Source of the DNA: Elusimicrobiota bacterium
GTDB taxonomy: Bacteria; CG03
Direction: 5' to 3'
Assembly: GCA_021161565.1 (NCBI GenBank)
Contig: JAGHAK010000020.1
Span: 1-33,040, forward strand
DNA: 33,040 nucleotides
In this document: positions 1 to 33,040 of the stretch, in pieces
Layout of the letters: each line of letters opens with the position of its first letter
Numbering within the stretch: position 1 is the first letter of the stretch
The notes under the pieces: generated by a model
The model's input: only the letters and a program-made list of their open reading frames with translations
Database searches by the model: none
Told to the model about the DNA's origin: nothing
Made by a program: the position numbers and the translations under genes

Positions 1-170
1 ATTTGAAGAAGTAAAAGAGATGGTTGATATAAGGGCTGAGATAATTTTGCATTTTAATCTGTCATTTTTATTTTTTCATTTTGATTTTTGATTTATACGC
101 AATAATTTAATGCGTTACATATAGTATGAATAAAGCAGGCTAAAATTGCTTTCATACTGAAATTTTCCGC

Positions 171-199
171 TTGTTTTTGAGCGGATTAATAACTATAAT
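171..199 (+). promoter_or_regulatory. Putative sigma70 promoter for the cyclase-family gene
   Basis: TTGTTT (171-176), 17-bp spacer, perfect TATAAT (194-199); AGGAGG Shine-Dalgarno just before ATG 231. Confidence 0.6.
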
Positions 200-230
200 T
201 TGGTGAAATTGCTTATCAGGAGGTATTAAA

Positions 231-995
231 ATGAAATTAGTTGACCTTTCCCAGCCTATCAGTCATTTGACTCCGCCCTGGCCGACTTACGAGCCGCTTC
301 AGATTAAATTTTTCAAACGGCTCGCGCCCAACGGGGCGAATGGACAGTTGTTGACTCATTCCAATCACGTGGGTACCCATCTCGACGGGCCGCTTCATTT
401 CTGCACTCATGGAAAAGACATTGCGTCTCTTCCGTTAAACGGTTATCTTTACGGGCCCGGAGTCGTGGTAGACCTTTCGGATATTGCCGAGGACTACGGA
501 ATTTACACATCGAAAGATATAGAGGAAAGGGTCGAGGTAAAAGAAGGCGACATTCTGATTATAAACACGGGCTACCATAAATATGCGTGGGACCAGAAAG
601 ATGCCGATGAAGTCAGATATATGGTAAGGCATCCGGGCCCAACGATGGAATTTGCCGATTGGTGCATAAAGAAAAAAATCAAATGGCTCGGAGTGGACTG
701 CGGTTCCGCGGATCATCCTATGAACACGAAGATAAGGGACTGGATGCCGGGCGAGGCGAAAAAGAGCGACGAGTTCCTCAAAAAAAAGTACGGCAAGGGT
801 CTCGACGATTTCTTTCCCCCCGACCATTATCAATTGATGCACATAAAACTTTTTCCTCTGGATATAATCCACGCGGAAAATCTCGGTGGCGAGATTGACA
901 CGATTCTCAACAAACGAACCACTATAGGTTGTTTCCCGTGGAAATTTGTCGGCGGGGAGTCCTGCATCTGCAGAATTGTGGCTTTTGAGGAATAG
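231..995 (+). CDS. Cyclase-family metal-dependent amidohydrolase (kynurenine formamidase/isatin hydrolase fold)
   Basis: HVGTHLDGPLH matches HxGTHxDxPxH; N-terminal VDLS, GDILIINTG, GVDCGSAD, C-terminal ENL; strong RBS. Confidence 0.9.
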   Translation: MKLVDLSQPISHLTPPWPTYEPLQIKFFKRLAPNGANGQLLTHSNHVGTHLDGPLHFCTHGKDIASLPLNGYLYGPGVVVDLSDIAEDYGIYTSKDIEERVEVKEGDILIINTGYHKYAWDQKDADEVRYMVRHPGPTMEFADWCIKKKIKWLGVDCGSADHPMNTKIRDWMPGEAKKSDEFLKKKYGKGLDDFFPPDHYQLMHIKLFPLDIIHAENLGGEIDTILNKRTTIGCFPWKFVGGESCICRIVAFEE

Positions 996-1023
996 AAAAT
1001 AGAATTAGAGGAGTCAGACAGAA

Positions 1024-1956
1024 ATGAAAAGAGATTTGATTGAAGTTACAGATTTGTCGAAACGTCAGATTTTAGACCTTCTTTCTCTGACATTTAAAAT
1101 AAAGAAAACCCCGCGGCGATTCTCGCAGTCGCTCAAAGGAAAGATTCTGGCTTTGATTTTTAAGAAACCTTCCACGAGAACCCGCGTTTCGTTTGAAGCT
1201 GGGATGATTCAACTCGGCGGTGCGGCAATTAATCTGAGTTCGAGCGGAATGCAGACATCCCGCGGCGAATCCGTGAAAGACACAGCAAAGACGCTGTCCG
1301 GCTATGTCGACGCGATAATGATAAGGACGACGAGCGACGAGGAAGTTTTCGAACTTGCGAGGGAAAGTTCCGTTCCCGTCATAAACGGTCTTTCGAAATC
1401 GTATCACCCCTGCCAGGCGCTGAGCGACATATTTACCGTGTGCGAGAAAAAGGGGCTGGACGAAAAATCTGTTTATGACTTCGATTGGAGTTCGGTAAAA
1501 ATTGTTTTTGTCGGGGATTCCAATAATGTAAGCAGGTCTCTTGTGAATCTTTCGACGATTTTAAAATTCGAATTTGGTCTGATGTGTCCCGAAAGATTTC
1601 TTTTCGACAGGAGTTTTCTTGCGGAAGCGAAAAAGAAGAACCCGAATTTTCATTTTACATCCAGGATTGACAGAAAATACTTTTCGGACGCCGAATTTAT
1701 TTACACGGATGTGTGGGCAAGCATGGGAGACGAGAAGGAAAGCGCCGCAAGGAGAAGAATTTTTTCGAAATATCAGGTGAATTCCCGCCTTGTGAATATG
1801 GCGGCGAAAAATGTTTCTGTGATGCATTGTCTGCCTGCGATGAGAGGGCAGGAAATAACCGATGAGGTTATGGATTCTGCGAAGTCAATTGTGTTTCAGC
1901 AGGCGGAAAACAGAATGCATTTCCAGAAGGCGCTTCTTTACCGGCTTCTCAAATGA
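1024..1956 (+). CDS. argF: Ornithine carbamoyltransferase
   Basis: STRTR, HPCQ, DVWASMG (ornithine-binding SMG loop), HCLP and QAENR motifs are all canonical. Confidence 0.9.
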   Translation: MKRDLIEVTDLSKRQILDLLSLTFKIKKTPRRFSQSLKGKILALIFKKPSTRTRVSFEAGMIQLGGAAINLSSSGMQTSRGESVKDTAKTLSGYVDAIMIRTTSDEEVFELARESSVPVINGLSKSYHPCQALSDIFTVCEKKGLDEKSVYDFDWSSVKIVFVGDSNNVSRSLVNLSTILKFEFGLMCPERFLFDRSFLAEAKKKNPNFHFTSRIDRKYFSDAEFIYTDVWASMGDEKESAARRRIFSKYQVNSRLVNMAAKNVSVMHCLPAMRGQEITDEVMDSAKSIVFQQAENRMHFQKALLYRLLK

Positions 1957-3161
1957 AAAAAAAGTCGTCTCTCGCCCTGAATATTCAAGCGAAATTAAAG
2001 CGGATAAAAACCGCGAAGGTTCTTGTGGGGATTCCGTCCTACAACAACGAAAAAACGATTTTGAAGGTTCTAAAAACCGTCGAAACAGGTCTTGACAGAT
2101 TTTTCCCGGATGTTTCCTGCACGATAATGGTTTCCGACGGCAATTCCGTCGATAAAACCCTCGACATAGCGTTTGACGATTTCAAGCCGAAACGCGTGAA
2201 GAAAATATGCACCACCTACCGCGGAATTTCGGGGAAAGGAATGGCTATCAGGGCTGTTATGGAAGCGGGGCGTATGCTTAATTCGGAAGTTCTTATGCTT
2301 TTCGATGCTGATTTAAGAAGCATAAAGCCGTGGTGGATAAGGGATGTCGGTCTGCCTCTTCTTAAAAGGAAGTTTGATTTCATTGCGCCTTTTTATGTCC
2401 GCCATCCAAGGGACGGGACCATAACGAATCTGATTACATATCCCTTGACTCGCGCTCTTTACGGGGTGAGGCTGCGCCAGCCTATCGGGGGCGATTTCGG
2501 AATGCGGGCTTCTCTCGTCAGATATTTTCTCGACTGGGCTTACTGGGACGCGGATGTTTCAAAGTTCGGCATAGATATATGGATGACGACGATTGCCGTG
2601 GCGGAATCGTTCAAAATTTCGCAGTGCTTTCTCGGCGTAAAGGAACACGACAGCCGTCAGCCGAGTCAGTTGGGTCCGATGTTCAGGGCGGTTTTGAGCA
2701 CCTCATTCAAACTGATGGAAAGATATGTCCATAAATGGGAACGGTCTTCCGGAAGCGAGGATGTCGGTTTTGCAAATTCGCCTTTCGAGATTTCTCCGCC
2801 GAAGATGACGATTCAGTCGGATGATTATTTCGCGAAATTCGCTTCGTCCGCGCGAAATATGATGAAATTGTGGAAGAACATTTTGGCAGGCGACACTTAC
2901 AGGAAAATCGTCTCCGCTGCCGAAAGAAAAGAATTCGATGGGAAACTCTGGGCGAGGGTTGTCTATGATTTTGCCTGCGTTTTTCACGAATGGGAGAGGG
3001 ACAGATTCAAACTGATAGGTCTTATAACCCCATTTTATTATGCTCGCCTCGGTTCTTTTTTCGAAGAGTGCGAAAAGGAAGACCCTGACAGTGTTGTAGA
3101 GCGCCAGGCGGAAGATTTCGAGGAGGAGAAAAAATATCTCCTAAAAAACTGGAGATACTGA
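1953..3161 (+). CDS. GT-A glycosyltransferase, glucosylglycerate/mannosylglycerate synthase-like
   Basis: GIPSYNN, DGNS, GKG, DAD, DGTITN..YP, RQPIGGDFG, FGIDIWMTT motifs; ATGA overlap with argF. Confidence 0.75.
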   Translation: MKKKSSLALNIQAKLKRIKTAKVLVGIPSYNNEKTILKVLKTVETGLDRFFPDVSCTIMVSDGNSVDKTLDIAFDDFKPKRVKKICTTYRGISGKGMAIRAVMEAGRMLNSEVLMLFDADLRSIKPWWIRDVGLPLLKRKFDFIAPFYVRHPRDGTITNLITYPLTRALYGVRLRQPIGGDFGMRASLVRYFLDWAYWDADVSKFGIDIWMTTIAVAESFKISQCFLGVKEHDSRQPSQLGPMFRAVLSTSFKLMERYVHKWERSSGSEDVGFANSPFEISPPKMTIQSDDYFAKFASSARNMMKLWKNILAGDTYRKIVSAAERKEFDGKLWARVVYDFACVFHEWERDRFKLIGLITPFYYARLGSFFEECEKEDPDSVVERQAEDFEEEKKYLLKNWRY

Positions 3162-4735
3162 TGGAAGAACAGAAGGAACTACTTTTCAAAGAGACAATCG
3201 CGCAGTTGCATCTTCGAAACAGAGTCATTTCGCAGATTCTCCAGATGATGGATATTACTCTCGCGAAAGACACCTTCCTCGAGAAAGTCGTTAAAATTCT
3301 CGAAGAGGCGATACACTGCCGGGTCCAGATTCTCATTGTGGAAAAAAGCACCGGCGAAATGCTTTTTTATCCCGCCACATCCGAAGACGATCTCACTGAT
3401 GAAGATATGGAAAAGCGCGAATTTATCGCGAATGTTTATCACGAAATAGAAGCCAGTCCTGTGGCTGTGGAAAGGAACGGATTTATGTCGTTTCCGATAG
3501 GAGAAAAAAACGACCTGACGGGAATGATAGCGGCGTTCAGTTACGGTGAATCGGCGATTTTTCTTCCGCACGAGGTGAAACTTTTCAACGAAGTAGCCAT
3601 CCTCATCAAGAAAATTCTCGAGAGCGCCGTTGTTATAGACGATATGAATGCTTCTCTGGTGAAAATGAAAAATCTTTTCGAACTGATAAAAGATCTGTCG
3701 AAGATAACTGATTTTGAAGTTCTTCTGTCGAGCGTGGTGAAAGAAACGACAAAAATTCTCGAATGCGAGGGGGCGTCAGTTCTTTTGCTGGACGAGAAAG
3801 AGGAAAATCTCCGCTTTGCCGCGGTTACGGGCGAGGCTTCGGAAAAACTAAAAGGTTATGTTTTTCCAAAGTCCGAGGGCATCGCCGGCTGGGTGCTTTC
3901 CCAGAAAAGAGAGGTCATCGTAAACGAAGTCGACAGGTCTGACCATTTCTCGTCGCGGACGGACGAGGTGGGGGGATACACCACGAGAAATCTTATGGCT
4001 GTTTCTCTCGGATGCGATCACAAGTCCATCGGCGTTATGGAGGCTGTCAACAAAATAAACGGAAAAGATTTTTCGTCTCAGGATTTGCTTTATTTCAGCA
4101 TTCTCTCATCCGAAGTCGCTCACATAATAGAAAGGTCGCGGCTTTACAACGAATTGAACGACGCTTTTCTCAGCACAATCACCGCTCTGACTGACGCTGT
4201 GGAATTCGGCGCGCCGCTTACGGTGCAGCATTCGAAAAATATGAGCAAAAACGCTTTTGATATTGCCCGCGCTATGGGAATCGACGAAAAACACGCCGAA
4301 GACATTTCGGTGGCGGCTTTGCTTCACGATGTCGGCAAAATCGGTGTTCCCGATTCGATTCTGCAGAAGCAGGGACCTCTCGACGATAATGAATGGAAAA
4401 TCGTGAAAAAACATCCCGAAATCGGCGCGAAGATTCTCCAGCCGATTAAAAAATTCGCGCAGGTGATTCCCGTCATAAAAAGTCATCACGAACGGTGGGA
4501 CGGCACAGGATATCCCGACGGGCTTTCGGGGGAGCAAATTCCGATAGGTGCCCGGATTGTCGCGGTTTGCGACGCCTTCGACGCGATGATTTCGGAGCGC
4601 AACTACGGAAGGCGATATTCCGTTCAGGACGCCATCGAGGAGATAATCGCCAATTCGGGAAAGCAGTTCGACCCGAAAGTTGTGGAAGTTTCGATTCCGA
4701 TTTTGAAAAAAGCGAGACAGAGAGAGGAAGAGTGA
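3161..4735 (+). CDS. GAF-domain HD-GYP cyclic-dinucleotide phosphodiesterase
   Basis: GAF signature (GIAGWV...GVMEAVNK..FS..D); HDVGKIG and HHERWDGTGYPDGL motifs intact. Confidence 0.9.
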   Translation: MEEQKELLFKETIAQLHLRNRVISQILQMMDITLAKDTFLEKVVKILEEAIHCRVQILIVEKSTGEMLFYPATSEDDLTDEDMEKREFIANVYHEIEASPVAVERNGFMSFPIGEKNDLTGMIAAFSYGESAIFLPHEVKLFNEVAILIKKILESAVVIDDMNASLVKMKNLFELIKDLSKITDFEVLLSSVVKETTKILECEGASVLLLDEKEENLRFAAVTGEASEKLKGYVFPKSEGIAGWVLSQKREVIVNEVDRSDHFSSRTDEVGGYTTRNLMAVSLGCDHKSIGVMEAVNKINGKDFSSQDLLYFSILSSEVAHIIERSRLYNELNDAFLSTITALTDAVEFGAPLTVQHSKNMSKNAFDIARAMGIDEKHAEDISVAALLHDVGKIGVPDSILQKQGPLDDNEWKIVKKHPEIGAKILQPIKKFAQVIPVIKSHHERWDGTGYPDGLSGEQIPIGARIVAVCDAFDAMISERNYGRRYSVQDAIEEIIANSGKQFDPKVVEVSIPILKKARQREEE

Positions 4736-6000
4736 GCATATTCGGCGGTCGCTTCCGCGGCGGCGTTCATCCGCCGGAGATGAAGGAAACGGCTTCTTCC
4801 GAAATTGTTCGGTTTGAAGCGCCCGAAAAACTTTATATTCATCTTTTTCAGGGATTCGGAAGTCCTTCCAATCCTATTGTGAAAAAAGGAGACAGGGTTT
4901 TGAAAGGTTCTGTCATCGCAGAACCGTCTTCGAAATTTTCCGCTTTTTTACACAGTCCGGTCTCGGGAATTGTTGAGGGTATCGTCAAATGGCCTCATTC
5001 GTCGGGCAAAATGCTCGATGCCGTGGCGATTTCCAATGATTTCGAAAACAAATCCGAAATTCGCGGCGAGGCGAGAATTCACGACCAGCTGACTTCCCGC
5101 GCGATAACGGAAATCATAAGAAATTCAGGCATTGTAGGTCTTGGCGGCGCGGCGTTTCCGACAGACATAAAACTTTCGCCGCCGGTTGGCAAAAAAATAG
5201 ATTTTCTGATCGTAAACGGCTGTGAATGCGAGCCGTATCTCACCTCCGACGACCGCCTTATGATAGAGCGGACGGACGAAATAGCAGAAGGAGCGAAAAT
5301 CGCCGCGAGGGTCCTTTCCGCGCCCAATATAGTGTTTGCGGTGGAGGACAACAAAAGAGAGGCGATTGCCGAACTAAAGAAAAAAGAAGATTCGAGAATA
5401 TCGGTTTCGATTCTGCCTACGAGGTATCCGCAGGGCGGCGAAAAGCAGTTGATTTTCGCGGTTTTGAAAAGAAAAGTTCCAGCCGGCGGCCTTCCCGCTG
5501 ATGTGGGGTGTGTTGTGATAAATGTTCAGACGGCTTTTTCCATTTACAGGTCTGTTGTTTACGGCGTTCCTCTTTACGAAAGGGTTGTCACCCTTGGTGG
5601 TTTTTTCAGAAAGCCAGGGAATATTCTCGCGCCCATAGGCACAACCGTGGGCGACATCATAAACGCGCGCGGCGGCATTCCCGACGATGTCGATAAAATC
5701 GTTCTCGGCGGCGTTATGATGGGGGTCTCCGTTTCGGATTTGAGGATTCCAGTGGCGAAAGGCACTTCCGGAATTTTGCTGCTGAAAACCGAAAAGAAAA
5801 AAGAATTCAACTGCATCAGGTGTCTCAGATGTTCGGATGTCTGCCCGATGAATCTCACCCCGAGGCTTGCCTATTATCTCTATAAAAAAGGGGATGTTTA
5901 CGATGGCGCGAAAAACTGCATCGAATGCGGAAGTTGCGCTTACATTTGTCCGGCGAGAATACCTCTTGTGCATTATCTGAAATGGGCAAAAGCGAAATAG
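4732..6000 (+). CDS. rnfC: Rnf electron transport complex subunit C
   Basis: GGVHP, GIVGLGGAAFPT, NGCECEPYLTSD, YPQGGEKQL, two CxxCxxCxxxCP motifs. Start moved from 4495 to in-frame GTG 4732, which overlaps the upstream TGA (GTGA). Confidence 0.9.
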   Translation: MSIFGGRFRGGVHPPEMKETASSEIVRFEAPEKLYIHLFQGFGSPSNPIVKKGDRVLKGSVIAEPSSKFSAFLHSPVSGIVEGIVKWPHSSGKMLDAVAISNDFENKSEIRGEARIHDQLTSRAITEIIRNSGIVGLGGAAFPTDIKLSPPVGKKIDFLIVNGCECEPYLTSDDRLMIERTDEIAEGAKIAARVLSAPNIVFAVEDNKREAIAELKKKEDSRISVSILPTRYPQGGEKQLIFAVLKRKVPAGGLPADVGCVVINVQTAFSIYRSVVYGVPLYERVVTLGGFFRKPGNILAPIGTTVGDIINARGGIPDDVDKIVLGGVMMGVSVSDLRIPVAKGTSGILLLKTEKKKEFNCIRCLRCSDVCPMNLTPRLAYYLYKKGDVYDGAKNCIECGSCAYICPARIPLVHYLKWAKAK

Positions 6001-6010
6001 TAGCGGGCGG

Positions 6011-6045
6011 ATGATAAATGGAAGATGGCAGATGAAAGGTGAAAA
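6011..6045 (+). repeat. Degenerate 7-nt-period array
   Basis: ATGATAA ATGGAAG ATGGCAG ATGAAAG GTGAAAA directly after the rnfC stop. Confidence 0.6.
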
Positions 6046-6115
6046 AAACAGCAGTGCCTCCTCACGGCTGTGACAGGAATTGCGGTCTATAAATAGCAAG
6101 GAAGAAATTAACTGA

Positions 6116-6448
6116 ATGGCTGGAAGAAAACCGAAAAAGTGCGCCATCTGCGGCAAGAAAATAAAAGGCGACGGTTTTGTTCTGAAAATTGTCTGCTATG
6201 TCGCTTTTGACGGTATCGAAATCAGGCCTGAGGATTTGAGCAAAGATATAAAAAAGCAGATAAGAGACGAGTTGAAAAAAATCAGGAAAATGTCAAAGAA
6301 GCGGCTGCAGGACGAAGTGGCAAAGTGGTGGGAGTTTTCCCTCTGTCAGACCTGCGCGGAGGAATACAGGAAAAACCCGCTGCGAGGAGCAAGAAGAGAA
6401 GGGACAATGTATGAAAAAGGTCGGAATGCAGATTTGTCGTCTGGCTGA
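6116..6448 (+). CDS. Small hypothetical protein, probable Zn-binding (two CxxC pairs)
   Basis: CAIC near the N-terminus and CQTC near the C-terminus, separated by a charged helical segment. Confidence 0.65.
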   Translation: MAGRKPKKCAICGKKIKGDGFVLKIVCYVAFDGIEIRPEDLSKDIKKQIRDELKKIRKMSKKRLQDEVAKWWEFSLCQTCAEEYRKNPLRGARREGTMYEKGRNADLSSG

Positions 6449-7265
6449 AAGGACGGTTTTGAGAACAGGCGGATTCTGCTTTCTTTACAGAGTCGAAAAT
6501 ATAAATCAACTGGCGTCGGTGGTCGCGCGTTTCGGAAAATTTTATTGTCTCGGCAACGGTTCCAATGTCGTCATAAGCGACAGCGGCGTGTCTTTGCCTG
6601 TGATACGTCTTGCCGGCGATTTTGGGAAAATCCGGTTTGAGGGCAATAACGTCATTGCCGGCGCCGGAGTTCCGCTTTCCTTTCTGATTGCTGAATGTGC
6701 GAAAAGGTCTCTCGATGGCATCCAGAACCTTTTCGGAATTCCCGCCACGGTTGGAGGCGCGGTTTACAAAAACGCCGCGGCATTTGGCGTTTCCTTCGGG
6801 GAAAAAGTAAAATGGGCGAATGTTTTCAGGGCCGGCCGCCTGCGAAAGATATCGGGTGGAGAGATAGGATTTGGTTACAGAAAATCCTCTTTTCTGAAGT
6901 CGGATGTCATAACGGAAGTCTGCCTCGAATTGAAAGAAGAAAGGCGGGAGTTTATAGAGGCTGAAATGAGGAAAATAAAGTTGGAAAGAATCAAAAAAGG
7001 TTTCATCGCGGCCCATGGCACGGGTTGCGTGTTCGAAAATCCGAAGGGTTATTTTGCAGGGAAACTGATAGAGGAAATCGGCTGCGGAAGTTTGCGGCGC
7101 GGCGGCGTGTCGGTATCGGAAAATCACGCGAATGTCTTCTCGACATCCCGCTCTTTTTTGGCGAAGGATGTTTTTCTGCTTTCCGAGGAGATAAAAAAAA
7201 GGGTTTTTGACGCGTGGGGCGTTTTCCTGAAAAATCTGATAGAATTTTGGGGAAACCTTATATGA
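6411..7265 (+). CDS. murB: UDP-N-acetylenolpyruvoylglucosamine reductase (divergent)
   Basis: LGNGSNVV, GIPATVGGAV.KNA, FGYRKS, GCVFENP, AGKLIE, HAN motifs; lies upstream of ddl-ftsQ-ftsA. Confidence 0.85.
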   Translation: MKKVGMQICRLAERTVLRTGGFCFLYRVENINQLASVVARFGKFYCLGNGSNVVISDSGVSLPVIRLAGDFGKIRFEGNNVIAGAGVPLSFLIAECAKRSLDGIQNLFGIPATVGGAVYKNAAAFGVSFGEKVKWANVFRAGRLRKISGGEIGFGYRKSSFLKSDVITEVCLELKEERREFIEAEMRKIKLERIKKGFIAAHGTGCVFENPKGYFAGKLIEEIGCGSLRRGGVSVSENHANVFSTSRSFLAKDVFLLSEEIKKRVFDAWGVFLKNLIEFWGNLI

Positions 7266-8164
7266 AAAAAATCAGAAAAGTTGCGGTTCTTGCGGGTGTG
7301 TGGGAGTCGGAAAGGGAAATATCTTTTAGAACCGCTTCGGCGGTTTGCGCCTCTCTCATCCGTCTTGGTTATGAAGCGAAAATAATAGATATCGGCAGGG
7401 GCAAAAAGGCGGAAAAAATTCAGGATTTTTCTCCCGATTTTTGTTTCATCGCCTGTCACGGGCGCCTCGGCGAGGATGGAACTCTTCAGGGATTTTTGAA
7501 GACGCTCGGAATACCGTTTGGCGGTTCGGGCATTCTCGCCTCGTCGGTGGGCATGGACAAGATAGTCTCGAAGGAAATTTTCGCCGTTCTGGGATTAAAG
7601 ACGCCGCCAGGAATTTTTCTGAAAAAAACCGGGAAAATTCCACGGCTGAGGAGATTTATTCCTTTTGTCGCGAAGCCCTCGAGAGAAGGTTCCACCGTCG
7701 GGATGAGCATTGTCAGGAGCGTTCGGGGCATATCCGCCGCGATTGAGAAGGCTTTCAGGTATGATGACAGGATAATCGTGGAGAAATACATAGAAGGGAG
7801 AGAATTTACAGTGGGTTATCTCGCCGGGGCTGTTCTCCCCCCTCTTGAAATTGTGCCGAAAAACGAGTGCTATGATTACGAGTCGAAGTATGTTCGGGGA
7901 ATGAGCGACCACATTGTCCCCGCGAAAATCGCCGCGAGAGAAACGAGGTTTCTCAAAAGTGCGACCCAAAAAATCTGCGAATTCTTGCGCGTCCGCGGCG
8001 CCGCGCGCGTGGACTTTCTGCGCTCGTCGGCAGGCGTTTATTATGTTCTTGAACTCAACACTATTCCCGGAATGACTCCGACAAGCCTTCTTCCCGAAGC
8101 CGCATCGGCGGTTGGAATCGATTTTGACGGCGTTGTGGAAAAGATAATTTCTGATTGCGAATGA
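7262..8164 (+). CDS. ddl: D-alanine--D-alanine ligase
   Basis: EREIS, HGRLGEDG, MDKI, KP..EGS, EKYIEGRE, YDYESKY, ELNTIPGMT. Start at ATG 7262 (ATGA overlap with murB). Confidence 0.92.
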   Translation: MKKIRKVAVLAGVWESEREISFRTASAVCASLIRLGYEAKIIDIGRGKKAEKIQDFSPDFCFIACHGRLGEDGTLQGFLKTLGIPFGGSGILASSVGMDKIVSKEIFAVLGLKTPPGIFLKKTGKIPRLRRFIPFVAKPSREGSTVGMSIVRSVRGISAAIEKAFRYDDRIIVEKYIEGREFTVGYLAGAVLPPLEIVPKNECYDYESKYVRGMSDHIVPAKIAARETRFLKSATQKICEFLRVRGAARVDFLRSSAGVYYVLELNTIPGMTPTSLLPEAASAVGIDFDGVVEKIISDCE

Positions 8165-8946
8165 GACGCAGAAGATTTAAAACCAGAAAAAATGGGATTC
8201 TGAAATTCGCGCTGTTTGCTCTTATTGTCTTTGCTGTTTTCACTCTTGGGCATTTTATTTACGGGTTTCTTCTTTCCTGGGACAAACTCAATGTCAGAAA
8301 AATAGAGGTCCGCGGGGCAAAAGTTTTAGGCCCAGATCGCGTGAAATCTTTCCTGAATCAGCGTGCGGGGAAAAACATCTTCACATACAAACTCGACGGA
8401 AAAAAAGTCGCGCGGGAAAAATGGATAAAAAAAGCGGAAATTGTGAGGGATTTTCCCGACAGAATTGTTGTAAAAATCAGAGAGCGAACGCCTCTGGCTG
8501 TTTTCGCGCGGCAGGGGAGGGAATTTGTTATTTCCGCCGATGGTTGGATCCTGGATAAAGCCTCTTTGGCGAAAAAAATTTACAAACTGCCCTTTTTTCC
8601 TGATTACGGCAAAATTTCCGCGGAAAAAAGGAAACAGGCGAGGGATTTTCTCAGGCATCTGCGCCGGGAAGAAGTCGATTTTTACAGGAGCGCGAAGAAG
8701 TTTTCGTATTCCGGAGATTCCCTCAAAATGATTCTGGACGGGTTCACGGTTTATTTCGGCAAAATTTCTCCGGATCTGGCAAATTCGAAAATTCAGGCGG
8801 TAAAAAAAATTATTGCGGATGCAGGGAAAAAGGGTGTCGGGATCGAGTATCTCGATTTGCGACCATTTACAAGAAAAACGCAAAGTGCTATTATTAAAAC
8901 TAAAAAATTACCGAAGGGAAGTTTGAAAAAGGAAAATGGCATCTGA
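8161..8946 (+). CDS. ftsQ: Cell division protein FtsQ/DivIB
   Basis: Basic N-tail, single TM helix, POTRA-like 'WIKKAEIVRDFPDRIVVKIRER', C-terminal YLDLR; between ddl and ftsA; ATGA overlap at 8161. Confidence 0.85.
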   Translation: MRRRRFKTRKNGILKFALFALIVFAVFTLGHFIYGFLLSWDKLNVRKIEVRGAKVLGPDRVKSFLNQRAGKNIFTYKLDGKKVAREKWIKKAEIVRDFPDRIVVKIRERTPLAVFARQGREFVISADGWILDKASLAKKIYKLPFFPDYGKISAEKRKQARDFLRHLRREEVDFYRSAKKFSYSGDSLKMILDGFTVYFGKISPDLANSKIQAVKKIIADAGKKGVGIEYLDLRPFTRKTQSAIIKTKKLPKGSLKKENGI

Positions 8947-10153
8947 AATTCTTCAGGCTGGTCTTGAGATAGGTTCTTCTCATATTAAGTGTGTCATAGG
9001 GAAAGTGTCGGGTGAGACAATCAGAGTCCTTGGCGCTTCTTCCACGAGGTGCAAGGGTATTCAGGACGGCAATGTCGTTAATATTGCGAAGACAATCGAG
9101 GCGATTAGGGAAGTTGTTGGAATGTCCGAAGAGCAGGCGAAGCAGAACATAAATTATGTGAATCTCGGGCTTCACGGGCTGCACATCCAGTCGCAAAACC
9201 ATATCGGCGCGATAGGAATTGTCTCGCAGGACAGGGAAATAGGCGTCCATGACATTCGTCAGGTTCTGGAATCGGCGCGTGGTTCGAGTCATTACACAAT
9301 GGGAACGCAGATAATACACACGATTCCGCAGGAATACATTGTCGATAATCAGCGCGGCGTTGTCGATCCTCAGGGAATGGTCGCGAATCATTTGAAAGTA
9401 AATGTCCACATCGTCACGGCGCTCACCTCCGCCATAATAAATCTCAGAAGATGCGTGGAGAAGGCGGGTTTCGGAATAAATCATTTGATTTTGGCGTCGC
9501 TGGCGGCGTCCGATGTTATTTTGCTTGACGAGGAAAGGGACATAGGATGTATTCTCATCGACTTCGGCGGGCGGTTGTGCGAAGTCAGTTATTATTCTTC
9601 CGGGGCGATTCGGGGATTCGCGGCGTTCTCCAACGCCAGCGACAACATTACGGGCGACCTTGCTTATTTTTTCAAAACTTCCCATGAAGAAGCCGCGAGA
9701 ATAAAAGAGGATTTCGGGTTTGCGACTCCAGCCCATATTCCGAAAGAGGGCAAGGTAACCATAACGAAGATCGACGGCAGAACGAGAGAGGAAGTTCCGA
9801 TAAAGGCGGTTTCGAAGGCGATAAACGACAGGCTTGAAGACATATTCGAAAGAGTCAACGCGCAGATTGCGAAGTTTGTCGGAAGGCCGGAGATGATAGC
9901 CAGTTGCGTGGTCACCGGCGGCGGCGCGAAACTTCCGGGCATCGCGGAGTTTTTTCAGGAAAGAACGGGGATTATCACCCGTCTCGGGCTTGTGAGAAAC
10001 TGCATAGGAGACGATGAAGTTGTAAACGACCCCGCCTATACCGCGGCAATAGGGCTTTTGAAATACGACATAACAAAGGAAGCCCCCACGCTCGGCGGCA
10101 AAAGCGGCCACCGGAGAAAAGGGCTTATCGAGTGGCTGAGAAAAATTTTTTAA
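8936..10153 (+). CDS. ftsA: Cell division protein FtsA
   Basis: GLEIGSSHI, 1C domain 'IIHTIPQEYIVD...DPQGM', TGGGAKLPG, C-terminal amphipathic helix GLIEWLRKIF. Confidence 0.92.
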   Translation: MASEILQAGLEIGSSHIKCVIGKVSGETIRVLGASSTRCKGIQDGNVVNIAKTIEAIREVVGMSEEQAKQNINYVNLGLHGLHIQSQNHIGAIGIVSQDREIGVHDIRQVLESARGSSHYTMGTQIIHTIPQEYIVDNQRGVVDPQGMVANHLKVNVHIVTALTSAIINLRRCVEKAGFGINHLILASLAASDVILLDEERDIGCILIDFGGRLCEVSYYSSGAIRGFAAFSNASDNITGDLAYFFKTSHEEAARIKEDFGFATPAHIPKEGKVTITKIDGRTREEVPIKAVSKAINDRLEDIFERVNAQIAKFVGRPEMIASCVVTGGGAKLPGIAEFFQERTGIITRLGLVRNCIGDDEVVNDPAYTAAIGLLKYDITKEAPTLGGKSGHRRKGLIEWLRKIF

Positions 10154-10172
10154 TATTTTTCGAGGAGGAGAA

Positions 10173-11249
10173 GTGAGAACGAACAAGTTTCTTGGAAAAG
10201 ATTGGATTGACGCGGAATTGGATTTCACAAAAGAGGAGTGGGAAACGCTGATTGAAGTCGGTCTCGAACTGAAAAAACGGCATGCGATGAATCAGGACCA
10301 GACTGAAATTTTGAAAGGAAAAACGCTTTTTACGATGTTTTTTAATCAGTCCCTTCGGACGAGAAGCACATTCGCCGCAGGCATTCAGCAGCTCGGAGGT
10401 TTTCATGTCGACCTCGAACCGGGAAAGACCTACACTCCCGCGCGGGAAGGTTTTGATATTCCGTATAAAACAGAGAGAATTGCAGATGTTTCGAGAATGC
10501 TCAACAGGGTGGGAGATGCGATAGCCATAAGGATGTATGGTCCGCCGGCTTACTGGATTTACGGATTTGCCAATTCCACAATCAAGGAATTCGCCCAGTA
10601 TGCCGAAATTCCGATAATAAATATGGAATGCGACAAGTATCATCCCACGCAGGCTCTCGCCGACCTGATTACGATAAAGGAGAAATTCGGCACATTCAAG
10701 GGAATCAATCTTACGATGTCGTGGGCGTATTCGGGTTCTATCGAAAAGCCACGGGCTGTGCCGCAGAGTGTGGTTCTCGCCGCCGCGAAAATGGGAATGA
10801 ATGTGACGCTCGCTCATCCTAAAGGTTTTGAACTCGACCCCGAAGTGATTGCGGCCTGCGAAAAGTTCTCCGCCGAAACTGACGGGTCTTTCAGAATTAC
10901 AAATGATTTCGACGAAGGTTTCAAAGGCGCGCATATTGTCTATCCCAAGTCATGGGGCTCCGTTTACTGTTTCAATTACACAGACAAAACAGGAAAAACC
11001 GTCAAGAAACAGGATTTGGAAAAGGCTGAGAAAGTCAACAACGAGAACAAAAACTGGAGAACGACAAAAAAGCAAATGGAACTCGTCGACAAGCATGGGA
11101 TTTATATGCACTGTCTTCCCGCAGACAGGGGCCAGGAAGTGGATGACGATGTTATTGACGGTGAGAGGTCTGTCGTGATTGACGAAGCGGAAAACCGTCT
11201 CCACGCCCACAAAGCGATTATGGCGATGATTATGGGCGGCAGACTATAA
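10173..11249 (+). CDS. Carbamoyltransferase, knotted (YgeW/N-acyl-ornithine type) subfamily, paralog A
   Basis: FFNQSLRTRS, HPTQ, SWAYSGSIEKPRAVPQS (compare YgeW-type WAYS...KP..VPQ), VYPKSWG, HCLP; no SMG loop; GTG start after GAGGAGG. Confidence 0.85.
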   Translation: MRTNKFLGKDWIDAELDFTKEEWETLIEVGLELKKRHAMNQDQTEILKGKTLFTMFFNQSLRTRSTFAAGIQQLGGFHVDLEPGKTYTPAREGFDIPYKTERIADVSRMLNRVGDAIAIRMYGPPAYWIYGFANSTIKEFAQYAEIPIINMECDKYHPTQALADLITIKEKFGTFKGINLTMSWAYSGSIEKPRAVPQSVVLAAAKMGMNVTLAHPKGFELDPEVIAACEKFSAETDGSFRITNDFDEGFKGAHIVYPKSWGSVYCFNYTDKTGKTVKKQDLEKAEKVNNENKNWRTTKKQMELVDKHGIYMHCLPADRGQEVDDDVIDGERSVVIDEAENRLHAHKAIMAMIMGGRL

Positions 11250-11270
11250 AATGCAAAAATCAAAAATCAA
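11248..11270 (+). repeat. 7-nt-period array
   Basis: AAAATGC AAAAATC AAAAATC AA; approximate reverse complement of the TTTTGCATTTT/TTTGATT tract at 41-94. Confidence 0.55.
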
Positions 11271-11291
11271 GAGGATAAAGAGGGGGATAAT

Positions 11292-12323
11292 ATGGCTAAG
11301 TCTGAACTTTTTGGAAAAGATTTAATCTGTTCCCAGGATTGGAGAAGGCCGGAACTCGACGAAATTCTGGAACTGGCGAAAAAGATGAAGGAAAAAAGAT
11401 TTTCGCCGGAATACACCAGCCTTCTAAAGGACAGAACATTTTTTATGTTTTTTTACAATCCTTCCGTGAGGACTCGTCAGAGTTTCGAATGCGCCGCAAC
11501 GGAACTCGGCGGCCACGCCCAGTTTCTTGAGCCCAAAACGATGAGATTGAAAACGGCCAAAAGCGCGGGCGAAACCACGGAAGACGCCGCCAAGGTTATG
11601 AGCAGATATGCTTGCGGGCTGGGAATCAGAATTCTCGAGGATAAAATTTCCGCATACGGTCAGGGCGACGCGCTTCTGCGCGAATACGCAAAATATGCGT
11701 CGATTCCCGTTGTCAGCATGGCTCACGACAAGTTTCATCCCTGTCAGGGTCTGGCCGACATAATGGGAATTGAGGAACATCTCGGCGAGGATTTGAAAGG
11801 CAAAAAAATTTTGATAACCTGGGCGCACGGGGCGCTTGCGAGAAGTTTATGCAGCGTGCAGGAAGCAGCTCTTTTGGCTTCGAGATACGGGATGGATGTG
11901 ACGATCGCTCATCCGGAAGGTTACGACCTTGACGCGGAAGTTATGGATGTTGTCGGAAAGAACTGCGCTGAAAACGGAGCGAAATTCGAAATTACCAACG
12001 ATGTGAAAGAAGGATACAGGGGGGCTCATGTTGTGTATTCCAGAAACTGGATGAGTCCGAATGCCTATCACGGCGGTGAATTCCACAAACAGGAAGAAAT
12101 AGAAAAGGCGCTTCGGTATACAGATTGGATTTGCGATGCCGAAAAAATGAAGCTTTCCGAAAACGCTCTTTTTACTCATCCTATGCCCATAGACAGAGGG
12201 CATGAGGTGACAGATGAAGTTGCTTCAGGTCCGCGCTCTATAATTTATGATGTTGCGGAAAACCGCCTTCATGTCCAGAAAGCGATAATGGCTCTGACAA
12301 TGAGCGAGAAATTGAATAAGTAA
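11292..12323 (+). CDS. Carbamoyltransferase, non-canonical paralog B
   Basis: FYNPSVRTRQSF, HPCQGLAD, TWAHGALARS, YSRNW, HPMP in place of HCLP, AENRLH. Confidence 0.85.
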   Translation: MAKSELFGKDLICSQDWRRPELDEILELAKKMKEKRFSPEYTSLLKDRTFFMFFYNPSVRTRQSFECAATELGGHAQFLEPKTMRLKTAKSAGETTEDAAKVMSRYACGLGIRILEDKISAYGQGDALLREYAKYASIPVVSMAHDKFHPCQGLADIMGIEEHLGEDLKGKKILITWAHGALARSLCSVQEAALLASRYGMDVTIAHPEGYDLDAEVMDVVGKNCAENGAKFEITNDVKEGYRGAHVVYSRNWMSPNAYHGGEFHKQEEIEKALRYTDWICDAEKMKLSENALFTHPMPIDRGHEVTDEVASGPRSIIYDVAENRLHVQKAIMALTMSEKLNK

Positions 12324-12333
12324 GGGAGGAAAA

Positions 12334-13299
12334 ATGTCAAAAGTTGCTGTTGTTGCGGTCGGCGGTAATTCGCTGATAAAGGATAAAGAACATCAGGCGG
12401 TTCCCGACCAGTATATGGCTGCTGTCGAAACAATGAAGCACATCGCGACAATGATTCAGAGCGGCTGGGATGTTGTCGTTACCCATGGCAATGGTCCGCA
12501 GGTCGGTTTTATTCTTCTGAGAAGCGAAGCGGGGAAAAAAGTTTTCGGGCTTCACACTGTTCCGCTTGATTCCTGCGGCGCCGACACACAGGGAGCGATT
12601 GGATACAATTTCCAGCAGGCTCTTTCCAACGAATTCAGGCGCAGAGGGGTCAATAAATCGGTTGCCACTGTTGTCACGAGAGTTCTTGTTGACAAAGACG
12701 ATCCCGCATTTCAAAATCCGACAAAACCTATAGGGCCTTTTCTCGAAAAAGAAGAAGCGATGATGAGAAAGGAGAAAGAAGGTTGGAATGTGATGGAAGA
12801 CGCCGGTCGCGGCTGGCGCAGAGTCGTTCCCTCTCCGGACCCGAAGTCCATACTTGAAGAAAAAGCAATTGAAACTCTTGTCAGGGGAGGTTTTGTCGTT
12901 ATAGCGGTCGGCGGCGGCGGCATTCCCGTGATAGAGGTCAAGAAAAAAAATATCATAAAGGGCTGCGCAGCGGTGATTGACAAGGATTTTGCTTCATCGC
13001 TTCTCGCCTCCAACATAAATGCGGATTTGTTTTTGATATCCACGGCGGTCGAGAAAGTTTGTCTCAATTTCGGCTCGCCTGATGAGAAAAAAATTGATAA
13101 AATGACTCTTTCGGAAGCGAAGAAATATAAGGAAGAAGGGCATTTTAAAAAGGGCAGTATGCTTCCCAAGATTGAAGCGGTGATAAGGTTCCTTGAAAAA
13201 GGCGGTAAGCAGGCGCTTATTACCTGCCCGGAGAAGATAGAAGAAGCCCTTGCCGGAAAAACGGGAACCTGGATTGTTTCCGAAAATTTGCGGGCGTAG
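12334..13299 (+). CDS. arcC: Carbamate kinase
   Basis: VAVGGNS, THGNGPQVG, PTKPIGPF, GRGWRRVVPSP, GGGGIPV, AVIDKD, GSMLPK. Confidence 0.95.
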   Translation: MSKVAVVAVGGNSLIKDKEHQAVPDQYMAAVETMKHIATMIQSGWDVVVTHGNGPQVGFILLRSEAGKKVFGLHTVPLDSCGADTQGAIGYNFQQALSNEFRRRGVNKSVATVVTRVLVDKDDPAFQNPTKPIGPFLEKEEAMMRKEKEGWNVMEDAGRGWRRVVPSPDPKSILEEKAIETLVRGGFVVIAVGGGGIPVIEVKKKNIIKGCAAVIDKDFASSLLASNINADLFLISTAVEKVCLNFGSPDEKKIDKMTLSEAKKYKEEGHFKKGSMLPKIEAVIRFLEKGGKQALITCPEKIEEALAGKTGTWIVSENLRA

Positions 13300-13363
13300 T
13301 TCAGTTGGCTAGAACGCAACCTTGCCAAGGTTGAGGTCGTGGGTTCGAACCCCATCGCCCGCT
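13290..13363 (+). tRNA. tRNA-Gly(GCC), CCA not encoded
   Basis: Acceptor GCGGGCG/CGCCCGC, D-stem GTTC/GAAC, anticodon stem CAACC/GGTTG with loop TTGCCAA, T-loop TTCGAAC, discriminator T. Confidence 0.96.
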
Positions 13364-13589
13364 TTATTGCTTTGCAGGGTTCGAAGCCGACCCGAGCGCA
13401 TCCTTAACGGATGAAAAGCGAAGCGTCAGCGAGGGCGGCAGGCTTCGGCGGGTGCCGGTCGCGATGAATAAAGAGCGACGACCGAGCCCAAAGGGCGAGG
13501 GAAAGGCACGGGCGCGAGGCGGTGAGCGCCCCGGGTCCGAAGGACAGTGGCTACGACGGGGGAGAAGGAACCCCATCGCCCGCTTTATT
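13347..13589 (+). repeat. 22-bp direct repeat of the tRNA-Gly 3' end (13347-13368 and 13568-13589)
   Basis: GAACCCCATCGCCCGCTTTATT is present twice, identical, 221 bp apart. Confidence 0.92.
13377..13573 (+). ncRNA. Putative structured RNA or miniature tRNA-associated element of unknown family
   Basis: GC-rich, no credible ORF, closed by GGGTTC/GAACCC with at least five internal helices (see findings). Confidence 0.5.
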
Positions 13590-13590
13590 A

Positions 13591-13639
13591 AGCGAATAGA
13601 GAATAGCGAATAGAGGCGAGAGATTAGAGATTAGAGGTT
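13591..13639 (+). repeat. 7-nt-period purine-rich array
   Basis: AGCGAAT AGAGAAT AGCGAAT AGAGGCG AGAGATT AGAGATT AGAGGTT. Confidence 0.75.
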
Positions 13640-13659
13640 GGGAGAAAACTGGAGGTAAA

Positions 13660-14175
13660 ATGTTTCTTCAGGATGTGGTTTCGGAAAAGACGATAATTAC
13701 TGATTTGGAAGTCGCAGACAAAGAGGAAGTTTTGAAGAAGATGACAGAAGTTCTCGATTCCGCCGGCGTTCTTTCCGACAGGAATAAGTTTTATGATTCC
13801 GTTATAGAACGAGAAAGCCTCGAATCCACCGCAATCGGCGATGGTATCGCGATTCCGCACGCCAAAGGCGATTTTGTGAAAAAGATTTTTTGCTGTTTCG
13901 CCCGGCTAAAAAACGCCGTTGATTTTAATTCCCTCGACGGGAATCCCGTAAAAATGGTTTTTCTTGTCGCCGCGCCCGCGGATATGAACAGAGAATACAT
14001 ACAAATCGTCGCCAAAGCCGCGCGACTCTTGAAGAGCGGCGTTATGAGAGAACATCTTCACAACGCGGCAACGCCGAAAGATGTTCTCGCGATTTTCAGC
14101 GATTTCGATAAAATTCTCCAGCAGTCCCTTTCCGTCAAAACAAAGGAAGGCAGGGTGATTCACAAAGATATGTGA
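13660..14175 (+). CDS. PTS EIIA component (fructose/mannitol/Ntr family)
   Basis: RESLESTAIGDGIAIPHAK with phospho-acceptor His; VDFNSLDGNPVKMVFL. Confidence 0.9.
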   Translation: MFLQDVVSEKTIITDLEVADKEEVLKKMTEVLDSAGVLSDRNKFYDSVIERESLESTAIGDGIAIPHAKGDFVKKIFCCFARLKNAVDFNSLDGNPVKMVFLVAAPADMNREYIQIVAKAARLLKSGVMREHLHNAATPKDVLAIFSDFDKILQQSLSVKTKEGRVIHKDM

Positions 14176-14191
14176 AAATGCGAAGACAAAA

Positions 14192-15064
14192 TTGGAAGAT
14201 TCGGTAGTAAGAAAGAGGGAACTGGAAGAAGTCGATTTCCTGCTTGAAAGATCTTTTGAGGAAGACGCCGTTTTCAATGATATAACCTCGCTGGCGCTTG
14301 TTTCGGGAAAAAGAATAAAATCCGCGATAATCACCCGCCAGACTTGCGTGGTGGCGGGCGTTGCTTTTCTTCCAGCCATTTTCGGAAAACGGGATAAAAA
14401 AATTTCCGTAAAAATTTTAAAAAAGGATGGTTCAGTCGCGAGGAAAAACTCGGTTATTTGCGAAATTACCGGCGATGCCGCATCCATTTTCTCGGTGGAG
14501 AGAATCGCGCTGAATCTGATAGGGTTTCTTTCGGGAATCGCCACAAAGACCCGTCGGCTGAGGAAAATAGCCGAAGCGAATTGGAAAAAGGGAAGAATCC
14601 CCGCGATTCTGGACACCAGAAAAACCGTTCCGGGTTTGAGATATCTTTCGAAATACGCCGTCCGCTGCGGCGGAGGGAAGAATCACAGGTTTGACCTCGC
14701 GGAAAGAGCAATGATCAAAGACAGTCACAAAGCGGTTTCCGGGATAAATTCCGCCGTTTGCAAGACGCCGTCGGGAGAAGTCATTTTCGAAGCGGACAAC
14801 GAAAAAGAAGCGGAAAAAATTTTGAGGATAAAACCTTTTGTCATTCTTTGCGACAATTTTTCTCCAGCGCGTCTGAAGAAAGTTGTAAGAATGAGAAACA
14901 AAATTTCCCCCGGCACGCTGATAGAAATTTCAGGAGGCGTAGACGAGAGGACAATCGCGAAATACAAAAATATTCCTATCGACAGGATTTCATCCGGTTC
15001 GATTACGCACTCGGCCGGCTTTATTGATTTTTCTCTTGAAGTCAGAAAAGCGAAGAGCGAATAG
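14192..15064 (+). CDS. nadC: Quinolinate phosphoribosyltransferase
   Basis: ERIALN..SGIAT, DTRKT.PGLR, NHR, IKD.H, ILCDN, EISGG, SGSITHS; TTG start uncertain. Confidence 0.9.
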   Translation: MEDSVVRKRELEEVDFLLERSFEEDAVFNDITSLALVSGKRIKSAIITRQTCVVAGVAFLPAIFGKRDKKISVKILKKDGSVARKNSVICEITGDAASIFSVERIALNLIGFLSGIATKTRRLRKIAEANWKKGRIPAILDTRKTVPGLRYLSKYAVRCGGGKNHRFDLAERAMIKDSHKAVSGINSAVCKTPSGEVIFEADNEKEAEKILRIKPFVILCDNFSPARLKKVVRMRNKISPGTLIEISGGVDERTIAKYKNIPIDRISSGSITHSAGFIDFSLEVRKAKSE

Positions 15065-15084
15065 GATATTGGGAGAGGATATAG

Positions 15085-15663
15085 ATGGAATTTCCCAAAA
15101 GAAAAATCGGGGATATTTTCTTTGATATTTTTCGTTCGAATGATTTTTATTTCGAAGAGGAATGCGATTCTACGCAGAAGAAGATAAGGGATAGAATAAT
15201 ACGGAATAAACCTGCGCTGTTTATGTGTTCGCGGCAGACGGCGGGTTACGGCAGGTTCGCTCGGAGGTTCTTTTCCCCGCCGGGCGGACTTTGGTTTTCT
15301 GTTTATATTCCTGCGAGTAGAATTCCCGAAAATTTGCCGTTTGCGTTATCCGAAGGAATAGGAAAATCGCTAAGTGAAAAATACGCGATAGCGCTTCGGA
15401 CAAAAAAACCGAATGACATTGTCGCGTTCAACGGAAGAAAACTTGCGGGTTTTCTGGTGACAAGATTTTTTCAGGGCGTCGAAATGTCGGGTTTTATCGT
15501 CGGTGTGGGAATGAATGTAAATAACAAGACGGAATTTGAGGGATTTTCGGCGGTTTCTCTTAAAGAACTTGTCGGAAAATCCGTGCCTCTTGAAGAAGTA
15601 TTTTTTATTTGCTTGAAAGTAATAAAAGAAAATTCGGCGGTCTCGAACCCCGCCCTTCCTTGA
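15085..15663 (+). CDS. birA: Biotin protein ligase, minimal catalytic domain only
   Basis: QTAGYGR..R.F.SPPGGLWFS, KPNDI, KLAG, GVGMNVN; no N-terminal HTH. Confidence 0.85.
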   Translation: MEFPKRKIGDIFFDIFRSNDFYFEEECDSTQKKIRDRIIRNKPALFMCSRQTAGYGRFARRFFSPPGGLWFSVYIPASRIPENLPFALSEGIGKSLSEKYAIALRTKKPNDIVAFNGRKLAGFLVTRFFQGVEMSGFIVGVGMNVNNKTEFEGFSAVSLKELVGKSVPLEEVFFICLKVIKENSAVSNPALP

Positions 15664-15670
15664 ATTTTAA

Positions 15671-15758
15671 GGCGGGATGCTGGAGTGGTTTATCAGGCCT
15701 GTCTCGAAAACAGGTGCCCTGCTTAGCGGGGCCGTAGGTTCGAATCCTACTCCCGCCG
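15671..15758 (+). tRNA. tRNA-Ser(CGA), CCA not encoded
   Basis: Acceptor GGCGGGA/TCCCGCC, anticodon stem CCTGT/ACAGG with CGA at 15705-15707, long variable arm, GTAGG-TTCGAAT-CCTAC, discriminator G. Confidence 0.95.
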
Positions 15759-15787
15759 TTGTTTATAATGGAATGGCGGGGCGAATC

Positions 15788-15807
15788 CCTGCCTGCCGGC
15801 AGGCAGG
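15788..15807. repeat. Perfect 20-bp palindrome (REP-like)
   Basis: CCTGCCTGCCGGCAGGCAGG is its own reverse complement. Confidence 0.85.
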
Positions 15808-15843
15808 CTCCCACCTCCATTGTTAGGGAAGTCCCGCAAAGAA

Positions 15844-15871
15844 TTGAAAAATTTGAAAAAAATTGTAAAAT
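15844..15871 (+). promoter_or_regulatory. Putative sigma70 promoter for the ferredoxin
   Basis: TTGAAA-16 bp-TAAAAT in an AT-rich gap; GGAGGAG RBS before ATG 15900. Confidence 0.5.
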
Positions 15872-15899
15872 TAAAGAAATTTCTTGAATTGGAGGAGTA

Positions 15900-16088
15900 A
15901 TGAAAGTTACTGTTGATGAAAATCTTTGCACCGGCTGCAGTCTGTGCGAGCAGACCTGTTCCGAAGTTTTTGAAGTTGTCGACGGAGTCGCCAAAGTGAA
16001 AGTCGCTGTTGTTCCGTCTCATCTCGAAGAGCAGGCGAAAGAAGCGGCAGAAAACTGCCCTGTGGAAGCGATTTCCGTAAGCGAATAA
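15900..16088 (+). CDS. Single-cluster ferredoxin
   Basis: CTGCSLC (CxxCxxC) plus distal CPVEAI; 62 aa, acidic, strong RBS. Confidence 0.92.
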   Translation: MKVTVDENLCTGCSLCEQTCSEVFEVVDGVAKVKVAVVPSHLEEQAKEAAENCPVEAISVSE

Positions 16089-16095
16089 AAAGATT

Positions 16096-16689
16096 TTGCG
16101 CGACTGGCTGGGGACTGACCTCGACGGTATTGTCGCCGACACAGATCCCGTTTTCCGAAAATACATAGCGAAAATCTCGGGGAAATTTTTTCCCCGGGAA
16201 ATGGTGACGAGTTATTTTTACGAACAGTGTCTGCCCATAACCGAAGAAGTTGTCGACCGCGCGTACAGGATGATGTCGGAAGACCGGGTGTGGGGCGAAA
16301 TTCCGTTGATAGAGGGGGCGAAACCCGCTCTTGTCGAACTTTCGAAAAAGTTTGATATTTTCGCCATAACCGCCCGTCCGGCTGATGCGCGGGATTTAAC
16401 GGAAAAATTTGTGGCTGAAAATTCCCTGCCGGTAAAAAAAATTTATTTTCTCGAACAAAATCAGAGAAAAATCGAAATTATAAAAAAATTCTCCCGAAAA
16501 ATCCGCGCTTTCATAGAGGACCGCCTCGATTTTGCGAAAGATATCGCTCTTTCGGGGATAGAAACTTTTCTGCTGGATTACCCATGGAACAGGATTAAAG
16601 AAGACATTCCGAATTTAAAGAGAGTCTTCACATGGAGACAGATAAGAAATTTACTGCTTGTGGAAAATCAGAACAACCAGACCCGCTAA
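16096..16689 (+). CDS. HAD-superfamily 5'(3')-nucleotidase-like protein
   Basis: DLDGIVAD, ITAR, FIED, LLDYPWN; TTG start. Confidence 0.8.
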   Translation: MRDWLGTDLDGIVADTDPVFRKYIAKISGKFFPREMVTSYFYEQCLPITEEVVDRAYRMMSEDRVWGEIPLIEGAKPALVELSKKFDIFAITARPADARDLTEKFVAENSLPVKKIYFLEQNQRKIEIIKKFSRKIRAFIEDRLDFAKDIALSGIETFLLDYPWNRIKEDIPNLKRVFTWRQIRNLLLVENQNNQTR

Positions 16690-17775
16690 CGCCCAGAATC
16701 CTCCCCACAGGAAACAAAGAGCTGGATTGGAATTCCATAGAATTCCCTGCACGATTCCGCCGATAAGAAGGAATATTGTCCGCACCATCTGAAACAACCC
16801 CATTGATTTCCCCTTGGATTCTGCCTTAGAGACGCTGTTAATCCATACCCGCTGGTTTACATCCACAAATCCGTGGCTTACGCCGAATACAACCATTGAA
16901 GCCATAAGGAGATAAGGATTTCTTACAAAAACAAAATAAACGCAGAGAATGAGAAAAAGAGAATTTCCCACAAACATCGCTTTGCGGCAGGTTGTTTTGT
17001 CGGAGTATTTCCCTGCCGGCACTGCGGAGGCGGCATAAAAAAGGTTGTAAATTATGTATGAAATGATACCTGCCGAAACCGCGGTTGCCCCTGCTTTTTT
17101 GTACGACAGCTGAATGAAAACCACAAAAAAAAGATAACTCAGATTTCCGAGAGAAAAAACGGCGATGTAAAACAGGATTGAGGCGAGATTTCCCGTCTGG
17201 TTTGTTTGCTTCTCTTTTTTTATTCTGCGTTTTTCCTTCAGAATAATAATCGGAATCAGCGCCGTGAAAGCGATGACGCTTGCGGTGAGAAGTATGCTTT
17301 TTATTCCGAAACCGAGATTCCACATCACGAACGCGAGAATCGTCCCGAACGCCGCGCCGGTTGTGTCCATCATTCTGTGAATCCCAAACGCTTTTCCCGC
17401 GAATTCCTTCGGTATCACATCGCCTATCAGCGAATCCCGCGGCGCGCTCCTTATTCCTTTTCCTATTCTGTCTCCGGATCTAGCCGCTGCCACAAGGGGA
17501 ATGGAATTCGAGAAAGCGATAAGAATTTTCGAAATGGAAGAAAACAAATAACCCGCGAAAATGAGAGGCTTCCGCCTGCCTATTTTGTCGGAGAGAGTGC
17601 CGCTTAGAAAGTGCGTTATTCCCTGAAAGACGAAAGGAAGGTTGCCCACGATTCCGATGGCGATTCCGCCGCTTTTTAGCGCGAGCAAAAACGCAGGCAT
17701 CATCGCGTTTATCATTTCGGACGAGATGTCCGTTAGAAAACTAACGAGACCTAAAAGATAAATTGTGAGAAACAT
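16651..17775 (-). CDS. MFS transporter
   Basis: Multiple hydrophobic helices, motif A GTLSDKIGRRK, DISSEM, DRIGKGIRSAPRD; 39-bp convergent overlap with the HAD gene. Confidence 0.9.
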   Translation of the reverse strand: MFLTIYLLGLVSFLTDISSEMINAMMPAFLLALKSGGIAIGIVGNLPFVFQGITHFLSGTLSDKIGRRKPLIFAGYLFSSISKILIAFSNSIPLVAAARSGDRIGKGIRSAPRDSLIGDVIPKEFAGKAFGIHRMMDTTGAAFGTILAFVMWNLGFGIKSILLTASVIAFTALIPIIILKEKRRIKKEKQTNQTGNLASILFYIAVFSLGNLSYLFFVVFIQLSYKKAGATAVSAGIISYIIYNLFYAASAVPAGKYSDKTTCRKAMFVGNSLFLILCVYFVFVRNPYLLMASMVVFGVSHGFVDVNQRVWINSVSKAESKGKSMGLFQMVRTIFLLIGGIVQGILWNSNPALCFLWGGFWALAGLVVLIFHKQ

Positions 17776-19105
17776 AATCGAAAATTTTGTCGATTTCCAT
17801 TTTTCTCGAGCCTTTGAAAATTATAAAAGCCGCTTTTGCCCGAGTGATTTCCTCAGCCGCTTTCTGCGGCGACTTTATAATTTTTGCCCGCACGCCTTTG
17901 CCTGCCGATAACGCTCCTTTGATGAAACTGCTGGCGAATTGCCCCCTGTAAAAAATTTCGGACACGCCTGCTGCTGCGAACCTTTTGCCTGTTTTTCTGT
18001 GGAGTTCTTCCGACCTGTTTCCAAGTTCCAGCATATCTCCGAAAACGAGTATCTTTTTTCCGGCAAGATTCCTTAGAATTTCGCAAAGTGCCGCTGCGGA
18101 ATCGGGATTTGCGTTGTAGGAGTCATCTATCAGAATTTTTCCCCTGATTTTTTTCACGTTTATTCTGCCTTTCTGGGGGGAAAAAGTTTTTAGCCGCGCT
18201 CTTATTGTTCCCCAGCCGATTCCGATGATTCTCGCCGCCGCTATTGCCGCGAGAGCGTTTGACACATTGAATATGCCGGGAATCTTCATTCTGAAAATTT
18301 TTCCGTTGACTGCGAAAGTTGCGCCGTTTATGTCCGTGGATATTTCTCTTGCCGTAAAGTCGGCGGGTTTCCTGATGGAATAGGTTACCGTTTTCCCCCG
18401 CGCCATCTTTCTCAGTTTTTCGGTGTATGGGGTGTCGGCGTTCAGGATAACCGTTCCGCTTTCTCCGATACCCGTTACCAGTTCGCTTTTTTCTTTGAAG
18501 ACATTGTATTTGTTTTTGAGAAATTGGAGGTGCGTTTCTCCGATGTTTGTTATTATTCCGATATCAGGTTGTGCGATTCCGCAAAGTTTCCCGATTCCGC
18601 CTATTTTGTTTGTTTCCATTTCAAGGACAAGGATTTCCGTTTTCGGATTTGCCTCGCAGACTGTCAGCGGCACCCCGATGAAGTTATTGAAACTTTTTTT
18701 TGCGGAAACGACTCTGAAATTTTTTTTGGCGATGTGGGCTATAATGTCCTTGGTTGTAGTTTTGCCGTTTGACCCTGTCACGGCAATCACCTTTGGCGAG
18801 ATTTTTGTTCTCCAGAAAGCGGCGATTTCCTGAAGCGCGGCGAGAGAATTTCGAACCAGAATGACGGGTTTTTTGGTTTTTTGTTTTATTCGCCTGCCTA
18901 CCACCGAGGCGGCGGCGCCGGCGAGAAAAGCGGAATTCAAAAATTTGTGTCCGTCTGAATTTTCGCCTTTCAGCGCAATAAACAAGTTTCCTTTCTTTGT
19001 CTTTCTCGAATCGACTGAAACGCCCCTGATTTTCCCGACGAGCGGTCCTTGAATTGGAACGCCTCTGACAAGTTCCGCAATTTGTTTTATGGAGAGATTT
19101 ACCAT
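17741..19105 (-). CDS. murF: UDP-MurNAc-tripeptide--D-Ala-D-Ala ligase
   Basis: DSR, GENSDGH, VTGSNGKTTTK, SFNNFIGVP, IDDSYNANP, GDMLELG, KGSR. Confidence 0.95.
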   Translation of the reverse strand: MVNLSIKQIAELVRGVPIQGPLVGKIRGVSVDSRKTKKGNLFIALKGENSDGHKFLNSAFLAGAAASVVGRRIKQKTKKPVILVRNSLAALQEIAAFWRTKISPKVIAVTGSNGKTTTKDIIAHIAKKNFRVVSAKKSFNNFIGVPLTVCEANPKTEILVLEMETNKIGGIGKLCGIAQPDIGIITNIGETHLQFLKNKYNVFKEKSELVTGIGESGTVILNADTPYTEKLRKMARGKTVTYSIRKPADFTAREISTDINGATFAVNGKIFRMKIPGIFNVSNALAAIAAARIIGIGWGTIRARLKTFSPQKGRINVKKIRGKILIDDSYNANPDSAAALCEILRNLAGKKILVFGDMLELGNRSEELHRKTGKRFAAAGVSEIFYRGQFASSFIKGALSAGKGVRAKIIKSPQKAAEEITRAKAAFIIFKGSRKMEIDKIFDYVSHNLSFRSR

Positions 19106-19110
19106 TTGAT

Positions 19111-19116
19111 ATTATA
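19111..19116 (-). promoter_or_regulatory. -10 box directly upstream of the murF start (possible leaderless transcript)
   Basis: Minus strand reads TGA-TTTTG-TATAAT-ATCAA-ATG with no Shine-Dalgarno. Confidence 0.45.
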
Positions 19117-19121
19117 CAAAA

Positions 19122-20141
19122 TCACAAAATAAGCATACAGTCTCCGAATGAAAAAAAACGCCAGCGGTTTTTGATCGCGTCTTTGTAGGCGGAAAGGATG
19201 AGTTTCCTTCCGGCGAACGCGCTTGCGAGAACGAGCAGAGAAGTTTTAGGCAGATGAAAATTCGTCAGAAGCCCGTTTATTATTTTGAATTTGTAGGCGG
19301 GTGTGATAAAAAGTTTTGTAAAACCTCTTCCTGGTTTCGAAAACCATATTCCATTTTTTCTTTCGCAGCAGCTTTCCAGCGTTCGCGTAACGGTCGTTCC
19401 GCAGGCGATTATCCGCCTTTTTTGGGCAATCGCCAGATTTATACTATCCGATGTTTTCTCCGGAATTTCAAAAAACTCCTCTTCCATTTCGTGATTTTCA
19501 ACGGTATCCGTTTTGATGGAATTGAAAGTGCCGAATCCGACATGAAGAGTTACAAATTTTATTTCGACGCCTTTTTTTTCGAGTTTTTTCAGAATATTTT
19601 TTGTGAAGTGAAGACCTGCCGTCGGGGCGGCGACAGCGCCGTTTTTCAAGGCGAAAACCGTTTGATATCTGCGCGTGTCCTGTTTTTTTTCCTTGATGTA
19701 GGGCGGGAGAGGAATTTCCCCGATTTTGCCCAGAAAATTTTCTATGTTTTCGCTGAATTCCACAACACCTTTTCCCCTGATTTTCTTTTTAAGCGTTCCG
19801 AATATTTCTCCGGCTATTTGGATGGTTTCGTTTTCCCTGACTTTTCTCATAGGCTTGACAAGGCATTCCCATGCGCGGTTTTTTATTTTCTTCAGCAGAA
19901 GCAGTTCTATTCTCGCGCCGCTTTTTCTTCTCGCAAGAATTCTTGCCGGTATAACTCTGGTGTCGTTCAGCACGAGAACATCGCCTTTTTTCAGGAATTC
20001 GGAAAATTGCGAAAATTTTGTCTTTATAATTTTTCCGCTTTGTCTGTCGATTACCATAAGATTGGACAGGTCTCTCCTTTCGGCGGGTTTCTGCGCGATT
20101 AACTCGCTCGGCAGACTGTAATCAAAAAGCGAAATTTTCAT
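19122..20141 (-). CDS. queA: SAM:tRNA ribosyltransferase-isomerase
   Basis: FDYSLPSELIAQ, NDTRVIPAR, PLPPYI, YQTV, AAPTAGLHF, TLHVG.GTF, TNFHLP, FFSFGD. Confidence 0.96.
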   Translation of the reverse strand: MKISLFDYSLPSELIAQKPAERRDLSNLMVIDRQSGKIIKTKFSQFSEFLKKGDVLVLNDTRVIPARILARRKSGARIELLLLKKIKNRAWECLVKPMRKVRENETIQIAGEIFGTLKKKIRGKGVVEFSENIENFLGKIGEIPLPPYIKEKKQDTRRYQTVFALKNGAVAAPTAGLHFTKNILKKLEKKGVEIKFVTLHVGFGTFNSIKTDTVENHEMEEEFFEIPEKTSDSINLAIAQKRRIIACGTTVTRTLESCCERKNGIWFSKPGRGFTKLFITPAYKFKIINGLLTNFHLPKTSLLVLASAFAGRKLILSAYKDAIKNRWRFFSFGDCMLIL

Positions 20142-20146
20142 AACAA

Positions 20147-20175
20147 TTGATATAAAGCAAATTTTATACTAAAAT
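20147..20175 (+). promoter_or_regulatory. Putative sigma70 promoter of the envelope gene block
   Basis: TTGATA-17 bp-TAAAAT in the 57-bp divergent gap. Confidence 0.55.
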
Positions 20176-20198
20176 AGCAAAATGGAGTTTCGGATACA

Positions 20199-22295
20199 AT
20201 GAACAAAGACCTGGCTTATTATGTGAGAAGAGCGGTTGTGTTGCTTACCCCAATTTTGTGTTTTCTGGTGGCAGTCGCTTTTTATCTTAAAACCTACGAT
20301 TCCGCCACAATCAAAATAACGCTCGTCCAGATGGGCGGAGTTTTTCTCATAGCGCTTTTTCTGGTCGAGAACATGGAAAGCGGGTGGAATCTGACAAAAG
20401 ACGAAATTCTCTTTGTCCTGCCCGTCATTGCTTTTTTTCTCTGGGGGACATTCTCATACATAAAATCTCCATTCAAAGAGTGGGCATCTTTTGACGAATA
20501 CTGGCGCAGGGCCATTTACACGGGGCTGTTTCTTATAGGATTTTTTGAATACAGAAGGTTGAAAGATGTCAAATATTTCACGATTATCATTCTTCTGACC
20601 ATTTTAACCGTATGTTTCTACGGTTTTATTCAAGATGCCGGTCTCGACCCGTACGCGTGGAAGGGCGCGTTTGGGACAAGGCATTTTTCGACTTTCGGCA
20701 ATCCGAATTTTTTTGGTGCGTGGCTTGCGGGAATGTCGGCGATACCGATAGCGTATTTTCTGAAAACAAAGAATTTCATTTTCATTCTGATTTATATTGC
20801 CGTCGTCATAAACGCGTGGTTGACGGGAAGCAAAGGGAGCATTCTTGGCCTTGGCGGCGCCACGCTTTCTTCCGTATTGCTTATTGCTCTTTATTCGGGC
20901 TATGTAAACAGAAAAAAAGCGGTGAAGTATCTGAAAATTTTATCTCCGCTTTTTCTCGTTATTGTAGTTGGGGCTATTGTGGTTTTAGGCAATCCCACCT
21001 CGTACAAGTTCAGAATTTTCACCTGGTCGGGCGGGATTGAGATGTTGAAAAAGCACCCAGTCGCCGGCACGGGGATAGGAAGTTTCAAAGAGGTTTATCC
21101 GCTGTTCCGCCCTCCGGAGATTTTTTTCATCGAAGGAAAACACAACACGGAAACAGACCATTTTCACAACGAATTTCTCGAAATTTTTTATGACGAAGGT
21201 TTCATAGGCATTGGCATTTTTCTGCTTATTCTGTTTATAGTGTCTTTTGCGGCAATAAAGAAACTTTCGAAGATAGGTTTTATGTCCCAGCATCGCCTTC
21301 ACCCGGAACTTGCCGACAGGACATTTCTTTTAATCGGCTGGTATTCGGGAGCGATAGGGATGCTTGTCCAGGCGGCGATGAGCGTTCATATGAGGTTTGT
21401 TTCCTCGGGGCATATTTTCTGGCTGATGCTTGGCGTGACAGGGGCTTTGAGTTTTCCAGGCCGCCCCCGGAAGCAGGGTAACAGGAAAATGAACGAACTT
21501 TTCAAAATTTCCCTTGAATTTGCCGTTGTAATTGTCGCCATTTATTTGATGGGATATTTCAGAAGGTTTTTTATTGCGGACATAAATCACAATATCGCGA
21601 TAGCGTATTCGAAGCAGGGAATGTGGGACAACGCGCTCAGACGGTACGACAGGGTTATAACTCTCTGGCCCAGATTTGTTATGGCGCACTATTTTATGGG
21701 AAATGTTTTTAATGACAGATGGAATCTCACGCCGCAGTATAATCCGCTCTGGGACAAAGGTTTTCCGTCAGGCACGAAACGGACCGACCCGGAAAGAGCG
21801 ATTTCCAAATACGAGGATGTCAAGCGGCTCGCGCCGAACTATGTCCAGACGCATTATCAGATAGGGAATATTTACCTGAAAATGGGCAAATTTTCGCAGG
21901 CGCTCGAAAATTTTAACCGGGCGCAGGACATCGATCCAATTTTTTATCTGACTCCTTTTAGAAAGGGGTACTGCCTGGTGCAGTTGAGAAAATTTGCAGA
22001 TGCTGAAGCAGCCTTCCGCCGGTCTGCGAAAAACGCCAGGTTGATGCACAGAAAATTTCCCGAGGCGTATACAAATCTGGCGAATGTTCTTTTCCTTGAA
22101 CACAAAAACGCCGATGCGGAAAAAATATACAGAAAAGCGATAAAACTTTCGGGGCGAAGACCCGAAGCGTATTATCCGCTGCTTAATTTTTATGAAAAAA
22201 CCAAAAATTTCGGAAAAGAGAAGGAATTATGCCGAGAAATCCTAACAATAGACCCTCAAAACAAAAAAGCCAGGGAAGTTCTGGGAATAAAGTAG
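20199..22295 (+). CDS. O-antigen ligase/Wzy_C-like polytopic membrane protein with C-terminal TPRs (copy 1)
   Basis: Many TM helices, STFGNPNF, TGSKG, R..W.....HPVAGTGIGSF, HFHNEFL, followed by TPR-like helical repeats. Confidence 0.8.
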   Translation: MNKDLAYYVRRAVVLLTPILCFLVAVAFYLKTYDSATIKITLVQMGGVFLIALFLVENMESGWNLTKDEILFVLPVIAFFLWGTFSYIKSPFKEWASFDEYWRRAIYTGLFLIGFFEYRRLKDVKYFTIIILLTILTVCFYGFIQDAGLDPYAWKGAFGTRHFSTFGNPNFFGAWLAGMSAIPIAYFLKTKNFIFILIYIAVVINAWLTGSKGSILGLGGATLSSVLLIALYSGYVNRKKAVKYLKILSPLFLVIVVGAIVVLGNPTSYKFRIFTWSGGIEMLKKHPVAGTGIGSFKEVYPLFRPPEIFFIEGKHNTETDHFHNEFLEIFYDEGFIGIGIFLLILFIVSFAAIKKLSKIGFMSQHRLHPELADRTFLLIGWYSGAIGMLVQAAMSVHMRFVSSGHIFWLMLGVTGALSFPGRPRKQGNRKMNELFKISLEFAVVIVAIYLMGYFRRFFIADINHNIAIAYSKQGMWDNALRRYDRVITLWPRFVMAHYFMGNVFNDRWNLTPQYNPLWDKGFPSGTKRTDPERAISKYEDVKRLAPNYVQTHYQIGNIYLKMGKFSQALENFNRAQDIDPIFYLTPFRKGYCLVQLRKFADAEAAFRRSAKNARLMHRKFPEAYTNLANVLFLEHKNADAEKIYRKAIKLSGRRPEAYYPLLNFYEKTKNFGKEKELCREILTIDPQNKKAREVLGIK

Positions 22296-24586
22296 TTTCC
22301 GCCGCTTTTTGGGTTTTCGCTTTCGCAATTGTTGTCTCGCCCCTTATCTTTTTTACGGATGTGACGAGAAATCCGTATATTATACAGAATATAATTTTCA
22401 GGACGCTTGTATTCGCCGCTGCCATAATGATTGTTTTTTCCAGAAAAAACGGCATTTTTTTCGCAAAAACTTTTATGGATGTTCCCTTTCTTGTTTACGG
22501 AATTCTGATTTTCCTGTCGATAATTGTCAGCCTGCTGATGTATCCCCAGTGGAAAGCGGCTCACATCGTCTTCTGGGGAAAGAGAATCATTTTTTTTGTT
22601 TTTAACTGCGTCGCGGTTTTTTATATTTCCTTTCTTATGTCGAAAGACGGATTTTTCAGGCGCGTTCTTGTATATGCGATTATCTTCACGGCCACTGTCG
22701 CCGCGGGATACGCGTTTCTCCAATACACCGGCCACGAATTCATCTGGCCTCGAAATCTGCATCACTACGGTTCGAGGAGTGTTTCGACTTTTGGCAATCC
22801 GAATTTTTTTTCAAGTTTTCTCATAGTCGTTCTTATGCTTGATATTTTTGCCTATTATTCTTCGCGGGAGGTTGCGAAAAGCGCGGTTTTCCTCCTGATT
22901 TTTCTCGCGAATTTTTTTGCGCTTCTCATAACGGAAACGCGCAGTTCATGGGGCGGTTTCGCGGGCGCTTTTTTTCTCTTTCTGATTTTTTTTCTGAGAA
23001 AAGACACTTTGAAAAAGACGGTTGTGTTGGTGGCATTCGTGGTTGCCATTTCCGGCATATTCCCGTATCTTGCTTATAACAGAGACCATCCGACGGTGCT
23101 TAACAGAATCAAGAGCCTGACGAAGTTAAAAGCCCTGAAAAAATCGAATTCGCTGCAGCAGCGTTTGATGATATGGCAATGCGCTTTGGGAATGTTCAGA
23201 AAATCCCCTCTTGTCGGAGTCGGCTGGGGAAGTTTCGAATTGAGATATCCGTTTGAGCAGGGCGCTGTTTTAAGCAAAAAACCTCAATGGGGAGGAATGA
23301 GAACCCATGCCAACAATTCGCACAACGAAATTTTCGAGCAGGTTTCGCAGATTGGTCTGGCGGGCTTTCTGTGTTTTTGTTTTTTATGGTTTGTTTTTTT
23401 CAAAAAAACCGCGGGTTGTTTCCTGAAAAAGAAGACAATGCTTCTCGGCGCCGCTCTTGCCGCCACAGCCGGTTTTTTCGCCGATAATCTGCTCAATGTC
23501 ACTTTTAATTTCCCGATGCCCGCACTCGCCTTCTGGGTTGCCGCCGGAATAGCCGCGGGAGAAAGTCAGGAAAAGTTTACTAAAATTTATAGACCCTTTC
23601 GAAATCAAAAATTGTATTTTGCCGTTTCGCTGGTTGTTTTTATCGTCTTTCTCTATGGGCAAATTCGCTATTTTAGAGGGGAAATCCATTATTTCAAGGG
23701 GTTCACGCTTTCGCGCAGGGGAATGTTGGAAGACGCCACCGCCGAATGCCTTAAATCGTGGCGTTATTACAAATACAATGTGGATAACGACTATGAACTC
23801 GGCAACTGTTATATGAGAAGAGGCATAATCGACAGGGCGATATGGGCTTACAAGGAGGCGCTGAGGGCTAATTACGGTTATGACGAAATTTACTTCAATC
23901 TCGCCATAGCCCAGCAGAGCGCAGGGGATTTCGACGCAAGCGAGAGGAACCTTCTTGAAGCGATAAGAATAAATCCCGTTTCCGCTGAGTATTATATGAG
24001 CGCGGGAAATTTCTATCTGCGGCGCAGAAAAGATAATGAAAAAGCGAAGTTTTATTACGAAAAAGCCCTTTCGGTCGATCCCGATTCGGTCGATACCCTC
24101 AACAATTTGGGATATCTCTATCTTCGGGAGGGAAAAATGGACCTCAGCCACGAGTATTACAAAAGGGCGCTTAAGATAAATCCCGCTTACGGAATAGCCG
24201 AGAAAAACATAAAAACGGTTTTGAAAGAGATGAAAATTCCCGTCGAAAAGTGGCGCGGCCGGGCAGCTTCTCTGGTGAAAGAGAAAAAATTTGACAGCGC
24301 CGCGCGGCTTTACGAAAAAATAACGGAATATAATCCAGGGGATGTTCTCTCGCTTTTTTATCTGGCGAACTGCTACACTTCCGTGAGAAAATTCGACAAG
24401 GCGATCGCGATTTACGAAAGGCTTGTCAGGTTTTTCCCGAAGGAGCTGAACTTTGTTCTGAATCTCGCAAAGATTTACATTTATAAGGGAGACAAACAGA
24501 AAGCGGTTGATCTGCTTCGCTCTGCCAGCAAAAGATTCCCGGGAAACAGCGAGATTTATTCGCTGCTAAAAAGTTTGAATGGCTGA
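22229..24586 (+). CDS. O-antigen ligase/Wzy_C-like polytopic membrane protein with C-terminal TPRs (copy 2)
   Basis: STFGNPNF, TETRSSW, RLMIW...PLVGVGWGSF, NSHNE, multiple TPRs (NNLGYLY, ALKINP); start uncertain (67-bp overlap). Confidence 0.8.
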   Translation: MPRNPNNRPSKQKSQGSSGNKVVSAAFWVFAFAIVVSPLIFFTDVTRNPYIIQNIIFRTLVFAAAIMIVFSRKNGIFFAKTFMDVPFLVYGILIFLSIIVSLLMYPQWKAAHIVFWGKRIIFFVFNCVAVFYISFLMSKDGFFRRVLVYAIIFTATVAAGYAFLQYTGHEFIWPRNLHHYGSRSVSTFGNPNFFSSFLIVVLMLDIFAYYSSREVAKSAVFLLIFLANFFALLITETRSSWGGFAGAFFLFLIFFLRKDTLKKTVVLVAFVVAISGIFPYLAYNRDHPTVLNRIKSLTKLKALKKSNSLQQRLMIWQCALGMFRKSPLVGVGWGSFELRYPFEQGAVLSKKPQWGGMRTHANNSHNEIFEQVSQIGLAGFLCFCFLWFVFFKKTAGCFLKKKTMLLGAALAATAGFFADNLLNVTFNFPMPALAFWVAAGIAAGESQEKFTKIYRPFRNQKLYFAVSLVVFIVFLYGQIRYFRGEIHYFKGFTLSRRGMLEDATAECLKSWRYYKYNVDNDYELGNCYMRRGIIDRAIWAYKEALRANYGYDEIYFNLAIAQQSAGDFDASERNLLEAIRINPVSAEYYMSAGNFYLRRRKDNEKAKFYYEKALSVDPDSVDTLNNLGYLYLREGKMDLSHEYYKRALKINPAYGIAEKNIKTVLKEMKIPVEKWRGRAASLVKEKKFDSAARLYEKITEYNPGDVLSLFYLANCYTSVRKFDKAIAIYERLVRFFPKELNFVLNLAKIYIYKGDKQKAVDLLRSASKRFPGNSEIYSLLKSLNG

Positions 24587-25772
24587 CACTTTTTTAATCA
24601 GGACTTTCGGATGCAAAACGAACCAGATTGATTCGGGAAAAATTGTCTCCAGATTGGTCGCTTCTGGCTGGATTCGCGACGAGTCCTGCCCCAAGTTGTG
24701 TGTTGTCGCATCCTGCTGTGTGACAGAGCGGGCTGAAAAAAAAGTTTTCGCGCAGGTGATGGGTCTGAAAAAGAAATTTCCGTCTTCAAAAATTGTCGTT
24801 TCGGGGTGCGTGACGGAATCTTTGAGGGAAAAATTCGCAAGGGAGAGAATTGCCACCAAATCGAATGAATCCTTTGAGGCGTCCGGAGAAATCTGCGCGT
24901 GGAATTTTCCAAGATATTTTCTGAAAATTCAAAACGGATGTGATGATTTCTGCGGATTTTGTATTGTGCCTTATCTGCGCGGGAAACCATCAAGCGTTCC
25001 GCCCGCGGATATTTTCAAGGAAATGGAACACGCGTTTGAAAAACTGCGTCCGCGGGAGGTTGTCCTTTCCGGAACAAACATAATGAAATATGAGATTGAG
25101 AATTTTTCTCTGATAGATTTGGTTTATGAAATTTCGCGGCGGTTCGATGTTCGAATCCGATTGAGTTCGCTATCTCTTCCTTTCGAAACGGGATTTATCG
25201 ACGAACTTTCGAAAATAAAAAAATTCTGTCCGCATTTTCATATCTCGCTTCAAAGCGGGTCGGACAGGATTCTCGGCAAAATGTTCAGGAAATATACAGT
25301 GTCGGATTTTATGGAGGCCGTTAGAAAAATAACCGAAAAATTTCCCGGCGCTGCGATTACAACGGATTTGATTTTTGGGTATCCCGGAGAAAGCGCCGCC
25401 GATTTTCGGGAAACGGTTAAAATTTTAAGGCGGATTGATTTCTGCCGCGTCCATATTTTCCCTTTTTCTCCCCGTCCCGGCACAATCGCGGCGCTGTTCG
25501 AAACAGAGAAAAGCCACGAGATGTTCGCTCGAAAAAAAATAATTCAGGAAGAAGCAGAAAAATCGATGATTCGTTATAGAAACAAATTTGCAGGCAAAGT
25601 TGTCGAAGTGGTCGTTGAGAAGCAGGATGGAGATTTTTCTTACGGCGTCTCCGAAAATTATTTAAGCGTGAAATTTACAGGCGCCGCCGGAATAGGGGAT
25701 GTGGTGAAGGTTTTTCTGGAAGGCCGCTCCGGCAGGTTTATGAAGGGGGTTATGGCGGATGGCAGAGGATAA
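24579..25772 (+). CDS. mtaB: tRNA methylthiotransferase, MtaB-like radical SAM
   Basis: TFGCKTNQ, CCVT, KIQNGCDDFCGFCIVP (CxxxCxxC), HFHISLQSGSD, HIFPFSPRPGT, TRAM-like tail. Confidence 0.8.
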   Translation: MADTFLIRTFGCKTNQIDSGKIVSRLVASGWIRDESCPKLCVVASCCVTERAEKKVFAQVMGLKKKFPSSKIVVSGCVTESLREKFARERIATKSNESFEASGEICAWNFPRYFLKIQNGCDDFCGFCIVPYLRGKPSSVPPADIFKEMEHAFEKLRPREVVLSGTNIMKYEIENFSLIDLVYEISRRFDVRIRLSSLSLPFETGFIDELSKIKKFCPHFHISLQSGSDRILGKMFRKYTVSDFMEAVRKITEKFPGAAITTDLIFGYPGESAADFRETVKILRRIDFCRVHIFPFSPRPGTIAALFETEKSHEMFARKKIIQEEAEKSMIRYRNKFAGKVVEVVVEKQDGDFSYGVSENYLSVKFTGAAGIGDVVKVFLEGRSGRFMKGVMADGRG

Positions 25773-26328
25773 AGCGGGCGATTTGCTCGAAAAACATCTC
25801 AGGGAGTTTCAGAAGATAATAGGCGAAAAAGAAGAGAGGATAAAAAAACTCGCCGAGGAAAACGCTTTTTTGCGGAAAGAAATAGAAAGAAAAATGATTC
25901 TGAGGCCGGCATTGAAGGAACGCATTTTGGGCGATGTGAACAGAGTCATAGGGCAGTTGCGGCTGGAATTGAAAAAAACGAAATTCAATGAGGAAGATTT
26001 GGCGAAAAAACTCGAATCTCTGCAAAATAAGCACAAATCCGCGCTTGCCGAAATTGCGGCGCAGAACAAAATGATCGGTGAACTGAAAAATTCCGTCGAA
26101 CGGTTGAGAAAAGAACTGGAAAAGGAGAAAATCGCGAAAAATCTGGAAGTGGAAAGGCTGAAAAAAGACCACGAAAGAGATTTGAGCGAACGCCTCGCCG
26201 CCCAGAAAGCGGAGATTTCCGCCGCGCTTGAGGAGAAATACGAAAAAGAATTGGCTCGTCAGATGGAAAGCGCGAAAAACCAGATTGAGGAATTGCTGAA
26301 AGTCATAGCGGAAAAGGAAAGGGAATAA
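25759..26328 (+). CDS. Coiled-coil hypothetical protein
   Basis: E/K/L-rich heptad pattern throughout; coupled to both neighbours. Confidence 0.7.
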   Translation: MAEDKAGDLLEKHLREFQKIIGEKEERIKKLAEENAFLRKEIERKMILRPALKERILGDVNRVIGQLRLELKKTKFNEEDLAKKLESLQNKHKSALAEIAAQNKMIGELKNSVERLRKELEKEKIAKNLEVERLKKDHERDLSERLAAQKAEISAALEEKYEKELARQMESAKNQIEELLKVIAEKERE

Positions 26329-26332
26329 AAAA

Positions 26333-27787
26333 ATGAGAAAATTAAAAAATAGCCGACATAAAGGTCTCTCTGCGGCTCTGTTTTTTTTGTTATTCTTTTT
26401 TTGTTTCGTCGATTCTTTTGCCGGGGAGAAAACCCGCGCGGACAAACTGATTGAAAAAGCGGTTTTGCAGTATCAGCGGGGAAACTTTCCTCTGGCGCTT
26501 GACCTCATATACAAAGTTCTCGAGAAGTATCCCAAGAACAAAAGAGCGATGGAACTTTATCAGCAGATAAAAGATGAGGAGGCGATGAGGCTTTTTAAGG
26601 CAGCAGCCATTTATTTCGAAAACGGTGAAAAGGAAATGGCGAAGAAGAAGGCGGAAGAGGGTAGGGCTCTCAGCGTTGATGTTTTCCTGAAATTTATAGA
26701 CAGAAAAATTCTTGATGCGAAGGCTCTTTTGTCCAGGCAGGATGTTGTCGGCTGCGCGAACGCGGTTTCCGAGATTCTTTTCTTCTCGCCGGGAAACAAT
26801 GATGCGCGGAAAATTCAGACGCTTCTTAAAAGCGATTTTTTCAAGGCTGTTTACAAGAGCATTTTGAAAGAGCGAAGCCTGCTGGCGTGGAAAAAGGTGG
26901 CGGAAGCGAAAAATATCAGGGACAATCCCGTCCGGGCTCTTTCTCTCGCGAACGAAGCTCTTTCTTTGGACCCGTCCAGCAAAGAAGCCAAGAAATTGAG
27001 AAAAGTTCTGCTGAAGGAGATAAAATCCGCGGAGAAATCGCTCCTTGCGAAATCAGAAGAGCAGAGAAAAAAGGACATCGAGAAGGCGATGAAATTATAT
27101 TTGAAAGCGGAGAAATATTACCGCCGGAAAAAATACGAGAAATGCTATAAACTTCTTTCCCTGGCGATTAAATACGATCCGCAGTTGGTTAAGGCGAAGG
27201 AACTCCGGAAGGAGGTTTCGGATATTTTGTATGATTCCGAGGTAAAAATCGCGATGTATTATTTTTCGAAAGGCAAATTTTCGAAAGCGCGGAAGCATAT
27301 AGAAAAAGCGCGTTCTTACAATCCGCAGAAATTAATTAAACTGGCAAAGGAACTTATTGAAAAGGCAAACAAACTGATTGCCGCCGGTCAGAAAGAAAAG
27401 GGACTGGCCCTTCTGAAACAGGCGGAAATTGTCAGTCCATTGTATAAAGGCTCGAAAACGGTTGCTTCCGGCAGGTTAAAAATCGCGCTGGACGGAGTAT
27501 GGAAAATCTACAGGGATGGAAATTACAAGGAAGCGCTCAAGCGGATAGAAAATGTCGAAAAAGAGTTTCCAAACGAACTTGATGTCATTTTTCTCAAAAA
27601 TCTGATTCAGGCGCAGATTGCCCTTGATGACAGCGATTTTCTCAAGACGCGGAAATTCCTCCTCGCCGCGATAAAAATAAAGCCGATGCATCAGGAGGTG
27701 TGGGGGTTTTTCAACAGGCTGGACGAGATTCTGGATTTGATGGGATATAAACTGGATAATCTGAAGAACGAACAGGAGGCGAAGTGA
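26333..27787 (+). CDS. Exported TPR-like helical repeat protein
   Basis: Signal peptide ending SFA; repeated TPR-like units (ALSLDPSSKEA, AIKYDPQLVKA, VLEKYPKNKRA). Confidence 0.75.
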   Translation: MRKLKNSRHKGLSAALFFLLFFFCFVDSFAGEKTRADKLIEKAVLQYQRGNFPLALDLIYKVLEKYPKNKRAMELYQQIKDEEAMRLFKAAAIYFENGEKEMAKKKAEEGRALSVDVFLKFIDRKILDAKALLSRQDVVGCANAVSEILFFSPGNNDARKIQTLLKSDFFKAVYKSILKERSLLAWKKVAEAKNIRDNPVRALSLANEALSLDPSSKEAKKLRKVLLKEIKSAEKSLLAKSEEQRKKDIEKAMKLYLKAEKYYRRKKYEKCYKLLSLAIKYDPQLVKAKELRKEVSDILYDSEVKIAMYYFSKGKFSKARKHIEKARSYNPQKLIKLAKELIEKANKLIAAGQKEKGLALLKQAEIVSPLYKGSKTVASGRLKIALDGVWKIYRDGNYKEALKRIENVEKEFPNELDVIFLKNLIQAQIALDDSDFLKTRKFLLAAIKIKPMHQEVWGFFNRLDEILDLMGYKLDNLKNEQEAK

Positions 27788-29049
27788 TAAGGATTTTTAT
27801 TTTGGGCATTTTCTTTAGGAGTTTTGTTTTTGCGGCGGTTGATGCGAAACTTATCGGCATTGCTCTCGAAGATTATCTCACGGGGAAGTACGAAGCGGCG
27901 TATAAGGCCTCGAAAAAACTTTATGATGAGGCTCCGGAAAATCCCAAAGTCAGAAATATCCATCGAAAAGTTCTTGTAAAAATGGCGCTTTTGAGGGAAG
28001 ATGAAAATAAACTGAAAGAGGCTCTTTCTATGATAACAGCCGCGGAAGAAATAAAGCGGACGGATGAAAGCGCGAAAATAAAAAAGAGAATTTTGTCGAA
28101 GTTGAGAAAAGCGAAACAGAAAAAGAAAATCGAAAAGAGGCAACAACCAAAAAAGAAATCGGAGATAAAGAAACGAAAAGTTCGGAAAACTTCTGCTGTG
28201 GCGAAAACGAAAAAAGGGAAAGCGAAAAAAGAAAAAGCCGGGATGAAACCGCAAAAGAAAAAGGCATTGTCGGGCAAAATCAGATATCCCAGTTCCCTTT
28301 TTATCATTTCCTCGCTGAATCTTCTGGGGCTGATATTTCTTTCGTATTTTGTGGCGGTCGCTTTTTCGAAAAGGAAGGAGGAAAAACTAATAGAGGAGGA
28401 AAGGCGAATCGCCCAGATTGTGGAGACCCTCGGCAACAAGAGCGAATACAGGACAATTCTTCAGAATCAGAAAGAAATTATGTCCGAATTGATGAAAATT
28501 CCGGAGGAGACCGAAGTTATGCGGCTTCAGAACGCCGAAATTCTGAGGTTGATAGAAAGACTCACCAGAGGCGCGGCTTCCACCAATATCGAAATGCCCG
28601 CCGATTCCGAAAGAGCGGGAATTACGGGCGTGGACGACAAAGCCAGAGTGAGAGCGGATACGGTGGAGATAATTGCGGAGATGTTCAAGGATTCTCCCAT
28701 AATAGAAGATATGCTTGAACCGTATCTTCATGATATGAACAACAGGGTTCTCGCCAACGCCTGCAAGGCTCTTTTCCCTCACAACAGAAGAAGGGCTCTT
28801 GAAATTGTCAGAAGAATGGCGGCAGAGGACAATGTCTGGATGAGACTTTCCGCGGCATGGGTTTGCGGGGAACTGGCGACTTCGGAATGCGTGAAAATTT
28901 TAACTCCGCTTCTAAATGACACTTCCCAGCATGTCAGAAAAAGGACGGTTTTGTCGTTTGAAAAACTGAAGGAAAAAGGTATCGAAATTCCGATTGCCGT
29001 TGCGGAAAAAATAGACGAAATCAAAATGAGCGAAAGCCAGCAGAAATAG
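27784..29049 (+). CDS. Bitopic membrane protein with C-terminal HEAT-like repeats
   Basis: Signal-like N-terminus, helical domain, Lys-rich linker, TM helix, then NNRVLANA / MRLSAAWVCGE / LLNDTSQHVR HEAT-like motifs; GTGA overlap. Confidence 0.75.
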   Translation: MIRIFILGIFFRSFVFAAVDAKLIGIALEDYLTGKYEAAYKASKKLYDEAPENPKVRNIHRKVLVKMALLREDENKLKEALSMITAAEEIKRTDESAKIKKRILSKLRKAKQKKKIEKRQQPKKKSEIKKRKVRKTSAVAKTKKGKAKKEKAGMKPQKKKALSGKIRYPSSLFIISSLNLLGLIFLSYFVAVAFSKRKEEKLIEEERRIAQIVETLGNKSEYRTILQNQKEIMSELMKIPEETEVMRLQNAEILRLIERLTRGAASTNIEMPADSERAGITGVDDKARVRADTVEIIAEMFKDSPIIEDMLEPYLHDMNNRVLANACKALFPHNRRRALEIVRRMAAEDNVWMRLSAAWVCGELATSECVKILTPLLNDTSQHVRKRTVLSFEKLKEKGIEIPIAVAEKIDEIKMSESQQK

Positions 29050-29105
29050 CGGATTTTCCGGGTTTTATTTTCGGACTTTTCGGATTAAACTATAGTATGG
29101 GAACA

Positions 29106-32100
29106 ATGAAACAGAAGTTTGGTTTCGGAATGTTTTTTGCCGTTTTTTTGTTTTTTCTTTCCCATCCCCTTCATGCCGTAAATGCTCCTGATTCTTTGCT
29201 CACGGATAACCAGACAAACCCGATATATGTCGACACGCCCGACCCCACTTTTTCGTGGTCGGCCTCGACCCAGTGTTATTATCAACTTGTTGTGGCTACT
29301 TCTTCGGATTTTGGCTTTTACAAATGGGATACCGGCAGAGTCACTTCTACGGTAAAATCATGCGATTATTCGGGCAGTTATCTTTCCGGAAATACGACTT
29401 ATTATTGGAAAGTCAGGGTGTGGAATGTGAATTTGTCAAGTTCGGTTTATTCGTCGACCGCGACTTTCAGGATGAATTTTTTCATAAAAAAGGGAAGTTT
29501 TGAAAGCGGGCAGGTCGTTTCTCTCGGCCGGGGCGATTTTGACGGCGATGGGAAAATAGACCTCGCTCTCGGCACTTCCGGAACTTCTTCTCTGACGAAG
29601 GTTTACAGGAATTTGGGAAACTGGAATTTTTCGCTGATGTATTCCACCCAGTACGCGCTCGATATCGGCGGAGTGGTGGTCAAGGATTTGAACAAGGACG
29701 ATTTGCCGGATTTAATCACTGGTGTTCAGATTGACAACGAGGGAACGAACACGGCAAGCCAGATTTTTTTAAATGACGGTAGTTTCAATTTTCATGAATC
29801 TGCGGCGCTGAACAAGAAAAAAACCTATTCCATAACGGTTTTCGACATAAACAGGGACGGGAATTACGATATCATCGAAGGACTCCTTTCGGGCGGCGAA
29901 GCCGGCGAGTACAATATGCTCTACAACGGTTCCGGCGCTGGGGCTTTCTCTTCTGGAGCGCAGATTTGCGAGTCGAATAACACCTATTCGATAGGGGTTG
30001 CCGATTTCAACGACGACGGTTTTCTCGACCTCGTTTGCCTGAACAATCGCAACAGCGGCACTTCTCCCGATTATTCTCCTCTTGAAACCGCTATTGTTTA
30101 TCAGGGCGATGGCAATGGAAATTTTACGAAAGTGTGGGAAAGTCCCGCCGGTTATTTCAACGCTGTCGCCATAGGCGATATTGACAACGACGGTTTGTGC
30201 GATTTTATCGCAGCGACTTACAGATTTGGGCCGCCTTACGGGCAGGACCAGGATAGTTATGTCACCTGTTATTACAATACGGGAAATTTCAATTTTGTCA
30301 ACGGCTTCGAATTTGCAGGTCCCATCTCGCGCGTCACATCCCTCGCTTTAACGGATGTCGACAACGACGGCTGGCTTGATTTGATTATGGGATGGAACGG
30401 AACCAGCGAAACGAAAACGAGGCCTTATCTCAATACAGGGGGAACTTTTTCCCTTCTTGATATGACGGAATTTTCAGCCGATGCGATGTCTTTCGCAGTC
30501 GGCGACTTTGACAATGATGGTGACCTTGATTATGTGGCGGGAACTTCCAACGGCTGCGAATATTATTATTCCACTCTCGCGGATGATGGAAATAGCAATT
30601 TCCCGCCGTCAGCGCCTTCGGGCGGATTTTCGTTTTTCTGGGACAGCGGAAAACTTCACTTGAACTGGGGAAATGGTACGGATAACGAAACGCCTACCGC
30701 GCTTTTGCAGTATAATCTGAAACTGCGGGACGAGTCAGGCACGGTGATTTCGCCTGAAGGAGGCGATGTTTTCAGCGAATGCGACGGATTTTATGGAAAT
30801 ATGCTCACCAGCACCTGGACGGTTTTGAATGTTCCGAGAAAAACTTATTTTTATTCGATTCAAACAATCGATGCTTACGGCGCTGAGAGTTCTTTTTCCG
30901 CAGAAACCACGGTCAACGAGAAACCGTATCCGGGCTGGGATTCGGAAAACGTCATTCCTTCCACCGGATGCCGGCAGTACACGAAGGATGATGTTCTTCA
31001 GGATTTCAGTTTGAGAGGCTGCGTGACGGTTGATTTCAAAGTCAAGGATTTCGAAAAAAACGCCGTCACTGGGAAAAATTTCGAATTTTCGCTTGACGGG
31101 GGAAATTCATGGACGGCTCTTCCCGAAGGAAGCGGCGCTCTTGACAAATTTTATTCTCCGTATTCGTTTTACTCGTCAGACTCTTTTTCCGATGCTCAAA
31201 AATACACATTCACATGGAACACGACGCATCCTGACGACCCGTCAGTTCTCTATTCCACGCGCACGCTCGCGGCAAGAGTCAGATTCAAAGTGAATGACGG
31301 ATATAGCGACAGCGATTTTTGCGAATCCGAAAATTTTGAAATTGACAACGAAAAACCCACGAATCCCGGAGATTTGACATTTAACGGTTATTACACCGGG
31401 CAGAGTTTGGGATTGAATTTCGGCTCCGCTTCTTTCGACCCGAACTTCGACGAATACATAATTTACTATAATAAAACGCTTTCGGTGAATAATGTTGGAG
31501 ACAGCATCGGAGAATGGAATTCATCGAACGACGGAAATCTTGCCGCCGCTGATTTTAACGGGGCATCCTCAACTACGATTACGGGTCTGACGGACAACAC
31601 TACGTATTATTTCGCGATTTACGCCTACGACAGTTTCGGAAACTACAATTCCGCCGTTCATGAAACTTCCGCCAAAACGAACGACATTCCTTCGATGGCT
31701 TTTCTCTCTGTGAATGCAAGCACGACGGGGACGCATCTGGTAACTTTTTCGTTCAGGGGATCGGACAGCGATGCCAATTCGTGGAATTATGTTTCCTATC
31801 AGGTGAGAAACAAGTTTGGCTCCTACATAGATGTGACCCCCGAAACGGCCGACCCGTCATACACCTCGCCTCTTTTTTTCTGCTCCACGGGGTCTGTCAA
31901 CACCTTTGTTTTCAACGCCGAAAAAGCGCTTGGCGCGGTATCTTACGATAACGCTCTTTTCAAGTTGACTGTTACAGACGGAATCGATTCATCCGAAGTT
32001 TCCACGCCTCTTCCATTTACCATTGACACGCTTCCGCCGTCGGGGATAACGGCATTCAAGGTGAGTGCGTTCAAGTCTTCGAGCGTTCAATTGCAGTGGA

Positions 32101-33040
32101 ATGTGGATGATACAGGTCAGGTTATCCAGAATCTTGTCGAGGATAATTTCTGGAAATACGCGGTGTGGTGGGGAACTTCCCCGGGTGTGACGAATTCCGC
32201 GCCGTTTAATTGCTGGGGACCGGAAAACGAGGACGCTCTCGGCAGCGCTTCCGCCATTTCCGCGGATGTGACTGGGCTTGATTCGGGAGTGAAATATTAT
32301 TTCAGGCTTTTTGTTTATGACGCTTATGGCAACATTTATTCGGGAGACGAAGTTTCCCAGGTAACCGGCGCAGGACCTACTTCGTGGTTTGACAGCGCTT
32401 CGCAGATTCCGACGGGCGACGGAACGGTCGAGGTAAAAATTTTCTGTCAGCATCCAGACAGATACGATATATTCGGCCGCCTCGAATATTCCACCGTCTC
32501 CGCCGGGGGACCATGGTATAAGGCGACTCTTTTATCCACCACGGAAGCGTACTATAATCAGACAAGCGGATATTTTACCGCTCCGCCTCCCGAAATTGAC
32601 AATTCGCAGTATTACCAGATTGGCACTTCCCAGAATCCGATTGACACTTCGACCGGGACATGGACTGCCATTTATTTGCGATGGTTAAGCCGCAACGATA
32701 TTCCTTCTGCCCGTTATGAAAATGTTTATCTGAAAACATCCGTAAAGGACATGAATGAAATCAAACAGTATTCGGACGATGTGACGGGTCCTTTTGTTGT
32801 CGATAACCTCGACCCGGGAATTTTAGGGTGTTCCTACAGCCACGGGGATGAAAATTACGGAACAAATTCCGCTTTCTTTTCCCTTGTTCTGAACAAGGAG
32901 ATAAATTCAATCGATTATTCCGGAATTTTCATTTCCACTTCGCCGTTTCCGTTGCTCTCGCAGGGTTGCGAAAAAGTTTACCTGAGCACCGGCGAATTTC
33001 TCCCGGCGGTCTCATCCTCGACGCTTTATTTTCGGCTTGA
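29106..33040 (+). CDS. Large secreted FG-GAP (integrin-like beta-propeller) and fibronectin-III repeat protein, truncated by the window end
   Basis: Not in the ORF track. Manual translation from ATG 29106 gives MKQKFGFGMFFAVFLFFLSHPLHA (signal peptide), Fn3-like PTFSW...YYWKVRVW, seven DxD/NxDGxxD-type repeats (29532-30540) and further Fn3 units (GLTDNTTYYFAIYAYD, GLDSGVKYYFRLFVYD). Frame spot-checked and still open at the end. Confidence 0.9.
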   Translation, partial: MKQKFGFGMFFAVFLFFLSHPLHAVNAPDSLLTDNQTNPIYVDTPDPTFSWSASTQCYYQLVVATSSDFGFYKWDTGRVTSTVKSCDYSGSYLSGNTTYYWKVRVWNVNLSSSVYSSTATFRMNFFIKKGSFESGQVVSLGRGDFDGDGKIDLALGTSGTSSLTKVYRNLGNWNFSLMYSTQYALDIGGVVVKDLNKDDLPDLITGVQIDNEGTNTASQIFLNDGSFNFHESAALNKKKTYSITVFDINRDGNYDIIEGLLSGGEAGEYNMLYNGSGAGAFSSGAQICESNNTYSIGVADFNDDGFLDLVCLNNRNSGTSPDYSPLETAIVYQGDGNGNFTKVWESPAGYFNAVAIGDIDNDGLCDFIAATYRFGPPYGQDQDSYVTCYYNTGNFNFVNGFEFAGPISRVTSLALTDVDNDGWLDLIMGWNGTSETKTRPYLNTGGTFSLLDMTEFSADAMSFAVGDFDNDGDLDYVAGTSNGCEYYYSTLADDGNSNFPPSAPSGGFSFFWDSGKLHLNWGNGTDNETPTALLQYNLKLRDESGTVISPEGGDVFSECDGFYGNMLTSTWTVLNVPRKTYFYSIQTIDAYGAESSFSAETTVNEKPYPGWDSENVIPSTGCRQYTKDDVLQDFSLRGCVTVDFKVKDFEKNAVTGKNFEFSLDGGNSWTALPEGSGALDKFYSPYSFYSSDSFSDAQKYTFTWNTTHPDDPSVLYSTRTLAARVRFKVNDGYSDSDFCESENFEIDNEKPTNPGDLTFNGYYTGQSLGLNFGSASFDPNFDEYIIYYNKTLSVNNVGDSIGEWNSSNDGNLAAADFNGASSTTITGLTDNTTYYFAIYAYDSFGNYNSAVHETSAKTNDIPSMAFLSVNASTTGTHLVTFSFRGSDSDANSWNYVSYQVRNKFGSYIDVTPETADPSYTSPLFFCSTGSVNTFVFNAEKALGAVSYDNALFKLTVTDGIDSSEVSTPLPFTIDTLPPSGITAFKVSAFKSSSVQLQWNVDDTGQVIQNLVEDNFWKYAVWWGTSPGVTNSAPFNCWGPENEDALGSASAISADVTGLDSGVKYYFRLFVYDAYGNIYSGDEVSQVTGAGPTSWFDSASQIPTGDGTVEVKIFCQHPDRYDIFGRLEYSTVSAGGPWYKATLLSTTEAYYNQTSGYFTAPPPEIDNSQYYQIGTSQNPIDTSTGTWTAIYLRWLSRNDIPSARYENVYLKTSVKDMNEIKQYSDDVTGPFVVDNLDPGILGCSYSHGDENYGTNSAFFSLVLNKEINSIDYSGIFISTSPFPLLSQGCEKVYLSTGEFLPAVSSSTLYFRL

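Follow-up and report, generated by a model that had tools for sequence, protein, structure and literature searches.

Why would a bacterium encode, next to a carbamate kinase, two carbamoyltransferases that differ both from each other and from its own ornithine carbamoyltransferase (OTCase)? This question is raised by a locus in a 33,040-nucleotide stretch of DNA from an Elusimicrobiota bacterium (contig JAGHAK010000020.1), referred to below as the window. According to the original prediction, two adjacent genes (A and B) and arcC, each with a good ribosome binding site, encode non-canonical carbamoyltransferases and a carbamate kinase. Reading of the open reading frames (ORFs) and regular-expression searches of the translations confirmed the ORFs, their spacing and every motif quoted earlier. 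A, B and arcC are intact, tightly spaced ORFs, and the locus comprises the following features.

10162-10169, forward strand: Shine-Dalgarno-like GAGGAGGA, 5' of A (sequence reading)
10173-11249, forward strand: carbamoyltransferase A, GTG start, 358 aa (ORF)
11280-11287, forward strand: Shine-Dalgarno-like GAGGGGGA, 5' of B (sequence reading)
11292-12323, forward strand: carbamoyltransferase B, 343 aa (ORF)
12323-12329, forward strand: Shine-Dalgarno-like AGGGAGG, 5' of arcC (sequence reading)
12334-13299, forward strand: carbamate kinase arcC, ArcC/YqeA type, 321 aa (ORF, NCBIfam)
13290-13363, forward strand: tRNA-Gly(GCC) (ARAGORN; Rfam RF00005, 68.8 bits)

The Shine-Dalgarno-like purine runs lie 4-6 nt upstream of the three starts, and the AGGGAGG of arcC shares the final base of the stop codon of B. 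The intergenic gaps are 19 nt between ftsA (stop at 10153) and A, 42 nt between A and B, and 10 nt between B and arcC. The first 10 bases of the tRNA gene overlap the 3' end of arcC, and the tRNA therefore delimits the three-gene unit on its 3' side. It was the only Rfam match in positions 13200-13700. A consensus scan from ftsA to the tRNA detected no convincing promoter or terminator, and the interval separating ftsA from A contained no promoter-like site. In the window, the trio is flanked by cell-division and housekeeping genes, with ftsA upstream and the tRNA downstream. The product of arcC passed the cut-offs of two NCBIfam models, TIGR00746 (398.6 bits; cut-off 358.25) and NF009007 (420.4 bits; cut-off 266), and is 49% identical to E. 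coli YqeA.

Proteins A and B, which share 36% identity, both match Pfam PF02729 and PF00185 (E values of 1e-34 to 1e-36), the two domains of the aspartate/ornithine carbamoyltransferase superfamily, and have the SxRT, HPxQ and HxLP motifs, the latter reading HPMP in B. The motifs of A are SLRT at position 60, HPTQ at 157, WAYS at 184 (followed by ..KPRAVPQ), YPKSW at 257, and HCLP at 313. Those of B are SVRT at 58, HPCQ at 149, WAHG at 177, YSRNW at 249, and HPMP at 296, in which Met replaces the usual Leu and is invariant across the B family. Carbamoyl-phosphate-binding positions were mapped onto the N-acetylornithine carbamoyltransferase AOTCase by using Table 1 of a review (PMC4581275). These positions are invariant in 40 A and 36 B orthologues from many phyla: all the binding residues are conserved in the A alignment, and S58, R60, T61, R62, R113, H149, P150, Q152, H296 to P299, and R325 are invariant in the B alignment. 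As judged from their sequences, A and B are bona fide carbamoyltransferases.

Neither protein reached a curated NCBIfam cut-off. The best match for both was the AOTCase model NF003384 (256.0 bits for A and 259.6 bits for B; cut-off 288), and lower scores were obtained with the models for OTCase (TIGR00658; 229.7 and 220.4 bits; cut-off 280.85), putrescine carbamoyltransferase, PTCase (TIGR04384; 189.3 and 204.4 bits; cut-off 500), and YgeW (TIGR03316 and NF005538; 166.1 and 177.5 bits for A, 130.9 and 135.5 bits for B; cut-offs 500 and 453). The SMG (DxxxSMG) loop is absent from both translations, and the FxKxSxRT region of OTCases reads FFNQSLRT in A and FYNPSVRT in B, without the Lys. A canonical OTCase gene, argF, was expected separately at position 1024 and was found there, 9 kb upstream (positions 1024-1956; motifs FKKPSTRT, DVWASMG and HCLP); it passes the NCBIfam OTCase models (NF001986; 365.5 bits, cut-off 306).

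Public sources name the members of both families OTCase or AOTCase, and one or both proteins could accordingly be biosynthetic enzymes of the AOTCase or SOTCase type acting in arginine synthesis. Beyond the NCBIfam ranking, AOTCase from Xanthomonas campestris (PDB 3KZK and others) is the closest solved sequence (179 bits for A and 210 bits for B) and ranks first in structural comparison with the AF2 models, by both TM-score and rmsd (TMq of 0.83-0.88 and rmsd of 2.3-2.4 Å; pLDDT of 87.7 for A and 93.9 for B). In 11 loci of other genomes the trio is followed, at a distance of a few genes, by a canonical OTCase gene. SOTCase, judged solely from PDB scores, was a weaker match (104 and 91 bits for A and B, respectively). 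However, the residues that contact the substrate in AOTCase, listed in the review as Trp77*, Glu92, Asn185, and Lys302, together with Glu144 and Lys252 (PMC4581275), are not kept as a set in either protein. In alignments with 3M5C and 3KZC, in which the position of Glu92 is ambiguous, A has Thr for Trp77, Glu for Lys302, and Arg for Asn185, and retains equivalents of Glu144 and Lys252 (E152 and K259), the HCLP motif, and the equivalent of Arg322. In B, Trp77 is absent, Lys302 is replaced by Glu, and the positions of Glu144 and Lys252 are occupied by invariant Ala144 and Arg251, the latter being the Arg of YSRNW.

A phylogeny, a check called for by the original prediction, placed A and B in separate, well-supported clades, outside the OTCases and outside the AOTCase-labelled clade (SH-aLRT 99), in which the labels are those of library representatives scored with NCBIfam. 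Protein A is the nearer of the two to YgeW and joins a YgeW-containing clade (36 rows; SH-aLRT 95). The border between the A family and AOTCase-like proteins is not sharp, since the sister of that family is a library sequence (P0134) that scores 295 bits, just above the AOTCase cut-off. The proposal that A and B are non-canonical was borne out by their scores below all curated cut-offs and by the missing AOTCase and OTCase specificity residues. The neighbours in the window are ftsA, the carbamate kinase gene and the tRNA, and those in other genomes are the kinase gene and genes of purine catabolism rather than arg genes. With a canonical argF in the same genome, a role of A or B in arginine synthesis is highly improbable.

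The second-substrate pockets of A and B also differ from one another, at the equivalents of AOTCase residues 144 and 252 and in the HCLP versus HPMP motif. Two features mark the trefoil knot of the knotted carbamoyltransferases, a proline-rich loop and an extended 120's loop. The 120's loop of AOTCase aligns with that of A and B with a gap of at most one residue. The region of A corresponding to the proline-rich loop reads KPRAVPQ, with P193 and P197 invariant in the A family, and B has no proline at this position (WAHGALARSLCSVQ), as opposed to X. campestris AOTCase.

Conservation of the unit was analyzed by tblastn for A, B and the kinase in 80 A-centred loci; counts based on ORF families were too low because opposite-strand shadow ORFs had been picked in some loci. 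B and A were no more than 8 kb apart in 49 of the 80 loci, corresponding to 49 of the 63 with enough flanking sequence, and the kinase was present in 44 of the 80. Fourteen of the 15 genomes tested among those with A alone at its locus had a B orthologue elsewhere (58-74% identity), and A and B occurred together in 63 of the 64 genomes judged. In the phylum of the window, A was detected in 17 of 26 genomes, and B was directly downstream in all 17. These results indicate that A, B and arcC are real genes conserved together, as had been anticipated, far beyond chance.

Almost strict co-occurrence, frequent adjacency, short gaps, and the fixed order of A then B in the phylum would also suit two subunits of one hetero-oligomer with only one substrate, such as a stack of two trimers (A3B3). 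However, A and B each keep a complete, invariant catalytic site, and therefore neither resembles a regulatory or pseudo-enzyme partner. Their arrangement is not constant either: the gene order is B-kinase-A in six loci, A is not beside B in 14 of the 63 decidable loci, and in three loci a B-type gene is located directly 3' of a true ygeW gene rather than of A. In addition, every member of the family with a solved structure that the review names is a homotrimer or a multiple of one (PMC4581275). We consider a mixed oligomer improbable. Pairing of B with either A or YgeW is as expected of a second-step enzyme. The neighbours of A at loci unlinked to B were uninformative (peptidases, glycosyltransferases, an epimerase, a transporter), except for an adenosine deaminase at two of them.

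A carbamate kinase gene nearby is described as a catabolic marker for carbamoyltransferases (PMC4581275), and arcC starts only 10 nt past B. The arginine and agmatine deiminase pathways likewise combine phosphorolysis of a ureido group with substrate-level ATP synthesis by carbamate kinase. In contrast to these pathways, A and B have no DxxxSMG loop and score far below 500 with the PTCase model, and searches of the whole 95%-complete source genome for arginine deiminase (TIGR01078) and agmatine deiminase (TIGR03380) gave no match, which extends the earlier report of their absence from the window. The kinase could, in principle, work in the anabolic direction, converting carbamate into carbamoyl phosphate with which A and B would carbamoylate unknown amines for a biosynthetic product. 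Carbamoyltransferase reactions are reversible, and a diaminopropionate carbamoyltransferase making beta-ureidoalanine is known from antibiotic pathways (PMC4581275). However, the genome contains carA and carB (52% identity over 1060 aa) and pyrB on contig C65, and the kinase is therefore not needed for making carbamoyl phosphate. No NRPS-type biosynthetic neighbours were seen in the 80 loci, and the conserved neighbours are degradative enzymes. Such an anabolic role deserves very little credence.

The possible origin of the ureido compounds is suggested by the loci of relatives. The genes found around the trio in other genomes encode SsnA, YgeY-like hydrolases, Xdh and YgfK, all of which belong to the reductive urate (2,8-dioxopurine) pathway, and a ThrC-like pyridoxal-phosphate (PLP) enzyme. 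The neighbour families included YgeY-like M20 hydrolases at 13 of the 80 loci, YgfK and MobA at eight each, the molybdenum subunit of Xdh at seven, and SsnA and amidohydrolases of the 8-oxoguanine-deaminase type at seven. One locus has the order 8-oxoguanine deaminase, SsnA (525 bits; cut-off 444), M20 hydrolase, unknown protein, A, B, kinase, ThrC-like enzyme. In the phylum, SsnA exceeded the cut-off in 15 of the 17 A-bearing genomes, and the YgeY-like M20 gene adjoins SsnA in five genomes. The suggested linkage to xdh, ssnA and ygeY was thereby found in clusters of other genomes, together with ygfK. The window itself contains no SsnA, HyuA, YgeY, YgeX, YgfK or XdhD/YgfM gene, and no purine gene. 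Elsewhere in the 95%-complete source genome are genes for XdhD-like (900.9 bits; cut-off 1101.9), YgfM-like and YgeY-like M20 proteins and for 8-oxoguanine deaminase; the latter gene is the best match to SsnA (172 bits against a cut-off of 444). YgeX was not found there, and YgfK only in part.

This organization resembles that of E. coli YgeW (YTCase; PDB 3Q98) and YqeA in that a carbamoyltransferase adjoins a carbamate kinase, in its neighbours in other genomes (SsnA, YgeY-like M20, Xdh, YgfK, MobA), and in the position of A within the YgeW-containing clade. YgeW and YqeA have been reported to make ATP from 2,3-diureidopropanoate (bioRxiv 10.1101/2025.04.24.650524). In contrast to YgeW, to which they are 33% and 30% identical, A and B are 40-50 residues shorter and are two enzymes instead of one, and the 80 loci contain the ThrC-like PLP enzyme and no YgeX (the DAP lyase). 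A 402-aa PLP neighbour was considered as YgeX and rejected, as its NCBIfam match was of the threonine-synthase type and it was at most 28% identical to E. coli YgeX over at most 171 aa. A true YgeW, scoring 597-613 bits with the YgeW model, is encoded by nine of the 26 genomes of the phylum, the source genome not being among them. It coexists, with an adjoining YgeY, with A and B in six of the 26, the M20 match beside YgeW being only partial in one. A, B and YgeW make three carbamoyltransferases for two ureido groups, and at least one of them must therefore have another substrate. The M20 hydrolase gene also remains beside nine A-B clusters, indicating that B is no simple replacement of the hydrolytic step. 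These findings, like the lack in the source genome of YgeX and of any SsnA above the cut-off, speak against the simplest form of the idea that A and B share out two ureido groups of purine origin.

We propose that A and B, together with the kinase, most likely serve to obtain ATP from the ureido groups of anaerobic purine breakdown. Both enzymes would run phosphorolytically, converting a ureido compound and phosphate into an amine and carbamoyl phosphate, and the kinase would then convert carbamoyl phosphate and ADP into ATP, CO2 and NH3. The ureido compounds would most likely come, in the source organism as well, from anaerobic reductive (2,8-dioxopurine-type) breakdown of purines or urate. 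One ureido group would be removed by A, which is closer to YgeW, and a second, different one by B, whose Arg-rich pocket is built differently; this second group could sit on the same C3 backbone or on the intermediate that follows. In this way as many as two carbamoyl phosphates, and hence as many as two ATP, would be gained rather than one. That the pair is catabolic and feeds the kinase from purine-derived ureido compounds is probable. The whole, a catabolic ATP-yielding module in which A and B act on two different ureido groups, is our best explanation, with about an even chance of being correct. The identities of the two substrates are above all conjectural, and removal by A and B of the two ureido groups from a single diureidopropionate-type intermediate is somewhat doubtful.

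The two enzymes might instead act on ureido compounds of different origin and share only the kinase, B and the ThrC-like enzyme forming a module of their own; one substrate could be purine-derived, and candidates for the other are an N-carbamoyl amino acid, N-carbamoyl-beta-alanine of pyrimidine origin, or an intermediate formed earlier by ring opening, such as ureidomethyl-hydantoin. Some genomes do have at least three types of carbamoyltransferase, as do the six with A, B and YgeW, and a further type of 327 aa is encoded beside YgeY in two loci. Where A lies at another site, B is still accompanied by the kinase and the ThrC-like enzyme, as seen at one locus. The ThrC-like gene is a paralogue separate from canonical ThrC in the source genome and in three of five others tested, and a dihydropyrimidinase/hydantoinase-like gene (317.7 bits; cut-off 393) is present in the source genome, where no SsnA exceeded the cut-off. 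However, two independent pathways are not expected from the near-strict co-occurrence of A and B, and their shared neighbours are purine rather than pyrimidine genes. Separate origins are thus unlikely, although they merit consideration beside the purine-fed pair.

The purine-fed pair may belong to something larger. We tentatively suggest that A, B, the carbamate kinase, the ThrC-like PLP enzyme, and an unknown protein of 333-348 aa could be parts of a widespread, undescribed lower branch of the 2,8-dioxopurine pathway, in which both ureido groups would be phosphorolysed with a yield of two ATP per ring and the ThrC-like enzyme would replace YgeX. The reductive urate pathway was not elucidated until 2025, and the order and chemistry of its two ureido cleavages are still disputed (PMC12990295). 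No description of a variant with two carbamoyltransferases was found in the literature searched, in which supplementary files and figures may show such clusters. A carbamoyltransferase has been proposed to act with a carbamate kinase in purine catabolism in Rubrobacter (ureidoglycine carbamoyltransferase, UGTCase; PMC4016543). According to the review, UGTCase is a member of the unknotted ATCase branch, with the motif H(T/S)LP (PMC4581275), in contrast to A and B, which fall on the AOTCase/YgeW side and contain HCLP and HPMP, respectively.

If the proposal is correct, a natural variant with two phosphorolytic enzymes would double the ATP gain per purine ring, and substrates would be defined for two large families that databases name ornithine or N-acetylornithine carbamoyltransferase. 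Hundreds of annotations would be corrected in uncultured anaerobes of many phyla, and the enzymes might provide better parts for engineered urate-degrading probiotics. Surveys in which any PF00185 gene is counted as YgeW, as in one report on gene neighbourhoods (PMC12507026), merge at least three different enzymes.

None of the sequencing runs listed as containing the stretch was an RNA run. Part of it was present in five DNA runs, the best of which may represent the source sample, from two studies labelled hydrothermal vent metagenome.

The genome of the window (1.52 Mb, 95% complete) carries this region as one entire contig, C68, with the following gene order.

First gene, before argF, plus strand: cyclase-like gene
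1024-1956, plus strand: canonical argF
After argF, plus strand: GT2-like gene
After the GT2-like gene, plus strand: GAF/HD gene
4495-6000, plus strand: RnfC-like open reading frame (ORF), after the GAF/HD gene
6411-10153, plus strand: murB, ddl, ftsQ, and ftsA, in that order
10173-11249, plus strand: carbamoyltransferase gene A, 19 nt past ftsA
11292-12323, plus strand: carbamoyltransferase gene B
12334-13299, plus strand: carbamate kinase gene (arcC)
From 13290: tRNA-Gly(GCC), its 5' end overlapping the kinase stop (last 10 bases of arcC)
3' of the tRNA, in this order: PTS EIIA gene, nadC, and birA-like gene
Further 3', minus strand: queA

The original prediction described A, B, and the kinase gene as a trio with strong ribosome-binding sites, separate from a canonical argF. 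This observation was confirmed. Every motif quoted for A and B was found in the translations, a purine-rich ribosome-binding site precedes each of the three genes, and the product of argF contains FxKxSxRT and DxxxSMG and passes the curated ornithine carbamoyltransferase (OTCase) models. The carbamoyltransferase genes follow ftsA in place of ftsZ, which was not seen within the window. As the RnfC-like ORF shares 240 nt with the GAF/HD ORF upstream of it, its true start probably lies downstream of 4495.

The best NCBIfam model for both A and B was that of N-acetylornithine carbamoyltransferase (AOTCase), with scores of 256 and 259.6 bits, respectively, below the cut-off of 288. Both proteins were far below the cut-offs for OTCase, YgeW, and the putrescine and aspartate enzymes. 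The best sequence match among solved structures was the Xanthomonas AOTCase (179 bits for A and 210 bits for B), followed by archaeal OTCases, YgeW (3Q98; 154 and 115 bits), and N-succinylornithine carbamoyltransferase (104 and 91 bits). The AF2 models were confident (pLDDT of 87.7 for A and 93.9 for B) and superposed best on AOTCase by TM-score (0.83-0.88) and rmsd (2.3-2.4 Å); the best Foldseek E-value for the model of A was obtained with a Pyrococcus OTCase. Active-site residues were mapped by alignment onto the table of a transcarbamylase review (PMC4581275). By this mapping, the carbamoyl-phosphate site is complete in both proteins. In comparison to AOTCase, A keeps the equivalents of Glu144, Lys252, HCLP, and Arg322, but Trp77 and Lys302 are replaced by Thr and Glu, respectively. 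In B, Glu144 is replaced by Ala, Lys252 by Arg, HCLP by HPMP, and Lys302 by Glu; no proline occurs in its counterpart of the loop that in knotted carbamoyltransferases is proline-rich. The listed residues were invariant in 40 orthologues of A and 36 orthologues of B. The pocket features are family traits, and, given this invariance, neither A nor B is a decayed copy.

Two phylogenies were computed. The first (quick IQ-TREE, LG+G4, SH-aLRT) comprised 153 carbamoyltransferases of 290 to 420 residues from the related loci, the window, its genome, and E. coli. B formed a clade of 55 sequences (support 100) and A a clade of 77 (support 99); A, B, and YgeW were grouped in a 138-sequence clade (support 100) that excluded ArgI, ArgF, and PyrB. 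The second tree (158 sequences) included every fifth A, every fourth B, and 105 of the best 150 library representatives at 50% identity found with B, those outside 295-420 residues being dropped; ten representatives were labelled with NCBIfam. A was located within a YgeW-containing group of 36 sequences (support 95) and B in its own clade of 27 (support 89), the supports of the deeper nodes being only 66-76. Two representatives above the AOTCase cut-off, P0156 (355 bits) and P0189 (421 bits), belonged to a 30-sequence clade (support 99) devoid of A, B, and YgeW. Thus, A and B fall outside the clade of AOTCase-labelled sequences and apart from OTCases, with the caveat that P0134, a representative just above the AOTCase cut-off (295 bits), is the sister of the A family.

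A search with A, covering one genome for each species, yielded 80 loci (55-89% identity), all from metagenome-assembled genomes (MAGs) of many phyla or groups, including Elusimicrobiota, Neomarinimicrobiota, Cloacimonadota, Chloroflexota, Vulcanimicrobiota, and Myxococcales. Of these loci, 49 contained B (identity of 50% or more), 44 the kinase, and 42 both genes. Since 17 of the 31 loci lacking B had too little flank to judge, B was found in 49 of 63 decidable loci. The commonest order was A-B-kinase; B-kinase-A was found in six loci (L003, L005, L009, L010, L021, and L032). Searches of the whole genomes behind 15 B-less loci revealed a B orthologue elsewhere (58-74% identity) in all except G002, four of these 14 unlinked matches being listed with a single internal TAA. 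The phylum of the window comprises just 26 species genomes, of which 17 harbor A (at least 69% identity), in every case with B directly downstream. In two genomes (G019 and G020), B is adjacent to an A-like paralogue (43% identity), and G019 additionally harbors an A fragment with an in-frame TGA. The co-occurrence of the three genes, proposed as a check on the original prediction, was therefore borne out.

In the known pathway, as set out in the text of papers from 2025, urate is reduced to 2,8-dioxopurine, which is dearomatised by YgfK, and SsnA and HyuA open the rings to yield 2,3-diureidopropionate. YgeW removes one ureido group by phosphorolysis (which one is disputed), YqeA converts carbamoyl phosphate to ATP, the remaining ureido group is lost through hydrolysis by YgeY, and YgeX forms pyruvate (bioRxiv 10.1101/2025.05.19.654654 and its published form PMC12507026; bioRxiv 10.1101/2025.04.24.650524; commentary, PMC12990295). 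The neighbourhood survey of PMC12507026, as its text describes it, counted any PF00185 protein as YgeW. No description of a variant with two carbamoyltransferases was found in literature searches or in the text of the pathway papers, figures and supplements aside.

The ORFs of the 80 A loci were clustered and representatives annotated. The recurrent neighbours were a threonine-synthase-like (ThrC-like) PLP enzyme (20 loci), a YgeY-like M20 hydrolase (13), a CysK-like PLP enzyme of 490 residues (11), a MobA-like protein (8), YgfK (8; 34-47% identity to E. coli), the Xdh Mo subunit (7), and amidohydrolases (7) identified as SsnA (525 bits, cut-off 444) or 8-oxoguanine deaminase (636 bits, cut-off 532). 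Linkage to purine-degradation genes was thus recovered, since SsnA, the M20 hydrolase, the Xdh Mo subunit, and YgfK recur beside A and B in other genomes. No YgeX orthologue was detected across the 80 loci. The order in the Elusimicrobiota locus L036 is 8-oxoguanine deaminase, two HEAT-like genes, SsnA, M20, a 333-residue protein, A, B, kinase, ThrC-like, canonical OTCase, and more genes. In L036, argF comes directly after the ThrC-like gene and, as in the window (1024-6000), has an RnfC-like gene nearby, a few genes away (12286-15773).

The ThrC-like gene is distinct from canonical thrC, of which it is a paralogue; its product scored 174-212 bits on TIGR00260 versus 250-326 for the canonical ThrC of the same genomes. 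The genome of the window has both (326 bits on contig C128 and 199 bits on C66), as do three of five other genomes tested. The paralogue (C66, L083:1225-2475; L036:11091-12302; L101; L103; L109) is located after B or the kinase in genomes of many phyla, in the position that YgeX would have in E. coli, and was labelled in five of 12 B-centred loci. When A is unlinked, B remains accompanied by both the kinase and ThrC-like genes (L101) or by the ThrC-like gene only (L103). A true YgeW gene (58-59% identity to E. coli) is immediately followed by a B-type gene (55-56% identity) in L070, L108, and L109.

Within the phylum, true YgeW (597-613 bits) was found in nine of the 26 genomes, directly adjoined by true YgeY (>550 bits) in eight and by only a partial M20 match in the ninth. 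A-B adjoins SsnA and a different M20 (283-307 bits, below the cut-off of 321) in G028, G029, G032, G033, G034, G036, and G037, and SsnA and an M20 with an internal stop (226 bits) in G030. True YgeY was absent from all 11 phylum genomes having A and B without YgeW; six of the 26 have both modules. Only five genomes of the phylum yielded a YgeX (46-49% identical to that of E. coli). Among the 17 genomes with A, SsnA was detected in 15, but not in a 66%-complete genome or that of the window. The latter contains carA, carB, pyrB, an XdhD-like gene (41% identical along its entire length; 900.9 bits, cut-off 1101.9) together with one for a YgfM-like subunit, other Xdh-type genes, a hydantoinase-like gene, 8-oxoguanine deaminase, and, on contig C141, a distant YgeY-like M20 two genes away from the CysK-like enzyme. 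Searches of this genome detected no SsnA above the cut-off, YgeX, true YgeW, or arginine or agmatine deiminase, absences that are unproven at 95% completeness.

Together, these data are best read as a predicted catabolic module tied to anaerobic purine breakdown, in which A and B would convert ureido groups to carbamoyl phosphate, from which carbamate kinase would generate ATP. Two successive, different steps for A and B would fit their intact but differing pockets, their near-strict co-occurrence, unlinked cases included, and the pairing of B with either A or YgeW. The M20 hydrolase is usually still present with A and B. Its persistence beside A-B, the coexistence of A and B with YgeW-YgeY, and the missing SsnA in the genome of the window suggest that the substrates may not simply be both ureido groups of diureidopropionate, the example offered in the original prediction.

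Additional observations concern the gene clusters. In five loci (L036:6930-7931, L023, L024, L038, and L040), A is separated from the YgeY-like M20 gene by a gene for a conserved protein of 323-397 residues that matches no Pfam or NCBIfam model; in the genome of the window, a family member adjoins the M20 gene of C141 (L081:1591-2637, minus strand). This protein is a candidate for the missing step of the variant pathway, e.g. ring opening. The 8-oxoguanine deaminase gene (607-636 bits, cut-off 532), whose product would make urate from 8-oxoguanine, heads the SsnA/A/B clusters in L023, L024, L036, and L040 and is unlinked in the genome of the window (contig C45, L082:5882-7348). L070 (640-9063, one MAG contig) combines true YgeW (59% identical to that of E. 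coli), a B-type gene, kinase, ThrC-like, CysK-like, and OTCase genes with an A gene split into two frames (246 and 129 residues); A may be decaying there, where YgeW is present. A further carbamoyltransferase type of 327 residues (42% identical to A and 38% to B), which groups near YgeW, is encoded between true YgeY (53% identical to that of E. coli) and A in two Cloacimonadota-type contigs (L058:2280-3248 and L064:6693-7667).

Downstream from arcC, in region 13290-13632, the last 17 bases of tRNA-Gly(GCC) and five more (22 nt, GAACCCC...TTTATT; 13347-13368) are perfectly repeated 221 nt downstream (13568-13589). The two copies resemble the att sites of an integrated element now reduced to about 200 G+C-rich bases. 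The second copy is followed by three 14-nt tandem units (13591-13632).

Follow-up and report, generated by a model that had tools for sequence, protein, structure and literature searches.

A repeated tRNA-linked cassette with a target-matched antisense segment behind a tRNA-Gly gene of an Elusimicrobiota bacterium

Results

Organization of the tRNA-Gly locus

The window (the whole stretch of 33,040 nt that was analysed, from an Elusimicrobiota bacterium) carries on its plus strand an intact tRNA-Gly(GCC) gene placed between an ORF of the amino-acid kinase family, whose 3' end overlaps the 5' end of the tRNA, and a PtsN-like EIIA ORF that is syntenic in 8 relatives (Table 1). The 3' part of the tRNA is present twice as an exact direct repeat of 22 nt (13347-13368 = 13568-13589), the only one found, which confirms the T-arm/acceptor duplication described in the first-pass annotation. 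By reasoning, an exact 22-mer is not expected to be repeated by chance within 1 kb. The two tail copies enclose an insert of 199 nt, whose two ORFs (70 aa on the minus strand and 53 aa on the plus strand) gave no Pfam family at E ≤ 0.01. No integrase is adjacent, in agreement with the earlier view that the insert holds neither a credible ORF nor an integrase. Apart from the tRNA itself, Rfam showed no family in 13200-13700 (E ≤ 10) or in seven family loci (E ≤ 1).

On the plus strand between the flanking genes (12900-14000) no promoter-like or terminator-like site was found. Since no terminator is detectable in the operon that contains it, the unit is probably co-transcribed with tRNA-Gly, in the manner of the RtT and RrB RNAs of E. 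coli. In the assembled contigs of public runs several copies are represented by short pieces, together with one joint, which corresponds to a copy without the nested module described below; neither an excision junction nor a circle was seen in this material, in which a circle would not have been visible. The one RNA run with any part of the locus, taken as assembled contigs only, covers the tRNA and 13594-13634 and leaves the element uncovered.

Table 1. Features of the tRNA-Gly locus and predicted parts of the inserted unit (window positions)
Feature	Position	Strand	Basis or remark
Upstream ORF, 321 aa, amino-acid kinase family	12334..13299	+	ORF list; Pfam AA_kinase 80.7 bits
tRNA-Gly(GCC), intact, without encoded CCA	13290..13363	+	ARAGORN; Rfam tRNA 68.8 bits
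Tail copy 1 (left direct repeat): tRNA positions 57-73 and 5 trailer bases	13347..13368	+	Repeat search, 100% identity
Spacer/filler, unrelated between own-genome copies	13369..13376	+	Comparison of five full copies
Guide, antisense to the tail's first 6 nt; supplies the 5' strand of closing helix P1	13377..13382	+	Sequence, comparison
Body, 5' domain	13383..13450	+	RNAalifold; pair counts over 94 distinct sequences
Invariant GAA in 5' domain of body	13383-85	+	
Helix P2	13386-93 with 13433-39	+	Compensatory P2 variants in family genomes
Tandem G.A/A.G	13394-95 with 13431-32	+	
P2b	13396-97 with 13429-30	+	
Hairpin P3	13400-12	+	
P5 5' strand, CTTC	13443-46	+	
Nested 82-nt core module	13451..13532	+	Nested in hairpin P4, which is short in other family members
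Core module, outer stem	13452-56 with 13505-09	+	Encloses two inner hairpins
Core module, terminal hairpin	13510-15 with 13526-31	+	
Extra hairpin (13535-38 with 13542-45) and linker	13533..13557	+	Common to this genome's copies only
Conserved purine 3' end of body	13558..13567	+	Last 4 nt, GAAG (13564-67), are P5 3' strand, stacking on P1
Tail copy 2 (right direct repeat); guide pairs with its first 6 nt	13568..13589	+	Repeat search
GA-rich low-complexity leader and ribosome-binding site of downstream gene	13590..13659	+	Sequence; similar leaders after other copies
Downstream ORF, 171 aa, PTS EIIA-2, PtsN-like	13660..14175	+	Pfam PTS_EIIA_2 121.8 bits

A family of units behind many tRNAs

The element in the window belongs to a family of repeated, non-coding cassettes linked to tRNAs. 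The family covariance model spans 13374-13577 of the window (49.7 bits, a whole-unit match). The same genome (1.5 Mb, 95% complete) has nine matches to the element at eight distinct places, seven of them just 3' of tRNAs (tRNA-Gly-GCC, Gly-CCC, Ala-GGC, Leu-CAA, Leu-GAG, Ser-TGA and Met-CAT). The first-pass annotation had proposed a genome comparison for copies after other tRNAs with matching 3'-end duplications, and such copies were found. Those of this genome are 91-96% alike at five different tRNAs and have unrelated spacers; their near-identity could derive from gene conversion between old units instead of recent jumps. For four of these copies the nearest contig end is no more than about 700 bases away.

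The model detects the family in 7 of the 10 genomes of the bacterial family. Among the 103 matches in the collected loci, 75 have a tRNA on the same strand within 130 nt upstream and 11 lie behind another unit, and together the collected matches are placed behind 28 anticodon species. The family also occurs in many environmental metagenomes and in one Elusimicrobiota single-cell genome, where the match was confirmed by BLAST and inspection; it was the only genuine one among the 120 stretches of a 15-nt exact scan, almost all of which were due to chance. A longer search pattern gave at least 119 matches, about 40 among those listed being chance occurrences in high-GC coding DNA.

All units share the same anatomy, with a variable spacer, an antisense segment, a conserved body of 80-105 nt and a sense tail copy, adding up to 100-220 nt. 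The tail copy begins at T-loop position 57 and reaches as far as the tRNA's 3' end plus 0-40 trailer bases, and the antisense segment, usually 6-9 nt and rarely up to 20 nt long, complements the 3' half of the tRNA T-arm. Arrays of two to three units are found at seven loci (G000:C144, L197, L199, L230, L271, L307 and L196), the window holding a single unit, and the distal units of four arrays (L198, L215, L267 and L208) are truncated. With increasing distance from the tRNA the model score falls in three arrays (L196, L198, L307), rises in one (L271) and stays about equal in four.

The orthologous kinase/tRNA-Gly/EIIA locus is empty in six relatives, so that the empty-site alleles that had been looked for do exist; one further relative carries a shorter family member there and another one other repeats. 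At the tRNA-Leu(TAA) gene of two near-identical relatives the DNA past the tRNA is wholly replaced by another tRNA-trailing repeat, and the borders of the insertion are unreadable.

The antisense segment follows the tail of its own tRNA

Of the 63 pairs of match and tRNA, 50 have a tail copy whose first 14 nt are exact, and the length of the copy in the 43 tRNA-proximal units has a median of 20 nt (range 13-60). Over 45 elements the complementarity of the guide is at least 0.78 at each of positions 1-7; at guide position 3, which faces tRNA position 59, the base is matched in 0.96 of these elements, against 0.41 with shuffled pairings. At tRNA-Leu(CAG), where position 57 is A, the guides of both units end in T and the tail copies start with A. 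Some antisense copies are much longer (12-20 nt in L224, L294 and L203; 15 nt with one or two mismatches in L275 and L282), and these point to templated copying of the tail, because they cannot be made by point mutation. At three loci (C10, C38, L282) the tail copies are not identical to each other, and in both of the two informative cases it is the left one that the antisense segment matches. Remnants of full-length antisense are present in the spacers of 6 of 45 units, which is not above shuffled sequences (mean 3.1, maximum 7). In the single cases of L294 and L203 such remnants are striking.

Covariation and fold of the unit

Single-sequence folding of the insert was not decisive (plus strand, -94.6 kcal/mol, z = -1.70, with 9 of 200 shuffles folding as well; minus strand, z = -1.01). 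The support for a fold comes from the repetition of the element in the genome and from covariation over 94 distinct sequences, which bears out the earlier proposal of a structured element. In these sequences 94.9% of the cells are paired (83.2% in shuffles), changes on both sides are seen in 19 of the 22 model pairs, and the covariation score is 0.315 against 0.111, a value reached by none of 500 shuffles and well above slid controls (0.036-0.068), figures obtained with an alignment fitted to the model and with part of P2 set by the search pattern.

This comparison shows a predicted three-way junction for the unit strand, with P1 formed between the antisense segment and the tail and P5 between an internal tetranucleotide and the last four bases of the body. 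Double changes occur in the P1 pairs. The tetranucleotide of P5 makes its common pair in 43 sequences and 11 other complementary pairs elsewhere, that is, 12 types that switch in a concerted manner. P5 is predicted to stack on P1, and the resulting continuous helix would therefore place the two ends of the body next to each other. Conservation is strong among the unpaired purines, with GAA in 93 of the 94 sequences, and the GGA-rich linkers are kept. The counts of G.T and A.C (25 and 24 overall, 19 and 10 without the outer pairs) do not tell apart RNA and DNA as the folded form, nor do they single out the folded strand.

All the complementary segments listed in the first-pass annotation are found in the DNA, and most of its helices fit this fold. 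GGGTTC (13377-13382) is complementary to GAACCC of the second tail copy and, as P1, is backed by the covariation. The helix GTGCC/GGCAC with its two enclosed hairpins, together with GGGCGC/GCGCCC, corresponds to the nested module, whose fold and some double changes are supported over 15 distinct copies. Minimal elements in relatives and in metagenomes lack this 82-nt module, and it is also found alone at non-tRNA sites and as the leader of a tRNA-Arg. GTCC-GAA-GGAC (13535-13545) occurs in this genome's copies only. The arms of the CATCC/GGATG hairpin stay complementary in the alignment copies inspected, but this hairpin lies outside the 22 pairs of the model and was not counted. Two pairings find no backing: in CGAAGCC/GGCTTCG the segment CTTC (13443-13446) covaries instead with GAAG (13564-13567), the 5' GAAG never varying, and the alternative GACCCG/CGGGTC clashes with the helix 13386-13393/13433-13439, which shows compensatory changes.

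Search for an associated enzyme

No reverse transcriptase (RVT_1) was found in any of the 10 family genomes, and neither Y1 transposase nor TnpB in this genome (95% complete). Y1 genes are present in 8 of the 10 family genomes, including two without the cassette, and the four Y1 loci inspected are flanked by repeats unrelated to it. This genome encodes four tyrosine recombinases, none of which adjoins any copy of the cassette.

Discussion

Relation to the tRNA-linked repeats of E. coli

Repeats of this type in E. coli are described as lying directly behind a stable-RNA gene, in the same strand and operon, with a 3' end identical to the final 18-19 bp of that gene and with one to five units per locus (PMC8144298). 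They have been known since 1978, and their function and origin are given as not established as of 2021 (PMC8144298). The cassette is of the same kind and constitutes a new sequence family. Its architecture equals that of RtT RNA of the tyrT operon (RF00391) and of RrA, RrB and RrF behind 5S rRNA: it follows, from 13369 onward, a tRNA-Gly that ends at 13363; its tail is an exact 22-nt repeat (17 tRNA and 5 trailer nt); and it is single in the window and in arrays of two to three elsewhere. The K-12 tyrT locus holds six copies of the last 16 nt of its tRNA, and each of the three units behind tyrV starts with a 10-nt antisense of the tail, of which the tyrT-tyrV unit keeps 8 nt.

The tail copy starts in the T-loop in both, at position 58 in the E. 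coli repeats and at position 57 in the cassette. There are also differences. The predicted inner fold is a three-way junction with P5 in the cassette whereas RtT has an enclosed two-hairpin domain. Unlike the E. coli repeats, the cassette is associated with 28 tRNA species, occurs in an Elusimicrobiota single-cell genome and in many metagenomes and, in the window's copy, hosts a nested second module. A BLAST search against 5,426 E. coli genomes found nothing, the cassette model gave at most 12 bits, on the wrong strand, in the tyrT locus, and the RtT model had no match in the window at its gathering score (as a positive control, it gave four matches at 133-137 bits when run on the tyrT locus of E. 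coli). The match to an already described family that the first-pass annotation had named as refuting holds for the architecture and does not hold for the sequence. Our literature search found no description of tRNA-linked repeats outside E. coli.

Two other classes share some of these traits. Direct repeats of the 3' part of a tRNA that start inside a loop, an intact tRNA and tandem accretion at the tRNA are known from att duplications and CIMEs, and all of them are seen here; the cassette differs in having no integrase, a size of 100-220 nt, one body at many tRNAs and a target-matched antisense segment. With the derivatives of IS200/IS605 (PATEs, and REPINs with RAYT) it shares the condition of a gene-less folded repeat, and the pairing of the tetranucleotide with the last four bases of the body resembles the pairing between guide and cleavage site in IS608. 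However, those elements do not duplicate their target and insert 3' of a short fixed word, whereas the cassette duplicates a tail of 13-60 nt.

A proposed mobile cassette positioned by base pairing

On balance we lean toward a mobile cassette that would be inserted between T-loop positions 56 and 57, positioned by base pairing, with its enzyme provided in trans, and that is probably transcribed together with the tRNA. Entry into the tRNA gene would duplicate the tail and the tRNA would therefore stay intact. The site would be chosen or held through pairing of the antisense segment with the tail, and only loop positions 59/60 and the outer stem pairs would have to differ between targets, so that a point change may suffice to retarget the cassette. 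Arrays would grow by repeated entry next to the tRNA, while older distal units would decay. This proposal does not explain the templated copying of the tail.

The most serious competitor, which we regard as possible though rather doubtful, is a functional or processed trailer RNA of the RtT/RrB type, co-transcribed with the tRNA and closed by the stem between antisense segment and tail. The tail copy would then offer the same 3'-processing signal as the tRNA and yield a stable small RNA with purine-rich single strands for protein binding, and the units would have spread by tRNA gene duplication, unequal crossing-over at the tails and gene conversion, not by transposition. Three of the E. coli repeats are described as transcribed, processed and binding Hfq and CsrA in vitro, and the repeated 3' end has been proposed to be recognised for RNase E cleavage (PMC8144298). 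The Rfam consensus of RtT is closed by an equivalent stem, and the unpaired GAA, the GGA-rich linkers, the tandem G.A pairs and the covarying junction are typical of a folded RNA or agree with one; the operon position without detectable terminator and the fact that, across the bacterial family, occupied tRNAs cluster among the Gly and Leu isoacceptors point in the same direction. However, the exact duplication extends over the unpaired acceptor strand and up to 40 nt of non-functional trailer, needless for the function of an RNA, many units are preceded by a hairpin with a T run resembling an intrinsic terminator, presence and absence vary between close relatives and distal units of arrays are truncated. 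The E. coli repeats themselves are described as still without known function (PMC8144298).

An unlikely reading is that of a miniature integrative unit, comparable to a CIME or satellite, moved in trans by a site-specific recombinase. It would travel as a small circle made up of tail, spacer, antisense segment and body, with an antisense/tail duplex imitating a double-stranded T-arm; on recombination with the T-loop of a tRNA the element would supply the left tail copy, and the original tail would become the right one. The order of the parts is exactly what integration would yield, a terminator for the restored tRNA is often present in the spacer, and tandem units (L197, L230, C144) share tail, spacer and antisense segment. 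Where the tails differ it is the right copy that looks older or foreign (CCA, for instance, is found only there at C10 and L282), and the match of the antisense segment to the left copy also fits a unit that carries its own tail. Entry appears to be tRNA-proximal, and four tyrosine recombinases exist in this genome. Nevertheless, one body is found at 28 tRNA species, with copies 91-96% alike at five tRNAs beside unrelated spacers, and this disfavours the integrative unit because a non-cognate tRNA would be destroyed by a foreign tail. None of the copies has a recombinase linked to it, and known integrases act poorly on circles of 150-300 bp, which also counts against it.

The reading of the locus as a tRNA with a giant T-loop intron, or as a split or spare tRNA half in which tail copy 2 would be the true 3' half after removal of 13364-13567, is suggested by the way in which guide and tail copy imitate a T-arm with a large loop insertion, but it is already contradicted and has a negligible probability: the upstream tRNA is complete (68.8 bits without splicing), the antisense segment complements the 3' half, loop positions 59-60 included, and does not copy the T-stem 5' strand, and Rfam gives no intron family.

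Several other candidates were rejected. A retroelement (SINE-like or a group II intron derivative) finds neither RVT_1 in the 10 genomes nor an intron family of Rfam. A MITE does not agree with an inverted repeat that is derived from the target and differs for each tRNA, or with a duplication whose length is not fixed and varies from 13 to 60 nt. The minimal scar of an integrative element, proposed in the first-pass annotation, or an att scar or CIME of a tyrosine integrase, is unsupported, because a scar explains neither one body at 28 tRNA species nor a target-matched antisense segment in each copy; besides, no integrase lies beside any of them. Copying from a donor unit during double-strand-break repair gives the wrong orientation of the body relative to the tail, and a simple insertion into the T-loop would leave the 5' strand of the T-stem before the body, not the complement of positions 59-60. 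A strand-displacement or turn-around event fits the long palindromes (L294, L203) and not the antisense of 6-9 nt in the most similar copies of the cassette's own genome.

Implications

The recurrence of this architecture in a distant phylum and in many environmental metagenomes, with about 94 distinct sequences, makes comparative genomics and simple biochemistry possible for this kind of repeat. The rules shared by the family comprise the junction at 56/57, an antisense segment that tracks its target, a 3' end predicted to be held by the tetranucleotide, and arrays trailing tRNAs, several of them with truncated distal units. In practical terms, the units break assemblies at tRNA loci, are without annotation and may mislead callers of tRNAs, att sites and genomic islands.

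The mobile cassette may be taken one step further, although we hold this to be improbable, as a new type of base-pair-guided insertion element, in which the guide and GAA would read the T-loop and T-stem of the tRNA gene as single-stranded DNA. The internal tetranucleotide would hold the cassette's own 3' end, a strand-transfer enzyme acting in trans (possibly from the host or of the HUH type) would join the cassette at 56/57, and repair synthesis would re-create the tRNA tail; two changes in the guide would then lead to another tRNA. If this were true, the same ancient mechanism would also have produced the tRNA-linked repeats of E. coli.

The insert behind tRNA-Gly

The first-pass annotation had described a repeated T-arm/acceptor segment at this locus. 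The repeat search recovered it as an exact direct repeat, the sole one returned, comprising tRNA positions 57–73 and 5 trailer bases. The two copies enclose an insert of 199 nt, whose first 8 bases are unrelated and are followed by GGGTTC (13377–82), which is complementary to the repeat's first six bases, the GAACCC of the proposed pairing with the second copy. Between 13200 and 13700 tRNA was the sole Rfam family matched at E ≤ 10, and a Pfam search of the insert's two ORFs returned no family, in agreement with the earlier opinion that no credible ORF is present. Folding of the insert as a single sequence was unconvincing by itself (z = −1.70, equalled in 9 of 200 shuffles; minus strand, z = −1.01).

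The EIIA gene is preceded by a GA-rich low-complexity leader (13590–13659) built of GAATAG/GATTAG-like words; similar leaders follow cassette copies on contigs C125, C169 and C22, and the tRNA-Gly of the relative G002. For the tRNA-Ser(CGA) of the window (15671–15758) the last 14 nt do not recur in the 1.5 kb downstream, so this gene carries no cassette.

Features of the tRNA-Gly locus and elements of the cassette fold
Feature	Coordinates	Description
tRNA-Gly(GCC)	13290–13363	ARAGORN and Rfam concordant
Direct repeat, exact, 22 nt	13347–13368 and 13568–13589	tRNA 3' part and its copy
Nested second module, 82 nt	13451–13532	occupies the P4 site of other members
P1		antisense segment paired with tail
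P2		bulged A, then tandem G.A/A.G and two further pairs
P3		variable hairpin
P4		variable hairpin flanked by the two strands of P5
P5		internal CTTC paired with the body's last four bases

A family of tRNA-linked cassettes

The 1.52-Mb genome contains nine matches to the insert, five full-length (91–100% identical) and four partial, which on reading the flanks correspond to eight distinct places, two contig ends being a single locus cut by the assembler. At seven of the eight a tRNA gene is placed just 5' (Gly-GCC, Gly-CCC, Ala-GGC, Leu-CAA, Leu-GAG, Ser-TGA and Met-CAT), the eighth place holding just the nested module. All full copies terminate in a duplicate of the tail of their own tRNA (the 3' part from T-loop position 57), the matching duplication that the first-pass annotation had suggested looking for, and start with the reverse complement of the 3' half of that tRNA's T-arm. 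As this antisense segment matches each copy's own tRNA it varies between copies, while the body is constant.

A degenerate-pattern metagenome scan and a covariance model trained on 45 units widened the search, the model giving at least 103 matches in the loci collected, at least 94 of which are distinct. Among the 103 matches listed, 75 lie no more than 130 nt past the end of a tRNA on the same strand, 11 come after another unit, 8 have too little upstream DNA and 9 lack an ARAGORN tRNA call, several of these showing a tRNA 3' end by eye; at least 28 anticodon species are represented. An exact 14-nt word of the body occurs in 5 of the 26 genomes of the phylum examined, only within the same bacterial family, and the covariance model detects the cassette in 7 of 10 genomes of that family. 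Among named public genomes, the one match is to a single-cell genome of Elusimicrobiota (L115). Identical ends are shared by several body families.

Among 45 non-redundant units the antisense segment complements tail positions 1–7 in a fraction of at least 0.78, with position 3 (tRNA position 59) reaching 0.96 against 0.41 for shuffled pairings, and complementarity falls to background by position 13. At tRNA-Leu(CAG), whose T-loop carries A57, the antisense segments of both units end in T and the tail copies start with A, which places the junction at 56/57 whatever the bases.

Fold and covariation

Minimal units measure 78–110 nt. RNAalifold and pair counting support P1 to P5. P5 abuts P1, so the 3' strand passes without a break from the last four body bases to the tail; the overall fold is that of a three-way junction. 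Pair counting over the 94 distinct sequences among the matches listed gave standard pairs in 94.9% of cells (83.2% in shuffles) and changes on both sides at 19 of 22 pairs. The covariation proposed as a check was found: the score, obtained on a model-fitted alignment with P2 partly fixed by the search pattern, was 0.315 against 0.111 in shuffles, none of 500 reaching it, and 0.036–0.068 in slid-register controls. Compensatory P2 variants in members found by the model counter the search-pattern caveat. Changes in the P5 tetranucleotide are matched by changes in its partner, with 12 complementary combinations in all, the 5' GAAG being invariant; P5 thus displaces the CGAAGCC/GGCTTCG helix drawn previously.

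Signs of gain and loss, and arrays

The orthologous locus, with the amino-acid kinase gene upstream and EIIA downstream of tRNA-Gly, is present in eight relatives. Six carry the empty-site allele proposed earlier as a check, one is filled with a minimal family member (about 105 nt) and one holds other repeats. The tail duplication has a median length of 20 nt (range 13–60, n = 43). The observation of the first-pass annotation is real and far from chance; its reading as a non-autonomous tRNA-targeting unit or structured element was largely right, and the alternative of an integrative-element scar was not supported.

Arrays consist of two or three units. In four of them (L198, L215, L267 and L208) the tRNA-distal unit is truncated or reduced to spacer and antisense segment, and the model score falls with distance from the tRNA in three arrays, rises in one and is about equal in four. 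This pattern is consistent with units having entered repeatedly on the tRNA-proximal side. Behind a tRNA-Gly(CCC) of the present genome (L002, G000:C144:69–520) three different inserts succeed one another, each with a terminal tail copy; the last has another body, yet an identical antisense segment and first four bases.

The nested module and other insertions near tRNAs

The window's unit is longer because of the 82-nt module and an extra hairpin after it. The module adopts a consistent fold in 15 distinct copies, is also found alone between ordinary genes, and in three relatives (L028 in G008, L029 in G003 and L014 in G007) abuts tRNA-Arg as its 5' leader. In these tRNA-Arg/Lys/Ala clusters it lies at about 1500–1590 behind a promoter-like TTGCCG...TATAAT, and the module's last hairpin has the acceptor 5' strand of tRNA-Arg as its 3' arm. 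The real tRNA-Pro(TGG) has directly before it a duplicate of its own 5' part, reaching as far as the anticodon loop and joined to all or a piece of the module (L011:1400–1724, G006:C55; L332:1320–1484, G008:C176).

Upstream of tRNA-Lys(TTT) (L007:870–1196; G000:C38:7514–7840, minus strand) a diverged copy of its 5' part, up to the T-loop, precedes an 85-aa ORF for a GIY-YIG nuclease (Pfam, 62.4 bits), the end of the ORF overlapping the real tRNA. Here the insertion at a T-loop junction is of a second kind, in which the 5' side is duplicated; contig C127 holds a second, weak GIY-YIG ORF. The tRNA-Ser(CGA) of the single-cell genome (L115:228–342), with a cassette at its 3' end, is preceded by a copy of its own first 18 nt and then an insert of about 100 nt, a D-loop junction. 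Another conserved sequence, of at least 250 nt, directly follows the CCA end of tRNA-Leu(TAA) or tRNA-Pro(TGG) in different relatives (L324, G003:C4; L327, G009:C183; L332, G008:C176), the G003 and G008 copies being about 80% alike. The dispersed repeat of G012, of the same phylum (L015, L024, L030, L033 and L035), is different and not tRNA-linked, sharing only a small hairpin-plus-purine stretch of the cassette 5' domain.

Mobility and relation to known repeats

RVT_1 was found in none of the 10 family genomes and neither Y1 transposase nor TnpB in the present genome, none of whose four tyrosine recombinases adjoins a cassette copy. Y1 genes occur in 8 of the 10 family genomes without following the distribution of the cassette; the four Y1 loci examined have their own flanking repeats, unrelated to it. 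With no conclusive mover found, the mechanism has to be read from the anatomy. Both body ends are held on one helix beside the target-matched stem, a geometry that suggests structure-guided strand transfer at 56/57, with the tail resynthesised. A few units have long antisense copies, which imply copying from a template, and for this the model does not account.

A report on E. coli (PMC8144298) describes 22 tRNA-linked repeats, which occupy ten loci with one to five at each, every repeat having an end of 18–19 bp identical to the upstream tRNA or rRNA gene 3' end; according to that report they have no known function, except three behind 5S rRNA that are transcribed and processed and that in vitro bind Hfq and CsrA. 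At the tyrT locus of K-12 the last 16 nt of the tRNA occur six times. Behind tyrV lie three units, each opening with a 10-nt antisense tail copy, and the unit between tyrT and tyrV retains 8 nt of it. The Rfam RtT model gives four matches there (133–137 bits) and its closing stem is exactly the antisense:tail stem of these units, so the architecture is that of the cassette. No sequence or model homology was detected between the two in either direction, and we file the element as a tRNA-linked repeat in kind, outside the RtT family. The literature searched yielded no account of families like these beyond E. coli. This kind of repeat was already known yet unexplained, and the cassette family adds to it many sequences and clear rules.
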